A DNA stretch of 64,000 nt, from IMG/VR virus record IMGVR_UViG_3300027985_000918, positions 338,384 through 402,383 of that record. The stretch is one strand, 5' to 3'. This document shows positions 1-64,000 of this stretch, piece by piece (positions within the stretch are counted from its first letter, which is position 1; each line of letters begins with the position of its first letter). Under the pieces are notes generated by a model that did no database searches, was not told the origin of the DNA, and saw nothing but the letters and a program-made list of their open reading frames with translations. A program made the translations under genes and the position numbers.

Positions 1-5
1 CTCCT

Positions 6-419
6 TCAGTAAGCCACAACCCCTTTCTCTCGGGGACGTTTTTCGATGTCGGAGATCCAGAAGACATGCTCGTCGCCCCCAACCTCATCCAAAGGCAAGC
101 AGATGATCTTCTCGTAGTACGGGAAAGGCGGGGCGTTTACGCCCCCGCACTCCCGATCCCACCACTCCTGGAAGTTGCTGCCGCTGCTGTGAACTTGTGC
201 CGATTTGACTTCTTCACAGTCCAAAAAGGCCTTCGCCTTCTCATACCCGGCGAGGGACTTGAACAGGAAATATGCGTTGTACCACCCCGGAGAGGGATAC
301 GGGCCATTGTCGCCGCCGCCACACGCATTGGAGTGGTACTGGGTGATTACCTGAACCTCCACCCCCTGATCCCGTATCCTTTGCGCCCAGCCCACGATCT
401 TTTTCTTCGAGTAATTCAT
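6..419 (-). CDS. Hypothetical protein (137 aa)
   Basis: ORF on the dominant coding strand after the capsid operon terminator, with an AAGGAAG RBS-like sequence upstream; no recognisable motif. Confidence 0.55.
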   Translation of the reverse strand: MNYSKKKIVGWAQRIRDQGVEVQVITQYHSNACGGGDNGPYPSPGWYNAYFLFKSLAGYEKAKAFLDCEEVKSAQVHSSGSNFQEWWDRECGGVNAPPFPYYEKIICLPLDEVGGDEHVFWISDIEKRPREKGVVAY

Positions 420-586
420 GCTAGACTTCCTTAGACGGGAAGGCCGTCGTTGATGATCAATCCCCCCACTCTATTGTTTTCACAGGAGATCCTGTATCAG
501 GGAATGCCCCAGAAGGCAACATCTTTTTTGACCCTTCCGAGCAAGCCTTTCAATCGGAAAAGGACGGGGGGCGGGTCTTGAAAACA

Positions 587-622
587 CAAAAAAGCCTCCC
601 CAGCCATGAGGCCGGGGAGGCT
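587..622 (-). terminator. Rho-independent terminator after major capsid gene
   Basis: 9-bp perfect stem AGCCTCCCC/GGGGAGGCT (593-601 and 614-622) with further pairing, followed by a T6 tract on the minus strand. Confidence 0.85.
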
Positions 623-665
623 CCTTGCAGGCCCCCTTTTCAGGGAACCTTAGTCAGGCCGCCGA

Positions 666-1538
666 TCAGCGGGTGACGGTCAGGCGGGCCAGGCCACGGG
701 GGTTGTAGGCCCCGATGCCGAGGTTCTCAAACACAGAGAACCCGATGGTGCGGGCCTTGGGGTCGTCCGCCGAGAGGACGGTCAGCTCGGTACGGACCGG
801 AATGCGACCGAAGTGCTCGGCTTCGCAGCACAGGTACACGGTCCCGACCGGAACGAGGCGGCTGACGACGATCTGGGCGCCGTAGATGACACCCATGAGA
901 CCCGTCTTCAGCAGGACCGCCTGGGTTTCGATGTCCAGAATGTCCCGACCGAACTTACGGATGTCGGCATAGTCACGGGCATTCATGTACACCCGGGCCA
1001 CACGGAGGTCCCAGCGTTCGATCAGGGCAAAGGCATCGGCCAGCACCGCACCGGAGATCGGAGCGATGACGGGGATGTCCGGGTTAAGCTGACCCGGCAG
1101 GCTGTCGAACCCGGCGGTGGCGATGGAGTCCATGATGGCGAAGACACGCTCGTCCTCGGCAGCCTGGACCTGCGCCCGAGCCAGATCCTGAGCACGCTCG
1201 ATGAGATCGAAACGGCGCTCCTTGATCTGGGTGAGCGGGATCTCCGGGTTCGAGGCGATCTCGAACAGGGGGAAGATCACACGCCTGGGCTTCGTGATCG
1301 CCAGGATGTTCTGACCCTCTTCCCCTAGGACAAAGGCGGTGACATCCGGGTCCTTGTCGTAGATGGGGAGGGCCCCATCCGGAAGCTGTTCCACAAGGAA
1401 CGTCTTGCGCCCGACGGCAGCGTAGTCACGCCGGGTGCGGAGGGGCGACGTCATGCTGGCGGCCAACTTCGCCCGTCCCATCGGGGTCTGGATCAGCTCG
1501 CCAATCAGACGCTGCTTAACTGCGTTGGTGATGGCCAT
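666..1538 (-). CDS. Major capsid protein (probable HK97 fold, 290 aa)
   Basis: Last gene of the head operon, followed by a strong terminator. The sequence pattern (GRAKLAASM..PLR..RDY..VGRKTFLVEQLPDGALPIYDKD; FEIASNPEI; GFSVFENLGIGAYNPRG) resembles phage capsid proteins, recognised from memory. Confidence 0.8.
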   Translation of the reverse strand: MAITNAVKQRLIGELIQTPMGRAKLAASMTSPLRTRRDYAAVGRKTFLVEQLPDGALPIYDKDPDVTAFVLGEEGQNILAITKPRRVIFPLFEIASNPEIPLTQIKERRFDLIERAQDLARAQVQAAEDERVFAIMDSIATAGFDSLPGQLNPDIPVIAPISGAVLADAFALIERWDLRVARVYMNARDYADIRKFGRDILDIETQAVLLKTGLMGVIYGAQIVVSRLVPVGTVYLCCEAEHFGRIPVRTELTVLSADDPKARTIGFSVFENLGIGAYNPRGLARLTVTR

Positions 1539-1564
1539 GGTAGTTCTCTCCTTCTCCCGTCGGG

Positions 1565-2260
1565 TCAGATACGCTGGTCATAGACCAGTTCGTTCTGGGT
1601 GGCGTCCGGGGCCATCTTCAGCAGGCCCACGAGAGTGGCGCTGGCGTTGGCGTTATGGACGAACGACTCGGCGGACATGGCGATCACGTCTGCGTTGTCA
1701 CGGCCCCCATCCGTACCGATCACCTCGGTCGGCATGAGGAAACCGTTGCGGCTGCTCATGAGCCTCATCCCGGCGATGTAGGTGATAGCCGCACCGGCCG
1801 GGCTATTGACAGCGTCGGCAGAGTTGGCGATCAGAGCCGTCTCGAACAGACCGTTCCCGTGTGTTCCGTTGCTGGACACGTAGGTGTTCTTGCCGGAGGC
1901 GGTCCCGGGGGTGTTCTCGAAGGCGTTCCCGTTGGCCGAGTTGATGAACACGCCGAGCGCCCGGAAACCGATGGCCTGGGCGTTGGCGGCTGCAAGGGCG
2001 ACCTGGACGGCGTTAGAGCCGGGGCCACCGATGAAGTTGGAGCCGCCGTCCGGACGGACGAAGGCGACGGAACCGGAGAGGACTCCGGTGAGGGTGGTGT
2101 CCACCTGATCCGAGACGTTGGTCGCCACGGCGGTGGGATTGGCCTGGGTGAACGCATCGGCCGTCAGGACGCCAATTGCGTTCCGCACACCAATGTGCAG
2201 GGGACGCAGCGCCGAAGACGACTCGGTCCAACCACCGCTGGCCTGTCCGAGAAGGGGCAT
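1565..2260 (-). CDS. Probable head decoration / minor capsid protein (231 aa)
   Basis: Ala/Gly/Asn-rich, immediately upstream of and co-transcribed with the MCP; good AGGAG RBS. Function inferred from position. Confidence 0.55.
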   Translation of the reverse strand: MPLLGQASGGWTESSSALRPLHIGVRNAIGVLTADAFTQANPTAVATNVSDQVDTTLTGVLSGSVAFVRPDGGSNFIGGPGSNAVQVALAAANAQAIGFRALGVFINSANGNAFENTPGTASGKNTYVSSNGTHGNGLFETALIANSADAVNSPAGAAITYIAGMRLMSSRNGFLMPTEVIGTDGGRDNADVIAMSAESFVHNANASATLVGLLKMAPDATQNELVYDQRI

Positions 2261-2330
2261 GATTTCCTCCGTTCTCCTTGTTTACAGGAGTTGGGTGATA
2301 CAGAGCCGCCACCCACCTCGGATGGCAGCG

Positions 2331-2366
2331 CCTACTGATATGTGGGGTGCATAGGCACTCTATTGA
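2331..2366 (-). promoter_or_regulatory. Putative phage late promoter for decoration + MCP operon
   Basis: Minus-strand CAATAGAGTGCCTATG..CATATCAGTAGG directly after a terminator; TCAGTAG/TCGGTAG recurs upstream of other structural genes. Confidence 0.45.
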
Positions 2367-2376
2367 GCAACCCCCC

Positions 2377-2415
2377 AGAAAAAAGAAGGCCCGGCCGAGA
2401 AACGGCCGGGCCTTC
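2377..2415 (-). terminator. Rho-independent terminator after scaffold-like gene
   Basis: 13-bp perfect stem GAAGGCCCGGCCG/CGGCCGGGCCTTC (2385-2397 and 2403-2415), 5-nt loop, T-tract on the minus strand. Confidence 0.9.
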
Positions 2416-2451
2416 GAGGATTCCAAAAGGAGGTTGGAACCCCTTGGGAGA

Positions 2452-3978
2452 TCAGTCCTCGATCCCAAACGCCTTGTTCACGTTGGGGGCGGACTTCCAC
2501 AAATCGGACAGGTTATCCACCCTGCTGGAGGCAGTACGAGTCTGGTGACCCAGGCTCGTCACCCCCGTGCTAGCACGGCGGGGCTGCGGGAGCAGATCCA
2601 GATCCTCGCTCGCCTGGTGGCCGGGAAGGCCAGACGAGAAAATCTCGTCCAACAGGGCTTCGTCTGCGGCGGAGAGATGGATGCCCTGACCTTTGCTCAG
2701 ACCCATCGGGTCGTGGCCGGAAACGTCGAAGAGGCTGGCGGTCTTGCCGTCTTCGCCCTCGTCTTCGCCTTCGCCCTCGCCCTCGCCCTCGTCTTCGCCT
2801 TCGCCCTCGCCCTCGTCTTCGCCCTCGTCTTCATCCTCCATGGACTTCTTACCGGCCTTCTTGTCCTTCTCCCAGGGCTTCTCGTCCTTATCGTCGTCGT
2901 CCTTGTCGTCGTCCTTTTTCCAGTTCTTCTTGAAGGCCTCGGGAACCTCGCCCGCCAGGACCATCTCCCCGCAAGCGTTCAGCATCCCGACTTCACCCTC
3001 AGTGAAGTCTTCCGCCATCGCCAACAGGTCCTCCGACGGATCGAACATGGAACCCATCATCTCGTCGCAGGCCACGATGCCGTCACGATCGGTGTCCAGA
3101 GCAGCGAACAGAGCCTTCGAGCCGGTCCAGTCGGCGCCGAGAACGAACCCATCCTCGCCACCGCCGTGCTGGGCGAAGTAGGTGGCGATGCGGTTCTTGA
3201 GACTGGCAAATTTCCGGGAACCCGACTTGGGCTCACCCTTGCCAGGGGCGTCCGCCTCGTCACGCTCCTCCTTCTCCTCCTCCTCGGACTCCGCCGGAGG
3301 GTCGTTCTGGTCGGCGCCCTTGAGCTGAGCCTTCAGGCTGCGAAGCTCCGCCGCCATGTGCTGCAGCATGCCCATGACGTCGTCTCCGGGACCCTCGAAA
3401 TCGTCGGCATACATGCCATCATCAATGTCCATCACACCCAGGTCGTCATCCATCATGCCCATGTCGTCGTCGAACATGTCGTCGTCGTCGTCGAACCCGC
3501 CGAGGAACATGTCATCATCCATCGCCATGAACCCGCCGCCGAGGCGCTTGAGGCTCGACTCGATGAACTTGTCCGGCAAATCCATCATGTCGAGGGCCTG
3601 GGACTCTACCTTGTCCTGGGAGGCCGCCTTGCCGAGCTGGTGCCGGGCGAGGACGAGACACTTAGCCGCCTTACTCGTGATCTGAGCGGACAGAGCAGCA
3701 TCCTTCGGGACCCGGGGGTTCCGCTTGTGGGCGGGATGATCCTGGTCCTCGGAGTCATAGCCCGGAACCGCCGGGGGGTTGCCCTCAGGGTAAGGAGGCC
3801 GGCGAACGTCCTCATTCCAGGATGACGTGTCCCCGTTCTCGTACTGGTGGACGCCCGGATCATCCTGCGAGTGTGCAGGGTGGTCCTGGTCTTCCTTGCC
3901 GTAGCCGGGGACTGCGGGAGGGGCAGACGCCTTGCGGCTCGCCTGACCCCACGTAGTGCGATTGCGCTTGAAGCTCAT
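2452..3978 (-). CDS. Acidic scaffold-like head protein with EF-hand-like loop (508 aa)
   Basis: Between protease and capsid genes; very acidic, low-complexity D/E/G and M/D tracts, duplicated PPAVPGYxxEDQDHPAH, loop DTDRDGIVACDE. Confidence 0.6.
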   Translation of the reverse strand: MSFKRNRTTWGQASRKASAPPAVPGYGKEDQDHPAHSQDDPGVHQYENGDTSSWNEDVRRPPYPEGNPPAVPGYDSEDQDHPAHKRNPRVPKDAALSAQITSKAAKCLVLARHQLGKAASQDKVESQALDMMDLPDKFIESSLKRLGGGFMAMDDDMFLGGFDDDDDMFDDDMGMMDDDLGVMDIDDGMYADDFEGPGDDVMGMLQHMAAELRSLKAQLKGADQNDPPAESEEEEKEERDEADAPGKGEPKSGSRKFASLKNRIATYFAQHGGGEDGFVLGADWTGSKALFAALDTDRDGIVACDEMMGSMFDPSEDLLAMAEDFTEGEVGMLNACGEMVLAGEVPEAFKKNWKKDDDKDDDDKDEKPWEKDKKAGKKSMEDEDEGEDEGEGEGEDEGEGEGEGEDEGEDGKTASLFDVSGHDPMGLSKGQGIHLSAADEALLDEIFSSGLPGHQASEDLDLLPQPRRASTGVTSLGHQTRTASSRVDNLSDLWKSAPNVNKAFGIED

Positions 3979-4010
3979 CGTGGTTCTCCTGTGGCGTACT
4001 GCCAGGGTTC

Positions 4011-5561
4011 TCAGTGCTGTCCCCGGAGGGCCTGGCCCCTCCGAGACATGATGTTGCCGAGCCGCAGGAACACCCTGGCCTCAGCGGTACTGGGCTTGCG
4101 CCCAAGGGCGGAGGCACAAGCCCCCAGGTAATCACGACCCGTACTGTACCCACTGGGGGCTCCCGCCCTCAGAACGGCCCGGTACAAGTTCCTATCGATC
4201 TCGATGCCAGCAGCCTTGTCCAGCGTTGCCACCCCCTCAATGAGAGCGATGTCCGAGCTGGCCGTCCTGGCCAATACCCGGATAGCAGCTTCGTGCTGGA
4301 CGGTATCGTTGGGTGCCGTGGAGTCGTTGACCGCACGGGATGTGTCTTCCTCCCGCATCTGGTCCTTGATCTTCCGCTTCACCCGATCCTGCATGTACTG
4401 GGTGAGCTCTTCCTCGGTCTCCTGGAGGGGAGACCCAGACTGAGCCGGGGCAACAGCGCCACCCTCACCTTCGTCCTCACCCACCTCGTCGCCCTCATCC
4501 TCCCATCCGGCAATGAAACTGTCTCTCCCCACCGCAAGAACATCCGAGTCCGTCAGAGGACCAGATGTGACCCTTCCCACCACACGAGCGTCCTGGTGGA
4601 AACGATCCTCCAAGATGCTAATGTCCGTGGCGGAACGCCCCATTGTGGCAGCACGCTGCATCTGGTTGGCATCCCACTCCGGGGGCGGGGAGTTGAGAAC
4701 CTTGGCAGCCCTGTCGAGCATAACCTGGGTAGGTTCCAACACGTTCCGCAGGACTGCTCCCGTGAACGCTGGAGTTTCCACCCAACTTGCCTCGATGAAC
4801 CGCACACCGCCAGTGGGATCGATGCTATCGTGCCCACACAACTCCGCCACACGGTGCTGGCGGCCCAACTCGTCATAGAACACGGTGCCCTTGGCATACT
4901 TGATATGGGCACACATCTCAGTTTCGTCGGCAGCCCAGTGTCCACACTTGGTACAAATCGTGCCATCCACCGTACAGCCCATGGACATAGTGCCCATCTT
5001 TCCGGACTCAATGGCCTTAACCAGCTCAGTGTGCTTGCGGTCCGTGGCAACGAGGATGTCAATGTAAATGCTATCCCCGATATCACGGGCCACGGCGTCG
5101 ATGATCCGACCCCGGGACTGTGATTCGATCTGAACGTGCTCAACGAAGTTGTGCCCGCCCACAAACGTCTCGAACGCCTTGAGCAAAACCGGGCGGCTCC
5201 AGGCATCGAGGTTGTTGTTGATGAACTTGTCGCAGACCGGCTTTACCCGGTAATCCCCATACCTGCGGTTCACTCGGAACCCATCCTCCATCTGGTGGCC
5301 GAGCTTAACCCCCTGGGGGGACTCGACATCGACCGACGCCACAATGGTGGCATGGGTCAGGAGGAAATTCTTGGGGTTGAACGGCTTACCCAAGAGTTGA
5401 GTGGCCCGTTCCACCAGGTTGCTGGCCATGGCGACCTTGGTGGGCCTGAAATCCTTGGCGATCTTCCCGCTCTGCCTTGCAGCAGCTCGGACATTGCCCC
5501 ACTGCTTCCGCCCAATTGACGGATTGGCGATTGTGGCATAGGCGTACTTCATCATCGGCAT
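4011..5561 (-). CDS. Prohead (maturation) protease with Cys/His-rich insertion (516 aa)
   Basis: NNNLDAW..L..FETF.G.HNFVEH, GRIIDA, SMGC..CTKCG..CAH, FIEASWVETPAFTGA: layout of HK97/herpes-like prohead proteases; head-module position. Confidence 0.7.
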   Translation of the reverse strand: MPMMKYAYATIANPSIGRKQWGNVRAAARQSGKIAKDFRPTKVAMASNLVERATQLLGKPFNPKNFLLTHATIVASVDVESPQGVKLGHQMEDGFRVNRRYGDYRVKPVCDKFINNNLDAWSRPVLLKAFETFVGGHNFVEHVQIESQSRGRIIDAVARDIGDSIYIDILVATDRKHTELVKAIESGKMGTMSMGCTVDGTICTKCGHWAADETEMCAHIKYAKGTVFYDELGRQHRVAELCGHDSIDPTGGVRFIEASWVETPAFTGAVLRNVLEPTQVMLDRAAKVLNSPPPEWDANQMQRAATMGRSATDISILEDRFHQDARVVGRVTSGPLTDSDVLAVGRDSFIAGWEDEGDEVGEDEGEGGAVAPAQSGSPLQETEEELTQYMQDRVKRKIKDQMREEDTSRAVNDSTAPNDTVQHEAAIRVLARTASSDIALIEGVATLDKAAGIEIDRNLYRAVLRAGAPSGYSTGRDYLGACASALGRKPSTAEARVFLRLGNIMSRRGQALRGQH

Positions 5562-5564
5562 GGA

Positions 5565-6200
5565 TCAGCCCTCCATCATGCGCTGGCGGGCCAACCGGAT
5601 ACTGGCGAACGGCTTAGAGGCTGCCTCTGCCTCAGCCACATCGTCGATGTACTCCGGGTGACCGATGATGTCACACTCCTTGACCAAGAACAGGCACTCC
5701 GGGCACCCAAGCAGCCGCTCGCTCACCCCCCCCTGCCTCTTGTAGGAGGCGGGGCGGAGGATGGCTTCCTTGCACTTTGGGCAGTTGAAATTGCCTGCAT
5801 CAATCTCCGTCTGGGTTGCCTTGTAGTGGCGATCCTTGGCGGCCCAGTAGAGGGACTTCTTGACGAACGCCTGGGCAACCCGGGCGGCGCTCTCAGGGGT
5901 GAGACTGGCGGCCTTGGGGCCGCCGGGGACGCTGACCGTCCCGGCACCCCCGGGCACGTTATCATGCTCGGGGTCTGCGGGGATCACGTCCTTCTGCTCA
6001 TACCGCTGAAGCTCTTCGACTGGTTTGCGCTCGGACCCGTGAGGCCACTCCACATCCACCATGCCAATGGCGGGATAGACCGTCGTGACACGGCCGATTA
6101 GGTCATGGTTGCCGCTCAGGAATGGGTATACCCGGTCACCAACCTCAAACTCCAAAGCCCGCTGTTGGTAATCCACATATGCAGAGCGGTCGTTACTCAC
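5565..6200 (-). CDS. Virion-type protein, N-terminal SH3/KOW-like barrel plus C-terminal Zn ribbon (211 aa)
   Basis: FEVGDRVYP..GRVTTVYP..VDVEW pattern; CPKC..CPEC; carries KAAS and RVAQAF motifs between the domains. Confidence 0.6.
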   Translation of the reverse strand: MSNDRSAYVDYQQRALEFEVGDRVYPFLSGNHDLIGRVTTVYPAIGMVDVEWPHGSERKPVEELQRYEQKDVIPADPEHDNVPGGAGTVSVPGGPKAASLTPESAARVAQAFVKKSLYWAAKDRHYKATQTEIDAGNFNCPKCKEAILRPASYKRQGGVSERLLGCPECLFLVKECDIIGHPEYIDDVAEAEAASKPFASIRLARQRMMEG

Positions 6201-6224
6201 GATGACCTCTCCCGGATTCTCTGA

Positions 6225-6860
6225 TCAGGAGAACAGGTTGAACCCGTGGCTGGCCTTCTTGCCGGCGTCCTTCTCGTCGTCCTCGTCCTCGCCGTCAGAA
6301 GCCCAACGGCTACCGGCCTTCTTGCCAGCGTCCTTCTCGTCGTCCTCGTCCTCGTCGTCTGAAGAAGACTTGATGACGCCCGTGGCGAGTTCGAGAGCCT
6401 TGGCAGCCTTGGCAGCCCCTGCGGGGGTCAACTTGGCGCTCTTCAGAGCGGCCAACAGAGCCTTGAAGTTGGCCTGGACACCAGGGTTGGCGGGCTGAGG
6501 ATCGAGGTCCGGTGCGGCGATGTTGCCACTCTCGACCTCCTCTCGAAGCTCCCGGCGCTCCTGCTGGGAAAACTCACCCCTCATGTAGGACTCATCCGAG
6601 TCACCCTCCAGGGGGCCGGCCTTCTCGACACCAATCTCGGAGGGATTGAAATCGGCGTTCTTGAGATTGCCCTTCTGATCTCGCACCAGCCCGGCGGTCC
6701 GCTCGATGCGGTCGGCCAAAAGGTCGCACCGATGAGCGAAATCGGAAGCCACCTTCTCGGGGATGCCGAGAGAAGTGTGCTCCATCTGGATGAGGGTGGC
6801 AATGCGATCCAGAGCGGCGCTAGCCTGGAATGCGCCCTTCTTTGTGATGCTCTTGGGCAT
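6225..6860 (-). CDS. Hypothetical head protein with duplicated acidic C-terminal tail
   Basis: Start moved to ATG at 6860 (MPKSITKKGA) behind a GGAG RBS; tail has DEDEDDEKDAGKKA twice. Confidence 0.6.
   Translation of the reverse strand: MPKSITKKGAFQASAALDRIATLIQMEHTSLGIPEKVASDFAHRCDLLADRIERTAGLVRDQKGNLKNADFNPSEIGVEKAGPLEGDSDESYMRGEFSQQERRELREEVESGNIAAPDLDPQPANPGVQANFKALLAALKSAKLTPAGAAKAAKALELATGVIKSSSDDEDEDDEKDAGKKAGSRWASDGEDEDDEKDAGKKASHGFNLFS
6252..6354. repeat. 40-bp direct repeat (2 copies, 63-bp period), coding
   Basis: ggccttcttgcc(g/a)gcgtccttctcgtcgtcctcgtcctcg at 6252-6291 and 6315-6354, one mismatch. Confidence 0.85.
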
Positions 6861-6979
6861 GTCTTCGTGCTCCTGTTCCATCAAGACCTCAACCAAGTAT
6901 CAGCTCGGGCATTCCAAGCCCTCCGCTGATATGGTCAAGGTATAGACGAAAGATTGAGAATCAGTGGTTCAAAACCCGT

Positions 6980-9900
6980 TCAACTGGGTAGTTCCTTGTC
7001 CTCTGTTACGGCCCTCATATACGCCCGGAACGCATCCGGTCTCATCTCCCGGATGCGCTTCCTCTCCTTGGGGTCGGTGACGTTTTTGAGCCATTCCTGC
7101 TTCTTCTGTTCCGGGGTCTTCTCAGGATTCTGCTTGTCTTCCCGGACCTTCCGACCGTCATCCTTCGGCTCGACCTTCTGATCGAGAACCGAGAGGTCTC
7201 CAGTCTCACTCACATGGCGGACCCGAGCTACGTTCGGATTCATCTTGTCGGGCACCGTTCCCGACAGCTTCTCTGCGGTAGACATCGTCAAACGCAGATC
7301 CTGAACCTGGACTCCCTCCCCTGCCTTTAGGCAGCTCTCCAGATCCTCCTGGGTCACAGCCTTGGCGATGCAGTGTGCCAGCTCATCGGCGGCCCCCTTG
7401 AGGGCCTTGTCGTCTGTCTTGGCCTGGCGTACCCTTTCGGCCAGACTCTCAGGGTCTGTGGTAGGCTTAGAAGTGGGCTTGGTTTTACCCTTCCCCTTCT
7501 CATCGGTCTCCTTCCCCTTGTGGAAAGCGTTCAGGAACCCTTGGGTTACAGTCATGTCGTTTAGGGCCAGCATCTTGAGCACATCTCGGGCGAACGCTCT
7601 CCCCTCTGCCGTGATGTGGTTGTCCTCATCATCATCCGTAAGAACCCTACCGATGGCCTCATAGGGGCTATTATCCCCTGCCACAGTTTCCACCAATTCA
7701 TCGTCCGACATGATGTCCAGAGCATCCCTGACCTTGACCCTCCCCTCAGGGCTGTACAAATCAGAAGCCCCCTTCAACAGTACGTCTTCGTCCCCAAGGA
7801 CAGCCAGAGACTGAGCCATCCTCTGGAAGCTCTTAGACATCTCCTCCGTGCCGGAGAGCTGGCGACCTTGTACAGCAGCGGCCAACATCATCCCCGACTT
7901 GATAGCATCCAGCTCGATGTACTCGTCTGATTCGGGGTCGGCCTTATCCAATTCCTGCTTGAGCTGGTCGGCAGCAGCATCCAGAAGCCCCGGCCCCGCC
8001 TTACGGAACTGGTGGTAAGCCTCAAGAGACCGCCCATGCAGCTCCTCCGCCGTTTTGTTGTTGTTGTTGACCGCCCGGCCACCAACAAGACGAGGGTTAG
8101 CCACCACCTTCGTGGCGAACACATACTCAGCCAGGCGCTTCGCTCGCACCTGGGGGGCAGCCTCCGCCAACCCCTTGGTCCCCCTCTTGAGAGCAGACTG
8201 AGCCCTCTTCAAGACATCCACAGTCAACCCCCCATCCTCCGCACGAGCGCTCAGAAGCTGTCCCATGTGAGAAGCATAAGCCTCTGCCAGCTCCTGCTTA
8301 GCGGAGGCCACATTCTTCTCGTACTCTGCCTTAAGCCTCTGGATATGATCCCGAACCCCCTGAGCACTCTCCTGATCTTCCGGAACCTCTGGGTACTCCG
8401 GCTCTTCCGGCCACAAATCACCCAGGTCCATTCCCTGGACGGCCTTGTCGAAATCAGCAAGCTGTCTCTGCTGCTTGGCCCTCTGCTGTTCCCGTTCCTT
8501 AACCTTTCGCTCTTCCGCTTGCTGGGCAGCGACCTCTGGATCTTCTTCCTCCTCACCTTCCCCGCCCCCTTCAGCCCTCCTCTTAGCGGATTCTTCATCG
8601 GGAGCCGACGTGGGCTGCTTGGACTTGGGAGGCCAAACACCCCAGCCGTTCTCCGTCTGCCAGTAGTCTCCCTCTTTGTGTTCAGCATCCTGTGGGACCT
8701 TCCCAGCAATGCGAATAGGAGGACCTGACAAGACCATCAACATCCGGTCACCGGCATCCGTGATAGCGGCAACCTTCTTGTAGTTCAGGGAGAGATCGGG
8801 ATCCTTCTCAGCCTTCCCCGTGTCGTCCACGTCCGGGTCATACTCGTCCATCCGATTGCGACGAAGGTCCTGCCGGGGAGGCTTCTTCGATGGCTTCGGA
8901 CGATTCATCCGCTCTACTTCCTCGTTCTCCTTCTCCCCCTCATCTTTGGTCGCCTGCCGGTACAGGTAAGCCGAAGCCACTCTCCCGGCTGCCTTCCTGA
9001 TCCACTCTGCAGCCAGGCGGAGGGACGTACTTGCCCCCTTGCCCAGCCGGACCGGATCTTCGTCAGAGCCCTTCTTGTCAAGACGTTTCATGACCTCGCC
9101 GGAGGCGAGGTACTTGTCGGCCAAACCGGGGACCAGGTACTGGCTCTTAAGGGTCGAGGGTTCATGGCCCACCGCCTTGGCGGTCTCTTTTAGAGCCTGC
9201 TCAAATTCCTTCTTGAGCAGCTTCCCCCGCTCCTTCTTATCCTCGGGCAGCTCCCCACCCTTGGAGCGGATATCCTTGAGACGGCTCTGCATCTCGGCAT
9301 TGGCGTGGTACCCCCGCATGTCCTTAGCGGTGATGCCGAAAGGCTCCAGGTACTCGTTCACGTCTTCGGCAGAGATATCCCCCGTTAGGCTGTCATTCTC
9401 CCCCTTTCCCTCTTTGGCGGCCTTGAGAGCCGACACCAAAGCCGGATCACTGACAACCTTCTCGTGACTCACGCCGGACTTGCCGACGTACTTGACGGTG
9501 ACTTTGTTGCCGGAAAAGGTCAGATGCTTGACCTTCCAACCTGTGACCCCATAGTGCCCATCCTCAGCAGACTCCTCATTGCCGACCCGCTCGTATGTCT
9601 CGTCCATGAGGCCAACAATCAGGGCCTTTAGCCGGGTGTCCTCGTCCTTGGACTTCAAATCCTTCGACACCTGCGCCCTCAGCTTGGTGATGGATCCACG
9701 TAGCTTCTCTACCTGCTTAGCCTTCTCTCGGTTCCGGAGTTCAATCTGGCCCTCGCTGTACTCGTAGACGGTCGTGGTCCCTTTGCCATCGGCCTTGGGG
9801 ACCTCCTTCTTCTTCTGATACTTGGCGGACACCCGAAGAACGGCCTCCTTAGAAAGCCCCCCCGCTGTTGCGGCGGCCTCATCGTAGCGGAGCTTGAACA

Positions 9901-12100
9901 GTTTGATCTCCATGTCCTGCTTGCGCCCCTTGGGCACTGGCTCCACGATCACCACAGGTTCCCCAGACTTCTCGTCAGTCTTGAACTCTTTGATAACCCC
10001 CTTCTTATTCTTGTACTTGCCGTACAAGACGGGGTCACCGACATTCAGGGTGAAGGTTTTGGCGATCCGCAGAGCTGCCTCCTTCATCCACTCGTTATCC
10101 TCCGGGGGGTACAGCTCCTGGAGGTGTGGCATCTCATCCTGGAGGCCCGTGTAGACCCCCTTGAGCAAAGTCTTCTTCGCCTGGGTGTTCAGGGCCCTAT
10201 GGACCCTGTTCCATGTGGTGGAATTCTCCAGGGCACGGTCCAGGAGGGACATCGAGGCTCCCGCCCAGAGGTTTCCGGCCCCCCCCTGCTCATGGACGTA
10301 ATCAATCACTTCGTCCACGATCTGCTGCATGAACGCCCGGATCTCAGTCGCTTCGTTGTGGTAGGTGTCCTCGTCAAGGTGACTGATTCCCCCTGGGGCA
10401 AGAAGGTCCCGGAGGTGGGTGATTTCATGAATCAGAACCGAGTACACCTCCTTGGCGACCCGGGCCTCATTGTCCAGAAACGCCTTGGGGGACTTGGCAG
10501 CATCGAGAGTGACCGTCATCTGGTACTTGAACGCATGGCTCCCCTGAACCCTCTGCGTAACTGCCCCCCCTACCACATACTGCCGGGGACCGCTGAAACC
10601 CAAGGCCTTGTTTCTGGACTCAACCTTGACATCCACAGCCACAAGGGCGCCCTTCACATCCTGGACGACGTACTTAGCGACGACAAAACCCCATGTGTCC
10701 GGCCGGAACCCCCGCTGGGAGTACAGAGAGTCAGAAGGGTCATCTCGAAACCGTAGGTGCTGGGGCAGCACCTGCATGATCTTGTCCGTCAGCCCCTTGG
10801 CCTCGACCTTGTTGATCGGAATAGGACGAGCAGCCCTCTTCTTGGTGTACGCCTGTGCCACTCGGAACACTGCCCCAGCGGTACGCTGCCAGCTTTCTGA
10901 GGTCATCCCCATCCGCTTAGCCGGCACCTGTCCTTTGCCCACCGTCCCCTGTCCCCGGGCAAGCCTCATAAGGGGCTTGCCATACAAACCGGACATGCTC
11001 AGCGCCCTCTGCATCCTGAACTTGCCCACATCGGACAGCTTCTCGGGGGCCGACATGAAGGCAACGAAAGACTCTGCAAAGTCCTCCCTCTCGTTGGTCT
11101 TGGCGTACTCAGTGGGCACATGTAGGGCTTCGATAGCCTGGGCCACCGCAGAGTCACCCTGGGCATACTCTGCCACCTGCTCTTCGGTGAGAACAGGGTG
11201 GTGGTAGCTAGAGTACGAGTCCAGCACTCCCATCTTGTCCTGCTTCTGGCGCCATGCCCGGGAAAGAACCTGGTCGAACCTCTCAGTCCCAGGAGTCACC
11301 CCCTGGTTCTCCTCGACGTGCTTCTGGAACCAGGACCGCAGAGCCTTATTCCGGCTGAGCCGCTTAGCGATCTGCTTCAGATGGTAGACGTTAGCATTCC
11401 CCATCCAGAAGGTCAGATCTTCTATGAGCCCCCGAAAATCCTGCTGGGCCTCGGAGCCCATCTCCAGAAAGGGGTCGGAGCTGCTGTACTTCTCCATGCC
11501 TGCACGGAGCTTGTGAACCTGAGGCATCCCCCAGACCTCAATCTCGTCGAAGGACCAGGAACCAGTCGGGATCGGACCCTCCCACTCAGTGTCGAGACCG
11601 TCGAGGTATTCAAGGGTGGTGTGGGGGCGGTAAACCGTCCAGCTATCCGTTACCTCGACCCCAATGTCCTGGATAGCCGACTTGAGACGGTCCCGAAGCT
11701 CTGCCATGCGGTGACTGAATCGAATGGGGAGAATAGCAACCCGCCGCTGCTGGGATTCATGGGTGAAGTAGTCCAACCCCTCCAGTTTGGCCTGTACGGG
11801 CCCCCTCAGTTCTTCGGACACCACCCGCTGGCAGGTCTCGATGAACTCGTCCTCATGACCCTTGACGTTGCCAACGTAGAGCAGAGTGACGTGGGGCGGA
11901 CTCTTGTCGTTACCCGACTTTTTCACCGGAAACTGGCTGGAAATCCCCCGGGGTAGAGGAATGAACAGCCCTGTCCACTCCGTGCTGTCGCCGGTCTTTT
12001 TGCCGTCATCGGGACCGGCGTGCCTTTTAGCCCAATCAGCCTTGACCTGCTGCCGGACGGCCAATCTGCGAGCCTGTGCTTGAAGAATAGGGTGCTCCAC
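6980..12100 (-). CDS. 1706-aa multidomain protein: 2H phosphoesterase, zincin-like, KOW/SH3, DNA topoisomerase IB, helical C-terminus
   Basis: HVT and HTT motifs (about 11890 and 11620); YAKTNEREDFAESF; HEITH at 10416-10430 with downstream NEATEIRA; VGDPVLYGKYKNKKG; TopIB residues in YERVGN, VGKSG, KDMRGY, VGH and SQY. Confidence 0.8.
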   Translation of the reverse strand: MEHPILQAQARRLAVRQQVKADWAKRHAGPDDGKKTGDSTEWTGLFIPLPRGISSQFPVKKSGNDKSPPHVTLLYVGNVKGHEDEFIETCQRVVSEELRGPVQAKLEGLDYFTHESQQRRVAILPIRFSHRMAELRDRLKSAIQDIGVEVTDSWTVYRPHTTLEYLDGLDTEWEGPIPTGSWSFDEIEVWGMPQVHKLRAGMEKYSSSDPFLEMGSEAQQDFRGLIEDLTFWMGNANVYHLKQIAKRLSRNKALRSWFQKHVEENQGVTPGTERFDQVLSRAWRQKQDKMGVLDSYSSYHHPVLTEEQVAEYAQGDSAVAQAIEALHVPTEYAKTNEREDFAESFVAFMSAPEKLSDVGKFRMQRALSMSGLYGKPLMRLARGQGTVGKGQVPAKRMGMTSESWQRTAGAVFRVAQAYTKKRAARPIPINKVEAKGLTDKIMQVLPQHLRFRDDPSDSLYSQRGFRPDTWGFVVAKYVVQDVKGALVAVDVKVESRNKALGFSGPRQYVVGGAVTQRVQGSHAFKYQMTVTLDAAKSPKAFLDNEARVAKEVYSVLIHEITHLRDLLAPGGISHLDEDTYHNEATEIRAFMQQIVDEVIDYVHEQGGAGNLWAGASMSLLDRALENSTTWNRVHRALNTQAKKTLLKGVYTGLQDEMPHLQELYPPEDNEWMKEAALRIAKTFTLNVGDPVLYGKYKNKKGVIKEFKTDEKSGEPVVIVEPVPKGRKQDMEIKLFKLRYDEAAATAGGLSKEAVLRVSAKYQKKKEVPKADGKGTTTVYEYSEGQIELRNREKAKQVEKLRGSITKLRAQVSKDLKSKDEDTRLKALIVGLMDETYERVGNEESAEDGHYGVTGWKVKHLTFSGNKVTVKYVGKSGVSHEKVVSDPALVSALKAAKEGKGENDSLTGDISAEDVNEYLEPFGITAKDMRGYHANAEMQSRLKDIRSKGGELPEDKKERGKLLKKEFEQALKETAKAVGHEPSTLKSQYLVPGLADKYLASGEVMKRLDKKGSDEDPVRLGKGASTSLRLAAEWIRKAAGRVASAYLYRQATKDEGEKENEEVERMNRPKPSKKPPRQDLRRNRMDEYDPDVDDTGKAEKDPDLSLNYKKVAAITDAGDRMLMVLSGPPIRIAGKVPQDAEHKEGDYWQTENGWGVWPPKSKQPTSAPDEESAKRRAEGGGEGEEEEDPEVAAQQAEERKVKEREQQRAKQQRQLADFDKAVQGMDLGDLWPEEPEYPEVPEDQESAQGVRDHIQRLKAEYEKNVASAKQELAEAYASHMGQLLSARAEDGGLTVDVLKRAQSALKRGTKGLAEAAPQVRAKRLAEYVFATKVVANPRLVGGRAVNNNNKTAEELHGRSLEAYHQFRKAGPGLLDAAADQLKQELDKADPESDEYIELDAIKSGMMLAAAVQGRQLSGTEEMSKSFQRMAQSLAVLGDEDVLLKGASDLYSPEGRVKVRDALDIMSDDELVETVAGDNSPYEAIGRVLTDDDEDNHITAEGRAFARDVLKMLALNDMTVTQGFLNAFHKGKETDEKGKGKTKPTSKPTTDPESLAERVRQAKTDDKALKGAADELAHCIAKAVTQEDLESCLKAGEGVQVQDLRLTMSTAEKLSGTVPDKMNPNVARVRHVSETGDLSVLDQKVEPKDDGRKVREDKQNPEKTPEQKKQEWLKNVTDPKERKRIREMRPDAFRAYMRAVTEDKELPS

Positions 12101-12144
12101 CGGGTGTTCCTCCAGTCTCTACCTTCGGCAGAGCTATAAACAAA

Positions 12145-14052
12145 TCACAGCGCCGGTGATGGCCTGTGCCCCTTGAAGCGGGCCTCCTTCCCGGACACTG
12201 GCTTAGTCAGGCCACTCTCCAGCTCACCCTGAAGCTCGGGATCAATGTGGGTGTCGCTCGCCAGAGCTTCCTCAGCGGCCTCTCGGATAGCTCTCTTGAT
12301 GGCTTCCTGGAAAGTATCCTTGAGGAAACGGTGAATCTCGTTCTGCTGTACTGAGCCAAACCGGGACATGCCCTCTTCCTTCGGTTTGGTATACTTCAGA
12401 CCCAGGACATCGGCCACTCGCTGGACAGCGTCGGAGGACTCCGCCAAGGCGTCCCCGACACGGCTGTAGACCGCCCGCAAGACTTCATTGAACGTAGCGT
12501 CCTGGAGTGTAAAAGTGTCCCTCTCCAGCTTCTCTCGGACGGTGTCGGCATCAAGGTTCAGCAAATCCAGAATGGTCTCGATGTCCAAACTCCCCTTCTG
12601 GTAGAGATTGAACAATGTGTCGAATGTCTCCTGGTTATCCCGCAAAGCCAAACGGGTGAACGACAGCCTCGGATGGATGACCACCTCTTCGCCGTCTTCG
12701 TCGTACTCGATGAACCCCATGCGGCGGCACATCGGCTCCAAAAGTTGCCGGTCTACGAAATCCTGAAGCAGCTCACGCAGCAACAGATAGCGGACGTTGA
12801 TCACCTCCAAGTGGATGCGGTCCCCACTGTAGCTCGACTCACCGGACAGCAAAGATTCAGTGACCCCGAGACCGGCATAAAGCTGCCGGTCAGTGAGGTC
12901 GTACTCGGAGGACAGGTCCAGCAAGCGGGAGTCCGCCCCCCCGCCCCGCTCTTCCCAGTTGACCTGGAAGTTCGTGATGACACTATAGTCCGGGTCCTGA
13001 AGAGCCAGATCCACCTGGTCCCGCAGCTCTTCCGTCTGCTCGGCGTTCATGTCCTCCGCCCAGATGATGCGGTAGGGGGTCATGTGCCGGGAGGCGATGG
13101 ATGTCTGGGCCTGGCGGAGTTTATCCCGGAACACCAGGACTCGGAGACACCGCTGAAGGATAGACTTCCCCCGAGCCTCGTACTGACTCTTCTTGCGGGC
13201 CAGGTAGTGGCAGAAGCTGCCCGCCTCAGGGGTGGTGTTCAAGGGGATGTTCTCACCCCGGAGGACGTAGTCCACAACCTCGGTAGGCATGGACTCGACC
13301 ACCTCTCGGGCTCGGAGATCTCCCTGAGTAGCCCTCTCGATGATGGCCTTGGTCTTGCTATCGGGAATCAGCTCAATGAGGCGCTTGTCCGTGAAGGGGA
13401 ACGCCTCCATCTGAATCTGCTCGGGGGGAAGAACTCGGAGAGCCGACCAGCCCTTGTAATTCTTCTTCACCCACTGGACCATCCTCTTTCGGGCATCCGG
13501 GTAAGGCCGCTCTTCCTCTACCAGGGACCCGTCAGCAGCAATCTCACGATATGTCTCATGAGTCACCTCCCGGGGCATATCTGGACTCGTGTCCTCTGCG
13601 AACACGAATACCTCCCCGACGAGGTAATATTCGTGGACCACCTCCAAAAGACGGTGCAGCAGACCAATATAGCGAACCCACCGCTCACAGAACCTCATGG
13701 ACGCCTCAGCCAGCTTCTTGTTCTTGGCCTTAGGCTTGCGGAGGCGTAGCTTGGAAAGGGGGAGTTCCCCGTGCAGATCGATGGCCTGACCCACAAAGGG
13801 GTCGTTGTCGTAAAAGAAGCGGAAATAGTTCCGCATCTCATCTACGGACTGAGGCAGCTCCAGGAAATCTGGGCTCAGCTCGGGACTGTAGAAGTTGCCC
13901 CCCGAGCCAACCATGGCCCCACCCGTAGCAGGGTAGGCCATCTTGAGGCGGGCTGTTCCGGTAACGAGCTTGCCGGGTTTGCCTACCTTGACCTTGTCCC
14001 GCTCGGGAAGGGTAGCCACCTTGACTGTATGCTTGGGATCGTTCTTCTTCAT
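12145..14052 (-). CDS. Portal protein (635 aa)
   Basis: Downstream of terminase; FYDNDPFVGQAIDL, YEARGKSILQRC..RDKLRQAQ pattern; size typical of large-phage portals. Confidence 0.75.
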   Translation of the reverse strand: MKKNDPKHTVKVATLPERDKVKVGKPGKLVTGTARLKMAYPATGGAMVGSGGNFYSPELSPDFLELPQSVDEMRNYFRFFYDNDPFVGQAIDLHGELPLSKLRLRKPKAKNKKLAEASMRFCERWVRYIGLLHRLLEVVHEYYLVGEVFVFAEDTSPDMPREVTHETYREIAADGSLVEEERPYPDARKRMVQWVKKNYKGWSALRVLPPEQIQMEAFPFTDKRLIELIPDSKTKAIIERATQGDLRAREVVESMPTEVVDYVLRGENIPLNTTPEAGSFCHYLARKKSQYEARGKSILQRCLRVLVFRDKLRQAQTSIASRHMTPYRIIWAEDMNAEQTEELRDQVDLALQDPDYSVITNFQVNWEERGGGADSRLLDLSSEYDLTDRQLYAGLGVTESLLSGESSYSGDRIHLEVINVRYLLLRELLQDFVDRQLLEPMCRRMGFIEYDEDGEEVVIHPRLSFTRLALRDNQETFDTLFNLYQKGSLDIETILDLLNLDADTVREKLERDTFTLQDATFNEVLRAVYSRVGDALAESSDAVQRVADVLGLKYTKPKEEGMSRFGSVQQNEIHRFLKDTFQEAIKRAIREAAEEALASDTHIDPELQGELESGLTKPVSGKEARFKGHRPSPAL

Positions 14053-14420
14053 TCAGCCCACCCCAAACGCTCCATCACCTTCTGATCCTCCCTACGCTGC
14101 TCCCGACGTTTCTGCTCAGCAGCTTCACGGCGTGCTCGGGCAGGAGGAACCTTACTGGACTCGGGGGTCAGATCGGGATCTGAGGAAACACCAGAGTCGA
14201 GATAACCCAAAGAGTTGATCTGGGAGAGGACCGCCCGAAGAGAAACCTCCTGAGCCTTAGCCCGGAGTCTGAGCGGGGCGAGTTCAGGATCACGACTGCG
14301 GGCGACACGGCGGCAGACGTCCATTGCCCGATCTAGGCTCTTCCTGGCAGCCGCCAGATGCCCCTGAAGCTCATGGTCGGAGGCGTTCCTCGCCAATGCT
14401 GCTTTTGTCCCACTGGCCAT
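14049..14420 (-). CDS. Hypothetical protein (123 aa)
   Basis: Start refined to ATG 14420 (MASGTKAALARNAS), which overlaps the upstream stop; its stop overlaps the portal start. Confidence 0.55.
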   Translation of the reverse strand: MASGTKAALARNASDHELQGHLAAARKSLDRAMDVCRRVARSRDPELAPLRLRAKAQEVSLRAVLSQINSLGYLDSGVSSDPDLTPESSKVPPARARREAAEQKRREQRREDQKVMERLGWAE

Positions 14421-14674
14421 CAAATCCAGTCCTTCTCCCTCTTGGTCAAAAAGCCGTGCTTTGCTGCCGCCTTGATGATCCTCTTCAGGAGTGCAACGTC
14501 CAGGGGAGAGCCTTTGAAGACCCTCTCCCAAGATCCACCCAGTAGAGAGAATACCCGGGAAATCCGAGCGAGTTCCGACCCACGCACCTCCACCTTGTTT
14601 CCGACTGTCACGTCGATCAGCTTCGTTAGGAACCGCTGGTCAGCTCGGACAGGATGAATGGGTCCAGGAGTCAT
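14420..14674 (-). CDS. Hypothetical protein (84 aa)
   Basis: ATG at 14674, 1 nt after the terminase stop; translationally coupled on both sides. Confidence 0.55.
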   Translation of the reverse strand: MTPGPIHPVRADQRFLTKLIDVTVGNKVEVRGSELARISRVFSLLGGSWERVFKGSPLDVALLKRIIKAAAKHGFLTKREKDWI

Positions 14675-14675
14675 A

Positions 14676-16673
14676 TCACCTTCCTCGGATACTTCCCCGG
14701 TTGGACCGGGAGGGTTGGCGATCCGGGCTCGATCCGCCCCCCTGCATGGCACGGATGCGAGCCTTGCGGGCCTGCTTAGCGGTCAAAGCCCTCTGGGGGA
14801 GCATCCCCGGCGGCAAGTTGTTGTTCCGGCCAGCAATGTGCTTGGGCTTGATGATGTGCTGGCTGGCACACCAGACCATGCGAACAAGTGCATCCGACAT
14901 GTCGTCGTGCTTACCTTTGATGTTTGGAGCCTCCACAGTCACCAGATACTTGGTTTGGTACTCTGCCTGGAGTTCCAGCAGCTCTTCGATGTACGGGCAA
15001 TGCTCAGCGGCTTCGGGGTCCCCCGTCTTTGACGGCTTGGGCCAGTCGTACAACCTCAGCCTCTTGTCCCACATGAAGTCCTTGAAGTTACGGAACATCT
15101 GGGAGCTGAGCTGCTTGGTGAAATGCTCAGACTGGAGCATCTTCAAACCCCGGTTATGGAGGGCCTGCTCAAACACGATCCCCGCCCACTGATCGAAAAT
15201 CCCCTCTGCGAACATGAACCGCTTGGAAAAGCCGGTAACCCAGTCGGCCACATCGTCGAACTCCAGCCTCTCCAAATGGGCGTACTCACCCTCCCCAGCC
15301 CGAATCTGTTCAACGACATCCAGCTCGATCGTACCGTCGTCCCCCAGATGCCCGATGGCAATGGCGCTGCCATCCCCCGCAAGAGCGAAGTCGAGACCAA
15401 TGTAATGGGGCTGGCGAGACCGCCCCCGGAGCTTCGGGCGAAGCTCAGTGTCCACACAGGCCAGGAGGTCGTCCTCGTCCTCAATCCACCCCCGGGTGCG
15501 ATCCGTGAAGTGCCCACCGTATTCGGTGAAAAACACAACGGGGTCGGCCCGGTATGCCTGCTCCAACTCATCCCCATCCACGAAAGGGTTGACCTCCCAA
15601 GTTGGAGCCTGGATGGCGATCATGTTGGGGGCGCCACTCATAGCAAGTTGGAATTGCTTGTAGAACTCCCCCTGCCTTCCCAGAGGAGAGCTGATCCCGA
15701 TCATGCGGCCTTCGACCGGACCGCCCGCAGCGGGAGAAAAAGCAGACATGGACGGTTTTACAGCGTTCCACACCTCGGTGGCCGAGGACTGGCCCGCATC
15801 CGTAAAGTGGGCCATCTCATCAAGGATAATCACAATGTTACCGGCACCCCGGAGACCTTTGGCTCGGCAGGGACGGAACGTCACACGGATGGTAGCATTG
15901 GCCTTTTCATCATCCACATACCGGCCATACCTCTCGATGTCCTTCGGGGTCTGGAACCTGGCATAGGACATGGTATTGTTGGCGGTATACGGGGCAAAGA
16001 AAGCACAGTCTTTGTAATACCCTGCCACCTTGCTATAAAGGATGCCAGCCTGTTCCTTATCGGTCGCTACCGAAATTAGCTGGATGGGTTCACCTGCGGG
16101 CAGTCCATAGTATTCCTGGGGATCGCCTTTGGAAATCAGCTTATATGTCTCGTAAGCACCGATGATTGAAGCCAACTGGGTTTTGCCCGAACGACGGCCC
16201 ACCGACAAGATCATGACCCGCAGCTCCGTTCCCGGAGCCGTCCTTACACTGCATTGTCCCTTCTCAAACAGGTAATTTAGGTACTCAACCTCCGACATGA
16301 ACTTCCACTTGCGGCGCTTCCAGTCAGAGACCATCACCACGTTCTCGTACAGACCCCCCCAATCATCCTGGCTCATGACGTGAGGGAACGTGTTCGCCAG
16401 ACTGAGGGCCTGCCTCGGGCGACGGTTCTTGAGGGTGATCTCATCGTACTGGGGGTGACTCCGGGGAACGGGCTTGGAAAGATCCAGACCGTAGGGGTTG
16501 TCGTCCAGGGGCATCCCATAGTGCAACTTGAGGATGATCCTCTGCACTGGGTACAGCTCCATCCCCAGACCCCATCGGGACTCAGCAAACGTGAGGATGT
16601 CTGCTACAGAGGTAGACCCGGTGCCCTTCTGGGCGGCACCAATGTCAAGGGCTAGGCTGGCGAGATTCGGCAT
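14676..16673 (-). CDS. terL: Terminase large subunit (665 aa)
   Basis: Walker A VGRRSGKT, Walker B IVIILDEMAH, coupling motif ISSP, RNase H-like nuclease YIGLDFA / FDQW / HDDMSDA. Confidence 0.9.
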   Translation of the reverse strand: MPNLASLALDIGAAQKGTGSTSVADILTFAESRWGLGMELYPVQRIILKLHYGMPLDDNPYGLDLSKPVPRSHPQYDEITLKNRRPRQALSLANTFPHVMSQDDWGGLYENVVMVSDWKRRKWKFMSEVEYLNYLFEKGQCSVRTAPGTELRVMILSVGRRSGKTQLASIIGAYETYKLISKGDPQEYYGLPAGEPIQLISVATDKEQAGILYSKVAGYYKDCAFFAPYTANNTMSYARFQTPKDIERYGRYVDDEKANATIRVTFRPCRAKGLRGAGNIVIILDEMAHFTDAGQSSATEVWNAVKPSMSAFSPAAGGPVEGRMIGISSPLGRQGEFYKQFQLAMSGAPNMIAIQAPTWEVNPFVDGDELEQAYRADPVVFFTEYGGHFTDRTRGWIEDEDDLLACVDTELRPKLRGRSRQPHYIGLDFALAGDGSAIAIGHLGDDGTIELDVVEQIRAGEGEYAHLERLEFDDVADWVTGFSKRFMFAEGIFDQWAGIVFEQALHNRGLKMLQSEHFTKQLSSQMFRNFKDFMWDKRLRLYDWPKPSKTGDPEAAEHCPYIEELLELQAEYQTKYLVTVEAPNIKGKHDDMSDALVRMVWCASQHIIKPKHIAGRNNNLPPGMLPQRALTAKQARKARIRAMQGGGSSPDRQPSRSNRGSIRGR

Positions 16674-16680
16674 GGAATCC

Positions 16681-17364
16681 TCACACGGCGCTTCGGATTC
16701 GAGCCTTGGCCTCGGCTTCCCATGTGGGGTCGCTCGTCAGAGCGGCGAACTTGGCGAACACCGTCTCGATCATCTCGGGGCGGGAACCCACTGCCGACAT
16801 AGCCTCTTTGAAAGTGCTCATGACGTGGGAGAAATACGCCTGAACAGCGGGGCTCTCTGGGTTGAACGACCTCTCCCGATTACGGTCAATGCGCCTCTGA
16901 AGGGTGTCTGCCAGAGCCTTTAGACCCTGGACCCTTCGGGTAGAGATGTTGGCCGTCTCAGCAATCTTCCCAGACCGCTCCAGCTCTTTCCGGGCAAAGG
17001 CCAAAGAAGCCTGCTCTTCACCGAGGGCGAGGATGATGGCAGTCATCAAATCTTCCTCGGTGTCCTGACGGGCTGCCCGAAGAACGTTGTCCTCCGAGAG
17101 AGCCTGATCCTTCTTGCTGAGGATGGCGGCTACAGTATCGTTGGCCGGCTCGACCTCAATCTTCTTCTTGCGGCCAGGCCTCCCCATCATGCAAATGGGA
17201 GACCCGTCCGATTTGGTCTGGATCTCATCCGAGGTTGCCAGATCTTCGATGGCCTTGTACTTCAGCTCACCCAGTTCAGTACGGACCTGCACCCGACGGG
17301 CACCCTCGGGAGCCTTAGAAAGCACAACCTCATGGTCTTGACCCTGGTGCGTCTTCCGTGCCAT
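16681..17364 (-). CDS. Probable terminase small subunit (227 aa)
   Basis: Directly upstream of terL, helical and charged; assignment from position only. Confidence 0.45.
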   Translation of the reverse strand: MARKTHQGQDHEVVLSKAPEGARRVQVRTELGELKYKAIEDLATSDEIQTKSDGSPICMMGRPGRKKKIEVEPANDTVAAILSKKDQALSEDNVLRAARQDTEEDLMTAIILALGEEQASLAFARKELERSGKIAETANISTRRVQGLKALADTLQRRIDRNRERSFNPESPAVQAYFSHVMSTFKEAMSAVGSRPEMIETVFAKFAALTSDPTWEAEAKARIRSAV

Positions 17365-17936
17365 TAGGTCAACTCCGGTGCTCCGAATGTGGGAACCCCA
17401 TCGGCCATGAACCCGTTACTGGGGGTGATCGTTCCGAAATTCACCACCGAGCTGGACCCCAGGAACTCGAAACCCACCTGCATCATTGGGTTGCCGTAGG
17501 AGATAGACACTGTAGTCGACGTACCCGAAGAGTTGTCCGCTGTGAACCCCCCTCCTAGGGCATTGATGGCAGCCACCAGGTAATTCGCTGTGACCTGTGC
17601 TGTGGGGCCCGGGAGCCAGTCCACACCCTGGCGTAGGGCATAGTCCCCCAGAACGAGCCTCCAGTCGGCGGCCGAGAAGTCGTTGTTAGCCACTACGAAT
17701 GAGGCCGTAAGATCTGCACGGAGGGTGGTATCCAGGAGGACATTCCCCTTGGGGTCATTGCCCACAAACCCAACATGGCTGCGGACAGTGTCCGTGTACC
17801 GATTGGTTGGGGGTCCTCCCACCTGTGCGGGATCCTCCCCGTGAGTGAGGGTGCCCGCTAGAGTCGTGAACCCCTTCCCCAAGACGAACCGAGGGGTGAT
17901 ACCAGTATTCGGCTGGTACACGGGTTTTGCCATCAC
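17364..17936 (-). CDS. Hypothetical virion structural protein (190 aa)
   Basis: G/T/N-rich beta-type composition, coupled within the structural operon. Confidence 0.55.
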   Translation of the reverse strand: MMAKPVYQPNTGITPRFVLGKGFTTLAGTLTHGEDPAQVGGPPTNRYTDTVRSHVGFVGNDPKGNVLLDTTLRADLTASFVVANNDFSAADWRLVLGDYALRQGVDWLPGPTAQVTANYLVAAINALGGGFTADNSSGTSTTVSISYGNPMMQVGFEFLGSSSVVNFGTITPSNGFMADGVPTFGAPELT

Positions 17937-19915
17937 TTGCCCTCCCCGACATTCAACAAAATGCCATCGAACAGTAGCTCTCCCAGCTTTTCGATGTCGG
18001 GGGTGTTGTCCAGCGTAACGTCCATGTTGGCCACCAACCCGAACTCCGAAACGATACTGGTGTGCTGATTGGTGAACAGAGAGGCGGTGGCCTCAGCATC
18101 CGAAGCGTTGGCCCCCTTGATGGCCTCTTCCTGAAGAGCCCTGAGATCGACCCCCTCCAAAGCGGCGGCCTCGATGAGCGGCTTATTGTAGACGGAGCAG
18201 TGACCACTCCCATCCAACATGGCTTTCTTGTGGACACAGGACCCGCAGCGCCCCATCGCCAACACCCGCTTGACCTGGTTGGTCCGATGCTTGCTGGCAG
18301 CTTCCTTGCAGCCCGTGTACCCCGTCGGAGAGGCATAGGCTGCAGCGTCCACGTAGACGTGTCCCGCCAACCCCTCATGCTGGGCACGAAGCTCTCGGAT
18401 ATCCTGGGCAGCCTTCCGCAAAAGGTCAGTGTTCCAACGGGCCTGGATTAGCTGGTCGAGATCCTTCCCCATCCATCCCTCATTCATCGCCCTCCGAGTC
18501 CAAAGAGCCAGCCGCTCAAACTCCGCCGTCTTCGTGGTCCCGCTGCCCTCCTTCCGGCTCAGCTCAGCACCCTTTTTGACGGCCAGGCCGGCACCCTCAT
18601 AGGTTCCCGTCTTTGGGGCGGAAACCCACTCGGAGGCCCTCTTGAGCATATCGTCGGTACCGAGCTTCCGCAGCTCATACACCTGGCGAGAGGTCAGATC
18701 TCCAGATGCCAGCCACTGAGAGACCTTCGCCAGAGCCTTGGCCCGACGGGCCTGGGACCCATCGTTGACCCGGATCTCCTCCATCACCTCGGGGGTAGAC
18801 GCCTGAAACTGGCGTACCGCCTCGGCCAGGGTGACAGTGTCAGCAGGTCGGACCTCGACCGGCTTGGGCCTCTCGACATGGAAAGCATAGGCGGCCGTGG
18901 GGCCCTTCTTGAACGCCCCCCGCAGAGCCTCCTGAGGACCCTTGGACAAATCCAGCTCGTAGCCCGCTGCCTTGAGGAGAGGGCCATAGTGCCGGAGAGC
19001 CTGCTCCCACGGGACAGCGGGAACGGCCTGCATCCCTAGCTTGGTCCCGATGGAGGGGTCATCGGTGATGACGTACCGGGCTCCCCGAGCCCGCCTCTTG
19101 ATCTCCTGAACCCACTTGCCGTTCTTGATTCCGGGGAAAGCGTTGGCCCGGATGAACACGTTGCCGGCGAGGCCGATGTCCCTGCTCAGGTGAGCCACGA
19201 CACCTCTGGTGTTGGATGCGTCATCACCCAGAGCAGCCACCAAATCCCGCTTGATCTCGTCAAGCGGCTTACCAAAGTGAGCGTCCCGGACAGCCTTCAT
19301 GGCAGCAGCCCGGACCAGGTGCTCATCGGAATCCTGCTTGGGGCCGGGAGTTGCCGGATGTGGACTGTTGTTCATCTGCTGGTGGTAGCGCTCCGCCTCC
19401 AGGTCCTTAGCCGGGATACGAGAAACGCCATCCGTCCTTCGGTTTACCCCCCAGGCTTCCTCCAGCTCTGCGATACCCTTGTCAACGGGGTTATCGGGGA
19501 GTCTGTTCGGGTCCTGACCCTGAGTCGGGTCAAGCCAAAGCAGATCCATGATAGCGGCGTTCTTGTCGTGCCCTTCCTCGACAGTGAACATGGTCCCCAG
19601 GTGGAGGCCTCCCTCGTTGTCCTGCATAAGGGCGGCCTCGTCCAAAGGAGCCTCGACGGAAGCACCCATGATGGAAGCCACCATGTCCTGTGGGCGCTTG
19701 TAGCTACCCCGATGGGCACCACTCCCCGGTGCGGGTCCTGGAGAGGCCCCAGGCAGACCAGGCCGCTCCTTAACTCCCTCACCCATCGTTTGGTCGAAAT
19801 GGTATCCGTCCAAGCCGTAGTTCGAGCCCAGACTCCACTGGAAATCTTCGCTAGGCATGTTGGATTCGGCCAGGATCTCGGCCGCCCAATCGAGGGCCTT
19901 CTTCTTGTTGCTCAT
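17933..19915 (-). CDS. Large hypothetical virion protein with C-terminal Cys cluster (660 aa)
   Basis: Coupled ORF; C..H, CGSCVH and HCSVYNK cluster; several KxA[AE] sites. Confidence 0.6.
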   Translation of the reverse strand: MSNKKKALDWAAEILAESNMPSEDFQWSLGSNYGLDGYHFDQTMGEGVKERPGLPGASPGPAPGSGAHRGSYKRPQDMVASIMGASVEAPLDEAALMQDNEGGLHLGTMFTVEEGHDKNAAIMDLLWLDPTQGQDPNRLPDNPVDKGIAELEEAWGVNRRTDGVSRIPAKDLEAERYHQQMNNSPHPATPGPKQDSDEHLVRAAAMKAVRDAHFGKPLDEIKRDLVAALGDDASNTRGVVAHLSRDIGLAGNVFIRANAFPGIKNGKWVQEIKRRARGARYVITDDPSIGTKLGMQAVPAVPWEQALRHYGPLLKAAGYELDLSKGPQEALRGAFKKGPTAAYAFHVERPKPVEVRPADTVTLAEAVRQFQASTPEVMEEIRVNDGSQARRAKALAKVSQWLASGDLTSRQVYELRKLGTDDMLKRASEWVSAPKTGTYEGAGLAVKKGAELSRKEGSGTTKTAEFERLALWTRRAMNEGWMGKDLDQLIQARWNTDLLRKAAQDIRELRAQHEGLAGHVYVDAAAYASPTGYTGCKEAASKHRTNQVKRVLAMGRCGSCVHKKAMLDGSGHCSVYNKPLIEAAALEGVDLRALQEEAIKGANASDAEATASLFTNQHTSIVSEFGLVANMDVTLDNTPDIEKLGELLFDGILLNVGEGK

Positions 19916-20595
19916 GCCGTCCTCCTTGCCGAGTACCGAGCTGCAAGGCGAGATGCCTGCACATGGATATTACCGTCGGCAGAGGCCAGTCTGGGCTTTC
20001 CGTCGGTCACCTTATCATCGTCCCGATCCGCCTCGGACTCTTCCTGCTCCGCCCACTCCTCCGGGTCCTCCCGAATTTCCTCCACTTCGTCCATGATCTG
20101 CTTGACCTCATCCCGATCACGGGGGTCTCCACCAGAGTCATCGACCCGAGGATTCCAATGGACGGCCTGCATCTCGTCGTACATCGAGTCGGAAACAGCG
20201 CTCAACGCCTCCAGGACGTTCGTGTAGAGCTTACGGATGTCCTTAATTGTCAGAATATAACCCTTCCCACCAATGGACCCGTCGGGGCTGATCCGCTGAC
20301 TCTTGATCTTGTTGAAAATGGTGTAGGCACTCTGGGCATGCCCCAGTGCCATCAAAGTAGCTCTCAGGGACTTGGCCAGGGGCTCCAGGTTCTTGGGGTT
20401 GAACTCGTAATCGGGGTCAATCATCCGCTCAGATGCCCCGGCGGGATTCCACGCCCATTCCTTGGAGTCCCCCCCACGATCCTTGATGAAGCGGACTTCA
20501 CCGGCCGTGCGGTCCATGGCGGCACGTTTCATATGTGCCGAAGCCACCCGGCGGATGGCTTCGGCGTCAAGCTGTGGAGTCCTCGTCGTGGACAT
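19912..20595 (-). CDS. Hypothetical virion protein with RVAxxH and RLAxxY motifs at both termini (227 aa)
   Basis: N-terminal IRRVASAHMKRAA, C-terminal SRLAARY; GGAGG RBS; late-type motif upstream. Confidence 0.65.
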   Translation of the reverse strand: MSTTRTPQLDAEAIRRVASAHMKRAAMDRTAGEVRFIKDRGGDSKEWAWNPAGASERMIDPDYEFNPKNLEPLAKSLRATLMALGHAQSAYTIFNKIKSQRISPDGSIGGKGYILTIKDIRKLYTNVLEALSAVSDSMYDEMQAVHWNPRVDDSGGDPRDRDEVKQIMDEVEEIREDPEEWAEQEESEADRDDDKVTDGKPRLASADGNIHVQASRLAARYSARRTA

Positions 20596-20611
20596 ACTGT
20601 GGAACCTCCAA

Positions 20612-20636
20612 CCCTACTGAGCGAAACCTATAAACC
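20612..20636 (-). promoter_or_regulatory. Putative phage late promoter
   Basis: Minus-strand GTTTATAGGTTTCGCTCAGTAGGG just before the RBS; a near-identical layout GTTTATAG..GGTAGAG lies upstream of the 1706-aa gene (12117-12141). Confidence 0.5.
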
Positions 20637-20651
20637 AAATACCCGCCGGAA

Positions 20652-21071
20652 TCAGTGGGGCATCTGCTTGAACGGAATACGACTACGCAGGCTAAACCCC
20701 TCCATCGCCTGATCTACTTCATCCGACCCGATAGACCGGGTGTTCACCCCGACACGAAAACCGTAGTTAGCCACCATGACTCTCGGATTCGACTTCGGGC
20801 AGAAAAACGTCGTCCCCAGGCCAGTCCCGCCCGCCCAGGCGTCTCCCGACTCCAGATCCTTCTGAAGCTCCATAAACAGGCCGAAGAGTTTCTTGTCCCA
20901 TGTCTGGATGGGTTGGATCAGATGGTTGGCAGTGCCGTAGCCGGAGAAGCTCGTCCACAGCCAGTAGTCCCCCCCACCGGATTGGTGGAGGTACACCTTA
21001 GGGGCTTCTCCTTCTGCTGCCTGCTTACGAGTATGGGCCTCTGCGACCCTTTTGATTGCTGCACGGTTCAT
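20652..21071 (-). CDS. Hypothetical protein with N-terminal RVAEAH motif (139 aa)
   Basis: Starts MNRAAIKRVAEAHTRKQAA; operonic spacing. Confidence 0.6.
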   Translation of the reverse strand: MNRAAIKRVAEAHTRKQAAEGEAPKVYLHQSGGGDYWLWTSFSGYGTANHLIQPIQTWDKKLFGLFMELQKDLESGDAWAGGTGLGTTFFCPKSNPRVMVANYGFRVGVNTRSIGSDEVDQAMEGFSLRSRIPFKQMPH

Positions 21072-21074
21072 CGC

Positions 21075-21668
21075 TCAGATCTCCTTCAGGGGATTCCCGT
21101 CATAGTCGAAAAGGCGCTCGATGACAAAGCCGGCCGAGTCCTGACGAAAAGACCAGAGGTCCTTAGTCGCCATGTGGACCAGCTCATCATCGGCATTGAC
21201 AGCGCCGGCCTGAGCGAAAAATCCCGCCAGGCTGTTCAAATCGGCCGTTCGGATAACCACGTTGTAGGCCATCCTGCGGTTCGACTTTGCCGGTGCCAGG
21301 TGGGAAGCCAAGATGGGACGGAAAACCCCATCGTCCCACTTGACGAAAACCATCCCATCCTCAGAGGCCGTGACCTTGCCCTCAGCCGCCTTGACCTTGA
21401 TCACCGTCCCTTCAATGCCGGGATCGGGAAGGGAGTCGTAGGTCAGCACAGATCCCGTATTGTACTTGAACGACACTCGGGTCCCTGCCTCGACGGGCAG
21501 CCCGATTCCGCCAGCCTGACGACCCCGGTCGGTCAGGCCGACCATGACAGACATCTCGGGGCCCTCCATGTTCTTCGCCTGAAGCAGACGGTCGATGGCC
21601 GAGGGAACACTCGGGTTGGCGTTCAGGTGGCCATTAGCATCGGCCCATTTGTCCCAGAAATCACTCAT
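21075..21668 (-). CDS. Hypothetical protein with SH3-like core (197 aa)
   Basis: AGTRVSF..GTVIKV..VFVKWDDG pattern; operonic. Confidence 0.6.
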   Translation of the reverse strand: MSDFWDKWADANGHLNANPSVPSAIDRLLQAKNMEGPEMSVMVGLTDRGRQAGGIGLPVEAGTRVSFKYNTGSVLTYDSLPDPGIEGTVIKVKAAEGKVTASEDGMVFVKWDDGVFRPILASHLAPAKSNRRMAYNVVIRTADLNSLAGFFAQAGAVNADDELVHMATKDLWSFRQDSAGFVIERLFDYDGNPLKEI

Positions 21669-21671
21669 GAT

Positions 21672-22073
21672 TCACCACCTGCTCTGCTTCACAGAGTCGA
21701 GCCAATACACCATATCCTTCTCCAGGTTGGCGCTCGGCCCAAACTCCTTGTCCTGGTTGTACAGAGAAACCTTGAACTTCCTCGGGGTGCCCTTCACAGT
21801 GATCGTGAAAGGCTCCTTGGTGTCGTGGATCGTGATGATGAGCTGGTAGGGGCCCCGCTTGACAGTATTCTTGCTGAAGCTCCACCACTCCGTGATGACC
21901 TTCTCCACGTCCACCCACCAGTCTCGAACCACCGCCTGCATCCGGGTCTCGAACGGGGTCGTGTTGACCCCAGCGAAATTCGTCCCCCGGGCCTCACGCA
22001 GGAAGGGGACCAGAAGGGAGCGAGTCTCCGGACGCTCCGCAGCCAGCTTCTTCAGATCGTTGTACAAACTCAT
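21672..22073 (-). CDS. Hypothetical protein with N-terminal KLA..P..R..L.P.LR motif
   Basis: Start at 22073 gives an ATGA overlap with the upstream stop; begins MSLYNDLKKLAAERPETRSLLVPFLREA. Confidence 0.65.
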   Translation of the reverse strand: MSLYNDLKKLAAERPETRSLLVPFLREARGTNFAGVNTTPFETRMQAVVRDWWVDVEKVITEWWSFSKNTVKRGPYQLIITIHDTKEPFTITVKGTPRKFKVSLYNQDKEFGPSANLEKDMVYWLDSVKQSRW

Positions 22074-23326
22074 CGTCGGATCCTCCACCTCACGTTCAAA
22101 GTCTGAGCGGTGTTGAACTCGATGTCGAAACCGCTGGCGCCCTTGTTCGTGACCCAGGGGGGCTCATCATTAGCTGGGTGGGAATCCAGCTCCAAGGCCA
22201 CGTCATAGCTGTCGTCCGGCTGGGGGATGCCGAATGTTACCGTCTCGGTAGCAGAGGCGGCGAACCCCTGAGTCCCACCCAGAGAGCCGTTGAACTCGGC
22301 GTTCAGGTTCCCCGCCAGCAGCGAAGAGTAGGTGCTGTTGAGCAGAGCCAATGTGGAAGTCTCCAGCAGGGAGACCACCCCCAGTACCGAGTTGGTAGCC
22401 TGCCCAGACTGGTCCCCGCTGAGCTGGAGCCGCTTGGCAGAACCCATACTCATGCCCAGAAGCAGTAGGCTCCCACCCCCATCCAGGTCCACCGAGACCG
22501 CCGGGGACAATCCCGTCTCCGAAGCCACCTGGTGACTGTTCTCGATGATGTACGCCTCATGGGCCTGAGAGGGGAGATCCTGGGCGGTATCCCACCGGAG
22601 AGACACGGCGGCCTCGCAGACCGCAGAGCGCAAACACAGCCGGGCCGCTTCTTCCCCAACCACCAGGGAGCCAAGGCCCCCTCCGAATCGGCAGAGGTCC
22701 GTCTCGACGAAGTTGCATGCCGTAACCCACAGGGGGCGTCCGCCCCCCAGAGAATCGTCCCAGAGGGTGCAGCTCTTGATGTAGATCCCCACCTCCCCCA
22801 CCGTCGAGGCAGCCCCGCCGACGATGCGGAGAGCGGCCTTGTTGTCGTGGGCGTTGTGGATCTCGAACCCCTCAATGAGACAAAACTCCGGGGTGGTCCC
22901 AAGCTGGGAGGACAGGATGACCGTATGGTCATTCCCCGGGGCATTCGGGGTGGCGTTCAGAGGGTCCTTGAGGGTGGGTCGTCCGAGACCCACCAGACTC
23001 ACCCCGTTCCGCACAATGTTGATCGTCTCTTCGTACACCCCAGGCATCACCAGGATGATGTACGGGTTGGTCGGGCTGGCGAGACTTGGGACTGCGTCGA
23101 TAGCCGACTGGATAGTCGTGTACGCAGCCCCCGTCCCCGACTTACCAACAACCAGCACATTTCCGATAGACCGAAGACCAGCGAGCTGATTCAGCAAAAT
23201 GCCCCCCGTCACGACAGCGTCGGTGAACTTGAGGGCACCCGTGACAGCGTCCCGCTCGATGAGCAGGGTGTCGCCGGAGCCGGGCTCCACCTGTAGGGAA
23301 TCTGCCTTGAAGGGAGGCTGTGCCAT
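22070..23326 (-). CDS. Pectin-lyase-like beta-helix virion protein (spike or fibre) with C-terminal small beta domain (418 aa)
   Basis: VVGKSG..YTTIQSAIDA..IILVMPGVYEETI is typical of pectinesterase-like beta-helix N-termini; C-terminal SYDVALE..VTNKGASGFDI. Confidence 0.6.
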   Translation of the reverse strand: MAQPPFKADSLQVEPGSGDTLLIERDAVTGALKFTDAVVTGGILLNQLAGLRSIGNVLVVGKSGTGAAYTTIQSAIDAVPSLASPTNPYIILVMPGVYEETINIVRNGVSLVGLGRPTLKDPLNATPNAPGNDHTVILSSQLGTTPEFCLIEGFEIHNAHDNKAALRIVGGAASTVGEVGIYIKSCTLWDDSLGGGRPLWVTACNFVETDLCRFGGGLGSLVVGEEAARLCLRSAVCEAAVSLRWDTAQDLPSQAHEAYIIENSHQVASETGLSPAVSVDLDGGGSLLLLGMSMGSAKRLQLSGDQSGQATNSVLGVVSLLETSTLALLNSTYSSLLAGNLNAEFNGSLGGTQGFAASATETVTFGIPQPDDSYDVALELDSHPANDEPPWVTNKGASGFDIEFNTAQTLNVRWRIRR

Positions 23327-23334
23327 CGTCTACC

Positions 23335-23973
23335 TCACTCCCCATCCCGCAGGAGTGGGGCCAGGTGCTGCCGGAGTTCGGGAACCTCGGCTGCGAGCTT
23401 CTTTAGGTCGGCCTCCAAAGAAGCTCGGTGCCCGCTCCGATGTGCCGCATTGACGATGTCGTCAATCTGGTCCACCACCTGCTGGGCACGGTCAGCCAGG
23501 GCCACCGCCACGGGGCGGATCTTCTTTTCAAGCAGGGTAGGGGCCTCGATGTAGTGGCTCCCGAACCTCTCCAGACCCTTGAGCTGGCTCTGAACACTCT
23601 TGATGGCGTCCACTACGGACTTCACGTCAATGAACTGGGAGAAGCTCTTGTCGTTCTGGATCAGCTCGTATGCCTGGACGTAGGGGTCATCCCCAATATT
23701 TGCCGCCTTGTCCCTCATTGCGAATCTCCGCTCGTTCAGCTTAACCTTGGCCCAAACCGCACCTGCGTGTCGGATGAACTTCTCTGCCGTGGATTTGTCC
23801 GGAAACCTCAGAGGGTCCCTCTGATTGTTGGTCGGAGACAACCAGGCCCCTTGGGCATCCCGGATGTACCAGCTCCGGGGGGTACTGATACCAACGGGAA
23901 CCGCCTCGTAAGGTCCCGGGAAAGTGTACTTTTTGATCAGGTCGTAAACCCGCTGGATCTCAGGAGTAGCCAT
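23335..23973 (-). CDS. Hypothetical protein with C-terminal KLA..PELRQHL.PLLR motif
   Basis: Start refined to 23973 (MATPEIQ), 1 nt after the upstream stop; ends HRASLEADLKKLAAEVPELRQHLAPLLRDGE. Confidence 0.65.
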   Translation of the reverse strand: MATPEIQRVYDLIKKYTFPGPYEAVPVGISTPRSWYIRDAQGAWLSPTNNQRDPLRFPDKSTAEKFIRHAGAVWAKVKLNERRFAMRDKAANIGDDPYVQAYELIQNDKSFSQFIDVKSVVDAIKSVQSQLKGLERFGSHYIEAPTLLEKKIRPVAVALADRAQQVVDQIDDIVNAAHRSGHRASLEADLKKLAAEVPELRQHLAPLLRDGE

Positions 23974-23974
23974 A

Positions 23975-24658
23975 TCACACCACCACGTCGTAGCCAACAT
24001 CAACGGTTTCGGCTGGCTGCAGCTCGATGCCGAGGGCAACCGTGAACCCGGTCTTGGTCTTACTGGTGACCCTAACGGGAAAAAACCCTGAAGGCTCCAG
24101 AAGAACCCGGTAAGTCGCCGTCGGGAGAGCCGACGTGAATGTCACCGTTTTTGAGCTATTGTCCGCCTGAGCGAACGTCAGAGTTCCCCCCAGAGCGCTC
24201 GCTGCAGATGTCGAGACCAGAATCGCCCAGTCCACATCCTTCTCATCCCCGACAGCCCCGTAAGTTGAAGGGGCCACCAAGAGGAAGGACGTGATGGTCT
24301 TGTTCTCGACCCGCATGGGGGTTCCGTCGGGGGTTGTTACCTGAACCCGGTAATCGGTGTTGTTCAGAAGCCCGGGGGCCACCGCTACCGTGCGGGAGGC
24401 CTGCCCGTTGAACGTCTCAGTGCCGCTGGTCACGGACGACTCGGTGGTCAGGAGCTGGGCCAGATCCACCGAGTCGTACATGTCCTGGAGGACCTCTTCG
24501 GGCACCCCCGTCATCGAGTCTGTAATCAGCCCCCGAGGCCCACGAATATTGCGAACCGACGATGCGGACTGCTCATTGATGACGATGTCCCACACGTACT
24601 CCTGTCCCCCTCGGGAGGACTTGTATGTGAGGACTGTCTGGACTCGGGAGAGGGCCAC
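23975..24658 (-). CDS. Virion structural protein with two repeated small beta domains (227 aa)
   Basis: Two repeats, TDYRVQVT..VENKTITSF and TYRVLLE..VTSKTKTGF, similar to the C-terminus of 22070-23326. Confidence 0.6.
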   Translation of the reverse strand: MALSRVQTVLTYKSSRGGQEYVWDIVINEQSASSVRNIRGPRGLITDSMTGVPEEVLQDMYDSVDLAQLLTTESSVTSGTETFNGQASRTVAVAPGLLNNTDYRVQVTTPDGTPMRVENKTITSFLLVAPSTYGAVGDEKDVDWAILVSTSAASALGGTLTFAQADNSSKTVTFTSALPTATYRVLLEPSGFFPVRVTSKTKTGFTVALGIELQPAETVDVGYDVVV

Positions 24659-24672
24659 AGATCACCTCCGGC

Positions 24673-25758
24673 TCAGCTCCAGACCGAGAACTGGTACTTG
24701 TACTTGATGCCGCCCTGGTCCATCTTCGCCTGGAGCTGCTTCCCCGTCATGCGCTTGATGTCGTCCTGGTTGGCCTTGGCCCACAGGAACATCTTGCGGG
24801 CGCCCGCAGGACTGGTACTCACCAACTTGGTGTAGTGGGGGTCTCCACCGAAGGCGTACTCATCAAGCTGCTTGTCGGTGTAGCCATTGTTGAGGGTGAC
24901 GTCGAACGAGGTCCACTCAGCCTTGATATAGAACTCATCCTTCGCCTTGATCTCGACGGGGGCATAGTCCACCGGCTCAACCTGGAGGTAGTTGACATCC
25001 TCTTCTTTAGGCATCCAACGACCCGTGAGGGACTGGGAAACCCAATCGGGGTACTCCAAACCCTCTTTATCCAGATCCTTGAACGCCTTCTCGATGGCCT
25101 TCTTGAGGCCAGCAGCAGAGGCTTCGGCGGTCTGGGAGGCGTTGGGCTTCCAGTCCCGCTCCAGGTTCTCGATCATGAAGTAGTCGTAGATCTTCCCCAA
25201 CGGTCCCGTCCCGTTGAGACTCTGGATCTGACCACCAATGCCAAACGTGAACCGCTTGAGGCTCCGCTTACCCTTCTGGGGCAGTTCCTCGATGACGACG
25301 TAGTGCCGGGGGTGCCCGGAGATACGGATACGGGTCTTGTCGCCGACGAGAATCTTGTCCCACTTCTCACGGGCGATTCGAGCAGCGGCCCACCGCCCCA
25401 TGAAGTCCTCATCGGCCCTGGCTCCCTCAAACTCCCGCCATGCCTGCTCGGCAGCCTTGCCGGTCAGAATGCTCTTGGTCTGGGGGTAGTAGAGGACCCG
25501 GTCACCCGCCCGGAAAGGGATTCCCTTCTCATCCACGCCGGGGCGCCGGGCGTTGATCCAGCGGGGGTCTCCCCCCTGACCACGGCTCCGGCCGGACCAG
25601 CCGGCCGACTTATCGTCGTTGCCCTCAACATACCCGAGCCCCGGGTCCTCCGCTGACTCCACGTTGAGGTGGGCGTGCTTCCGAAGGAGAGGAACCAGGT
25701 GCTTGCGGATGGACGGCACGTCCACTGCCAACTTGCTCAGCTTGCTGTAGAGATTCAT
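24673..25758 (-). CDS. Hypothetical protein with N-terminal KLA..P.IRKHLVPLLR motif (361 aa)
   Basis: Begins MNLYSKLSKLAVDVPSIRKHLVPLLRKHA; includes FRAGDRVLYYP (SH3-like). Confidence 0.65.
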   Translation of the reverse strand: MNLYSKLSKLAVDVPSIRKHLVPLLRKHAHLNVESAEDPGLGYVEGNDDKSAGWSGRSRGQGGDPRWINARRPGVDEKGIPFRAGDRVLYYPQTKSILTGKAAEQAWREFEGARADEDFMGRWAAARIAREKWDKILVGDKTRIRISGHPRHYVVIEELPQKGKRSLKRFTFGIGGQIQSLNGTGPLGKIYDYFMIENLERDWKPNASQTAEASAAGLKKAIEKAFKDLDKEGLEYPDWVSQSLTGRWMPKEEDVNYLQVEPVDYAPVEIKAKDEFYIKAEWTSFDVTLNNGYTDKQLDEYAFGGDPHYTKLVSTSPAGARKMFLWAKANQDDIKRMTGKQLQAKMDQGGIKYKYQFSVWS

Positions 25759-25789
25759 GTTGTTACCTGCCTGGAACTACTGGGTTAGG

Positions 25790-26098
25790 TTACCAAACCC
25801 CTGTTGTCTCAAAACCCCGCCTCTCGAACCAGCTCTGAAGAGACAGCATAGCTTCCCGATTCGAGGACCACAGAGTCACACAGTCGAAACTCTCTCGGAT
25901 GCCGAGGTCTGGGATGGTAGGCACCCCCGCCATCGCCACCTTGCCATCTCTCTGGGATCGGAGCAGCCCGGGGATGTAGCGGTAATCCTTCGCCCCGTAC
26001 AAGACCGAGAATCGAAACTCAGCGGTGGCGATGCGGCTGACCCACCTCCGGGCCACTCGCCTTGCCATGACGATCCTCTTCTCGTTATCCTGGGACAT
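25790..26098 (-). CDS. Hypothetical protein with RVARRW motif (102 aa)
   Basis: AGGAG RBS; late-type ATCGGTAGAG upstream at 26128-26137. Confidence 0.6.
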   Translation of the reverse strand: MSQDNEKRIVMARRVARRWVSRIATAEFRFSVLYGAKDYRYIPGLLRSQRDGKVAMAGVPTIPDLGIRESFDCVTLWSSNREAMLSLQSWFERRGFETTGVW

Positions 26099-26170
26099 GC
26101 TGCTCCTACGGTAAAACCGGGGCTTTGCTCTACCGATAGCCTCACATAGGCGATCTACCGGGGAGCCGCT

Positions 26171-26797
26171 TCAGTCCAGAATAAGCGGAAGGGGAAACAG
26201 CCGCTCGCCGGATCGGCGGACTTCTCGGAGGATGTTCAGGTTGGCGGCGATGAACTCAAACAACCGGATGTACAGGTCGTAAGTGTCGGTCTTGGGACCA
26301 CCCAGCTTGACGGCCTCCTGAAGGTGCTTGATGGTCCGCAGGAACCGATGTCGGACCAAACCCTGGGTAACCCCAAGCTGTTTGGCGACTTCCGACTGGC
26401 AGGTGGTCTTCCACATGCCAAGCATAATCTGGACATCCAGATCATTGCCCAGGAACCCCTGGAGATCTGCCAGAAGGGTTTCCTCTTCGACACGGGGGAG
26501 CTGGAATAGAAACTGGATGCGGGCGGTCGCCCTCTGGAGACGATAGTGAACTGTGGGCTGGGAGCACTCAAACAGCCCGGCGATCTCCGTTTGCTTGAGC
26601 TTTTTGAAGAAGTACAGATCCACGAAGTCTGCTTCCAATGGAGGCAGGAACTCCATGTACTCCTTGACCACCTCAATCTGAGCCAGATCCTCGTCGGAGG
26701 GTTCGGTGAAGATGGAGTCCAGGAACCCCATCCCATCTTCGATAGAGAACCTGGTCTCGATGTCGCTAGGATCGATCATGTGTCCTGTCCAAGCCAT
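26171..26797 (-). CDS. Tandem sigma-70 region-4-like HTH protein
   Basis: Two HTH segments, KLKQTEIAGLFECSQPTVHYRLQRA and TCQSEVAKQLGVTQGLVRHRFLR; start refined to ATG 26797 behind GGGGAG. Confidence 0.65.
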   Translation of the reverse strand: MAWTGHMIDPSDIETRFSIEDGMGFLDSIFTEPSDEDLAQIEVVKEYMEFLPPLEADFVDLYFFKKLKQTEIAGLFECSQPTVHYRLQRATARIQFLFQLPRVEEETLLADLQGFLGNDLDVQIMLGMWKTTCQSEVAKQLGVTQGLVRHRFLRTIKHLQEAVKLGGPKTDTYDLYIRLFEFIAANLNILREVRRSGERLFPLPLILD

Positions 26798-26892
26798 GCG
26801 TGCTCCCCGGCTAAACCCCCAAGAAGGGCTTTCTGCACAGCTCAAACAGACCAACCGACCTTCCAACCATACCCGACAACCGGGCACTGGCC

Positions 26893-27438
26893 CTATGCCG
26901 GGGCGGGCTCCAGTTGCTCCAGGAAGATTCGAGGGATGGAGGCAATACGTCGCCAGGACCTCAGCTCAAACTCAATGTACGCATTGTCTCCGTCGAGACC
27001 GATGACTTTCCCACTCATACTGCGGAACTTCCCCTCCATGACCGTCACCACCGAACCGATCTCCACCTCTGCGGCGATCATCTGTTGGAGCTGACGTCGT
27101 AGGGATTCGATTTCCGAATCGGGGAGGACGGAGAGGGTTCTCATACGGTGAGGGCCGGATGTGGTAGACATCACGGAGGAGACATAGGGACGTCTCTCCA
27201 GGGCAAAGTACGTGGCCTCAGGGAGCCCCGAGGCCACGAACACATAGCCCTCCATCAAGTGGATGGTGATGACCTTGGACTGCTTCCGGTAGATAGCCGT
27301 GGGGATGAAGATGGGGAAGTCCGCATCGACGCCGAGGTCCATCCTCAAACAGGTACTGAGGATTCCTTCCTCAACCTTCTGCTCACCAAGCCGACTCAGC
27401 TCAATGGCGATCCAAGTTGTCCCATCCCGTGTGTCCAC
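26893..27438 (-). CDS. nusG: NusG-family transcription elongation/antitermination factor
   Basis: NGN domain (IFIPT..LMEGYVFV) plus KOW (IGSVVTVMEGKFRSMSGKV..IEFEL). Confidence 0.8.
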   Translation of the reverse strand: MDTRDGTTWIAIELSRLGEQKVEEGILSTCLRMDLGVDADFPIFIPTAIYRKQSKVITIHLMEGYVFVASGLPEATYFALERRPYVSSVMSTTSGPHRMRTLSVLPDSEIESLRRQLQQMIAAEVEIGSVVTVMEGKFRSMSGKVIGLDGDNAYIEFELRSWRRIASIPRIFLEQLEPAPA

Positions 27439-28873
27439 CTGCGGCTACCCCGTCAAGTTCGACGATTCGCAGTGCAAGAAGCCGGGCGAACAGCATTGCA
27501 TCAAAGGACGAAAGTTTCCCCGATGGCGAAGTTTGGCCTTGGGTTCCCTTGCTCTTCTTTGCGACAGCACGGTAGTCTACGTGAACTCCGTTCCCGGTCA
27601 ACTCCGAAAGTTTACCGGGCCGTTCAGAACTTTTAGCAGATTTGTGGTGAGTTTGGGAAGTTTCTTCTTCCCGCACAGGAGCCGGGGCTTGGGCTGAAGG
27701 CTGCGGAACCCCAGTAATCATGGCCTGGGGGATTCCCACGGGAACCTGCTGGACGATCACCGTAGGAACCCCAGAACCAACCACCCCGTGATGCAATGAA
27801 GCCAGATCGCACTTGAGCATCGCCCCCGAAGGTCTCCCGGGTCGGGAAGCCAGTCGGCTGGCATACCCCATGAGGACCTCGCCCCTCTTCGCCACCTCAG
27901 CGATCTTCTCAGGCTTCCAGTACACCACCGGACGGGGACCTCCCAGGTACACCTGATAGGCCAGCATGCTGGCCTCGGCCAGACGCTGGTAGATGGTGGA
28001 AGGGCTGACCCTCTCCAGCAGAAGGTCTACCGCTTGGTAGGCCATCGAGAGCCCCCAGTTGGGAGAGGGTTCCCCCTGGGGGTTCACCTTGATCCCCAGA
28101 GAGTTGATGACCGTCAGATACAACCCAATCTGGTCCAAGCGGAGGTACTGGCTGACGTTATCCTCGTTGATGACCCCCAGCATCGAGACCCCCTCGACAG
28201 CCTTGAGGGCATCTCGGATGTGGCACTCGGTGACAGTGGCGATAGTCGTGAGGGCGTCAAAATCTGCCTCGATCCCCTCCTGCTCGCAGATCTCCTGGAG
28301 ACGCCTGGAGATCACATCGGGGGTCAGAGCCTCTATGACAAAGGCCGGGGCGCACCGGGACAGCACCGTGTCCCGCATCTTCTCCGGCTCAGTGGTGCAG
28401 AAGATGCAAACAAGCTGTTTGTCGTCGCTCCCCGAGACCTTGTCCTCCAACGGCTTCAGGAGGGCATCCAGAGCCTCCTTGCTGAGCTGGTGGGCCTCAT
28501 CAAACAGGTACACCCTTCTCTTGCCCGAGAAAGTATCGTACTTGATCTCTTCCTTCAGCCGGTTGATGTCGTCCTTGCCGCTGTTCGTAGCGGCGTCGAC
28601 CTCGGAGAAGCAGTCCGAAGAGCCATTATCCAGGATGGACCGGCAGGAGGGGCACTCGTTGCAGGGCCCCCCTTCCTGAGGGTTGTCACACAGCAGAGCC
28701 CGAGCCAGGATACGCCCCAAGGTGGTCTTCCCGGAGCCGAAACCCCCAGCAAAAAGGTACGACTGCTGGAACCCCCTACCAGACGCCACGAAGCGGCGGA
28801 GGATGGTCTTGGTCGCCTCTTGACCCAGAACTTCGTCATAGGATGTGGGGCGGTATTTGAGGTCGAGGCTCAC
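27401..28873 (-). CDS. dnaX: DNA polymerase III gamma/tau clamp-loader ATPase
   Basis: LKYRP..EVLGQE, Walker A GSGKTT, Zn module C..PCNECPSC, EVDAA, LFDEAHQL, TTE, SRC, IRDAL. Confidence 0.92.
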   Translation of the reverse strand: MSLDLKYRPTSYDEVLGQEATKTILRRFVASGRGFQQSYLFAGGFGSGKTTLGRILARALLCDNPQEGGPCNECPSCRSILDNGSSDCFSEVDAATNSGKDDINRLKEEIKYDTFSGKRRVYLFDEAHQLSKEALDALLKPLEDKVSGSDDKQLVCIFCTTEPEKMRDTVLSRCAPAFVIEALTPDVISRRLQEICEQEGIEADFDALTTIATVTECHIRDALKAVEGVSMLGVINEDNVSQYLRLDQIGLYLTVINSLGIKVNPQGEPSPNWGLSMAYQAVDLLLERVSPSTIYQRLAEASMLAYQVYLGGPRPVVYWKPEKIAEVAKRGEVLMGYASRLASRPGRPSGAMLKCDLASLHHGVVGSGVPTVIVQQVPVGIPQAMITGVPQPSAQAPAPVREEETSQTHHKSAKSSERPGKLSELTGNGVHVDYRAVAKKSKGTQGQTSPSGKLSSFDAMLFARLLALRIVELDGVAAGGHTGWDNLDRH

Positions 28874-28880
28874 GGTGCTC

Positions 28881-29159
28881 CTACCTGCGGATCTCCCAGA
28901 GGATCAAGGTACCGTCGTCTTCCCGAGCAGCCAGGAAAGGGCCGTTCTCCCGGAAGAACACCTTCAAGGTCTCCGGAGTCCACTCCTTCAGGGTTGCCAA
29001 CCTCTTGTGGCTCTGGTCGACCTTGCCAGGTCCCTCAGACAGATAGGGGACCGGAGCACAATCCTCCCCGTTGCTGTAGGCATACGGCAAATCCCGGGTC
29101 AGGGACTTACGGATCTGCTCTTCCGAGTTCAGATGGTGGATGACTTCCAAAGGCCACAT
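28881..29159 (-). CDS. Hypothetical protein (92 aa)
   Basis: Fills the operon gap with tight spacing on both sides. Confidence 0.5.
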   Translation of the reverse strand: MWPLEVIHHLNSEEQIRKSLTRDLPYAYSNGEDCAPVPYLSEGPGKVDQSHKRLATLKEWTPETLKVFFRENGPFLAAREDDGTLILWEIRR

Positions 29160-29162
29160 GGC

Positions 29163-29645
29163 TCAGTCCCCTTCGGGATCGTCGTCCCCGAACAGCTCCG
29201 TGATGATGTCATCATCGGGCTTGGCCCCGGAGGTACGCCAGAACCCGTGGCGCTCGACCTCGTCCTTGTAGAAGGCCACGTCGGGAGGTTGAACAAAGAA
29301 CCTGCACTCACCGCCGGGCTCCTTCTCCACAGCCCGGCACCCGCAGAGATGATGATCCAGGAGGGCGATCTGCTGCTCTGTGCTGTACTCCTGCCACACG
29401 TCGTGACCGAGGGTGATGATGAACTTGTAGTCCACCTCTCCCAGAATGCCGAACAGCTTGTTGGCCTTGGAAGTCTTGCCGCTGATCACGGCATCTCCGC
29501 TCTTGCTGGCCTTCTCCTTGAAGATCACGGCGATCTCATCCACGCACACAATCAGGTCAGGGTGGTAGTTTGCCACCAGGTCCTTCAGGGTCTGGTAGAC
29601 CTCAGGCGGGGCATTCCAGGTGGTCTGGGTGTTCTCTTCGGACAT
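29163..29645 (-). CDS. Putative phage metallopeptidase-like protein
   Basis: FIITL..DVW....EQQIALLDHHL..PPDV.FY..EVERHG pattern; start refined to 29645. Confidence 0.6.
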   Translation of the reverse strand: MSEENTQTTWNAPPEVYQTLKDLVANYHPDLIVCVDEIAVIFKEKASKSGDAVISGKTSKANKLFGILGEVDYKFIITLGHDVWQEYSTEQQIALLDHHLCGCRAVEKEPGGECRFFVQPPDVAFYKDEVERHGFWRTSGAKPDDDIITELFGDDDPEGD

Positions 29646-29659
29646 AGCAATCCCTCTCG

Positions 29660-30439
29660 TCAGTAGGTGATCTCGAAGGCTCTCCTGAGCCCTTCCGGTC
29701 CTTGTCGGTCCCACAACTCCCCCGGGTCTTTCACCCCGTGGTATGGGACCTGGCGGTTATCAATACCCGCATATGTCAGTTTTCGGAGCGCCCCCCAGCG
29801 CTCCTTCCCCGTCTTCTCGTCCAGGTACCCAAACGTACCCTTCTTCCCATCCTCATCATTGTCGTAGACAACGTGGACGGTAGCCCCCACCCCCATCTGG
29901 GTGAGGCGTGCCCCCTGACGAGACTTCGTGACAGCGCAGAACCTCTTGAGGAACGCCAGATGGCGGGGGCCCAGGAAGCTCCTTCCGGTCGCCAGGGACA
30001 CGTCCGAAGAGGGGATGGCCCACTCCAGAGGGGACGAATCGAAGAACCCCTTGGAGACCCAGACGTCCCCACCGGCCCAGATCTTCTCCATCACCGATGG
30101 CCGCATCCCCAACCAGATGGGGTTCCAGGCGGCCTCGGGCAAATAGAACTGGCTGGACTTGTACTCCTTGCTCGGGTTGGGGTTCCGGGCCTCGAACCCA
30201 ATCAAATGACCCCGGGGGCTATAGAGGGGGATGACGGCCCAGCCGTCAATCCACTCGCCTCGGCCCTCAGGGCCATAGCGGTGCTTCCACGCTGGATCGT
30301 CGTGGGGAGTCTTGAGGGGGCTCCAGGTTTTGATGCCCAGCTCTGCGATGGTGGTTTCCCGAGCCCCCCGCCCAAGGAGATAGCCCTCGATGTCCTCGGA
30401 CAGCTCTAGCCTACTTAGGGCGGTCTCCAGAAACGACAC
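29660..30439 (-). CDS. dnaG: DnaG-like TOPRIM primase core (no Zn finger; atypical K at the catalytic E position)
   Basis: PLYSPRGHLIGFEAR, VWVSKGFFD, VVYDNDEDG, KDPGELW; GTG start at 30439 behind GGAGG. Confidence 0.7.
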   Translation of the reverse strand: MSFLETALSRLELSEDIEGYLLGRGARETTIAELGIKTWSPLKTPHDDPAWKHRYGPEGRGEWIDGWAVIPLYSPRGHLIGFEARNPNPSKEYKSSQFYLPEAAWNPIWLGMRPSVMEKIWAGGDVWVSKGFFDSSPLEWAIPSSDVSLATGRSFLGPRHLAFLKRFCAVTKSRQGARLTQMGVGATVHVVYDNDEDGKKGTFGYLDEKTGKERWGALRKLTYAGIDNRQVPYHGVKDPGELWDRQGPEGLRRAFEITY

Positions 30440-30977
30440 TTGGTCCTCCCGTGGCGATGGCAATTCCTCGGGCGGGGTTGTGGACCACCGCCACCAGGTC
30501 CCCTCGGGATACCCTTCCCCAGCCTCCGACGAACTCCCTATCCCGGGGAACAACCACTACGGTCCCCTGGGGGACCCAAGGGGCCTTGGAGACGGGGGTA
30601 CCATCACTGAGAGTGATGTCCAGCTCCATGGACGTGATCGCTTCAACCTCCCCCAGCTCATACAGGCGGACGTGCTGAAGAGCAGCCTTGATGCCCTCAC
30701 TGGACAAGGGGTGGATGTTCCCCCAGTCGTACTCCCTACCCGCCCCCACAACAGCCAGCACCACCTCATGGAAAAGCTGATCTGCCGATGTGTCCAGGCG
30801 GAAGGCGGCATTCACCGTGTTGTCCTGGGAGCACTGAGGAATCCAAACCAGGCTCCGGCTGGCGGTTACCAGGTAGGGTCCAGTCTCCGGGTTGACATGA
30901 AAAGTCAAGATCCCCACCCGCCCCTCAGGCGGGAGGTCCTTCTTGGCGAATCGAATGCGGTGTAGAAGGTTGCTCAT
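30411..30977 (-). CDS. Hypothetical protein
   Basis: ATGA overlap with the upstream stop at 30974-30977. Confidence 0.55.
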   Translation of the reverse strand: MSNLLHRIRFAKKDLPPEGRVGILTFHVNPETGPYLVTASRSLVWIPQCSQDNTVNAAFRLDTSADQLFHEVVLAVVGAGREYDWGNIHPLSSEGIKAALQHVRLYELGEVEAITSMELDITLSDGTPVSKAPWVPQGTVVVVPRDREFVGGWGRVSRGDLVAVVHNPARGIAIATGGPSVVSGDRPK

Positions 30978-31528
30978 CGAAACCAGTTCCATGGCCAGGC
31001 GGGGTGATCCCAGGAAGACCTCACAATCGGGTCTGCTGGAGGTTCCCCTTCCTCGTCATCCTCATCCCCAGTGCTGCTCTTAGAACCCCCTTCAGAGGGG
31101 GTCTCCGACTCCATTGGAGGAGGCTCAGGGAGGTCATCCCCCAGAACCCACATCAATGCCGAAGCCACTGGGAACTCGGGGTGTTTTTCTCCCCTCCGAG
31201 ACCCGATCACCAGATCTCGGTAGTCCTCTGCGAACTGAGCCCTGATCTCGTCCTTGGTCTGGCGGGAAATCCAGAAAGGGCATTCCCTTGCCAAATCGAC
31301 ACCCCCGTGCATCTCGTCACAAATCCACCCACCTCGGTCATGGTGAATACACACCGCTGGCGACGCTGCGGGCCTGCTCCGTCCCGGGTCGTCGGGCTCG
31401 ATGTGGTAGGGCTTCCGGTTGAAACCACAGGTATCCGGCTTCTGCTTGAAGTTGTCCTTCATCCGCCGCTGGAGCTTACGGTAGAGGACCTGCTTGAGCT
31501 TCTGACGGATCTGTCCTTCGGTCTTCAT
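30974..31528 (-). CDS. Hypothetical Cys/His-containing protein with acidic tail
   Basis: Start refined to 31528 behind GGAGG; C..C.HH..C..C spacing. Confidence 0.55.
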   Translation of the reverse strand: MKTEGQIRQKLKQVLYRKLQRRMKDNFKQKPDTCGFNRKPYHIEPDDPGRSRPAASPAVCIHHDRGGWICDEMHGGVDLARECPFWISRQTKDEIRAQFAEDYRDLVIGSRRGEKHPEFPVASALMWVLGDDLPEPPPMESETPSEGGSKSSTGDEDDEEGEPPADPIVRSSWDHPAWPWNWFR

Positions 31529-31559
31529 AGGTGTCCTCCCCGGCTCTCGGGCCGTCTTG

Positions 31560-32201
31560 TCACCGTACCCGCTGGAAAGTGGCTTCTCCACCCTTCTTGA
31601 CGATCCGATAGGAGCGGTCCGCCGCCTCGAACAGTGCCGGGTTGTGGGTCACCATGAGGATGTCGATGTCGAGCCTCTTGCACAGCTCAGACAGGAAAGA
31701 CCCCATGTTGGAGATGTAGTTGGAGTCAAACGCAGGGAGTGCTTCGTCCAGCAGGATGAACCGCCGAAGATCCCGCCGCATCATCACGATGATGCGTAGG
31801 AGAATGCTCTGGACGGTAAGCACGGATCCCCCAAAGGCATCCGTGGGGAGCCCTTCAATGGTGGTCCCGTCGGGGAGCTTCTGGACAGTCAGAAGGTCCA
31901 CCGACACCTTCCCCCGCTGGATGTCGATGCTGGCTTTGACGGAAAGATCCTGGTCATCGAACACGGCCTGGAGGCCTTCGGTCTGAAGATCTTCGACAGC
32001 CTTGACCCCCGCCTCCACCTCCTTGTCGATGAGGGTGCGGAGAAGGGAGCTGGTCATCTCCAGCAGCTCTTCCTCATCCTCCAGAGCACGGATCTTGCCC
32101 TGGAGCAACTGGAGGGCTCGCCGCAGGCCGTCCCTCAGTCCCTTGGCCTCAGAGGCTTGGGACTGAAGACGACTCAAATCTGGGAGAGGTTGCAACATCA
32201 C
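31560..32201 (-). CDS. sbcC: SbcC/Rad50-like ATPase, C-terminal half (213 aa)
   Basis: Short coiled coil, then signature FGGS, Walker B ILLDEA, H-loop VTHN; no Walker A. Confidence 0.8.
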   Translation of the reverse strand: MMLQPLPDLSRLQSQASEAKGLRDGLRRALQLLQGKIRALEDEEELLEMTSSLLRTLIDKEVEAGVKAVEDLQTEGLQAVFDDQDLSVKASIDIQRGKVSVDLLTVQKLPDGTTIEGLPTDAFGGSVLTVQSILLRIIVMMRRDLRRFILLDEALPAFDSNYISNMGSFLSELCKRLDIDILMVTHNPALFEAADRSYRIVKKGGEATFQRVR

Positions 32202-33364
32202 TTCCGCAGCCAGGCCATGACCACCAGGTACTTATCATCTCCCCGGTCCTCACGGAAACGAACGAACCCACTGGTCTTCCGAGTGTTGACACCGAATCGG
32301 AGAGTCGCACCGCTCGAACCGGAAAGGACCTTCTGGAGACAAGTCACCGAGAGCTGGAACTCAGGGATGACAGCGTCGGGCTTGGTCTTAGACCCCCGCC
32401 CCTCTTCGGCCGGGGTGATGTCGAGGGTCTTGAGATTTCCCGTCGTGGCAATCATCCCGAGTTGGATCGGGCTGTCGTTGTCCACCCGAGAGAAGAACAG
32501 CCGGTTGTCATCCTTGTCCGACCCGGACTCCAGGAACATGATGGCCGACTTCAGCTCGTCTCGGGGCAGCTCCCACCACCACTCGTCGTCCCAGTGCATC
32601 GGGAGAGACATCGTGGGGAACTGAGCCTGGTACTTGCTCTCCCCGAACACGGCACCATCCTTGCGCCGCAACAGGAACCCCCTGGGATGCTCCAAAATCT
32701 CCACCACTTCATCCGAAGGGAAAGACGCCAGGAACTTCAGAATGGGGCCAATGTCCTTGACGAACACCCGCAGGGTGCAGTTCTCCAACCCCTTGACAGA
32801 AATCTCACACCCCGCCTTCTTGTCGTTGGCGAGAAAAGACCCCTGGCGAATCTCCGTCACGCAGTGCTGGGGGCTGGAAGATTCCATCTTCAGGTCTCCC
32901 ACGAACTGCCGGGAGAAGCTCAGGGCGTCTGCCAGGCGGCCCGCCTCGATGGTTGACGTAACCGTGACTTCCTCCATGAGGCCATCCCAGTAAGGAAACG
33001 CCTTGGGGTCCAAGGAGCGGAACTCCTGAGACCCCCTGGGAGCCTTGGCGGTGACCACCTTCTCATCGGAGTCGTAGATGAACTCCAATGTGGCATCCGA
33101 CACCGACCTGAGCCACTGCTTCAGCCGCTCCCCCTCGATAGTGAACGCCTTGTCGGAGTCATCATCCAAATCCCCAACGGTGGCGACAAACGGGCAAGAG
33201 CTGGACAAGCGCCCCGAGAAGGTCAACACTTCGGCCTTCCCGTCCGTCCCCGCCAGAGGGCGGAAGACAAACTGAGAGGACAGCTCAGTGTCTGTCCCGG
33301 ACATAGAGCTGGACACCACAGTGAGGGCAGCATCCAGGTCCCTCTTGGCTACGCTGATCTTCAT
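32198..33364 (-). CDS. dnaN: DNA polymerase III beta sliding clamp
   Basis: MKISVAKRDLDAAL.., LTFSG..S, FTIEGERL, FPYW, IEAGRL..ALSF, F.ESKYQAQFP, LPRDELKSAI; about 388 aa three-domain size. Confidence 0.75.
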   Translation of the reverse strand: MKISVAKRDLDAALTVVSSSMSGTDTELSSQFVFRPLAGTDGKAEVLTFSGRLSSSCPFVATVGDLDDDSDKAFTIEGERLKQWLRSVSDATLEFIYDSDEKVVTAKAPRGSQEFRSLDPKAFPYWDGLMEEVTVTSTIEAGRLADALSFSRQFVGDLKMESSSPQHCVTEIRQGSFLANDKKAGCEISVKGLENCTLRVFVKDIGPILKFLASFPSDEVVEILEHPRGFLLRRKDGAVFGESKYQAQFPTMSLPMHWDDEWWWELPRDELKSAIMFLESGSDKDDNRLFFSRVDNDSPIQLGMIATTGNLKTLDITPAEEGRGSKTKPDAVIPEFQLSVTCLQKVLSGSSGATLRFGVNTRKTSGFVRFREDRGDDKYLVVMAWLRK

Positions 33365-33639
33365 CACCCATCCTCCCGAAGGAATGGCGCCAGGTCCTTC
33401 TCTGCCTGAGACACCTTGTTTTCCAACTCTTCTACAGCGGTGTCGTATCGCTTCTGGAGCTTCGTAATGCTGTCGTCCAGATTGTCGGGCTCCAGGCCCT
33501 TGGAGCGGCACTCCTCCTCGATACGGGCCACTTCCTCCCGAGCTGCTTCAAGGCGGCCCTGGAGACGCTGGGTTTCCTTTGCCACGGCATCCCGCCTGGC
33601 AATTGCCTGGCTTAGACGCTTCTTCCGGTCGTCACTCAT
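33364..33639 (-). CDS. Small coiled-coil protein (91 aa), possible middle piece of split SbcC
   Basis: Almost entirely heptad-like helix; coupled start and stop overlaps. Confidence 0.55.
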   Translation of the reverse strand: MSDDRKKRLSQAIARRDAVAKETQRLQGRLEAAREEVARIEEECRSKGLEPDNLDDSITKLQKRYDTAVEELENKVSQAEKDLAPFLREDG

Positions 33640-33857
33640 TCCGCCCCCTGAAACCTTGGCACCCCGTACTTGTCGCACAGGGCGTCATCTTCTTCCTGGT
33701 TGAATGGGACCCCCATCGCAGAACGAATCTTCCTCATCTCGGACACCTTGTGACACCCCAGGCCGCAGAACTCTCCCCCATAGGGAGTGCTCGGGGCCGG
33801 AGTCACTAGCTGAGGCTTGCCGCACGCCATGCAGAATCTAGGTTGCCTACCCCACAT
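33636..33857 (-). CDS. Small Zn-finger-like protein (73 aa)
   Basis: CMAC..FCGLGC; ATG 33857 behind GAGGG. Confidence 0.5.
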   Translation of the reverse strand: MWGRQPRFCMACGKPQLVTPAPSTPYGGEFCGLGCHKVSEMRKIRSAMGVPFNQEEDDALCDKYGVPRFQGAE

Positions 33858-33864
33858 GGTCCCT

Positions 33865-34974
33865 CTACCCCTCGACCGCCTTGGTACGACCCCCCGAACC
33901 GAAGGTGAAACGCTTGACCCCATCCTTGGAAGGAAGGCTATCCAGGAGACCCGGGGCCTTGACCCTACGGTTGTCCTCCTTCTGGGCCTGACGAGCGGGA
34001 CAGACTGACTCATAGTCACACAGGTGGCAGTTGTCCGGCGACGGGCGGGCCTCAAACAGTTCCTTGTCCATACTCGTCCGAGCCTCCTTGGCTCGGTGGG
34101 CCAAACCCTTGAGGTCTTCCTTCGTGAAGGGAACCCAGATGACCCCCGGAGCGGGGTCCCGGCCCTCGTAATGGGCCAAGGCAATCCGCTTGCTCTTTCG
34201 GGTGTCCTCGGTGACGGTCATGTCCCCCGCCTCAGCCTTGTAGCGCTCGATCTCTTCCGCCCAGTCGTACCCCTCAGGGTAACGGAAATAGATGAACCCT
34301 AGCTTGTCGGGCATGACCTTGTGGAACAGGTAGAAGCATAGGGCATACCAACGGAGCTGGTCGGGGTTCGTGTATGTGATGGGGACCTTCTTAGTGCGGT
34401 CCCAGTATTCCCGTCCGTTCTTGCCGTCGAGGATGATGATCCCCTTGTTCGGTTCGGAGTCTCGCCGGATGAGGAAGTCCATGCGCCCACCGACAGGGAT
34501 AGAGTAGGGATTCCCCGCCTTATTCCTGGTCTTAAGTGTCCCCAGGTAGTTGACCTCGGACTGAGCGTAGGGTCCGATCAGCTTGTGGGCCTTGAACGTC
34601 CGCAGAAACCCCTTCACCCCGTCGTTCACGATACGGAACATCTCCTCCCGGGTCATGTTGGCAACCCGCCAATCTACAAACCTCTGGGAGAGAGCCAGCT
34701 TGAACTGCTTCTCGATCTCCAGGTCCAGCCAATTCTTCAACTCAGCGGGGTACTGCCACCTCTTCTCGTTGTAGAACAGCTCCAGCACACCCTGGATAGC
34801 ATCCCCCATCAAAGCGTGGTGTTCCGATTTCTTGACAGGGACCGGCTTCTTACGGCCCGGACCCCCACCCACGTCGATGTTGCCCCAGCCACGTCCCCAG
34901 AGGAAGCTCTGGGGGCACTTCTCGTAGGTGTCGAGGCTGGACCAGTACAGAGTGAAAGGGCGCCGATCCATCAC
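33865..34974 (-). CDS. PD-(D/E)xK RecB/AddB/Cas4-like exonuclease (369 aa)
   Basis: SSLDTYEKCP, GRMDFL, IILDGK, QLRWYAL, C-terminal CHLCDY..VCP (split Fe-S cysteines). Confidence 0.85.
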   Translation of the reverse strand: MMDRRPFTLYWSSLDTYEKCPQSFLWGRGWGNIDVGGGPGRKKPVPVKKSEHHALMGDAIQGVLELFYNEKRWQYPAELKNWLDLEIEKQFKLALSQRFVDWRVANMTREEMFRIVNDGVKGFLRTFKAHKLIGPYAQSEVNYLGTLKTRNKAGNPYSIPVGGRMDFLIRRDSEPNKGIIILDGKNGREYWDRTKKVPITYTNPDQLRWYALCFYLFHKVMPDKLGFIYFRYPEGYDWAEEIERYKAEAGDMTVTEDTRKSKRIALAHYEGRDPAPGVIWVPFTKEDLKGLAHRAKEARTSMDKELFEARPSPDNCHLCDYESVCPARQAQKEDNRRVKAPGLLDSLPSKDGVKRFTFGSGGRTKAVEG

Positions 34975-35825
34975 TTATCCTCCGACACGTCCAGGAGGAC
35001 TGGGCCGGTCCTTCTGGTCTTAGCCACCGGGATGACATGCCTTCCCTGATCATCACGGAAAGGGTTGTGCAGCTTGATCTCGGAGGCTTCCTTCATGAGG
35101 GTCATAAGAACCATGCGGTTGGGGATCTCGGTGGGGTACTCCCCTCTCTCCGAGACCACCTCGTACCCGTCAATGTCCCTGGCCGTAAGGGTACCCAGAC
35201 GAGTTACCTGCCGGAACTCCATCGACACCTGGAAGCCGGCACGCCCGCTTGGGAGCGGCTCTGCCATGAGCTTCCGGTATACGTAGGTGATGAGGGATGT
35301 GTCCTGACCGGCAGCGTGGGCCTGGTTGTCTGAGAGAGACCGGAACTCCTTTTGGAGGGAGTCACAGGTGTCCATGAACGCCTGCTCGGCGTCCTCCACA
35401 GACTGGCCCTCCTGCCAGGAGGAACGGCGGACCAAGACCCGGGGGGTCGAAGGGGCCTTCCCCAACACAAGATGGTCCTTGAACTCATCTGCATCGAAAG
35501 CGGGGCGGACTCGCCCGACAATGACGGCATCGGGGATCAGCATGTCCTCGGGGAGGGCGATCTCCCCAGACTCCATCTGCTTGACCATGCTGTCCCCGTA
35601 CACCGAGCGCAGGGTCTTGAAACTGACGGCCTGGGTGAGATACCGGCGAAGTTCCTCAGGGATATCCGAAACCTTCGGAGAAACCCCGTCCCGGGAAGGA
35701 TCATTCCAGAGTTGCCGAAGCAGCCCCCTCAACTCCCTCAGCTTCTCGACAGGGTTGTGCTGAACCAAGGTCCAGAGTGCCACAATGTGGGGATATGTAA
35801 GAGGTTCGGCGAGATTGTTGGACAA
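34971..35825 (-). CDS. Hypothetical protein (about 284 aa)
   Basis: TTG start at 35825 behind GGAGGAG; the upstream part of the listed ORF overlaps the neighbouring gene. Confidence 0.55.
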   Translation of the reverse strand: MSNNLAEPLTYPHIVALWTLVQHNPVEKLRELRGLLRQLWNDPSRDGVSPKVSDIPEELRRYLTQAVSFKTLRSVYGDSMVKQMESGEIALPEDMLIPDAVIVGRVRPAFDADEFKDHLVLGKAPSTPRVLVRRSSWQEGQSVEDAEQAFMDTCDSLQKEFRSLSDNQAHAAGQDTSLITYVYRKLMAEPLPSGRAGFQVSMEFRQVTRLGTLTARDIDGYEVVSERGEYPTEIPNRMVLMTLMKEASEIKLHNPFRDDQGRHVIPVAKTRRTGPVLLDVSEDK

Positions 35826-35907
35826 AGTAGCTCCTCCATTTCTGGGGGACTCTACTCCGGAAGGGAAACAAAGGGGGCCCCTGTTGATCAAAAAACAGGG
35901 GTTCTGG

Positions 35908-37026
35908 TCACCCCACCATCTCGGTGAGCTGCTGACATAGGTCATCCAGCTTCTTGCGGTTGGGCTGACGGGGCAGATCCGACTTGAGGGCAACCCTCTT
36001 CAGATCCTCATCCTCTCCCATCGCCCACTCCATCAACCGCTCGTAGCTCCAGGCCCCGTCCCGGATAGCGTTCAACTCGGCGGCATCTGGACGGCGGACG
36101 TGGACCACGCCTTCCTCCAAGATCTCACGACACATCCGCATGAGACGAACCAGGTGCATCCCGTGCTTCGTGTCGTAGCCGAACTGGGCCTCCAGCTTGG
36201 CTCGCTTCTCGTTCCGGCTTCTCTTCCACTCCAGGTAGGAGTTGTAGTGGGCGAGAGCGGACTCATACCTACGCTCTCGGCTCAGAATGTCGATGAAGTT
36301 CTCTTCGAGGCCACAGAGGCGGCCTGCTGCCCGGAACTGCTTGCTCTCGATCTCTTCAACGGACCCTTCCCAAATCTTGGGATCGTTGCCCACCAGCATC
36401 TGAGCAAGGGTGTCCTCGATCTGCTCTCGGATCTTCAGCCGCTCGGGGTACTCCAGGTCCCCGAAGTCGATGGACCAGGATTCCATCTTCTTGCGAATTT
36501 CCGAGGTGGCCGCCGTGATCTGGTTCGTCGGCAAATCTGCCTTCGGGAGCAGGTGGAAGTCCGCCCGCTCCGGCTTCTGCTTTGGCGGGTTCAGCAGCCA
36601 ATTCCGGTGGCGTCCGATCCGACGGAGCTGCTGCATGGCGTAGCCCCGGAAGGTGTGGAGCGCCTTGACCGACAGAAACTCCGACCGATGCTGCCGGAGA
36701 ATCTGACCCGGCTCCGTGGCGAAGTACACCCCGTCATCATCGATCCACAGGATCTCGATGAGGGTCGGGTTACAGTCCGCCGCCAATCTCATGAACTTCG
36801 GCAGATTGTAGATCACGGCATCGGCCGTGTCCTTGATCTCCGCCTGATCGAAGTGGTTCAGGAACCCGTTGCGAAAGCTCCGGGGTGCCACCGCCACGCC
36901 CTTGTAGTCGTAGTCCGAATCAGGGCGATGAGTGCCGTAGGCCCGGGAACCGTGGTCCACCAGAAGAATAGTGCGATCCTTGAGCCAAGCAAGATTGCCG
37001 GTGTACTCAAAAGGCCATTTGTGCAT
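35908..37026 (-). CDS. Pol-beta-superfamily nucleotidyltransferase (RlaP / T4 NrdC.11-like)
   Basis: HGSRAYGT..DSDYDYKG, NPTLIEILW, YDTKHGMHLVRLMRM, AIRDG; start refined to 37026. Confidence 0.8.
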   Translation of the reverse strand: MHKWPFEYTGNLAWLKDRTILLVDHGSRAYGTHRPDSDYDYKGVAVAPRSFRNGFLNHFDQAEIKDTADAVIYNLPKFMRLAADCNPTLIEILWIDDDGVYFATEPGQILRQHRSEFLSVKALHTFRGYAMQQLRRIGRHRNWLLNPPKQKPERADFHLLPKADLPTNQITAATSEIRKKMESWSIDFGDLEYPERLKIREQIEDTLAQMLVGNDPKIWEGSVEEIESKQFRAAGRLCGLEENFIDILSRERRYESALAHYNSYLEWKRSRNEKRAKLEAQFGYDTKHGMHLVRLMRMCREILEEGVVHVRRPDAAELNAIRDGAWSYERLMEWAMGEDEDLKRVALKSDLPRQPNRKKLDDLCQQLTEMVG

Positions 37027-37117
37027 AGACCTCTCCTCGGGGTAGGCTTCTCCCCTCCAGGAAAAACACTCGAAGGTCTCCCAAGGGAGACCGCCATGCC
37101 GGACAGGAGGTTGGGGC

Positions 37118-38167
37118 CTACTGAGCGGCCAATTCAAGGAAATGGATGGCCCGTTCCTTCACCTCGACAGGAACATCCCTCATTTCGGACACCACCTCAA
37201 TAAGGGACTTCTTGTCGGTGCGGAGAAGAGCCTCCTCGATGTTCTTGACGAAGGCCTCCATCGTAGACTCCCGGGCTTCCTGACGGACCCGACCCTCGAC
37301 GTTGAACACCTCCTTGGCAGACTGAACGGTGAGGGGGATCTCGGTAAGTGTGATACCGGACCCGTTGACCCCGAACTCCATGAGGACCACTTCGGGGACC
37401 CTCGTCATTTCATCCTGGGTCAAAGCCCCCCTAGAAAGGCTTCCGACATTGACGACATACCTGGAAGAATTGCGAGACACCCTGTTGGCCTTGCTCAGCT
37501 CATAGATCCCCTGGTTCTTGTGCCAATGCCCGAAACAGAACACGTCCACATCGGATAGGCTGTCCAGGAACTCATACTTGAGGATGTCCTCAGCCCCGAA
37601 CATCTCCCCACCATCCTTGGAAGCCAGGCAGTGGGCGACGACCACCAGGTAGTCCTCTCCCCCCCTCTTGATGTTCCGGAACCTGTCCAAGTCGTAGGAT
37701 GTGCCGTGGTAGGGGACACCCACCACACGGACCTTGTTGGAGGTCCCGCCGCTCTCCCTGATCGCTGGGCTGTCAAACACAGCTTCGTGCTTGTCGTACA
37801 GCCGACGGAACACCCCCGACTCGAACAGAACCCCTAGGGGTTGCTCAGGGAGGTTCTCGATGTCCCCATACTTGCAGTCGTGGTTTCCCACGTTAGCCCA
37901 GACCTGGACCCCCTTGTGGACCTCGGCCACCTGACGGACCAGCCGGTGGCTATTCCGGGAAGGGGACTTGATGTGGAAAAAGTCACCACCGTCGAGGATG
38001 TGAGCGTTATGTTTCTTGGCAAGGTCCACCGTCTGGCGGACCTTGCCGAGGATGGTTTCCGTCCAGTCATCAACACGAGTCTTGGGGGGATGATCGGACA
38101 AATGGGCGTCCGTCCTCCACAGCAAACGGATGGTGTAGTCTTGAGGTTCAGGATCGTCCCAGCTCAT
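37118..38167 (-). CDS. sbcD: SbcD/Mre11-like metallophosphoesterase nuclease
   Basis: TDAH, GGDFFH, GNHD, VAHC, FGHWH, NVGSL motifs. Confidence 0.9.
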   Translation of the reverse strand: MSWDDPEPQDYTIRLLWRTDAHLSDHPPKTRVDDWTETILGKVRQTVDLAKKHNAHILDGGDFFHIKSPSRNSHRLVRQVAEVHKGVQVWANVGNHDCKYGDIENLPEQPLGVLFESGVFRRLYDKHEAVFDSPAIRESGGTSNKVRVVGVPYHGTSYDLDRFRNIKRGGEDYLVVVAHCLASKDGGEMFGAEDILKYEFLDSLSDVDVFCFGHWHKNQGIYELSKANRVSRNSSRYVVNVGSLSRGALTQDEMTRVPEVVLMEFGVNGSGITLTEIPLTVQSAKEVFNVEGRVRQEARESTMEAFVKNIEEALLRTDKKSLIEVVSEMRDVPVEVKERAIHFLELAAQ

Positions 38168-39354
38168 GCCCCTTGCTCCTTGCCACAGGTAGGGCAGGCT
38201 CCCAGTTCGTCCAGGAACTGGTGAGCTTCCGCAGCGGCTGCTGCGTACTCCAACTCGGATACTGCCAGCTTCTGTGCGGCATCCTGGGCATCTTGGTTCG
38301 CCTTCCCGATGCGGTAAGAGTACCCCTCCACCTTGTCGATAGCCTTGAGGAGCTTGTCCGCCAGAGACACATCGAGAGAAATATCGGGAACCTCACCCAG
38401 GAGGCGCAACCGGGAGGCCACGTCTGCAGCCTTGTGGTAGCGCCCCCTCAACTTCTCCGCCCCCTCCAACTCGTCGAGGATGCCAGAAGCATCTGTGGTG
38501 GGGACCACCACAGACTCGACCCCCACCAGGGCTCTGAGAGCCTCTCTGGCGGCCTCAAGCCGGTCCCGCAAGCCCTCAGCCATCACCAGCTCTGCCAGCC
38601 GCTCCTGGGCCCCCAGAACCCCGGGGATGACCACCTGGCCCACGGGGGCCAACGCCTGCTCTACCTCCCTGGCATCATGCAGGCGGCCCCTCATCTCGGA
38701 CAGCTTCTGGTGGGTCTTACCGATCTTCTCAGCGTACTGGCGGGTCTCCCCGAGCCCCTCGATGTCGGACAAGACCCCATCGAGACCAGCGTAAGCAGCC
38801 AGACCTTCCTCAGCTTTTTGGAGATCAGAGCGCCGGACCTTCAGCTCCGTGGAGGCCGCCCTCTTCTCTTTGTCGGACTGCCTGAGGGCAGCGTTGAGCT
38901 GGGAAACCCGCTCGATGTCGGCCACGGCTTCTGCCAGGTGAGACCCGGGACGATCGAGAAGGAACACCTGGCCAGTGAACTGGGGTGCCAGCGTCGGCCA
39001 GGTGTCCTTGCCTCCAGCCTCGATGGGGGTGACCCCGAGGGCTTTCACCTCATCGGGAACCTCCCTACCTGGGTTGATGGGGTCTCCTCCGTTGACGATG
39101 TAGGTCGGCTTAGAGCGGTTTCCCGTCCCCTTCGACCAGGAGACGGAGGCGTCCTCGAACTTGACGACGACCTCCAGCTCCTTTTCGCCATGGCGGACGA
39201 ACGATGTCCCCGGAGAGTTCTCGAACACCCCCCGGATCGCCCGCATCAAAGCCGACTTGCCAGAGTTGTTCGGTCCGGTGAGAGCCGTGAAGCCCTTCAC
39301 CTCGATACTGGCGTCCTTGATGGATTGGAAGTTCTTGACGTGAATGCTGGGCAT
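38164..39354 (-). CDS. sbcC: SbcC/Rad50-like ATPase, N-terminal half ending in zinc hook (396 aa)
   Basis: VKNFQSI, Walker A GPNNSGKS, Q-loop PQFTGQ, coiled coil, C-terminal CPTCG. Confidence 0.85.
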   Translation of the reverse strand: MPSIHVKNFQSIKDASIEVKGFTALTGPNNSGKSALMRAIRGVFENSPGTSFVRHGEKELEVVVKFEDASVSWSKGTGNRSKPTYIVNGGDPINPGREVPDEVKALGVTPIEAGGKDTWPTLAPQFTGQVFLLDRPGSHLAEAVADIERVSQLNAALRQSDKEKRAASTELKVRRSDLQKAEEGLAAYAGLDGVLSDIEGLGETRQYAEKIGKTHQKLSEMRGRLHDAREVEQALAPVGQVVIPGVLGAQERLAELVMAEGLRDRLEAAREALRALVGVESVVVPTTDASGILDELEGAEKLRGRYHKAADVASRLRLLGEVPDISLDVSLADKLLKAIDKVEGYSYRIGKANQDAQDAAQKLAVSELEYAAAAAEAHQFLDELGACPTCGKEQGA

Positions 39355-39379
39355 GAGGCCCCTCCTTCAGGGCCTACCC

Positions 39380-40702
39380 TTATTCGCCGCCCTCGTCCCC
39401 ATCCTCGCCCCCATCCTTCAGGGCGTCCGGGTGGGGTTCTTCCCGCATGGCGTCCAAATCGAAGTCCGGGGATGCGTTGTTCATGAGGGTGTCGAGGTCC
39501 ATGTCTTCATCCTCATCCACCTCATGGCCCACCAGGGTGGACCCCTTAGCCTGAGCCTCCTGCACCTTCTGCATGGCGAGCTGGTACAGCTCGTCAAGGG
39601 CATTGGCGGCTGTCAAGTCAGACCGGAACGCTGCCAGCCCCTGGCTCTTGATCTGTTCCCCATTGTCCCTCTGCCAGGCGTACCAAGCCCCACCTTTGTC
39701 CACGATCTTGTGGTTGATGGCGACTTCGATGATAGACCGCAGGTTGTCGATGCCCTCCCCGAAAACCACCCAGAAATCCATCTTGTTGTGGGCGGACTGG
39801 GACACCTTCGACTTGTCGACCGTGGCCTGAACCTTCCGGGCCACCACCTGCTCTTCGACCTTGTTGGTCAGAGCGTTATAGATCTTGCCCTTCTCAGACT
39901 GGATGGGGACGAAGTTCATACGAATCGAGCTATAGAACTTCCAAGCCCGACCACCCTGCTCGGTGGTGGTCTTCCCGTACCCGGAGGTGTTGATCTTCTC
40001 ACGGATCTGAGAGATGCCCATGACATGAGTTCCGCTCTTGCTGCACTCCTTGACCATCGTGGGCAGATACTCAGACCATGCCTTGGCAAGCCAACCGACC
40101 TGCTGCTGCTTGCCTTGATCATCAACCTTTCGTTCTGCGATGGCCTCCGAAATGGGGGCCCCGACCGAGTCAAGGATGACCAGATCGATGCCATGCCGGA
40201 TCATGATGTACATGATCTTCAGGCCGTCCTCGAACGTATCCGGCTGGGTGACGAAGAACACCTCGTCGTCCTCAACAGGGATGCCGAGGGACTTGGCATA
40301 GCTCAAGTCGATGGCATGTTCCCAGTCGATGAAACACACTGAGCCCCCTCTGGCAATCACCGAAGCGGCGGCCATCAAGGCCACCGTGGTCTTGCCCGAG
40401 GACTCCGGACCATACACGTTGGAAATGGCCCCCTTGGGCCACCCCGGGCAGGGAGCCACACCGAAACGGTTGGGCCGACCACCGATCAGGTAATCCAGGA
40501 CAATGGAACCCGTCGGGATATAGGGGCGGGACTTCTTACTGAGATGGGGGTCGATTTCCATCTCGGGCTTGGTCTGCTTGAACACCTTGACCACGGTGGC
40601 CCGAGCCAGGAGCATCCGCTTACGGCTCAGAGCCTCCTGACTGCTCTTGGAGGGGGCCTTGGCGGGAGCCTTGACCCCCTTTGTCGTCTTCGCTGCTACC
40701 AT
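39380..40702 (-). CDS. recA: RecA recombinase
   Basis: IPTGSIVLD, YGPESSGKTT, FIDWEHAID, VILDSV, QIREKI, GGRAWKFYSSIR, GGAWY. Confidence 0.95.
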   Translation of the reverse strand: MVAAKTTKGVKAPAKAPSKSSQEALSRKRMLLARATVVKVFKQTKPEMEIDPHLSKKSRPYIPTGSIVLDYLIGGRPNRFGVAPCPGWPKGAISNVYGPESSGKTTVALMAAASVIARGGSVCFIDWEHAIDLSYAKSLGIPVEDDEVFFVTQPDTFEDGLKIMYIMIRHGIDLVILDSVGAPISEAIAERKVDDQGKQQQVGWLAKAWSEYLPTMVKECSKSGTHVMGISQIREKINTSGYGKTTTEQGGRAWKFYSSIRMNFVPIQSEKGKIYNALTNKVEEQVVARKVQATVDKSKVSQSAHNKMDFWVVFGEGIDNLRSIIEVAINHKIVDKGGAWYAWQRDNGEQIKSQGLAAFRSDLTAANALDELYQLAMQKVQEAQAKGSTLVGHEVDEDEDMDLDTLMNNASPDFDLDAMREEPHPDALKDGGEDGDEGGE

Positions 40703-40705
40703 CGA

Positions 40706-41410
40706 TCAGTTCTCCGAGTGCCGGAAAAACCTGGAGTCCTCCCGGAACAGCAACCCCTTCCTCTCGGACTTACCCGCTTTGGTGCCTCTCTGGAAGGTGT
40801 GGATCTTGAGGAATTGGGATTTCTCGGTGTCCGTCAAGTCGTCGATAGTGATGTCACCCTCGAACAACCTCCAGAACCGGGCCCCGGTTCGTGCAGCCCA
40901 ATAAGCGTCGGCCTCGTTGTGGTTCCAACGGCCCCCGCCAGCATCCACCTGAGCAGCCAGGACCATGTCGGCCTTCATCATCTTCCACGTCTCTGGGCGG
41001 TTGATGGCAATCCGGGCATGGGCCTTGAGTTGGCCAGGGGAGAAGAACACCACATCCTTCTTCTCGGACCAGATGGCCTCCCATGTGAAGAGAAACAGAC
41101 CGTACATGCCCTCCGAATACAGGGAGTTGAAGACGGGGTACTCGATGGAAATACGGTCAGGCTGGTGCTCTTGGATCAGGGCACGAAGCGCCGCCCTAAT
41201 GGTCCGATAACGGACGATCTCCAGCACCTGGGAGGGGGTCTGGATTCGCCCTCGGGATACGCACCTCTCTGGGCCCACGGCCTCGTCGTCATGGACGGCC
41301 CAGCCGAAGTTAGTCAGAGAGGGGTCGCATCCCAGGACCTTCAAGGCGGCGCTCCGTGAAACGGGGAGGGTGGGGGTTGGGCACTTCTTCCGCCCTCCCC
41401 CCACCCTCAT
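40706..41410 (-). CDS. ruvC: RuvC-like Holliday junction resolvase
   Basis: VLGCDPSLTNFGWAV, ISIEYP, K.DMV, NHNEADAYWAA. Confidence 0.75.
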   Translation of the reverse strand: MRVGGGRKKCPTPTLPVSRSAALKVLGCDPSLTNFGWAVHDDEAVGPERCVSRGRIQTPSQVLEIVRYRTIRAALRALIQEHQPDRISIEYPVFNSLYSEGMYGLFLFTWEAIWSEKKDVVFFSPGQLKAHARIAINRPETWKMMKADMVLAAQVDAGGGRWNHNEADAYWAARTGARFWRLFEGDITIDDLTDTEKSQFLKIHTFQRGTKAGKSERKGLLFREDSRFFRHSEN

Positions 41411-41415
41411 GCGTC

Positions 41416-42132
41416 TCAGTCGTCCAGGATGTTGTCCACAAGGTCATCGATCTCGGCGCCGGCCGTGGCATCCCCGACGGCGGTGGCGGCGTTGTCGCCT
41501 CCGGCAATCTTCTGCTTGACCTGCTCGACGGTCATCGTCCGGGCGATGTCGTTCTCGATGCCGGCGACAATGGCCTTCACCTCGGCCATGATGCGGTCGA
41601 CGTGCTCCTTGCCCCTGTCACCCTGCTCGATGAGCTTGCGGAGCAGATTCTCCTTGCAGGAGATGAAGGTCATCTTCTGGTACTGGGTGTCCGTACACTG
41701 AGCCTTGATGTCATGCTCTCCGAAGGGGAACTCTTCGACGATCCCCTTGAAGGTCTCGTACTTGTCTTCCCCGAAGATCCACTCCTGGACCTCGTAGTCG
41801 CCGTCCTTGAAACGCTGAGCATCGAGCGATCCATTCGGCTTGGTCGGCCACTTCACCACGACAGTGGCAATGCTCGTGCGAGGGGGCTTCCCGTCCTTGC
41901 TGAACTTGACGATGTCCGGATGCGTAGCCTCAACGTAGCCGCAGCCCTCAATGAACACCCGGTCCTTGCCGGTGAAAATCGGGTTGGCGTCCAGGTTGAA
42001 CTTGCCCTTGTCAAGGCCCGGCCACCAGGCGAAGCTGAGGCGGTAAGTTCGGCCGCCCTCTCCCTTGAAGCGGGAGCCTTTCTTGCCGAGGTTGTCATCG
42101 CCTTCGTTGAATGTGAAAGTCTTCATTGCCAT
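41416..42132 (-). CDS. Probable single-stranded DNA-binding protein (238 aa)
   Basis: Aromatic-rich beta core, flexible linker and acidic C-terminus (EIDDLVDNILDD), next to RuvC and RecA; inferred. Confidence 0.55.
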   Translation of the reverse strand: MAMKTFTFNEGDDNLGKKGSRFKGEGGRTYRLSFAWWPGLDKGKFNLDANPIFTGKDRVFIEGCGYVEATHPDIVKFSKDGKPPRTSIATVVVKWPTKPNGSLDAQRFKDGDYEVQEWIFGEDKYETFKGIVEEFPFGEHDIKAQCTDTQYQKMTFISCKENLLRKLIEQGDRGKEHVDRIMAEVKAIVAGIENDIARTMTVEQVKQKIAGGDNAATAVGDATAGAEIDDLVDNILDD

Positions 42133-42268
42133 GCTGTTTTTTCTCCATGGGGGCAGTCATTGGCCCCCGGCTATGTTCAGGATGGCAAGAGTCGTGTCGG
42201 TAAACGAGACGGATGACTGCCATCCAAAAGAGTCTACTCGGGTTGGTCAGTGTACCAACCCCCTCCCC

Positions 42269-43345
42269 CTAACCCTCCCCAAAAAGCTCCAGAAGCTCGT
42301 CCACTTCAGAGTCTTCGACCATCCCCTGAACACCCACCATCTTGGACCGGGTGGCTCTGGGAACCTCCACCATATCGATCACCCTGTCGAAATCGGCGGA
42401 GACTTCCTGGTCAAAAACGAAAGGCTTACCTGAGGCCTCGGGGAGAATCACAGTGCTCCCGGGGTCTTCCTGGGGGTCTTCCTGGTGGTCCTCCTGGGGG
42501 TCCTCAGAAGGACCACCAATGTCCCCATTGTCCATTGCGTCCAGCTCTTCCAGGAGATCCCCGATGTCAGAGTCCTGGATGACCAGGCGGGACAGGATGT
42601 CGTCGCTTGACTTCAAGAGAGGAAGCACCTTGGGAGGCTGCGGATCAGGAAGAACCTCTTCGACCTCTTTGACCTCTTCGAGATCGTCTTCCTCCTCCTC
42701 CTGGAGGGAGACCTGGATCTCGCCCTCAACCTGGGCGATGAGGTTGTGGACATCCACGTCCTCAGCAATCACCCTCCCGGGGGTGATCTTCATGGCCCCC
42801 TTCACCGCAGAACCCCATGTCTCCCCCCCGTCGATGCGGGCGTAGCAGAGCCGCATCTGCTCACGGATGGACGACTGGGTGTTCTTGATGTCCGACCTCT
42901 TGGCCTTGATGACCAAGAGAATGGCCTCCAGCTCCTGAAGGATGGCCTCAGCCAGGTGGAGTTCGGTGACCTCTTCTCGTAGCTTGATACTAGCGAGGGC
43001 ATCCCGGTCGGACTGAGACCTCCCCGCCCTCACATCGGTGTCAGTGGCGAACAGGTACTTCTTCGACAGCTCAAAGGCAACCGTCTTGGCCCGGAAGTCC
43101 TGAGCAGCGGCAAAATGCCTCTTGGAGGCCCCAAGGAAGATCTGCTCCACGATATCCAGACCCTTACGTGCCTGGTACACCTTGTCCTGGAGTGACTTGG
43201 GCCCGAAGACCAGGGGGTCTTCGTCCAGCTCCACCTGGATGTCCGCCAGGCGCTCGTAGATCTCGTCTTCCCGGTGCTCTTCCAGAGCCTTCACGGTTTC
43301 ATTGAATAGGCTCTTGGCGTCCTGAAGGGTCTGAGTCGCCATCAA
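42269..43345 (-). CDS. Hypothetical coiled-coil protein with acidic tail (358 aa)
   Basis: Long ORF on the coding strand, GGGAGG RBS, coupled to the upstream gene. Confidence 0.6.
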   Translation of the reverse strand: MMATQTLQDAKSLFNETVKALEEHREDEIYERLADIQVELDEDPLVFGPKSLQDKVYQARKGLDIVEQIFLGASKRHFAAAQDFRAKTVAFELSKKYLFATDTDVRAGRSQSDRDALASIKLREEVTELHLAEAILQELEAILLVIKAKRSDIKNTQSSIREQMRLCYARIDGGETWGSAVKGAMKITPGRVIAEDVDVHNLIAQVEGEIQVSLQEEEEDDLEEVKEVEEVLPDPQPPKVLPLLKSSDDILSRLVIQDSDIGDLLEELDAMDNGDIGGPSEDPQEDHQEDPQEDPGSTVILPEASGKPFVFDQEVSADFDRVIDMVEVPRATRSKMVGVQGMVEDSEVDELLELFGEG

Positions 43346-43656
43346 TCCTCCCTGGCGGCCTCCCCAATCATACGGGAGAAGTTGTGCCGGAGGACTTTGA
43401 GGGCGTTCTCCAGCTCGTCATCGTTGATGAGGGACGAAGCCCGTGCCGACCGGAACACAGTCTCGTTGCACTCCAGGAAAGCCAGCATATAGGCCACCCT
43501 AGCCTCCGCTGCCGTAGTATCCTCGTCCATCTCAATGGCAACGGACAGGAAAGTGTCTCCCCCTCGACCAGTGACCTTCCTACTGACGGTGAAGGATTTC
43601 CGGTGCATCTTGCGAAGGGCGGACTTTCCAAGGGCCTTCAAGTCTTCTTTGCTCAT
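43342..43656 (-). CDS. Hypothetical protein (104 aa)
   Basis: ATGA overlaps on both sides. Confidence 0.55.
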   Translation of the reverse strand: MSKEDLKALGKSALRKMHRKSFTVSRKVTGRGGDTFLSVAIEMDEDTTAAEARVAYMLAFLECNETVFRSARASSLINDDELENALKVLRHNFSRMIGEAARED

Positions 43657-46073
43657 GGCGTCTCTCCTGTCGTCAAAGAGGGATACTCCCCCGACGGCAC
43701 CATGAGCCCCCTCAGCCGGTCGAGGAACAGAGTGTTCCGGGAGTCCTCCTTAGCGTTGAACACCGCTTTTGCAAATGCGGTGCGGGTCCCCACGAGAATC
43801 ACCTTCTTGCGGGCTCGGGTCACCGCAGTGTAGTACAGGTTCCTCTGGAGCTGCTGGTGGAAACTCTCGACCACAGGGATGATGATGTGGTCGTACTCCA
43901 GACCCTGGGCCTTATGGACTGTGCAAGCGTAAGCCAGCCGCAACAGCTTGGGGACCTTCCGAAAGTCGATGCGAACCAACATGGGAGGCTCGCCGAAGAT
44001 CTTAACCTCAATCTCCTTATTGACCCGGTCGATGTGGTTGACCTTGCCGACGTCTCCGTTGAACACCCCGAGCCGATAGTCGTTCTTGACCACCATAATT
44101 CGGTCATCCTGACGGATCACGTCCTTGCCCATACGGTACTCGGCCAACCCGCCCTGCTTGGGGTTCAGCCTCTCCCGCAGCAACTCGTTTAGAGCCGTGA
44201 CCCCCACAACCCCCCCGTGACGAGGGCTTAGAATCTGGAACTCCTTCCGCTTCTGGTACATGAGACGGGCCAGCTTGATGACCAGGTCCTTGACCTCATC
44301 GTCGTTGGACTTCTCCAGGAGGACAAAGTCCCCCGACGTGGAGACCTTGGGAACTTTCCCCCGGACTATGTCGTGAGCCGCCCCCACGATGCCGCTAGTG
44401 TCCTCCTGGCGGAAGATGGTGACCAGCTTGATCACCGGAAAGCACTCCGAGTTGATCATATCCCGGAGCACGTTCCCTGGGCCGACGGACGGAAGCTGGG
44501 CATGGTCCCCAACGAACACCAGCCGAGTGTCCTCCCCCGTGCATGTCAGGAGACGGTACAGGAGGTGCTGATCGATCATCGAGGACTCATCCACAATGAC
44601 CACCTTGGCAGGGTGAGGGTTCTCCTTATGAAACTGCCACTGTTCCCCCTGCCCGCTAAGAGTAGCCCCCCCATCCGAATCCCCGACGATGCCGGCGTAG
44701 GTGAACTCCCGCTGCTCATCGGAAGCCCCCTGGGCGCCGAATGCCCGGTGAATGGTGTACGCCTTGGAACCCGTAACCGCCTCCAACCGCTTGGCAGCAA
44801 TGCCGGTGGGTGCGCACAGCAGGAAAGGGACTTCAGCATCCTGAAGGATGCGAACAGCAGCCCGAAGGCTAGTGGTCTTACCCGTACCAGGAAGCCCGGT
44901 AAGGACGCTAACCGGGTACTTGAGGGCGTTCAAAACGCCCTCCTTCTGGTCAACGGACAGAGCCATTCTGGTCTGGGAAGACCATTCCTCAACAGCAGCT
45001 CGGCACACATCCGTCAGATCCCCACCATCCGTCTTGACCTTCTCCGTCTGGGGCCCAACTTGGGTCAGGGCCGTGAGGTAGGCCGAGTGGTCCTGGTCCT
45101 CCAGGGAAGCTGTCTTGGCCCGCTCCGCCAAAAGCTGGGCGGACTCCGTCTCCAGCTCGTAAGGCCATGGCTCATAGATTGCCATCATCCCCGGGCGGGT
45201 CTTACGGTCGAGAACCAACAGACCCTGCTTGTGGAGAACCACCAGGGCCTTGCCCACCTCCTTCTGGTCCACCTCCTTGAGCAGATCAGTCAAGGCTCGG
45301 AAAAGCGGGGCAGACGTAAGGAACATGTGCCCCATCGTCAGCTCGTTCTTCATCACGTACATGATGGCCCCCTCGATGCGACGGGGGTCCTTCATGTCGA
45401 GACTCAGCTTACGGGCGATCTCGTCGGCCTGAGAGAACTTGAACCCCTCCACCTGGCACAAAGCCCAGGGGTTCTTCGTGAGGACTCCCTCGGCTTCGTC
45501 CCCGAACGTCCTCCAGATCTCTTTGACTCGGGCAGCAGGAAGACCCATCTCCCCTAGGAAGTTCAGGGTCTGGAAGTACGCCTGAGTTGACTCCCACCTC
45601 TGGACCACCTGGGCGGCGGAGAACTTGGACAACCCCGGGACCTCCCGGATCATGTCCTCCTTCCCCAGGACCTCGATGAACCGGGCATCCCCCCAATGCT
45701 CCCGGATCTGCTCGACCACGTACTCGGACACCCCGTTGGATGCCAGCATCTTGGCGGCGTTATCAGGGTCCCAGCCCCCCTTGAGGACGGGGGCCTTCGT
45801 GATCTGAAGTTGCTGCCCGTACTTGTTGGTGTTGACCCAGTGGGCCTCGAACCCAAACCAAGTCCCCACCCCGACACTCAGGCCCGGGATGTTCCCTTTC
45901 ACGGTGACGGACCCGGAAGGGTCGTCATAGCCGACAGCAGCGCTTCCTCCCGATCCGAACAGCTTGTCGATGTGATCGGTTTCCCCGTCGAGAACCATCT
46001 TGAGGATGTAGAATCCTTTAGAGGGGTCATCATAGATGACGGTATGAACCCGCCCCTCGTAGTAGTCAGCCAT
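43653..46073 (-). CDS. recD2: RecD2-like SF1B helicase
   Basis: N-terminal OB/HhH region, GLPGTGKTT, APTGIAAKRL, TIHR, IVDESSM, VGDHAQLPSVGPG, FRQ, NGDVG, LAYACTVHKAQGLEY, YTAVTRA; start refined to 46073. Confidence 0.92.
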   Translation of the reverse strand: MADYYEGRVHTVIYDDPSKGFYILKMVLDGETDHIDKLFGSGGSAAVGYDDPSGSVTVKGNIPGLSVGVGTWFGFEAHWVNTNKYGQQLQITKAPVLKGGWDPDNAAKMLASNGVSEYVVEQIREHWGDARFIEVLGKEDMIREVPGLSKFSAAQVVQRWESTQAYFQTLNFLGEMGLPAARVKEIWRTFGDEAEGVLTKNPWALCQVEGFKFSQADEIARKLSLDMKDPRRIEGAIMYVMKNELTMGHMFLTSAPLFRALTDLLKEVDQKEVGKALVVLHKQGLLVLDRKTRPGMMAIYEPWPYELETESAQLLAERAKTASLEDQDHSAYLTALTQVGPQTEKVKTDGGDLTDVCRAAVEEWSSQTRMALSVDQKEGVLNALKYPVSVLTGLPGTGKTTSLRAAVRILQDAEVPFLLCAPTGIAAKRLEAVTGSKAYTIHRAFGAQGASDEQREFTYAGIVGDSDGGATLSGQGEQWQFHKENPHPAKVVIVDESSMIDQHLLYRLLTCTGEDTRLVFVGDHAQLPSVGPGNVLRDMINSECFPVIKLVTIFRQEDTSGIVGAAHDIVRGKVPKVSTSGDFVLLEKSNDDEVKDLVIKLARLMYQKRKEFQILSPRHGGVVGVTALNELLRERLNPKQGGLAEYRMGKDVIRQDDRIMVVKNDYRLGVFNGDVGKVNHIDRVNKEIEVKIFGEPPMLVRIDFRKVPKLLRLAYACTVHKAQGLEYDHIIIPVVESFHQQLQRNLYYTAVTRARKKVILVGTRTAFAKAVFNAKEDSRNTLFLDRLRGLMVPSGEYPSLTTGETP

Positions 46074-46611
46074 TGTTACCCCGGGTCTTGATCTTGGCCG
46101 CATCCGCAGCCTGCTTGATGCCTTCCAGTACCCCCCGGAGCTGTTCGGCCTGCTGGCCCAGCACCTCGATCTGAGAGAGGTCAGCGTTGGCAACAGACTC
46201 CCGCATCTTCGCCACGTCCACCACAGGAGCAGCGGCGAGCCGGGCATGATGCCCCTCCAAAAGAGGGAGGGGCAGCTTCTTCAACACTCCATCGAATTGG
46301 CGCACCGACCAGATCCCCTGGTCGGTAACCAGCACCCCCTCCGCCTTGACGGAAAGCATCCGGAGGCGGTGCTCCGGGATGTGGTGCTCTACAGGGCAAT
46401 CCCCCCGGCCCTGCCAAAGGCAGCTCCCGTACCCCCACTTGGAATCGTCCAAACCCCCCGGAGGAACGTAATGGAAGGCGATGTTGATGTGCTGTCCCAG
46501 CAATGGACGCAGGAGGTCCACGATGGGGGTGGGTTCCCCCTCAGAACCCTGGATACTGAGGGTTCCGTTGTGCTGTAGGACGATGCCCTCGGCGAGAACG
46601 ATATTGAGCAT
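46066..46611 (-). CDS. Hypothetical protein (181 aa)
   Basis: GAGGTG RBS; small overlap with the recD2 start. Confidence 0.55.
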   Translation of the reverse strand: MLNIVLAEGIVLQHNGTLSIQGSEGEPTPIVDLLRPLLGQHINIAFHYVPPGGLDDSKWGYGSCLWQGRGDCPVEHHIPEHRLRMLSVKAEGVLVTDQGIWSVRQFDGVLKKLPLPLLEGHHARLAAAPVVDVAKMRESVANADLSQIEVLGQQAEQLRGVLEGIKQAADAAKIKTRGNNG

Positions 46612-46669
46612 GGATCACCTCTTCAGTCGAGGACTACTACCCTTCTGAAGAGGTGTTTAGGCGGGTAGG

Positions 46670-49600
46670 CTACTTCTTCAACGCCCAGGGAAGCTGGCAG
46701 GACTCCCCGGAGCAGAACTTATCCTCGGACTCCACATCGTGGGTCCCTTCGTCAAAGTTCAGCGGCTTGATCCCCGACATCATACGGTGGTAGGTAGCCT
46801 CGTTGATGGTCTCGTAGGGAGCCTGCACATACCCGTGAGTCTTGAGGGGCAGCATCGAAATGGACTTAAGCTGATCCTCGAACGCCTCCAAGCAACGGGG
46901 GATTTCGGACACCTCTTCCGAACTGAAGGTCACCGTCACTGAGACCTGGTTGTCAGCCCAGTGCTTCTGGAGAGCAGCGGCCAGAGAGAACTGCTCCCAG
47001 ATGCTAACCTCGTCTTTGGCTCGGTCGAAGTTCTTCTCATGGACCGGGAACTCAATGACGCTGGTGTCGTCGGCGTAGTGGTCCGCCTCGACCGTGTACC
47101 CCGCCTCACGAGCCGCCTTGATGAGGGTGCTCGTGTTGGAGAGCCGGATGCGGCGGATGTAGAACTCGGAGTGAGGGAAGTGGATGCCTGGAGTCGCCCC
47201 CGCCAACAGACTGACGGTCCCCGACGGCTTGATCGAGGTAGTCTTCTTCGACAGGGGAACCCCCAGCCACTCACTGTAGATGCGATCGAGATCCCGAATG
47301 TACTCGTACCCGTCGTCACACCAGTTCAGGAACTCCCGGTGGCCGAGCTTCTGCCGAGCCTGGGCGATCCCGCTCATGGAGCACCCGATGCGGCGGTTCC
47401 GCTGCATCACCAGGTTGGCACGAGGGTCATGAGTAGGGACCAAGGTGACCGTCTTGGCGTACAGGTACGCCATCTTCAATGTCCGCTTGTAGTCGTCCAT
47501 GTCCGCATGGTGAGCGGGGTAGGTCTCCACAAGATTGCATTGGTATGTCAGCACGTTGCCGAACACACCCATATGGTTCTCGGGCTCATCGAAGCAGTAG
47601 GTCGTATGCAAACCATCCAGCTTTTCGACCTTGACCACCTTCTGTTCCCGAGCCCGGTCGAGGGGCTGTCCTTTCGGGTGTGCATTGTTCATGGTGTAAC
47701 GGTCCCCCAGGGAGGTCAGCACCTTCAGCCGGGTCGGGATCTCGGCACACTCGTAGCTGGGGATCGTAAGATAGTAGAGGTCATAGTTCCGGGTGCCGTA
47801 GTTGGTCTCGGCCCCCGCCTCAGCGAACATCCGAAGGCTGGCATGATTGACACCCACTCGCCGGAGAAGAAGCTGGGCGTCACGCAGCTTGGCCTCGGAA
47901 CCATACAGTCGGAACCCTTCCGCCACCGAACCGGCATTGGTGATGCTGCCATCGGCCTCGATCCACCCTGCCATGAATTCCAGAATGGAGCCCCTGTCCA
48001 TGCGGAGAATGTCCGGTGCCAGACCGGAGGTCTTGGACCGGAGGGACTCCGCAACATTCACCGGGAGGATGCCCTTCAGATTGAGGCGGTTGACCGGGTC
48101 CGTGTACCCCTCGACGATCTGCGGCTTGTGCCATGTGCCGTGGACGTCGAGATCCATGAGCTTGGCCTTTTCCCCGCAGATGGCGACCATCGGGTAGGTG
48201 TAGCCCCCCTCCCGATCCAGGTAGCCACCCCCTGCAAAAAGCCCCCACTCAAAAGCCGCCACGTTGTGCTCGCCGTCGATGGGGGCGTCGATGTCGAAGG
48301 AAATGACCTGACTGCCCTTGGTAAGCTCTGCCGTCTCAACTCGGCGGAATACACGCTTTCCGACCGGCTTGACGTGCCACCCGTGGTTCCCCGTGCAGTC
48401 CAGGTATGAACCGTCGGACAAATGGACCCGGAACAACTCCCGGCCCTCCCCCGTCACCCGAGGGGTCACCGTAGACCAGCCATCGCCATTCCAAATGTCC
48501 ACAGACTCTCCGGCCAGCTCGGAGATGGCCTGAATCCCTCGGCGGTGCTGGATGTAAGTGTCCGAACTCACACACAATTCAAAGGATTCGAGCGATTGCT
48601 CGCCGCAGGGATTCGTGCCCAGAATGCGGTGGTCTCGCCCATCCGGAGGGTCCCCCATGCGTCCGTACTGGCGGGCGTTGTCCAGCCAGAAGATGCCGGG
48701 CTCACCGTTGGCAGCGATTCGGGAGGCAACCGAGGTGTAGTCCATGCCGGGGTAGCCAAACACGCTGTTGTTCGACGCCCATCGGCGATCATTCAGGGGG
48801 TGAGCCTGGATGGCCTGCTCAACCTCACCCAGCTCCTCCTCCCACTGACCAATCTGGAAGTCCCCAGGGTTCTTCTCGATCAGGTTCCGCAACTCACTCT
48901 CTCGGGCGTACAGGGGAAGCAAGTCCGCATTGGACTTGAGGTTGATGAACTTCTCGTCGGAAGCCTGGCCGAACATAATCTCGGCGGTGTTGTGGACGAG
49001 ATAACCCCCCTGAACCACGAACTCACCGGCCTCCACCGAGATATCGTAAGTCTCATCCTCCCGCACCCGATGTTCGACGTAAATGACCTCTACGGGCACC
49101 AGCACCACATCCTGCCCCGTCAGGTCTTCCAGTCGGGCAATAGTGATCTGCCGGGAGGACCGGGACCACCGCATTTGACCGTCCTTCCACCCGCTAACCC
49201 CACCATCCAGCGCCATCTGCGAGGGGAACCCGTAATCGTACTGAGAACGGGAGGACTCCCGAGTCTCAGTGAACTTCAACGAGTGCGAGGCGACCTTTCG
49301 CTGAAACCCCGCCAACGCCTTCTCACCGACGACCGTGAGGTGAAAAAGAGGCTGCCAACCGTTCGTCTCACGGCTCTTGTCCTTGTGAAGCTGAAACCGG
49401 CTCGGAACACCCAACGAGGCCAACACCGCTTGGACCCCCTCCAAAAAAGAGGGGTACACGCTGGCAGCCACCACCAGAGGACGGTTCTTGATGGACCCGT
49501 CCGCATCCATCAAACCGGCCACGAACGCAGCCCGAACTTCGGGCAAACCCCGAAGGACGATGTCGGGAACCTCCAAGGTCGTCTTGGGCTGCTTGAACTG

Positions 49601-51148
49601 ACCCAGGAACTCCGCCAACTGCTTCGACTTGACCCGCACTTTAAAGCACTGGTCCCCATCACGGGGATCTTGGACGGTGACGTTCACCCCGAACCGCTGA
49701 AGACAGGACATCGCCCGTGCGGCGATGTCGCCCTGATCCCCGGCCACGGCGATGGACACCTCCTTGTCGTTGACGTACCCGTCCCCCTGGAACAACCCCA
49801 ACAGCCACGCCATCTCGGCATCCAGCTTTGGGATGGTGATGTTCGTACAAGTTGTGGAGCCCAAGGGCGAGGCGTAGTTATACGACGGAAACTCGGTGGC
49901 GACCCCCTCAATGAGCCGGTCCACGAAAACCATCCGGTCCCCCGGCTCCAACTCGTGCAGCTTTTTCCACGAATACCCGCCACTCACGTCAGAGATCACG
50001 GCGATCTTGTGCTTATCCGTCGCCTCGAAGACCCCCATCTGGGTAACGACCTGACTGATTGGCTGAACCCCCTGCTCCACCCAATCGGTGACCCGGCTCA
50101 ACCCCTGGGATGTCATCACCTGAGAACCCACCTTCACCTTCTCAATAGGCACCAACCCCTCTGCCGTATGAACAAGGGTGCCCGCCGGAAGGCAACGACG
50201 AACCCCCCCGGCCACCACACACTTCCCGATGAAGTTGAACACGTCTACGATCTGATCGGACTGGATGCGGTAGGGCTTACCCTGGCCCTCGAACAGCACC
50301 TTGATCTCGTCGATGTCCGTGGGGTTGCCATCCCACCCCTCCCGCTGGGCCCCGTTGGGCTCGACCGTCCGGAACTTGACGGTAACCCCCTCGGGCAGCA
50401 GAAGACGGGTAACCCCCTCGACCAACCGCTTCAGGGGGGCGGCGCCGGAAGCGATCCCACCAAAGCCGAGGATGGCAGTTCCCCGAGGACGAACCTTCGT
50501 GTAGTCGATGGTGAGGGGGAACTGACCACGACCCACGAAGCTGTTCAGGACGGTGCGAGCCAGCTCGACCCAGCCCTCACGGCTGTCCTCCACGAGAAAC
50601 GGGGTGTCCGTCGTCTTGGGGGTCTGGATTCGGGCCTTCCCCTCACCACGGGTGTCCCCGCCTACCCCGACCCCCAGCATAGACATGTCCATGAGGAACG
50701 TGAAAGGGGCGGCGAACTCCTGGTCAATGTCCTTCGTGCTGACGAAAGCGCAGTTTTGCAGAGCGGCAGCCCCCTTGTCGTAGATGAGGTCAGTCCCCAT
50801 CATCCAGAGCCCACGGCCCGGGGGCGTCCATTTGAAGTCCCAGAGCCGCTGGAACATGTCCTGGGCGCTCTTCTGGGCCTTGGGTTCGTTCCACATCAAC
50901 CCCATCGTCAGGCAGTGGTCCTTCTGGATGTTGAAACACCCTTCGACCACCCGCTGGCATGTCTGCCAGAACTCTTCGGTTGTCCCGTCCGAGAGTGTCC
51001 GGGCATATGTGCGCTTGTACGTGAAGTACCCGAGGCCTCCGAAGCCCCACTCCGGCTGCTTCCCCTGGAATTGCTCCAAGAAACCTTGGCTCAGCTTGAA
51101 CGCTCGCACCTTTCTGTCGGTCACGGGGGGGTTGGGATTGAAAATCAT
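46670..51148 (-). CDS. nrdJ: Class II (adenosylcobalamin-dependent, monomeric-type) ribonucleotide reductase with two inteins
   Basis: YKRTYAR, PPGRGLW, NCAFVS, GGVRR|TAEI, ASNNSV, GEPG, NPCGEQ..EL|CNLVE, RRIGCS, KPSGTVS, C-terminal CSGESC; start refined to 51148. Confidence 0.93.
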   Translation of the reverse strand: MIFNPNPPVTDRKVRAFKLSQGFLEQFQGKQPEWGFGGLGYFTYKRTYARTLSDGTTEEFWQTCQRVVEGCFNIQKDHCLTMGLMWNEPKAQKSAQDMFQRLWDFKWTPPGRGLWMMGTDLIYDKGAAALQNCAFVSTKDIDQEFAAPFTFLMDMSMLGVGVGGDTRGEGKARIQTPKTTDTPFLVEDSREGWVELARTVLNSFVGRGQFPLTIDYTKVRPRGTAILGFGGIASGAAPLKRLVEGVTRLLLPEGVTVKFRTVEPNGAQREGWDGNPTDIDEIKVLFEGQGKPYRIQSDQIVDVFNFIGKCVVAGGVRRCLPAGTLVHTAEGLVPIEKVKVGSQVMTSQGLSRVTDWVEQGVQPISQVVTQMGVFEATDKHKIAVISDVSGGYSWKKLHELEPGDRMVFVDRLIEGVATEFPSYNYASPLGSTTCTNITIPKLDAEMAWLLGLFQGDGYVNDKEVSIAVAGDQGDIAARAMSCLQRFGVNVTVQDPRDGDQCFKVRVKSKQLAEFLGQFKQPKTTLEVPDIVLRGLPEVRAAFVAGLMDADGSIKNRPLVVAASVYPSFLEGVQAVLASLGVPSRFQLHKDKSRETNGWQPLFHLTVVGEKALAGFQRKVASHSLKFTETRESSRSQYDYGFPSQMALDGGVSGWKDGQMRWSRSSRQITIARLEDLTGQDVVLVPVEVIYVEHRVREDETYDISVEAGEFVVQGGYLVHNTAEIMFGQASDEKFINLKSNADLLPLYARESELRNLIEKNPGDFQIGQWEEELGEVEQAIQAHPLNDRRWASNNSVFGYPGMDYTSVASRIAANGEPGIFWLDNARQYGRMGDPPDGRDHRILGTNPCGEQSLESFELCVSSDTYIQHRRGIQAISELAGESVDIWNGDGWSTVTPRVTGEGRELFRVHLSDGSYLDCTGNHGWHVKPVGKRVFRRVETAELTKGSQVISFDIDAPIDGEHNVAAFEWGLFAGGGYLDREGGYTYPMVAICGEKAKLMDLDVHGTWHKPQIVEGYTDPVNRLNLKGILPVNVAESLRSKTSGLAPDILRMDRGSILEFMAGWIEADGSITNAGSVAEGFRLYGSEAKLRDAQLLLRRVGVNHASLRMFAEAGAETNYGTRNYDLYYLTIPSYECAEIPTRLKVLTSLGDRYTMNNAHPKGQPLDRAREQKVVKVEKLDGLHTTYCFDEPENHMGVFGNVLTYQCNLVETYPAHHADMDDYKRTLKMAYLYAKTVTLVPTHDPRANLVMQRNRRIGCSMSGIAQARQKLGHREFLNWCDDGYEYIRDLDRIYSEWLGVPLSKKTTSIKPSGTVSLLAGATPGIHFPHSEFYIRRIRLSNTSTLIKAAREAGYTVEADHYADDTSVIEFPVHEKNFDRAKDEVSIWEQFSLAAALQKHWADNQVSVTVTFSSEEVSEIPRCLEAFEDQLKSISMLPLKTHGYVQAPYETINEATYHRMMSGIKPLNFDEGTHDVESEDKFCSGESCQLPWALKK
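47540..48574 (-). mobile_element. Intein 2 in nrdJ (345 aa), Gln-terminal, LAGLIDADG-type endonuclease
   Basis: Starts CVSSDT, ends VLTYQ before extein Cys (CNL); endonuclease motifs GLFAGGG (degenerate) and AGWIEADG. Confidence 0.88.
48989..50194 (-). mobile_element. Intein 1 in nrdJ (402 aa) with LAGLIDADG homing endonuclease
   Basis: Starts CLPAGT, block B TDKH, ends LVHN before extein Thr; LGLFQGDG and AGLMDADG motifs. Confidence 0.93.
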
Positions 51149-51216
51149 GTTGTCTCCATCTGGCGAACAGTACACCGCCAGGTCAAACGGGTGTCATGTG
51201 GTGACCCTGAGGCAAC

Positions 51217-51245
51217 AAAAGCCCGAGGGTCTAGCCGACGGGCTT
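51217..51245 (-). terminator. Possible terminator between holA and nrdJ
   Basis: GCCCG/CGGGC stem with imperfect extension, followed by TTTTG on the minus strand. Confidence 0.45.
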
Positions 51246-51312
51246 CGTGGGGATGACCTGCGTCCCATCTTGCTCGGGGCTATCAGTTCTCTACCGGGCA
51301 GCGAGGATTCCC

Positions 51313-52272
51313 TCAGCACACCTCCAACAATCGGGCGGTGAGGCCAACCCAGGGTGAGATATGTCCGCTCAGCACGGCTCTTTCCGAAACGGCCAGGGCC
51401 TTGATGAGCTTGATGAGGTCCCTCTGCCCCCAGTGCTTGGCTACAGGGAGGATGTTGGTTTTGAAATGCCAGGGGTTGATCCCCAGTTCTTCTGCCGCCG
51501 CTGCCGGAGGAAGCTCCGATAGGTTGGCCGCCTGGAACCACTGCATGGCCCGGCCCCCCAGAATACGACAAAGCCCCATCGTGGGGTCTGTCCTGCTGGT
51601 GGACTTGATGCGGGAAAGGGCTCGGACCAACTTCTTGCGATTCCGGGCGGCCAGGGCGTTTGCCACAGGATCAAATGAGGCTTCGGAAAGCTCTGCCAAG
51701 GCCCCCTTAACATGGCCGACAGTGATCACGTCTCCTTCCGCTAGGACTGCCATCTTCAGCAGCTCGTAGTGGAGGGTACCCAAATCTGAACCCACCCGTT
51801 CCACGATGGCACCAGGAAGGCTGGGGTTCTCGAACCGTTTTCCGAACTCCTGCACCTCCTCAGCCACGAACTTCGTGGCGTAAGCGGGGAGGTCCCAGTC
51901 TTTGGGGCGCTCAAAGGAACGATGGGCTTTGTTCAACCCTTTGGTGAACTTGCCCCACTTCGTGTTCCCCTTCGGCTTCCCTTCGTAGTACAGAACCAGA
52001 ACCGTTTCTGGCTTCTTCTCCTTGGAGTGAGCCGTGTACATGTCCAGATCCCCTTTGTCGGGGTTCGAGACCACCACCAGGGTCTGGGACTCATTCATGA
52101 ACATGCCCCCATCCATCGCCTGCCCCACCTGACCAGGCACCCCTGCGTCGGCGTACTCCACGGAGTACCCTTGCTCTTGCATAGCCCCAAGATACCCCTC
52201 CAGGAACCGACGTCGCAAAAAGGGCTCGTTTCCCGAGATAATGCACACAGGGAGGACTTGGGCTCGGCTCAT
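51313..52272 (-). CDS. holA: DNA polymerase III delta subunit-like
   Basis: IISGNEPFLRRRF.., IVERVGSDLGTLHYELLKMAV..ITVGHV, FDPVANAL..RN, LGINPW, SERAVLSG. Confidence 0.8.
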   Translation of the reverse strand: MSRAQVLPVCIISGNEPFLRRRFLEGYLGAMQEQGYSVEYADAGVPGQVGQAMDGGMFMNESQTLVVVSNPDKGDLDMYTAHSKEKKPETVLVLYYEGKPKGNTKWGKFTKGLNKAHRSFERPKDWDLPAYATKFVAEEVQEFGKRFENPSLPGAIVERVGSDLGTLHYELLKMAVLAEGDVITVGHVKGALAELSEASFDPVANALAARNRKKLVRALSRIKSTSRTDPTMGLCRILGGRAMQWFQAANLSELPPAAAAEELGINPWHFKTNILPVAKHWGQRDLIKLIKALAVSERAVLSGHISPWVGLTARLLEVC

Positions 52273-52607
52273 CGAATCTCGTCCATGAACTCGAACCGGA
52301 GCTGCTGGGGGTTCTCTCCCACATACTGCGGCTCAACGAACATCTCCCAGAGGGTTAGCAGATCCTCCGGAGCGTGTGCGATGACATCCCGGAGGTCGAA
52401 AGGCACTGACGTCAGTTCCCCGATGACAGGAAACTGTCGAGACTGGGGGACCATAAGCCAGGTGCGGGCACCGAATTCGGGAAACTGCTGGATCCTCCAC
52501 GGGAACGGATGCCTCGCCTCCAGGTAGTCCTGGTAGTAGAAATGCCCGTCACGGCACTCTTCTCGGATGACAGCGATGCGTTTTTGGATCTCGCTCAGCT
52601 CGGACAT
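52269..52607 (-). CDS. Hypothetical protein (112 aa)
   Basis: Start refined to 52607, 1 nt after the holB stop. Confidence 0.5.
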   Translation of the reverse strand: MSELSEIQKRIAVIREECRDGHFYYQDYLEARHPFPWRIQQFPEFGARTWLMVPQSRQFPVIGELTSVPFDLRDVIAHAPEDLLTLWEMFVEPQYVGENPQQLRFEFMDEIR

Positions 52608-52608
52608 G

Positions 52609-53238
52609 TCACACCTCAGGCAGCAGGGCAGCAACCAGCTCAATGGCCGTAGGGTTTAGGAACTCAGCTACCCTTCGTAGCCGCTCCCACAAAAAGCTGG
52701 CCTCCGGTGTGGGGTTCCCGTGGATGGCCTCAGCCATCACCGCCAGCAACTCATGCTCCCTTCCAGGGAACTGCTTCACCAGTTTCGGGATCTCATAGTA
52801 TCTGTCAGGGGTGAGTGCGGCTCTCACCAAATCTCGGCCCCCCGCCTCCAGCTCATCGTCCATTTCATCGGGGTTGAAGTCGGGGCACCACCGTGGGAGG
52901 CAACGGCTACGGATCGTGGGCCGGACCCCTTCCAGGTCATGTGCCCACAGGACCGCTTTTGTCCACTCGGCGGGTTCCTCGATGATCTTGAGGAAAGCGT
53001 CGTTGACCTTTTCCACCTGGGCGGCCTGCCTGGAGGTCTGGTCCAGGGGACCAACGACAACTACCCCCACGGCCGAGCCGACGGGAGTCGATTTCAGGAG
53101 GGAGACGATCTCTCGGGCTTGATCCATCTTGAGCCCTTCATCTCCGAAGGGAGGAGCCAGAAGACGGCCTTGCTTATGAGCCTCCGCAAGAGCGGCTTGT
53201 CGGGCACCCGGCCCATACATCAACACAGTGGAACCCAT
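52609..53238 (-). CDS. holB: DNA polymerase III delta-prime subunit-like (209 aa)
   Basis: LKMDQAREIV, NDAFLKIIEEPA, VRPTIRSRC; no functional Walker A, as expected for delta-prime. Confidence 0.8.
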   Translation of the reverse strand: MGSTVLMYGPGARQAALAEAHKQGRLLAPPFGDEGLKMDQAREIVSLLKSTPVGSAVGVVVVGPLDQTSRQAAQVEKVNDAFLKIIEEPAEWTKAVLWAHDLEGVRPTIRSRCLPRWCPDFNPDEMDDELEAGGRDLVRAALTPDRYYEIPKLVKQFPGREHELLAVMAEAIHGNPTPEASFLWERLRRVAEFLNPTAIELVAALLPEV

Positions 53239-53322
53239 GCTCGTTTCCTCCCCCCAGGTCTACCCGAGGGGGACAGAAACATACCTACTGGCGGTGGGGG
53301 ATGGTACTACCCTGCGAAATCC

Positions 53323-53541
53323 TCAGTGGGTGAACGACCAGACTCCCCCACAAGTTTCGCATTGGTAGCGGCGCCAGGTTCCCCCTCCCGCTACCAGCGG
53401 GTTGGTCTTGATCAGGGTCATCCGGGCGTATTTGCCCTCGCACCCCTCACGGGCACGGCAAGCCATCCAGACGACGTTCTGATCTTTTCCGGGGGCCGAA
53501 GGCTGGGGTACGAGATTGGGAACTTGAGGTCCATTGCTCAT
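53323..53541 (-). CDS. Small Zn-ribbon protein (72 aa)
   Basis: CRAREGC..CETC; GGGAG RBS. Confidence 0.55.
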   Translation of the reverse strand: MSNGPQVPNLVPQPSAPGKDQNVVWMACRAREGCEGKYARMTLIKTNPLVAGGGTWRRYQCETCGGVWSFTH

Positions 53542-53553
53542 GGTGGGTCTCCC

Positions 53554-54090
53554 TCAGCAGTCGAACTGCGTGTATGTCAAAGGATCGGGAAGATCCGAAC
53601 GGATCACAGGTTCTCCGGGGGCTCCGTGGTCTGAGGTGACGATCACTGCCGGGGAGCCCATCTGCTCATCGGTGGGAAGATACCCGGCGTCCTGGCATCC
53701 CTGGATCAAAGCCTCCGCATAGAAGTCCATCAACGAATCCCACTGGCCTCCCTGGAAGAACGACCGCAGGACGTGGTTCTCGGTGACCGTGATCTTGGTG
53801 GTAGGGACCCCTGTTCTGGTGGGGACCTCTTCGGAGGTCTGAATCTTGAACCGAGCATCTTCCAGAATGGGGACCACCACTTGATGCCAAAGCCCCGACT
53901 CCACCTGCATGGGAAAGTAGGCTTGAAACCTGTTGGCCAAGGAACCTCGGAATTCCAAACTGACCTGCACGAATCTGGAAGGGCCGGCCATCGTGGATTC
54001 GGGAAAATCCAGCACGGCCCGTCCTACCGCCAGGTGCATACAGGCCACCGCCAGCCCCTCGACGAATTTCTTGTGGGTGTCAATCGACAT
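53554..54090 (-). CDS. Hypothetical protein
   Basis: ATG 54090 behind GGAGG. Confidence 0.55.
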   Translation of the reverse strand: MSIDTHKKFVEGLAVACMHLAVGRAVLDFPESTMAGPSRFVQVSLEFRGSLANRFQAYFPMQVESGLWHQVVVPILEDARFKIQTSEEVPTRTGVPTTKITVTENHVLRSFFQGGQWDSLMDFYAEALIQGCQDAGYLPTDEQMGSPAVIVTSDHGAPGEPVIRSDLPDPLTYTQFDC

Positions 54091-54102
54091 CACGGCCTCC
54101 AC

Positions 54103-54256
54103 CCTCAGAAGTTCCAGAGGAAGACTACCGAAAAGTTTCAGAACGCAACAGTGAGGGCGGAAGTTTGCTCTGGACTGAAACTTTCGCCCCCTGAAAGTTC
54201 CTCAAGGGCAAAGTTTTGCCCCTGAAAGTTTGGTGTGCCCAAACTTCGGGCACACC
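54103..54256. repeat. Intergenic array of eight AASTT boxes with GC-rich inverted repeats
   Basis: AAGTT or AACTT at 54109, 54133, 54161, 54179, 54195, 54211, 54226, 54242; perfect 9-bp stem ggtgtgccc/gggcacacc (54232-54256). Confidence 0.65.
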
Positions 54257-54428
54257 CCACCTATACCATAGCTGGGTTGACGGCTACCGTAAGGGCTGCC
54301 TACGTATGGGGAGCATCCTCAGTAGGATCTGTAGGAGGCTCAGTTGTTGGGGCTCTACGAGTTTTCGTATCGCTTTCGGGATCTGGTGTAGTTACGGTCG
54401 TCCTTCGGACTCCCTGGGAGCATTGATC

Positions 54429-54731
54429 CTACTGATCCATCCTAATGCTCTCCCGGAAGGTTTCCCCGAAGGACGAAGAGGGCTGCCTGAACCCCAGGCA
54501 TCCGAACCGCCTGGGAGACTCCCTCTCGGGGCCATACCTCCTGTCGGAGGGGTAGGCCACGCCGAGGCTGACCTTCCCACCCGAGGGGTCGTTCGGGACC
54601 CGCAGGGTGGGAACTAGTGGTTCAAAGACCATGCGACCTGGCGGCGTCCTGCACAGCTCAACGGCTTCCGCTCTGGTTTCCCAGTTGCCCAGGGGGATGA
54701 CCCAGGCACACCCCCAGTAGGGGGAGGTCAC
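54429..54731 (-). CDS. Possible hypothetical protein (100 aa)
   Basis: GTG-start ORF in a gap; no motif or clear RBS. Confidence 0.25.
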   Translation of the reverse strand: MTSPYWGCAWVIPLGNWETRAEAVELCRTPPGRMVFEPLVPTLRVPNDPSGGKVSLGVAYPSDRRYGPERESPRRFGCLGFRQPSSSFGETFRESIRMDQ

Positions 54732-54787
54732 GGCGACTATACCCGAAAAGTGAAGGGTGGGGAACGGGGAAGATCGAAACCGGGGGA

Positions 54788-55978
54788 TTAGCCTCGCAGG
54801 AGGGGAACCAGGTGCTGGCGGAGTTCGGGGTGTCCGGAGGCCAGCTTACACACGTCCTGGCGGAGGATAGCCTCCATCTGGAACCCGTACTTGCGGAACC
54901 GACCGAACGTGCTCTCGTCCTCCATGATGTCGGACCAGGAGATGTCCTGGGTCTCCACACCCAACGTATCCAGCCTGTTCCGCACCGCCCGCTGAAGAGA
55001 CTGGTTTCCTTCCATGGCCTGGAAAATGACAGGCATGGCGGCCATCCAGTGCTTTTTGACTTTGACTTTTGCCGCAGCCTCTCCTTTGCTGTCCATCCCC
55101 GGAACGATGTATCCGGCAGCTTCCGCAAGCTCCTTCCCCGAGATGAACTCTCCACGATTCAGAGCCTCCCACCAAGCCTGCATGGTGGGGATGGCGGCAG
55201 TGGGAATCTTCGTGTCGATGATCTTTTTGATAGCCTGCCGGACGGCCTTCCCCAGCGGGTCGTTGGAGAAGAAAACCATGTCGAACACGTCCCTCGACAC
55301 CTGAGAGGGATCAGCCACGCCACCATGGCCGCCTTCCTCGGTCTGCCCGTGCGGTCCGGTGTCCAGAGTAATCCCCTGGATCCTCTGGTGGCGACGGAGC
55401 TTGTTGATCACGTTAAGAGCGGCCTTCTTGAGGCTCTTGCCAAGGGCCCCAGCGGCAACTTTGCCCGGGGATTCAGTACCGTCCAGGATGCCCGCCGAGA
55501 GGAATTTGCCGGCTTCCCAGAATTTGTTCTTGATCTTGCGGCGGACGACCTCCCCTTCTTCATCGACGTCGGCTCCCAGGCCAGCAACGCCGTCCTGGAC
55601 GACATCCTCCCCGGTCATGTCGGGGACCCCCGAGCGGCTGAGCCAACCGTCGAGTTGCCGGGTGAGCATCCGCACCATCCCCGTAGAGTTCGGGAGGAAC
55701 CAGTCGGGGTCCATGTCAGGGACGTACTCGGCCAGGTGGGCCTGGGCTTTCTTCAGCCCTCTCATGGGGTTCTGAGCCCAGGTGAACTCCCGGACCCCCG
55801 CTGCCCCCTCAAGGATGACCAGGCGGGCCATCACGTCGTAAAGGCCGTCCTCCGTCAGGGCCTTCTTCAGGTGGCGGTACGCCAGCCGGATGGCGGCCTG
55901 TTTCCCTCGGCTGGCAAAACGCTTATGAGAGGTTTCCCGGAGCGTAATCAGAGCCAAGAGCTTCTGGTACATGTTCAT
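54788..55978 (-). CDS. Sigma-factor-like protein carrying the C-terminal KLA..PELRQHLVPLLR motif (396 aa)
   Basis: Region-2-like EDVVQD..LKKAALNVINKLRR; HTH-like ISGKELAEAAG; tag motif at the extreme C-terminus. Confidence 0.55.
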   Translation of the reverse strand: MNMYQKLLALITLRETSHKRFASRGKQAAIRLAYRHLKKALTEDGLYDVMARLVILEGAAGVREFTWAQNPMRGLKKAQAHLAEYVPDMDPDWFLPNSTGMVRMLTRQLDGWLSRSGVPDMTGEDVVQDGVAGLGADVDEEGEVVRRKIKNKFWEAGKFLSAGILDGTESPGKVAAGALGKSLKKAALNVINKLRRHQRIQGITLDTGPHGQTEEGGHGGVADPSQVSRDVFDMVFFSNDPLGKAVRQAIKKIIDTKIPTAAIPTMQAWWEALNRGEFISGKELAEAAGYIVPGMDSKGEAAAKVKVKKHWMAAMPVIFQAMEGNQSLQRAVRNRLDTLGVETQDISWSDIMEDESTFGRFRKYGFQMEAILRQDVCKLASGHPELRQHLVPLLRG

Positions 55979-56081
55979 GCTATGATCCTCATTGGAGCCG
56001 GGAACCCCCCGGGCCTGTTCCTGTTGAAGGTGGGGTATAGGAACCCTACCGATCTCATCCCCATGTCGGACCTTCTGGTGC

Positions 56082-56109
56082 TTGACTTCCTAAGCCAACT
56101 TGGTATGGT
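56082..56109 (+). promoter_or_regulatory. Host sigma70-type promoter for the only plus-strand gene
   Basis: TTGACT (56082-87), 16-nt spacer containing extended -10 TG (56101-02), TATGGT (56104-09). Confidence 0.6.
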
Positions 56110-56208
56110 TGTCCAGTCGGGGAGCGACCCAGACCCACTCGGAACGAGATTTCGTCTACCGTCGCTGCCCGGAATTTTTCCAAGGCCACAGGCCAAGGAG
56201 GATGCCGC

Positions 56209-57732
56209 ATGTCGGTTCCGCAGCAGCCCGGGAATTTCGCCCGGGGGGAGCTTCACCAAGCTCTCTTCGCCCACTTCGCCAAGTCCCCCATTAACACGCC
56301 GCACGATGCCAGACAGGTTCTCGACCAGGTGATGATCGATCTGGGAAGGGACGATGACCGTAGTCGCAAAGCCATCCGGAAAAGTTTCTACAAGATGGTG
56401 GATGGCGGCTACATGCGTCAGACTGGCCGGGGTTCCTGGGCGTTGACCGAGTCGGGGATGGAGGTGTTCATCTCCAAGTCCAATGGACAGAAACCAGCCC
56501 CCAAAAAGAACATCGACGCTTCACCTCTCCCCAAGCCGAAGCCCCCGACCCCCGAGCAGAGTTACGCCGCCCAGCTCGCCAACAACGTAGGTACGTTGGC
56601 GATGAGGGATGATTTGTCTTTCACGATGCGGACTCGTACCCTCGACGAGCTGAACCGGGACATCATCGACACGTCGATGCAGGTGGACAAGGTGGAGAAA
56701 GCCACAGAGGCCGCACTGGAGCAGATTCGGGAGACCCGCCGAATGGTCGAAAAGCTGAAGATGGACCGGGCCATCTCTGAAGCTCGGGCCACAAAGGAGA
56801 GAGTCCAGAAGCGCCTCGCCCAGGTGTTGGACACCCAACAGAAGGTGTACGCTGAGCTGGCTTCTCTCCGGGCCGAGGTCAACGCTTTCCAGACTGAGAC
56901 TCCTAGCATGGATAATGCTGTCGTTGTCCCTGAGAGCAACGACGGGGACGACGGGGACGAGGGGGACGAGGGGGACGAGGGGGACGACGACCCGGACCTA
57001 TCGGGGCCGGACGATCACCGTCGTTCGGCCCCTGACAAGAACTACACCTCTGAGTGGTTGAGCACTCACCTTCGCCCCACGGGGCGAAGCGGCGAATCAA
57101 AATTGATGCGGGCCATGAAGGCTGCCGTCCGCTCGAAATGTCCGATCTCCGCTCAGTCTGATAAAGTGGAGGACCACATCCAGGAGTTCCTGTTGAAGCT
57201 GGTTCGTCGGGACGGCCTCCGTAAGAAGATCTTGGCAGGCGACAAGATCACCTACAGCCATCTGGCCTCCTACGCCGTCCGTAGCGCCTGGACGGACGCC
57301 CGGAACGCCGGCACAGAGCCGGTGGAGCGGGAGATGTACGGTGCCCGGACGGAGAGGGAGCGGAGAGAATGGGGGGACACCCCCCTCCCAGAACTCCCTC
57401 AGACAAAGCCAGACTCCCGACTCATTTGGGGAGGGGAGGAAGATGGAAACTCCGCCATCGTCGGCGTCGTCGACGCCGCCAACCCTCCTGACGTTTTGTT
57501 CCAGCAGCGGAAAGACTTCGAGGTTATGTGGTCTCGTATCGAGACCGTCATGCGGTCTCAGAAACCCCAAGCGTGGGAGCGGTACTCCGGAATCTTGCGG
57601 ATGAAGTACCAAGGGCTTTCGACAGACGACATTGCCGAGAAAGAGAACGTCTCTACCCACCGGGCGGCATCCCTGATCCAGGAAGCCAAGTCTGCCATTC
57701 GTGCGGTGGGGTTCGAGAGTCTTATGGCTTAG
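56209..57732 (+). CDS. ECF-like sigma factor fused to N-terminal winged-HTH, coiled coil and acidic linker (507 aa)
   Basis: AAGGAGG RBS; wHTH-like FYKMVDGGY..TGRGSWALTESG; sigma2 VEDHIQEFLLKL..LASYAVRSAWTDAR; sigma4 ILRMKYQGLSTDDIAEKENVS..SLIQEAKSAIR. Confidence 0.75.
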   Translation: MSVPQQPGNFARGELHQALFAHFAKSPINTPHDARQVLDQVMIDLGRDDDRSRKAIRKSFYKMVDGGYMRQTGRGSWALTESGMEVFISKSNGQKPAPKKNIDASPLPKPKPPTPEQSYAAQLANNVGTLAMRDDLSFTMRTRTLDELNRDIIDTSMQVDKVEKATEAALEQIRETRRMVEKLKMDRAISEARATKERVQKRLAQVLDTQQKVYAELASLRAEVNAFQTETPSMDNAVVVPESNDGDDGDEGDEGDEGDDDPDLSGPDDHRRSAPDKNYTSEWLSTHLRPTGRSGESKLMRAMKAAVRSKCPISAQSDKVEDHIQEFLLKLVRRDGLRKKILAGDKITYSHLASYAVRSAWTDARNAGTEPVEREMYGARTERERREWGDTPLPELPQTKPDSRLIWGGEEDGNSAIVGVVDAANPPDVLFQQRKDFEVMWSRIETVMRSQKPQAWERYSGILRMKYQGLSTDDIAEKENVSTHRAASLIQEAKSAIRAVGFESLMA

Positions 57733-57787
57733 GTTGGACGTCTGGCTCCCAGGGGGTTCTAGGGCACATTCTCGTGCCACCGCCTGC

Positions 57788-58309
57788 TTAGAAAAAATCT
57801 CCGGGGGCAGTACGGTAGAACCAGTCGAGGATAACCCTCGACTCGTTAGGGGTCAGTCGGCGGCGGGTATTGACTAGCTTGTTGATCTCCCGAGGAAAAT
57901 TCCCCCCGTCTACCTCCCAGTCCATGACGAACATGTTGGCCCTGGCGAGGTCCTTCTGCTCATTGGGGGTTAGGGGTTTCTCCGTTGCCTGCCGCAACGG
58001 TTCCCGAGAGAAAGTTCGAGCAACGGGGTCTTCTTCGTAGAGGGCCATGAGGTCGAAGGATCCTCCTTCGGGAAGTTTCATCTCCAGAGCGGCCATCCGG
58101 CGGACGAACGCCCGCATGATGTCCTCGATCTCCGCCAGCTCGTACCCCTCGGTGAGTAGCAGGTTGACGAACCTCTGTTTGTTGGCGTTGATGACATTGG
58201 ATCTGAGTCCCTGACCACTTAGGGAGTGGATGTATGCTTCCCACTCTCCCAATGTCTTGGGGGGCGCCAGCTCTGCGTACATGGATTCGAGTTCGGCCAT
58301 CTTGCCCAT
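57788..58309 (-). CDS. Hypothetical protein (173 aa)
   Basis: GGAGTG RBS, operonic. Confidence 0.55.
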   Translation of the reverse strand: MGKMAELESMYAELAPPKTLGEWEAYIHSLSGQGLRSNVINANKQRFVNLLLTEGYELAEIEDIMRAFVRRMAALEMKLPEGGSFDLMALYEEDPVARTFSREPLRQATEKPLTPNEQKDLARANMFVMDWEVDGGNFPREINKLVNTRRRLTPNESRVILDWFYRTAPGDFF

Positions 58310-58312
58310 AGG

Positions 58313-58654
58313 TCACTCCGTAGCCAGCATGGCTCCCAGCACGTCGAGGGGGCCTTTCCCTACCCAGGTACCTGGTTCGAGCCGGAGGGCCCCCAGGATG
58401 TAGTTCCCGCCCCCAAACAGGATGTCACAGTTTTCCCGGGAGTCGGCCTCGTCAGTCTCTCGGAACCAACACCACAGCTCCATCCCACGACTGCCCCGGC
58501 GGAAGGCGATGGCCGACTTCTTGGATCCGCTGTAGCGTTGGACTAGGTCCTCCATGATGCTGTAGTACTGATCCATCGACTCAGAGAGTCTCTTCTGGGC
58601 AAGACCTCCCCGAGCTACCTTCCAGATAGCCTTCATCCTCTCGACGTTGCTCAT
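58313..58654 (-). CDS. Hypothetical protein (113 aa)
   Basis: Start refined to 58654, 1 nt after the helicase stop, GAGG RBS. Confidence 0.55.
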   Translation of the reverse strand: MSNVERMKAIWKVARGGLAQKRLSESMDQYYSIMEDLVQRYSGSKKSAIAFRRGSRGMELWCWFRETDEADSRENCDILFGGGNYILGALRLEPGTWVGKGPLDVLGAMLATE

Positions 58655-58655
58655 G

Positions 58656-61600
58656 TCAAGTCCTCGGCGGTTTGCTACGTCCAACGTAGGGGCTTGCCAT
58701 CAACTCCATCACCTCACGGTCCAACCGCACGTTTCCGGCGTCCCTCTTGGTGATCTCGTCCCACTCCAGCCCCAGGTTCTTGGCCTGTGCGTCTTTGATG
58801 ATACGGTCGAACAGGTCTGACTCCATCGACTGGAACCAGCGGCGGATTTCATCGAGGGTGGCATCGAATTCGTCCAGGTTCTCCGGGTCGTGGGAGAACG
58901 TGGCGTCGATGGTCACCTCATCCACGGGTTGCTCCTGCCCCTGACGCCAGGACCGGGCGGTCCTTTGCTTCATGTTCTCCGAGCTGAACGTGTCCCGGTC
59001 GAGGTGGATGACCGTGTCGAACGACTGGAGATTGTGCCCGAATTGGTATGTCTGCCCCAGCAGAGTACATGTCTTGATCCTGCTGTTGGGACTCACGACC
59101 TCCTTGAGCACGAACTGCTGCCAGCGGTCCGCTTTGTAGTGTACGTTGTAGAGACGGTGCGCCGGCAGTTCAGGCCAGCGCCGATATGCCTTGGCCTTGA
59201 ACGGTAGCGGGATGCGGGCCTTGCCCCCTTGGAGATTAGACAGGGCCGCACGGGCTTTGTCCTCGTCCCCCCGGAAGATGCGGACCACCTCTCGGGGGTC
59301 CACGTCAAAGGCGACCTCGTGGACCTCCCCGCCAGAGCTGTAGATGTTGATGGAGTCGTTTAGGGCGACGACATGCCAACCCGGGATAGTCTTCGCCAGA
59401 TGCTCTCCCGCCATCCGGCAGAGCTTCTTGTCATCTGCGAACACCAGCGCCCGGCTCGCCCCCTCGGCAGCTTCCAGCTTATCCGAGATGGTTTTGGTCA
59501 TGGCCTCCAGCTTAGGGTTCCCCAGGCGGTCCCCGATGCCCCGCAGGTCCTCCGGGGTGTACTTCTCCCCCCACGCCTTCAGCACCCTCCAGAGAGCCCT
59601 TGGGACAGGTTTTCCGTCAGGGGTCTCCCGAGTCTCCAACATGTGGGCCACGTCCTGCATAGCGTCTCGGGGATAGTTGGACAGGCCGTTCAGGAGCTTC
59701 AAAATCGGCCGGAACTGAAGCCCAAAGGCCCGTTCGATCTCCGGGTCTCTTGCCTCAGGGATGACTTTGCCGTCCGGGGCAAAGCCTCGGTCACGGAACT
59801 TCGCTACCAGTCCCCTCATGAGACGGGGCATCGTGGAGGTCACGTCCCGGTAGATGGACTCTACAGCGGAATCCATCTCCACAGCCAGGGTTTCCGGGCG
59901 CAGTGCGGGCAGCTCGAACTCTTCGACGTCGGTTTTGTCAGCGTAGAAGACGTTGCTCTTCACCCAGGTGTCCAGGTCATTTTTGACCAGGGGGTCCTCT
60001 TTGACGCCGACCACCCGGCCGCCCACCCGATCGGTAAATCGCTCCATGAACCGTCGCATCTCTACCCGGTTCCGCTTGGCTCCCTCGGACTTGGACGACA
60101 GGTCGATGTTGTTAGCGATGGCTGCCAACAGATACGCCTGCTCGGGCTCCCGCTCCATCGGAGAAGCGGAGAGCAGGATCTTTCTTGGGTGGAAGATGCC
60201 GTTGGCAGATTTGAACTTGGAAGAACTGGGGCTCGCCAGCTCCTGGGCCTCATCGAAAAAGATGGCGGTGTAGAGTTGGATGTCCCAGACCTTGCCCTCA
60301 GCACCCTGCTTCGGGCTCATTCCCCGCTCACGGCTCTTCCAGTACCCCACAGCTTTGAGAGACCGTGGGATGGTCCCTGAGGCTGCGGACCGACTGAACT
60401 CACTGTACGAGATGATGTCCACGACATCCAGGAGACTGGTCGAGGCGTCCCTCTCCAGAAACCCTCGGATCTCCTTGGGCAAGTTTCCCTTGAGGGAACC
60501 GGGGGACACGAACAGAAACCGTCCGTTGGTCTGGATGTTTTTGCCAGTGCTGGGGTCTCTATATGTAGCACCAATTTCCCCGAGTCCGTCCCGGGTGAGT
60601 TTTTGCATCATGCCGATAGCAGTGAGGGTGTTGTGATTAATCACCCCGTTGCCCACGAAACAGTGAGAGGGGTGATCTACTTCGATGTCCATCACGACTG
60701 CCACGGAGTCCTCGCAGACCTCGATGGGGTCGTAGAAGAACCGGCGGTCCACCACATGTGAGATGGCCTTGAAGCTGGGGTGGTCATGGCAACAGAGCGC
60801 CGCTGCTTTGCCGAGCATGCCGGACAGGAATGAGTAGGTGGGGTTCCGGCGGCCCCGTCGTACATGGTTCACCGTGTTGTAGAACGCTGGTCCATGCTGT
60901 CGCCGGAACCCGCTGACGTTAGTGTCCCCTTGGATCAGCATCTCATCGAAAAGCCGGCCAACCTCCACGGCAAGGTGGGGCACTGTGTCGAGATTGGAGT
61001 TCCGGCTCGAAGGTGTATTAACGAAAGCTGCCTGTTTCCGCTCGGACACGAACCCGATCTCCTGCCAGTACCGGACGGCATCCTCCCCTGTGATAGTCAC
61101 TCGCCAGTACGTGTGATCGAAACCTTTCACCTTCTTGGGGTGACGACTGCACAGGACGTTGAATCGGAGCAGGAGAACCTGAAGCTCCCGACCCAACTGC
61201 TCAGAAGCGGTCGTGAACTCGATGTTGGCACGAGATCCCTGAACATGGCCCTCAGCATCCACCAGCCCACGAATGAACTGGCGCATCGTCTCTTTGGTGG
61301 AACGTAGGATGATTTCTGGTACAGCCTTGTCCTTGGCGACCCCCATGCCGACCCCCATGCGAAGCAGGTACTCCCGCAGGAATCGACTCATCACCACGAT
61401 GTCCTTGTCGGGCTGGGTTTCCAAGCCCAGCAGGCGATGCAGCAGAGCTTCGATGTCTGCTCGGACCTCGGGGTTTTTCTCCGGGCACTGGCTGATTGAG
61501 AACAGCTTGTGATGGTTCGTCCATCCCTCGGCCACGATGTACCCGAGAAGCCGCCCCATCTCAGGAGACATCCGGTCAGGTACCGGGAAAATGTTCACGT

Positions 61601-63728
61601 TGCCGTTCTGGAACGTGATGTCAGGGTTCCGGCTTGGCTGCTGGAAGTCTTCCGCTACGGGAACCGAGAGAGCCGGGTCTTCCAACGGGAACGGGACGGG
61701 ATTGCGTTCGACACACAGGTAGTCCCCGGCCTCAAGTTCCGGGGTTTTCACCCACGTCTCGTTGCCATCCGGGGTACGAACCAGTAGCGGGTGGATGAGA
61801 GAGCCTTCCACCTCGTATCCACGACGAGTCCGCACCTTCAATGTGGGCTTGGGGCCACCATAGTAGAAGTTCTTGACGGGGAGCGCTTCGCCATTGACCA
61901 GCACGGACCAGCCCTCAACGGGAGCCACGCTGTTGGGTTCGGTCAGGCCGGGGTTCATGTCACGGATGGGTGTGAGGCCCTTGTCAGTAACGATGAGGGT
62001 GTCCTCCCGAACGCATTTGCCCACACCAGTGTCTAGGGCACACACCCCATTGTTCCCTCGGGCATCCATCCAAGCTAGAGCCTGCTTCTGCTTGGTCAAC
62101 AGGTCGAATTTTTTGGTCTCGTCGGTGTCCCGGTTCTTCCAGGTTGTCTTGAACCCACCCAGGTTCTCGGCGGCGTAGAACCTCAGGTTCTCTTCAGCCG
62201 TGGCCTGTTCTGCTCTGGCGAGATCCTTGAAGTACGTCTTCACCACATCCAGGGCACCCTTCGAGAGGGACATCCCCTTCAGGCTCTCCTTGATGACGGA
62301 GAAGTCCTTGGGATCGAAGTAGAAGGCGGCAGCCTTGGAACCTTCGACTTTGTGGTAGGTGATGGAGGGAATGCAGCCCCGCTTCGCCCCTGTGTTGCAG
62401 GCCATCGCTTTGATGGCGTTCCTTAGCTCAGCGTACTGGCGGGTTCCCGGGATTTTGAGGAAGAGCTTCTGCTCCTTCTCCACGAATTTCCGGTTGCCGA
62501 TTTTCTTCTCCACGTCCACTTCGGCCGTGGTCACATAGGGTTCCCGGTCTCCAGGATCGATGCGGACGGGGACTTTGCGCTCTCGGCCGTTCTTGGCTTC
62601 GTAGGCATAGGCTGTACCCTCGATGAGCCTCCCCTGGCTATTGACCATGTCGTCGAGGAACACGCCCTTGTAACGCCCAGACACGATGACCTTGACGTGA
62701 TCGATTCGGATCTGTCCCGTCTCCGGGTCCGAGATCATCATCGGATACTTCTTCGTGGCGAAGATCTTGGTAAGGCGACCCTGCTTGGCCTTGTCATCGG
62801 TGAGGGAGTCCCACTCGATGTTGCCTTCAAGTCGGTCCAGCTTCTCGTCGGGGACAGATCGCAAATCTTCGGGAGGGACCTCCGTGCGTGTCGGGACCCT
62901 CCCCAACCTCTCCCGAAACTGCTCCTGTTCCCGCCGTTTGTCCTTATACTCGTCGAATGTGAGGATCTGGCCATCACGGTCGAAGATGACCTTTTCCCCC
63001 GTTTTCGGGTCCTCGCCGATGCTGACGGGCCGCCCCATGACAAAGGACCGACCGGGGATCATCCCCGAAGAAGCGATCTGCTCCTGGATGCCCGCATCGA
63101 TCTCCTGGAGAGCCTGCCCTTTCTGGAGCATGAGCGCATAGCTCTCGGGGTCATCGTCTTTAAGCTGCTCGATGGCCTCCTGCTTGGGAGACATCTTGCG
63201 GAACAGAACCCAACGCTCCTGCCCCCGCTGCTGCGGGCGCATGTAGATACCCTTGTCCCTCGTGATGGCTTCGATGAGGGGAATCATCACGTTGTTGATT
63301 TGGGCCCATGTCGTTGGGTTGTCGGTCCGACCTTGCTCCAGACGCCCCAAGAGAGAGTTGAGCATAGAGCGAGCTTCGGCGATCTGATTGACTACAGCCG
63401 GGCTGAGGAGTCGTTGGTCCACGGGGGACTTCACCCGAATCAGGAGATTTGCCGCCCGCTTGAACTGTTGCCGGAGGTCATCCGGCACCGGCTCCCCCAG
63501 GGAGATCCGCTTGAGCAAGATGTAGAAACGGAAGAACTCCAATCCCCTGACCGTGAATGCCCGTCGAAGTTGAGTCCAGATCGCAGGCGGCAGGTAGTTT
63601 TCCGCCTGCGCTAGCTCTTTCTTGCGGGCCTTCGCCTCGGTGGGGGTCAGCTTGACGGTATCGGGCAAACCCCCACTCCAGGACTCAGCAACCCGTCGAA
63701 TAGCCCCCTCGGTGATCATGCCGGTCAT
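58656..63728 (-). CDS. SF2 (SNF2-like) helicase/translocase with long N-terminal extension and an intein (1690 aa precursor)
   Basis: Walker A LDTGVGK|T (split by intein), IFFDEAQ, LSASPM, VFADD, GHNLQ, QRTARSWRQGQ. Confidence 0.85.
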   Translation of the reverse strand: MTGMITEGAIRRVAESWSGGLPDTVKLTPTEAKARKKELAQAENYLPPAIWTQLRRAFTVRGLEFFRFYILLKRISLGEPVPDDLRQQFKRAANLLIRVKSPVDQRLLSPAVVNQIAEARSMLNSLLGRLEQGRTDNPTTWAQINNVMIPLIEAITRDKGIYMRPQQRGQERWVLFRKMSPKQEAIEQLKDDDPESYALMLQKGQALQEIDAGIQEQIASSGMIPGRSFVMGRPVSIGEDPKTGEKVIFDRDGQILTFDEYKDKRREQEQFRERLGRVPTRTEVPPEDLRSVPDEKLDRLEGNIEWDSLTDDKAKQGRLTKIFATKKYPMMISDPETGQIRIDHVKVIVSGRYKGVFLDDMVNSQGRLIEGTAYAYEAKNGRERKVPVRIDPGDREPYVTTAEVDVEKKIGNRKFVEKEQKLFLKIPGTRQYAELRNAIKAMACNTGAKRGCIPSITYHKVEGSKAAAFYFDPKDFSVIKESLKGMSLSKGALDVVKTYFKDLARAEQATAEENLRFYAAENLGGFKTTWKNRDTDETKKFDLLTKQKQALAWMDARGNNGVCALDTGVGKCVREDTLIVTDKGLTPIRDMNPGLTEPNSVAPVEGWSVLVNGEALPVKNFYYGGPKPTLKVRTRRGYEVEGSLIHPLLVRTPDGNETWVKTPELEAGDYLCVERNPVPFPLEDPALSVPVAEDFQQPSRNPDITFQNGNVNIFPVPDRMSPEMGRLLGYIVAEGWTNHHKLFSISQCPEKNPEVRADIEALLHRLLGLETQPDKDIVVMSRFLREYLLRMGVGMGVAKDKAVPEIILRSTKETMRQFIRGLVDAEGHVQGSRANIEFTTASEQLGRELQVLLLRFNVLCSRHPKKVKGFDHTYWRVTITGEDAVRYWQEIGFVSERKQAAFVNTPSSRNSNLDTVPHLAVEVGRLFDEMLIQGDTNVSGFRRQHGPAFYNTVNHVRRGRRNPTYSFLSGMLGKAAALCCHDHPSFKAISHVVDRRFFYDPIEVCEDSVAVVMDIEVDHPSHCFVGNGVINHNTLTAIGMMQKLTRDGLGEIGATYRDPSTGKNIQTNGRFLFVSPGSLKGNLPKEIRGFLERDASTSLLDVVDIISYSEFSRSAASGTIPRSLKAVGYWKSRERGMSPKQGAEGKVWDIQLYTAIFFDEAQELASPSSSKFKSANGIFHPRKILLSASPMEREPEQAYLLAAIANNIDLSSKSEGAKRNRVEMRRFMERFTDRVGGRVVGVKEDPLVKNDLDTWVKSNVFYADKTDVEEFELPALRPETLAVEMDSAVESIYRDVTSTMPRLMRGLVAKFRDRGFAPDGKVIPEARDPEIERAFGLQFRPILKLLNGLSNYPRDAMQDVAHMLETRETPDGKPVPRALWRVLKAWGEKYTPEDLRGIGDRLGNPKLEAMTKTISDKLEAAEGASRALVFADDKKLCRMAGEHLAKTIPGWHVVALNDSINIYSSGGEVHEVAFDVDPREVVRIFRGDEDKARAALSNLQGGKARIPLPFKAKAYRRWPELPAHRLYNVHYKADRWQQFVLKEVVSPNSRIKTCTLLGQTYQFGHNLQSFDTVIHLDRDTFSSENMKQRTARSWRQGQEQPVDEVTIDATFSHDPENLDEFDATLDEIRRWFQSMESDLFDRIIKDAQAKNLGLEWDEITKRDAGNVRLDREVMELMASPYVGRSKPPRT
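60630..62015 (-). mobile_element. Intein in helicase P-loop (462 aa) with LAGLIDADG homing endonuclease
   Basis: Starts CVREDT after GVGK, block B IH, ends VINHN before Thr; LGYIVAEG and RGLVDAEG motifs. Confidence 0.93.
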
Positions 63729-63738
63729 CTCACCCCCC

Positions 63739-64000
63739 TTACCTGAGGCTTCGAGCTTTTGCCCAGGTCATCCTCATCTGGGCGATCCGATCCGTGTATG
63801 CCTTTTTCTTGCTCCTACGGGCGTCATTGGCATCCTGGATAGCTCGAAACGCTGTTGTGAGCTGGTTCAGAAGGGGATCGCCTCCGGACTGAAGGGGCTT
63901 TCCCGACTGTTCTCCCAAAACCTCGTGCTTGGCTTTGGACACTGCGTTGAAGACGGCATTGAACTCATCGTCAGGCAGCCCCTCCAGATGGTCCTGGAGC
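63739..64000 (-). CDS. Hypothetical protein, 5-prime truncated by the window edge
   Basis: Frame stays open to the end of the window (..DHLEGLPDDEFNAVFNAVSKAKH..). Confidence 0.5.
   Translation of the reverse strand, partial: LQDHLEGLPDDEFNAVFNAVSKAKHEVLGEQSGKPLQSGGDPLLNQLTTAFRAIQDANDARRSKKKAYTDRIAQMRMTWAKARSLR

What the first reader, a model, noticed from the sequence alone, without database searches (positions are those of the whole stretch)
54788..55978. A sigma-like factor that carries both virion-type tags
Seen: this sigma-like ORF, far from the head genes, ends in VCKLASGHPELRQHLVPLLRG and begins with KRFAS..KQAAIRLAYRH. It also has the late-type ATCGGTAGGG motif upstream (56044-56053). 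Inference: made late, packaged, and injected to reprogramme host RNA polymerase at the start of the next infection. The sigma assignment itself is only moderate.
Basis: partly seen in the sequence, partly recalled or inferred. Interest (0 to 1): 0.75.

Follow-up and report, generated by a model that had tools for sequence, protein, structure and literature searches.

The report
Tagged sigma-like factor of huge phage
A 402-kb phage from a hydrothermal-vent metagenome encodes a very divergent sigma-like transcription factor that has a structural-gene-type promoter and a short peptide tag shared with proteins of the head-gene block, so it may be loaded into the virion, but that step is untested.

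Summary

The C-terminal "tag" is a genuine portable module of about 30 aa (SLRxxLIKLAxExPELRKHLVPLLK). It occurs 5 times in this genome and 1-12 times in each of four related huge phages. It usually sits right after the Met of small unrelated proteins, and several of these lie between a small sigma gene and the terminase.

The N-terminal "tag" is mainly an intrinsic extension of this protein family. Only weak look-alikes (RxAS + helix) cluster in head-block proteins.

It is the left half of a real 16-nt element, CGGT-N6-CCTAT(A/G). This element precedes baseplate, sheath-initiator-like and sheath genes, the head-block leader, this gene, and its orthologues in four other phages.

Late expression is therefore plausible. 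Packaging and injection remain inference (about 0.35).

The parts
54788..55978 (-). Sigma-like ORF, 396 aa (the finding)
   Evidence: ORF list and sequence. 167 relatives at E<=1e-3 among 1.84 billion representatives. The closest is P0001, 49-52% identical.
55844..55978 (-).
   Evidence: AF2 helices, pLDDT >90. Present in most family members (61 of 150 score >5 bits at the N-terminus). Absent from the tag-less subfamily that starts at about residue 46 (P0039, P0041, P0043, P0047).
55367..55843 (-). Sigma-2-like domain, residues about 46-204, with an inserted beta-hairpin and short helices (134-176)
55310..55366 (-). Disordered linker, residues about 205-223
   Evidence: pLDDT <50 for residues 210-221.
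54977..55267 (-). Sigma-4-like HTH domain, residues about 238-334
54791..54880 (-). C-terminal Tag A, residues 367-396: helix-Pro-helix module ...ILRQDVCKLASGHPELRQHLVPLLRG
   Evidence: HMM E 1.4e-17. Conserved in P0001. Also at or near the C-terminus of P0080, P0090 and P0133. Helices 355-382 and 384-395, pLDDT 50-77.
56036..56051 (-).
   Evidence: One of 7 intergenic CGGT-N6-CCTAT[AG] sites, all with a 6-nt spacer and gene-proximal. Orthologues in L001, L006, L007 and L008 carry it 40-55 nt upstream of the ATG.
56209..57732 (+). Divergently transcribed long sigma-like gene, 507 aa; conserved partner of the family
   Evidence: Weak Sigma70_r4_2 hit, E 0.018. Same divergent pair in G001 (L006 7611-8798) and G002 (L008 8573-9799).
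25669..25758 (-). Tag A copy at the N-terminus of the 361-aa protein 24673-25758
   Evidence: HMM E 5.5e-19.
23338..23433 (-). Tag A copy at the C-terminus of the protein ending at 23335, preceded by HRAS
   Evidence: HMM E 2e-17.
21984..22073 (-). Tag A copy at the N-terminus of the 133-aa protein 21672-22073
   Evidence: HMM E 3.4e-19.
26145..26160 (-). Same bipartite element (CGGTAGATCGCCTATG) in front of the 102-aa leader gene 25790-26098 of the head-block gene string
   Evidence: sequence. The leader protein starts with an RVARRWV motif.
26171..26887 (-). Small sigma-like gene, 238 aa, directly upstream of the head-block leader
   Evidence: Sigma70_r4_2 30.1 bits, over the cut-off. PHROG sigma factor families, E 7e-11.

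Best explanation
The gene encodes a very divergent sigma-70-family protein of the two-domain (ECF-like) type: sigma-2, flexible linker, sigma-4. Its family was traced only to a clade of huge phages (contigs up to 619 kb), and four full records from that clade share an almost identical 290-aa major head protein.

Shown:
- The two-domain sigma-like fold.
- A conserved divergent pairing with a second, long sigma-like gene.
- A core (residues about 46-335) flanked by two appendages.
- A C-terminal appendage that is a portable helix-Pro-helix peptide of about 30 aa (Tag A). It is carried by otherwise unrelated, mostly small proteins of this clade. In all four genomes checked, some of these lie between the small sigma gene and the terminase.
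- An upstream 16-nt element, CGGT-N6-CCTATA. In this genome it otherwise precedes a baseplate gene, a baseplate/sheath-initiator-like gene, a sheath gene, two genes of unknown function and the head-block leader. It is conserved in front of the orthologues.

Inferred:
- The element is the late (structural-class) promoter, so the protein is made together with virion parts.
- Tag A, and the RxAS-plus-helix motif at the N-terminus, dock their carriers into the assembling head. The RxAS motif may be cut by the head maturation protease.
- The sigma-like protein therefore travels in the capsid, enters the next cell with the DNA, and directs host RNA polymerase core to the phage's first promoters.
For: Fold:
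- Full model pLDDT 86.7. At least 25 of the top 50 hits among 48,161 PDB chains are sigma region-4 domains over residues 238-334.
- N-domain model pLDDT 95. About 15 of the top 50 hits are sigma region-2 domains over residues 45/60/90-204.
- hhalign to a 51-member huge-phage ECF-like sigma family: 67% probability, E 5e-5, on region 2.1-2.2.
- ESM Atlas named neighbours: 65 of 100 carry Sigma70_r2.

Promoter:
- 7 intergenic CGGT-N6-CCTAT[AG] sites, all with a 6-nt spacer. Six start 52-73 nt upstream of the start codon and one starts 200 nt upstream.
- Their genes are a T4 gp9/10-like baseplate protein, a baseplate/sheath-initiator-like protein (the Pfam match is below its cut-off), the tail sheath, the head-block leader, two of unknown function, and this gene.
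- The element is retained upstream of orthologues in L001, L006, L007 and L008, and upstream of Tag A genes in G002 and G004.

Tag A:
- 5 copies here; 7, 8, 12 and 1 copies in four relatives.
- It is N-terminal, C-terminal, tandem, or present three times in one 749-aa ORF.
- Carriers include WGR, DUF2958 and HExxH proteins.
- Tagged genes lie between the small sigma gene and the terminase in G000-G003.

Other:
- RxAS is 4.4-fold denser in head-block proteins, binomial P 1e-7. The acidic scaffold-like protein has 6 copies and the protease has 1.
- The small sigma gene lies in the replication-gene string, directly upstream of the head-block promoter. That makes it a natural candidate for the late sigma and leaves this protein as a late product.
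Against: - No data show that any Tag A protein is in a virion.
- The gene sits among replication genes (clamp loader, RNR, RecD2 helicase), not head genes.
- A tag-less paralogue exists next to another sigma gene.
- The N-terminal motif is packed in the predicted fold at high confidence, so it may be structural rather than a signal.
- RxAS enrichment is partly compositional: control motifs reach 1.3- to 3.3-fold, and the region was chosen after seeing the data.
- "Late" rests only on association with structural genes. A sigma factor carrying its own regulon's promoter is also what positive autoregulation would look like.
Confidence: 0.35

Rival explanations
1. It is the phage's late-gene sigma factor, or one subunit of it, acting inside the producing cell. 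The CGGT-N6-CCTATA element is the promoter it recognises. It stands in front of its own gene because the factor is positively autoregulated, as many ECF sigma factors are. Tag A is a docking peptide for some shared partner unrelated to packaging.
For: - Sigma-2/sigma-4 architecture.
- The same element precedes structural genes and this gene, and is conserved in orthologues.
- The conserved pairing with a second sigma-like gene could indicate a two-part factor.
- From established knowledge: T4 gp55 and gp33 both carry a short C-terminal clamp-binding tail shared with other proteins.
Against: - It does not explain why the same peptide sits on many small unrelated proteins of the head block, on arrays of paralogues, and three times on one 749-aa ORF.
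- A compact 16-nt element with a 6-nt spacer is not the -35/-10 layout that a sigma-4 plus sigma-2 factor would normally read.
- The small sigma gene at the end of the replication-gene string, directly upstream of the head block, is a better-placed candidate for the late factor.
Confidence: 0.25
2. It is a late-made regulator with a sigma-like fold. It binds RNA polymerase or DNA without acting as an initiation factor, for example as a competitor that shuts off earlier gene classes or as a partner of the neighbouring long sigma-like protein. The tags concentrate it and other proteins at a common assembly site or hub in the infected cell, without encapsidation.
For: - No sigma sequence model matches.
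- Large insertion in the sigma-2-like domain and long extensions at both ends.
- The C-domain also resembles generic HTH regulators: LexA, TetR, LuxR type.
- Conserved neighbour pair.
Against: Both sigma domains are recovered, in the right order and with a linker. Region 2.1-2.2, the core-binding part, is the best conserved match to bona fide phage sigma factors.
Confidence: 0.2
3. The shared motifs are chance or compositional, and the protein is an ordinary orphan phage protein.
For: The N-terminal motif HMM does not beat shuffled proteomes. The 10-mer is not enriched.
Against: - Tag A copies score E 1e-15 to 1e-19 with nothing in between.
- The family has 167 relatives.
- The bipartite DNA element is conserved at a fixed distance in four orthologous loci. 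Chance is about 2e-4 per 100 nt.
Confidence: 0.02

Closest known systems
ECF (group IV) sigma factors, e.g. E. coli sigma E, M. tuberculosis SigL/SigH, Bartonella EcfG-type RpoE
   Same: Two helical domains in the order sigma-2, flexible linker, sigma-4 HTH. These are the best structural matches for both domains. There is a region 2.1-2.2-like DxxxxALMGL helix.
   Different: No Pfam or PHROG match. It has a 45-aa N-terminal extension, an insertion of about 40 aa with a beta-hairpin inside sigma-2, an insertion inside the HTH, and a 60-aa C-terminal extension ending in Tag A. At 396 aa it is about twice the usual 170-200 aa.
T4 internal proteins and Alt, with the capsid targeting sequence (established knowledge)
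   Same: A short conserved terminal peptide is shared by otherwise unrelated, mostly small and fast-diverging proteins encoded near head genes. The phage has a head maturation protease. An RNA-polymerase-modifying protein is delivered with the DNA.
   Different: The T4 signal is about 10 aa, strictly N-terminal, and cut after LxE. Here the module is about 30 aa, can be N-terminal, C-terminal, tandem or internal, and has no sequence likeness. Nothing here is experimentally shown.
P22 scaffolding protein C-terminal helix-turn-helix and encapsulin cargo-loading peptides (established knowledge)
   Same: A short terminal helical element that docks a protein to the inner face of an HK97-fold shell. 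Tag A is a basic helix-Pro-helix, and the clade's head protein is 86-89% identical across genomes.
   Different: No sequence relation. The prediction of the tag against the head protein gave no verdict.
Virion-packaged transcription machinery: N4 vRNAP, phiKZ virion RNAP, poxvirus early transcription system (established knowledge)
   Same: The idea that the virus carries what it needs to start transcription in the next cell.
   Different: Those are polymerases. A packaged sigma-like specificity factor that uses the host core has, to my knowledge, not been described.
T4 gp55/gp33 late transcription factors (established knowledge)
   Same: Phage sigma-like factors that carry a short C-terminal docking tail also found on other phage proteins.
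   Different: That tail binds the sliding clamp and is a short hydrophobic motif. Tag A is a 30-aa helical hairpin found mainly on head-block proteins.

Membership tests
Sigma-70 family (ECF-like two-domain type) | Sigma-4 domain: four-helix domain with the -35-binding HTH | tested here: met
Sigma-70 family (ECF-like two-domain type) | Sigma-2 domain: core-binding and -10-recognition helices | tested here: inconclusive
Sigma-70 family (ECF-like two-domain type) | Match to curated sequence models (Pfam Sigma70_r2, r4, r4_2, ECF) | tested here: not met
   No sigma family at E<=0.1 for the protein, or at E<=0.01 for any of 81 family members. The PDB profile search gave no sigma hit for the N-domain and only E 0.07 for the C-domain.
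Sigma-70 family (ECF-like two-domain type) | Binds RNA polymerase core and confers promoter-specific initiation | not testable with these tools
   The host is unknown and no biochemical data exist.
Capsid-targeted (packaged or ejected) head proteins of the T4 internal-protein type | Short conserved terminal peptide shared by unrelated proteins of one phage | tested here: met
   Tag A: 5 copies here and 28 in four relatives, on unrelated carriers.
Capsid-targeted (packaged or ejected) head proteins of the T4 internal-protein type | Carriers encoded with, and expressed like, head genes | tested here: inconclusive
   Three of the 5 copies lie in the gene string headed by the structural-class element and running to terminase and portal. 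The same placement is seen in G001-G003. This gene lies elsewhere but has the same upstream element. Timing has not been measured.
Capsid-targeted (packaged or ejected) head proteins of the T4 internal-protein type | Physical presence in virions, and processing by the head protease | not testable with these tools
   No proteomics. RxAS enrichment in head-block proteins is only suggestive of a cleavage or recognition motif.
Capsid-targeted (packaged or ejected) head proteins of the T4 internal-protein type | The signal binds a head component | tested here: inconclusive
   The complex prediction of the head protein with the C-terminal 47 residues returned no verdict.

The most novel reading that the evidence does not exclude
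A clade of 0.2-0.6 Mb phages uses a portable helix-Pro-helix peptide of about 30 aa, often preceded by RxAS, as a loading signal. It puts a varied cargo into the capsid: anti-defence-like proteins, perhaps the giant topoisomerase IB protein encoded next to the portal, and a sigma-like factor. The virion would then carry a poxvirus-like starter kit that captures host RNA polymerase the moment the DNA enters.
Probability: 0.3. Interest if true: 0.85.

Novelty: new variant of a known kind. Interest (0 to 1): 0.66.

Why it matters
Huge phages without their own RNA polymerase must seize the host enzyme at once, and how they do this is largely unknown. A sigma-like factor made with virion parts and marked with the same peptide as head-block proteins gives a concrete, testable route.

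Independently of that, three results stand on their own:
- A new sigma-like family that sequence models do not detect.
- A clade-wide portable peptide tag that could serve as a handle for finding packaged proteins, or for loading cargo into capsids.
- A defined structural-class promoter element for an uncultured phage lineage.

Tried and rejected
- Pfam and PHROGs on the protein and on 81 relatives: no family.
- tblastn against 50,697 phage records: no match.
- Foldseek of the whole model against the PDB, and of the N-domain against BFVD: only generic all-helical noise. The sigma signal appeared only with the exhaustive aligner.
- PDB profile searches: N-domain nothing, C-domain only weak generic HTH hits, Tag A nothing meaningful.
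- Word-based protein search restricted to the tag region: no candidates.
It worked with 12 rows.
- Complex prediction of the major head protein with the C-terminal 47 residues: no verdict, so no evidence either way.
- N-terminal motif treated as a general tag: its HMM did not beat shuffles in this genome, and in five genomes it found almost only the family itself. I therefore reject it as a portable tag, while noting the head-block clustering of weak hits.
- The 10-mer ATCGGTAGGG as a motif: rejected. It is not enriched and is not conserved in the closest relative.
- CGGT-N6..12-CCTAT[AG] counted over the whole genome is at shuffle expectation: 12 against about 11. Only the intergenic, fixed-spacer, gene-proximal subset is non-random.
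- Intrinsic terminator downstream of the gene: the fold is no better than shuffles, z 0.4.
- RNA-seq: no RNA run listed; only DNA runs from hydrothermal-vent metagenomes hold the sequence. No reads were laid.
- ESM Atlas on the 361-aa Tag A protein: nothing usable.

Full report
Context. The window is the last 64 kb of a 402,383-bp virus record with direct terminal repeats. Public runs that hold it are DNA runs from hydrothermal-vent metagenomes. The window carries two blocks:
- A head/packaging block on the minus strand: major head protein 666-1538, maturation protease 4011-5561, portal 12145-14052, large terminase 14676-16673.
- A replication block: clamp-loader subunits, processivity factor, primase-like protein, RecA, RecD2-type helicase, and an RNR and a SNF2 helicase that both contain inteins.

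The observation. ORF 54788..55978 (-) is 396 aa. It has an ATG start and a GAGGA Shine-Dalgarno-like sequence 8 nt upstream. Its N- and C-terminal sequences are exactly as quoted. ATCGGTAGGG lies at 56044-56053 on the coding strand. The gene is about 38 kb from the terminase gene.

Is it a real gene family? Yes. A word-indexed search found one relative at 49% identity. An exhaustive HMMER search found 167 representatives at E<=1e-3, 81 of them at E<=1e-10. Sixteen loci recovered from IMG/VR lie on contigs of up to 618,736 bp, seven of them longer than 200 kb. The genome also holds a tag-less paralogue (31% identity), next to a 332-aa protein that passes the Pfam ECF sigma cut-off.

Is it sigma-like?
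- Sequence models say nothing.
- An AlphaFold2 model from an 81-row alignment has mean pLDDT 86.7. It shows an N-terminal helical domain (3-201), a disordered stretch (210-221), a second helical domain (224-338) and a lower-confidence terminal helical hairpin (355-395).
- A profile-profile comparison with 51 members of the huge-phage ECF-like sigma family aligns region 2.1-2.2 at 67% probability, E 5e-5.
- Language-model neighbours are dominated by Sigma70_r2 clusters, 65 of 100 named hits.
- I conclude that the protein has the sigma-2, linker, sigma-4 architecture. It also has an insertion in sigma-2 (beta-hairpin 134-148 and helices 152-176) and extensions at both ends. Function as an initiation factor is inferred.

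Gene neighbourhood. The family is transcribed divergently from a long sigma-like gene (507 aa here; 395 and 408 aa in two relatives) that has a weak region-4 match and a clearly orthologous C-terminus. Downstream come a conserved non-coding stretch, a protein of about 180 aa, and a clamp-loader subunit, in the same order in the relatives. The phage has at least five sigma-like genes: this one, its paralogue, the long neighbour, the ECF-like 332-aa protein, and a 238-aa protein with two region-4-like HTHs at 26171-26887.

The C-terminal tag (Tag A).
- An HMM built from the copies finds exactly five in the genome, E 3e-19 to 2e-17, and then nothing better than E 0.29. The five are this protein's C-terminus, the N-terminus of the 361-aa protein 24673-25758, the C-terminus of the protein ending at 23335, the N-terminus of the 133-aa protein 21672-22073, and one in genome ORF 6683-7627.
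- The closest orthologue keeps it.
- The same module occurs 7, 8, 12 and 1 times in four related genomes of 436, 536, 381 and 619 kb. These genomes share a head protein 86-89% identical to this one, while their terminases are only 50-57% identical.
- The consensus is SLRxxLIKLAxExPELRKHLVPLLK, with invariant L-A, P and P.
- It mostly starts right after the initiator Met of small proteins. It also occurs C-terminally, in tandem, three times in one 749-aa ORF, and in an array of eight consecutive small ORFs.
- The carriers are unrelated to each other. Two have WGR domains, one has DUF2958 and one has an HExxH motif. The rest are unknown.
- When the tag is internal or C-terminal it is usually preceded by xxAS: HRAS|LEADL, RLAS|LRRAT, KRAS|SDLRE, QGAS|LHQDV.
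- In G000-G003, one to three tagged genes lie between the small sigma gene and the terminase gene.
- Tag A has no relative among solved structures.

The N-terminal tag (Tag B).
- The string KRFAS...AAIRLAYRH belongs to a motif, RxAS-x(3-8)-RVAxRWL, that is typical of this protein family. It scores above 5 bits at the N-terminus of 61 of 150 representatives and, as a second copy, at the C-terminus of 16.
- In the model it forms the loop and second helix of a well-packed N-terminal extension.
- A subfamily, including the paralogue here, lacks that extension.
- Four or five family members carry Tag A in the C-terminal slot where others carry Tag B, so the two look interchangeable.
- Outside the family the motif is not statistically detectable.
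- Eight of the 14 best weak hits fall in the roughly 32 kb around the head genes.
- RxAS is 4.4 times denser there: 23 in 9,795 aa against 58 in 108,311 aa, binomial P 1e-7. Control permutations reach 1.3- to 3.3-fold. The acidic scaffold-like protein has six copies and the protease has one.
- This suggests a head-specific recognition or cleavage motif but does not prove one. A simple helix N-cap is an alternative reading.

The DNA motif.
- The 10-mer is not enriched and is not conserved in the closest relative.
- Two broader signals are real. First, RGTAGV is three times over expectation in upstream regions, with a 2:1 forward bias and a peak 20-40 nt before start codons.
- Second, a bipartite element, CGGT-N6-CCTAT[AG], occurs 12 times in the genome, which is the shuffle expectation. 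Seven of these are intergenic, in the 12% of the genome that is intergenic. All seven have exactly six spacer bases and all point at a gene. Six start 52-73 nt before the start codon and one starts 200 nt before it.
- The seven genes are a T4 gp9/10-like baseplate protein, a baseplate/sheath-initiator-like protein (its Pfam match is below the curated cut-off), a 1,778-aa protein with a tail-sheath domain, a 1,969-aa and a 273-aa protein of unknown function, the 102-aa leader of the head-block gene string, and the gene under study.
- The element is kept 40-55 nt upstream of the ATG of the orthologues in L001, L006, L007 and L008. One-mismatch versions occur in four further loci.
- In relatives, the few strict sites again include family genes and Tag A genes.
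- I therefore read it as the structural-class (late) promoter core. The class label is inferred from the genes it precedes.

What it most likely does.
- Shown: a sigma-like two-domain protein; a structural-class upstream element conserved across the clade; a portable peptide shared with head-block proteins.
- Inferred: late synthesis, loading into the head through the tags, delivery with the DNA, and capture of host polymerase.
- I give this chain 0.35. The main rival, an autoregulated late sigma factor whose tag has another partner, gets 0.25. A late regulator or assembly-site-tethered protein that is not packaged gets 0.2.
The small sigma gene sits at the end of the replication-gene string, just upstream of the head-block promoter. 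And the distribution of Tag A resembles that of T4 internal proteins.
- The absence of any physical evidence keeps the confidence low. The single complex prediction returned no verdict and no RNA data could be found.

Novelty. Phage sigma factors and virion-delivered transcription proteins are both known. New here are a sigma-like family invisible to sequence models, its conserved structural-class promoter, and a clade-wide portable tag. I found no description of such a tag in the searched literature.

Noticed in passing
window 54381-54740 (- strand), in the 685-nt gap between the target and gene 53554-54102: A non-coding stretch is more conserved than the flanking proteins. It has near-identical blocks with L001 and is alignable in L006, L007 and L008. 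RNAalifold on five sequences gives 60 pairs, 29 of them with compensatory changes. Rfam gives no match at E<=0.1. It is a candidate new structured RNA, syntenic with the sigma-like family.
   Followed up: partly
window 6980-12100 (-): A 1,706-aa protein combines a 2',5'-RNA-ligase/LigT-like domain with a eukaryotic-type topoisomerase IB core. It is encoded between the portal and the head protease and carries Tag-B-like strings (KGASTSLRLAAEWIRKA, RVASAYLYRQ) just after the topoisomerase domain.
   Followed up: partly
window 666-1538 (-) and G001-G004: The 290-aa major head protein is 86-89% identical across genomes of 381-619 kb whose terminases are only 50-57% identical. That is unusually strong constraint on the shell protein.
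   Followed up: partly
window 26171-26887 and 26893-27438 (-): A 238-aa protein with two sigma region-4-like HTHs is preceded by a NusG/KOW-like protein. The pair and its position just upstream of the head block are conserved in G001-G004.
   Followed up: partly
G003:C1:183092-186879 and G001:C1:414782-416746: There is an array of eight consecutive small ORFs that each begin with Tag A, and a 749-aa ORF with three Tag A copies, each followed by a different domain. The second looks like a polyprotein or a fusion of tagged units.
   Followed up: partly
window 46670-51175 (-) and 58656-63728 (-): Inteins with LAGLIDADG homing endonuclease domains interrupt the B12-type ribonucleotide reductase and a SNF2-type helicase. 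The relative L001 also has the RNR intein.
   Followed up: no
whole genome, upstream regions: AGGTAAC occurs 25 times in upstream regions against 2.3 expected. In the one site checked it lies directly before the start codon (24673-25758). I read it as an unusual ribosome-binding-site consensus, but did not test this. RGTAGV is a general upstream element: 113 forward, 53 reverse, 34 expected.
   Followed up: partly
window 2452-3978 (-): A 508-aa extremely acidic protein between the protease and the head protein is a likely scaffold. It has six RxAS sites, including RKFASLKNRIATYF and RTASSRVDNLSDLW.
   Followed up: partly
L006 8900-11068 (+); P0003, P0007, P0063: In several relatives, two copies of the sigma-like family are fused in one reading frame of 640-720 aa.
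   Followed up: no
genome 10.5-13 kb (outside the window): Upstream-region strings such as GCTCAGTTGGTAGAG look like tRNA D-arms, so there is probably a tRNA gene cluster here. I did not scan it.
   Followed up: no

What the first reader, a model, noticed from the sequence alone, without database searches (positions are those of the whole stretch)
55979..57732. Divergent sigma pair; the only plus-strand gene has a host sigma70 promoter and an unusual wHTH-coil-ECF fusion
Seen: TTGACT-16-TGnTATGGT promoter and AAGGAGG RBS drive a 507-aa protein made of a winged helix, about 100 aa of coiled coil, an acidic (GDE)n linker and sigma2 + sigma4 domains. It faces away from the tagged sigma-like gene. 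Inference: the immediate-early switch of a phage transcription cascade; the N-terminal arm may act as a built-in anti-sigma or a DNA-tethering module.
Basis: partly seen in the sequence, partly recalled or inferred. Interest (0 to 1): 0.6.

Follow-up and report, generated by a model that had tools for sequence, protein, structure and literature searches.

The report
Early sigma factor of huge phage
A 402-kb uncultured phage from a hydrothermal-vent metagenome carries a very divergent sigma factor fused to a DNA-binding winged helix, placed behind a conserved host-type promoter and a structured RNA leader; it belongs to a large family I found no description of, and it probably redirects the host RNA polymerase to phage genes.

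Summary
ORF 56209-57732(+) encodes 507 aa. It has a winged helix (aa 12-91), one ~95-aa heptad helix (134-229), an acidic (GDE)n linker (net charge -16) and a two-domain ECF-like sigma module (279-506).

The TTGACT-16-TGgTATGGT promoter is one of only seven such sites in the 402-kb genome. All seven are intergenic, and three precede tRNA arrays. The promoter recurs at the same distance from the start codon in 7-8 of 9 orthologous loci.

New points:
- The winged-helix-plus-sigma fusion is the ancestral design of a large uncultured family (548 clusters at 50% identity). The coil and acidic stretch are an insertion found in a small subclade.
- The 5'UTR holds a covarying three-tier stem-loop.
- The phage has at least two more sigma-like genes and a NusG-like gene. 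No RNA polymerase domain was detected.

Sigma identity rests on consistent but sub-threshold profile and fold matches. Early timing, RNAP binding and the role of the N-terminal arm are inferred. The sigma-like nature of the divergent 396-aa neighbour is unproven.

Verdict: a new variant of a known kind (a phage sigma in a transcription cascade), of moderate interest. A conserved ~350-nt structured RNA with no Rfam match lies next door and deserves its own look.

The parts
56082..56109 (+). Sigma70-type promoter: -35 TTGACT (56082-87), 16-nt spacer, extended -10 TGgTATGGT (56101-09). Predicted TSS at about 56116.
   Evidence: One of 7 such sites in the genome, all intergenic. Conserved in 7-8 of 9 orthologous loci at 95-110 nt from the ATG.
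56119..56170 (+). Leader stem-loop SL1. Outer stem P1 pairs 56123-28 with 56161-66. Middle stem P2 is GAC/GUC. An apical hairpin P3 closes it. It starts a few nt after the predicted TSS.
   Evidence: Independent MFE folds give the same three-tier hairpin in 7 of 9 loci. RNAalifold finds 9 P1 pairs, 7 of them with compensatory changes. None of 500 shuffles reached the observed values, except 2 of 500 for pair types, and the slide controls were far lower. The covariance model finds a single copy in the genome and copies in 7 loci.
56179..56199 (+). Second small hairpin SL2 abutting and partly overlapping the Shine-Dalgarno sequence.
   Evidence: MFE folds show a hairpin just upstream of the SD in most of the loci. 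No covariation test was made.
56195..56201 (+). Ribosome-binding site AAGGAGG, 7 nt before the ATG.
   Evidence: GGAG is conserved in the aligned loci.
56209..57732 (+). CDS of 507 aa: a wHTH-coil-acidic-sigma fusion (P0001).
56242..56481 (+). N-terminal winged helix (aa 12-91), Mrr_N-like.
   Evidence: pLDDT about 90. Foldseek matches PadR, LmrR, MarR and Z-alpha winged helices with TM about 0.55-0.70. It is homologous to the N-domain of the short family members (hhalign Prob 95%, E 2.6e-8). Mrr_N is the only Pfam family hit by more than one member (3 of 22, best E 0.0053).
56608..56895 (+). Long helix (aa 134-229) with heptad periodicity; a predicted coiled coil.
   Evidence: Weak SMC/Rad50 coil hits. 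The dimer test gave no answer.
56896..57027 (+). Disordered acidic linker (aa 230-273) containing (GDE)n, net charge -16.
57043..57309 (+). Sigma2-like helical domain (aa 279-367).
   Evidence: pLDDT about 95 in the C-terminal model. VIA match to EcfG sigma2 (5uxx_C): Z 6.7, rmsd 3.4 over 85 aa. The TIGR02937 alignment spans it.
57310..57492 (+). Long sigma2-sigma4 linker (aa 368-428) holding the family's most conserved motif (T369, P371, R374, E375, G378-T381, E384, R385 invariant).
   Evidence: The structure model has low confidence here.
57493..57726 (+). Sigma4-like HTH domain (aa 429-506).
   Evidence: Sigma70_r4_2 at E=0.018 here, and hit by 12 of 17 relatives (best 9.9e-6). VIA matches to CnrH, SigW, SigD and SigR region 4: Z 7.1-7.5, rmsd 2.5-4.2.
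54788..55978 (-). Divergent partner gene (396 aa), conserved next to the sigma gene in all 9 loci. A paralog lies beside a second sigma gene at G000 83.7-84.5 kb.
   Evidence: Sigma-likeness is weak and inconclusive.
56036..56041 (-). CCTATA motif (minus strand) 58 nt upstream of the partner's start codon; a candidate phage-specific promoter element.
   Evidence: TATAG/CTATA is kept in all 9 intergenic regions. Genome-wide, 18 of 36 CCTATA sites are intergenic against 11% expected, mostly 42-63 nt before start codons.

Best explanation
Main claim. The gene encodes a highly divergent sigma70-superfamily (ECF-like, sigma2-linker-sigma4) factor of a roughly 400-kb phage in which no RNA polymerase domain was detected.

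Proposed mechanism:
1. Host RNAP with its housekeeping sigma starts at the conserved TTGACT-16-TGnTATGGT promoter early in infection.
2. The transcript begins with a conserved stem-loop leader. This probably stabilises the mRNA or serves as a regulatory site.
3. The protein then replaces the host sigma on core RNAP and directs it to phage promoters. Candidate elements are the GGTAAC and CCTATA motifs that are enriched upstream of phage genes.
4. It acts as one step of a cascade that also includes at least two more phage sigma-like proteins and a NusG-like factor.

The N-terminal arm. The Mrr_N-like winged helix is an ancestral, obligatory part of this sigma family. It most likely supplies an extra DNA contact, such as an upstream element or phage-specific DNA. 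In this subclade a coiled coil and an acidic linker were inserted between the winged helix and sigma. The coil may act as a spacer or dimeriser. The acidic stretch may act like region 1.1 of primary sigmas.

Shown versus inferred. Shown: the anatomy, the conservation, the promoter footprint, leader covariation, and profile- and fold-level sigma similarity. Inferred: RNAP binding, early timing, target promoters and the function of the arm.
For: Sigma identity:
- TIGR02937 sigma70-ECF aligns to aa 314-498 over profile positions 25-162 of 165 (E 1.3e-3). It is hit by 13 of 17 family members (best 4.8e-8).
- Sigma70_r4_2 is hit by 12 of 17 members.
- All 50 listed Foldseek PDB hits of the C-terminal model (pLDDT 81) are sigma factors or sigma-containing RNAP complexes. 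The alignments cover both domains in order.
- The VIA wide search is topped by SigB, HrdB, Taq sigmaA, CnrH, SigW and SigL (Z 7.4-7.9). Sigma2 alone matches EcfG at Z 6.7.
- 8 of the 10 nearest ESM Atlas clusters are sigma factors.

Promoter: 7 sites genome-wide, all intergenic. Three precede tRNA arrays. The promoter is conserved with constant spacing to the ATG across 9 diverged loci.

Leader.

Cascade context:
- Further sigma-like genes at G000 85015-86199 and at window 26171-26887.
- A NusG-like gene at window 26893-27438.
- No Rpb1 or Rpb2 domains.
- GGTAAC: 88 of 200 sites are intergenic. CCTATA: 18 of 36 are intergenic. Both compare with 11% expected.
- Published comparative work states that jumbo phages lacking an RNAP encode sigma factors to recruit the host enzyme (PMC7824862).

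Architecture: the N-domain is homologous across the family. There are 548 clusters, and in 127 of 161 sampled members the N-domain directly abuts the sigma part. Synteny is conserved in 9 loci.
Against: - Every curated threshold is missed by this protein. Sigma70_r4_2 scores 15.1 bits against a cutoff of 25.7. TIGR02937 scores 18.4 against 42.9. Sigma70_r2 gives no hit.
- Profile searches of PDB sequences give no significant sigma hit.
- Fold scores are middling (Z below 8, Foldseek E about 1e-2). The tool itself warns that such values can reflect common helical arrangements.
- No transcript data exist, and the host is unknown.
- Absence of a phage RNAP rests on Pfam models, which miss phiKZ-type enzymes. 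The T7-type search had an uninformative control.
- No promoter motif can be assigned to this sigma.
- The linker is far longer and more conserved than in canonical ECF sigmas.
Confidence: 0.6

Rival explanations
1. The N-terminal arm is autoinhibitory (a built-in anti-sigma). The acidic (GDE)n stretch and/or the winged helix folds back on sigma2/sigma4, or occupies the RNAP DNA channel like region 1.1 of primary sigmas. This would keep the free sigma off DNA until it is on core RNAP or until a signal arrives. It is a rival only for the role of the arm, not for sigma identity.
For: A 46-residue segment with net charge -16 sits immediately N-terminal to sigma2. That is the position of acidic region 1.1 in group-1 sigmas (established knowledge). 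Acidic inserts recur at the same junction in other family members, namely P0115, P0057 and P0074. No separate anti-sigma gene is evident beside the gene.
Against: Most family members have no acidic stretch and no insert at all, so autoinhibition cannot be the family-wide function of the N-domain. AF2 shows no confident packing of the arm on the sigma domains (pTM 0.31, linker pLDDT below 50).
Confidence: 0.25
2. The N-terminal winged helix anchors the sigma to specific DNA sites, possibly as a dimer through the coil. Candidates are the palindromic GAAAsTTTC arrays that occur almost only at the two sigma/partner loci, or phage-modified DNA (an Mrr_N-like reader). The protein would then be a sigma and an activator or autoregulator in one chain.
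For: The wHTH is conserved family-wide and its recognition helix is basic. Some members carry 2-4 tandem wHTH copies. There is a weak Mrr_N relationship. Of 29 AAAsTTT sites, 16 fall in four clusters, all at the two sigma/partner loci, and their core is palindromic. Arrays are present in all three coil-bearing relatives (window, L002, L004) and in one of six short-sigma loci.
Against: Nothing links the arrays directly to this protein. Other DNA-binding proteins, including the partner and the other sigmas, are equally good candidates. The arrays are absent from most short-sigma loci although those proteins keep the wHTH. The coil homodimer prediction gave no answer. No array lies in the sigma gene's own promoter region.
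Confidence: 0.2
3. The protein is not a working sigma. It could be a sigma-like decoy or an ordinary transcription factor, for example a PhyR-type sigma mimic that titrates a host regulator, or a two-HTH repressor, and it would not bind core RNAP.
For: All sigma family scores are below the curated cutoffs. PhyR's sigma-like domain is among the structural matches (3t0y_C, Z 5.5). The C-terminal HTH also resembles ParB and KorA HTHs by sequence.
Against: Both domains match sigmas in the correct order and spacing. The linker, which in ECF sigmas threads through RNAP, is the most conserved segment of the family. The phage has several sigma-like genes and a NusG-like gene but no detected RNAP, so it needs specificity factors.
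Confidence: 0.1
4. The sigma70-like promoter is not the operative one. The gene would instead be a middle or late gene driven by a phage factor, and the hexamers are conserved for another reason.
For: There are no expression data. The -10 TATGGT/TAGAGT is imperfect. The local count equals the chance expectation.
Against: The genome-wide restriction to intergenic DNA, the association with tRNA arrays and the cross-locus conservation at fixed distance argue for function. No GGTAAC or plus-strand CCTATA motif lies upstream of the gene.
Confidence: 0.1

Closest known systems
ECF (group 4) sigma factors, e.g. E. coli sigmaE/RpoE, P. aeruginosa AlgU, M. tuberculosis SigL and SigH
   Same: A two-domain sigma2-linker-sigma4 layout of about 230 aa without sigma3. 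These are the best fold and profile matches.
   Different: All curated thresholds are missed. The linker is about 60 aa and carries an invariant motif. There is an N-terminal wHTH, here with a coil and an acidic linker as well. No cognate anti-sigma gene is present. The protein is encoded by a phage.
Phage sigma cascades: SPO1 gp28 and gp33/34, T4 gp55 (with gp33), and the sigma factors of RNAP-less 'group 2' jumbo phages (PMC7824862; PMC13401047 abstract)
   Same: An early gene behind a host-type promoter encodes a sigma that retargets host core RNAP. The genome holds several phage sigma-like genes and no detected phage RNAP.
   Different: Those sigmas are not reported to have an N-terminal winged helix (my knowledge; not tested here). 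There is no detectable sequence relationship. The temporal order here is untested.
ECF sigmas with fused regulatory extensions (ECF41 and ECF42 types with C-terminal SnoaL or TPR domains; from my own knowledge)
   Same: The concept of a regulator or sensor built into the sigma polypeptide instead of a separate anti-sigma.
   Different: Here the extension is N-terminal and is a DNA-binding-type wHTH. No homology was tested or found.
Region 1.1 of primary (group 1) sigma factors (from my own knowledge)
   Same: A strongly acidic segment directly N-terminal to sigma2.
   Different: Here it is a low-complexity, disordered (GDE)n stretch rather than a folded domain. It is present only in this subclade and a few others.
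Mrr_N (PF14338), the N-terminal winged helix of Mrr-type restriction enzymes
   Same: The same wHTH type, with the G-x-W-x-L-T-x-x-G wing. It is the only Pfam family hit by several N-domains.
   Different: The scores are far below the cutoff (best 0.0053; 13.3 bits for this protein against 29.5). Here the domain is fused to a sigma, not to a nuclease.

Membership tests
Sigma70 superfamily, ECF-like (TIGR02937 / PF04542 + PF08281) | Sigma4 (-35-binding HTH) domain recognised by PF08281 or PF04545 | tested here: inconclusive
   This protein scores 15.1 bits (E 0.018), below the cutoff of 25.7. 12 of 17 relatives hit it (best 9.9e-6), and P0007 carries a precomputed PF08281 hit. Fold matches to region-4 structures give Z 7.1-7.5 at rmsd 2.5-4.2 A.
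Sigma70 superfamily, ECF-like (TIGR02937 / PF04542 + PF08281) | Sigma2 (core-binding, -10-melting) domain recognised by PF04542 | tested here: not met
   No PF04542 hit for this protein or any of 17 relatives. Support is at fold level only: EcfG sigma2 at Z 6.7, rmsd 3.4 over 85 aa. The TIGR02937 alignment does cover the region.
Sigma70 superfamily, ECF-like (TIGR02937 / PF04542 + PF08281) | Whole-protein score above the curated TIGR02937 cutoff | tested here: not met
   18.4 bits against 42.9. The best relative reaches E 4.8e-8, and 13 of 17 relatives hit the model.
Sigma70 superfamily, ECF-like (TIGR02937 / PF04542 + PF08281) | Binds core RNAP and confers promoter-specific initiation | not testable with these tools
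   This needs biochemistry. The host is unknown and the complexes exceed the size limit of the complex tool.
Phage early gene transcribed by host sigma70-type holoenzyme | Sigma70-type -35/-10 promoter at a suitable distance upstream, non-random and conserved | tested here: met
Phage early gene transcribed by host sigma70-type holoenzyme | Transcript start at the promoter early in infection | not testable with these tools
   No RNA runs hold the locus. Only DNA contigs from vent metagenomes do.
wHTH(N-domain)-sigma fusion family defined here (profile A5) | N-domain homologous to the family N-domain, followed by the sigma module with the invariant linker motif | tested here: met
   hhalign Prob 95%, E 2.6e-8 for the N-domain. 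The sigma module scores 362.8 bits against the family profile. The invariant linker residues are present.
Mrr_N winged helix (PF14338) | Score above the Pfam gathering threshold | tested here: not met
   13.3 bits against 29.5 for this protein. 3 of 22 N-domains hit it (best E 0.0053). A paralogous N-domain protein at G000 about 34.8 kb scores E 0.025 over profile positions 4-83 of 87.
Coiled-coil dimer | Heptad periodicity and self-association | tested here: inconclusive
   Heptad a/d enrichment occurs in two registers with a stutter near aa 177-184. The self-association prediction gave 'no answer'.
Partner 396-aa protein as a sigma-like protein ('sigma pair') | Detectable sigma2 and/or sigma4 homology | tested here: inconclusive
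   There are no family hits for the protein itself. hhalign against the sigma family aligns aa 65-192 to the sigma2 region at P=0.029 with 6 sequences and P=0.0056 with 14. 1 of 14 members hits Sigma70_r2 at 0.037, and 1 of 14 hits PRK12539 at 0.017. The nearest named language-model cluster is a viral Sigma70_r2 cluster at 0.90.

The most novel reading that the evidence does not exclude
This may be a new class of sigma factor that carries its own sequence-specific or modification-specific DNA anchor. An Mrr_N-like winged helix, here dimerised or spaced by a coiled coil, would bind palindromic GAAAsTTTC arrays or phage-marked DNA. One polypeptide would then be both the promoter-specificity subunit and the enhancer-like activator or autoregulator of a phage sigma circuit. 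Its own expression would be controlled through a previously undescribed structured leader RNA, and the module would also include a neighbouring ~350-nt structured RNA with no Rfam match.
Probability: 0.15. Interest if true: 0.8.

Novelty: new variant of a known kind. Interest (0 to 1): 0.55.

Why it matters
Huge phages without their own RNA polymerase must reprogram the host enzyme, yet almost nothing is known about how uncultured ones do it. This locus defines a large family of phage sigma factors (at least 548 clusters at 50% identity) that I found undescribed in the literature I searched. Its members are permanently fused to a winged-helix domain and sit in a conserved gene neighbourhood. 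The gene lies behind a host-type promoter and a covarying leader RNA.

If the winged helix gives the sigma a second DNA contact, that would be a mode of promoter selection not known for bacterial sigmas. It would also be a compact, portable part for synthetic transcription control.

The locus offers testable cis-elements as well: two candidate phage promoter motifs, palindromic site arrays confined to the sigma loci, and a structured RNA with no Rfam match.

Tried and rejected
- PDB sequence searches with the family profiles gave only generic HTH hits (ParB, KorA) and no significant sigma. They were not used as evidence.
- A Foldseek search with the full-length model mixed wHTH and sigma hits at E about 0.1. 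I therefore refolded the C-terminal module alone.
- RNAalifold on the raw MAFFT alignment of whole 5'UTRs gave no structure because the 3' stem halves were misaligned. Trimming to the stem-loop by reference solved this.
- My first P3 columns were mis-registered, so only P1 and P2 are claimed from that count.
The step was replaced by reference-based alignment.
- Complex prediction on two copies of the coil (aa 128-234) returned 'no answer' (score 0.00). This is neither support nor evidence against.
- The look-up of sequencing runs found only DNA contig holders from vent metagenomes. Read laying was therefore not used, because contigs cannot show transcript starts.
- The search for a T7-like RNAP had a silent control and is uninformative.
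- A simple longest-ORF gene call was misleading at 60% GC. It was replaced by a codon-usage model.
- The idea that the wHTH-sigma fusion is unique to this phage was rejected.
Full report
Context. The window is the last 64 kb (338384-402383) of a 402,383-bp IMG/VR virus record with 107-bp direct terminal repeats and 60% GC. The DNA is held by hydrothermal-vent metagenome runs, and no RNA run holds it. A codon-usage gene model gives about 350 genes and 89% coding. Around the locus lie replication and nucleotide-metabolism genes: a RecD2-like helicase, a class II ribonucleotide reductase with an intein, a clamp-loader delta'-like protein and an SNF2-type helicase with an intein.

Observation. The ORF 56209-57732(+) of 507 aa is real. 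TTGACT lies at 56082-87, followed by a 16-nt spacer and TGgTATGGT at 56101-09. AAGGAGG lies 7 nt before the ATG. In a 6-kb neighbourhood one such promoter match is what shuffles give, so the local count proves nothing. The wider picture does. TTGAC[AT]-N16-18-TAnnnT occurs only seven times on both strands of the genome. All seven sites are in the 11% of the genome that is intergenic. Three sit in front of the phage's tRNA arrays, and four of the seven carry an upstream hairpin plus an A-tract. In nine orthologous loci from unrelated metagenomes the exact pattern is kept in seven, always 95-110 nt from the start codon. An eighth locus has a perfect extended -10. The surrounding intergenic DNA is otherwise only about 50% identical. 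I take the promoter as functional and of the host sigma70 type. The start site (about 56116) and the timing remain inferred.

Protein anatomy. AF2 on the family alignment gives four parts:
- A confident winged helix at aa 12-91.
- One helix spanning aa 134-229.
- A disordered acidic stretch at aa 230-273.
- Two helical domains at aa 279-367 and 429-506, joined by a low-confidence linker.

The long helix shows heptad hydrophobic periodicity in two registers. The acidic stretch has 18 D/E in 46 residues, with net charge -16. The winged helix matches PadR, LmrR, MarR and Z-alpha domains.

Is it a sigma? By curated thresholds it is not. Sigma70_r4_2 scores 15.1 bits against 25.7. TIGR02937 scores 18.4 against 42.9. 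Sigma70_r2 is not hit. PDB sequence profiles find no sigma. The weak signals are nevertheless coherent:
- TIGR02937 aligns across both domains (profile positions 25-162 of 165). It is hit by 13 of 17 homologs, with a best E of 4.8e-8.
- Sigma70_r4_2 is hit by 12 of 17 homologs.
- A separate model of aa 270-507 (pLDDT 81, with the sigma2 part at about 95) returns only sigma factors or sigma-containing RNAP complexes among the 50 listed Foldseek PDB hits. The alignments cover both domains in order.
- The exhaustive VIA search is topped by SigB, HrdB, Taq sigmaA, CnrH, SigW and SigL (Z 7.4-7.9). Sigma2 alone matches EcfG at Z 6.7 and rmsd 3.4 A.
- Eight of the ten nearest ESM Atlas clusters are sigma factors, several of them viral.

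The Z values are in the range that the tool warns can be non-specific. I therefore put sigma identity at about 0.85, not higher. The sigma2-sigma4 linker is about 60 aa and contains the family's most invariant residues. This is atypical for ECF sigmas. It suggests a conserved contact inside RNAP.

Family and evolution. Word searches found 17 homologs. A full HMM search found 548 clusters at 50% identity (355 at E<=1e-10). GenBank phages hold one weak relative, in an uncultured 485-kb phage. Most members are 340-380 aa, with a 110-130-aa N-domain that directly abuts the sigma module; 127 of 161 sampled members have the N-domain. The winged helix of this protein is homologous to that N-domain (hhalign Prob 95%, E 2.6e-8). 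The N-domain's only recurring Pfam match is Mrr_N, and that match is weak.

The wHTH-sigma fusion is therefore ancestral. About 180 aa (a Pro-rich linker, the coil and the acidic stretch) were inserted at the junction in a subclade comprising this protein, P0002 and the L004 ortholog. The L004 gene call was truncated; the full ORF is 524 aa. The junction is an insertion hot spot. Other members carry extra wHTH copies, P/A/V-rich or acidic linkers, and in one case (P0074) another coil followed by an acidic stretch.

Synteny. In all nine loci the sigma gene is the lone plus-strand gene. It is divergent from a 338-399-aa partner, with clamp-loader and RNR genes beyond. The partner has no family hit. 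A paralog of it lies beside a second sigma-like gene at G000 83.7-86.2 kb. Profile-profile comparison aligns partner aa 65-192 with the sigma2 region of the sigma family, at P=0.029 rising to 0.0056 with a deeper alignment. Isolated members graze sigma models, and a language-model search names a viral Sigma70_r2 cluster. This is suggestive but inconclusive, so 'sigma pair' is unproven.

The partner's upstream region keeps a CCTATA element in all nine loci. This motif is 4-5-fold enriched in intergenic DNA genome-wide and typically lies 42-63 nt before start codons. The two divergent genes therefore appear to use different promoter types.

Leader RNA. The 100-nt 5'UTR is conserved. Independent folds give the same three-tier stem-loop in 7 of 9 loci. 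On a trimmed alignment, RNAalifold finds an outer 9-bp stem with compensatory changes in 7 pairs and an invariant GAC/GUC middle stem. No shuffle out of 500 reached the observed paired fraction, compensatory-pair counts or covariation score (2 of 500 reached the pair-type count). Sliding the partners collapses pairing from 81% to 24-49%. A covariance model finds the element once in the genome and in seven loci. It begins a few nucleotides after the predicted start. This position fits a 5'-terminal stabilising hairpin or a protein-binding regulatory site; that reading is an inference. A second hairpin abuts the Shine-Dalgarno sequence.

Cascade context. The genome encodes the following:
- A second ECF-like protein of 394 aa (TIGR02937 42.2 bits, over the cutoff when neighbouring segments are added).
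- A 238-aa protein with a region 4 that passes the Pfam threshold (Sigma70_r4_2, 39.8 bits).
- A NusG-like protein next to that 238-aa gene.

No Rpb1 or Rpb2 domains are detected. This fits the published picture that RNAP-less jumbo phages use their own sigmas to recruit the host enzyme (PMC7824862). The caveat is that Pfam misses phiKZ-type polymerases. GGTAAC lies in 47 of 179 upstream regions against about 6 expected, with a strand bias, and 88 of its 200 sites are intergenic. Together with CCTATA it is a candidate phage promoter element. Which sigma reads which motif cannot be told.

Role of the arm. Three observations bear on it. The wHTH is universal in the family. Its copy number varies. 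The palindromic GAAAsTTTC sites form four clusters that lie only at the two sigma/partner loci, and arrays are also present in L002, L004 and L017. These favour a DNA-contact role, but nothing ties the arrays to this protein. An autoinhibitory role for the acidic stretch, like region 1.1, is plausible only for the subclades that have one. The coil dimer prediction gave no answer.

Verdict. The object is a new variant of a known kind: a phage-encoded sigma in a host-RNAP takeover cascade. It belongs to a large family in which a winged helix is permanently fused to the sigma, and my literature searches turned up no description of such a fusion. I left out no step for safety reasons.

Noticed in passing
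window 54361-54759 (minus strand); also L002 6091-6510, L004 5771-6183, L014 1137-1428, L017 1194-1519, L016 1247-1555, L005 6502-6667, L006 6442-6573: The 'gene-free' gap between the 182-aa gene and the partner gene holds a sequence that looks better conserved than the coding DNA around it. It has non-3n indels and many compensatory changes: RNAalifold predicts 60 pairs, 27 of them compensatory. nhmmer finds it at the same syntenic place in 8 of 9 loci. There is no Rfam match even at E<=10, and ARAGORN finds no tmRNA. It is a candidate new structured phage RNA of about 330-400 nt.
   Followed up: partly
window 54132-54231; G000 83266-83313, 83513-83597, 84579-84667 (L020 about 1099-1430 and 2412-2500): Arrays of AAAsTTT sites with palindromic core GAAAsTTTC. 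Of 29 sites in the genome, 22 are intergenic and 16 form four clusters. These clusters lie only at the two sigma/partner loci. The locus at 84.6 kb contains a 52-nt tandem duplication carrying them. Similar arrays occur in L002, L004 and L017. They are a likely operator array for an unknown dimeric regulator of the sigma circuit.
   Followed up: partly
window 26171-26887 (-) and 26893-27438 (-): A 238-aa protein with a sigma region 4 that passes the Pfam threshold (Sigma70_r4_2, 39.8 bits) but has no detected sigma2. It lies directly next to a NusG-like gene (PF02357 at 23.3 bits, plus KOW). These are further phage transcription factors.
   Followed up: partly
G000 83674-84546 (+) and 85015-86199 (-) (L007, L020): A second ECF-like sigma (394 aa, TIGR02937 at 42.2 bits) lies convergent with a 290-aa paralog of the 396-aa partner. 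The sigma-plus-partner module therefore occurs twice in the genome.
   Followed up: partly
whole genome G000 (upstream regions): Two candidate phage-specific promoter motifs. (A/G)GGTAAC(A/C) lies in 47 of 179 upstream regions (about 6 expected), and 88 of its 200 sites are intergenic. (G)CCTATA(G) has 18 of 36 sites intergenic, mostly 42-63 nt before start codons. No fixed -35 partner was seen for GGTAAC.
   Followed up: partly
G000 9128-14380, 45969-49396, 57202-57275, 158402-158477(c): ARAGORN tRNA genes, mostly in two plus-strand arrays, each preceded by a sigma70-like promoter with an upstream hairpin and A-tract. One tRNA has anticodon CUA (an amber suppressor, labelled Pyl by ARAGORN). 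This could hint at stop-codon reassignment or suppression in part of the infection cycle.
   Followed up: no
G000 about 34783-35550 (+) (L013 ORF 1258-2253): A separate protein carries the same N-domain as the sigma family (profile E 0.0035; Mrr_N E 0.025 over nearly the whole model). It is followed by a Cys-rich C-terminal part instead of a sigma module.
   Followed up: no
window 46670-51175 (-) and 58656-63728 (-): The class II ribonucleotide reductase and the SNF2-type helicase each carry an intein with a LAGLIDADG homing endonuclease. The intein is absent from the RNR of L002 and L005 and present in L004.
   Followed up: no
L004 7608-9182 (+): The public gene call for the ortholog (393 aa, P0003) starts at an internal Met. 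The full ORF is 524 aa and includes the winged helix. Database architectures of this family are therefore partly truncated.
   Followed up: yes
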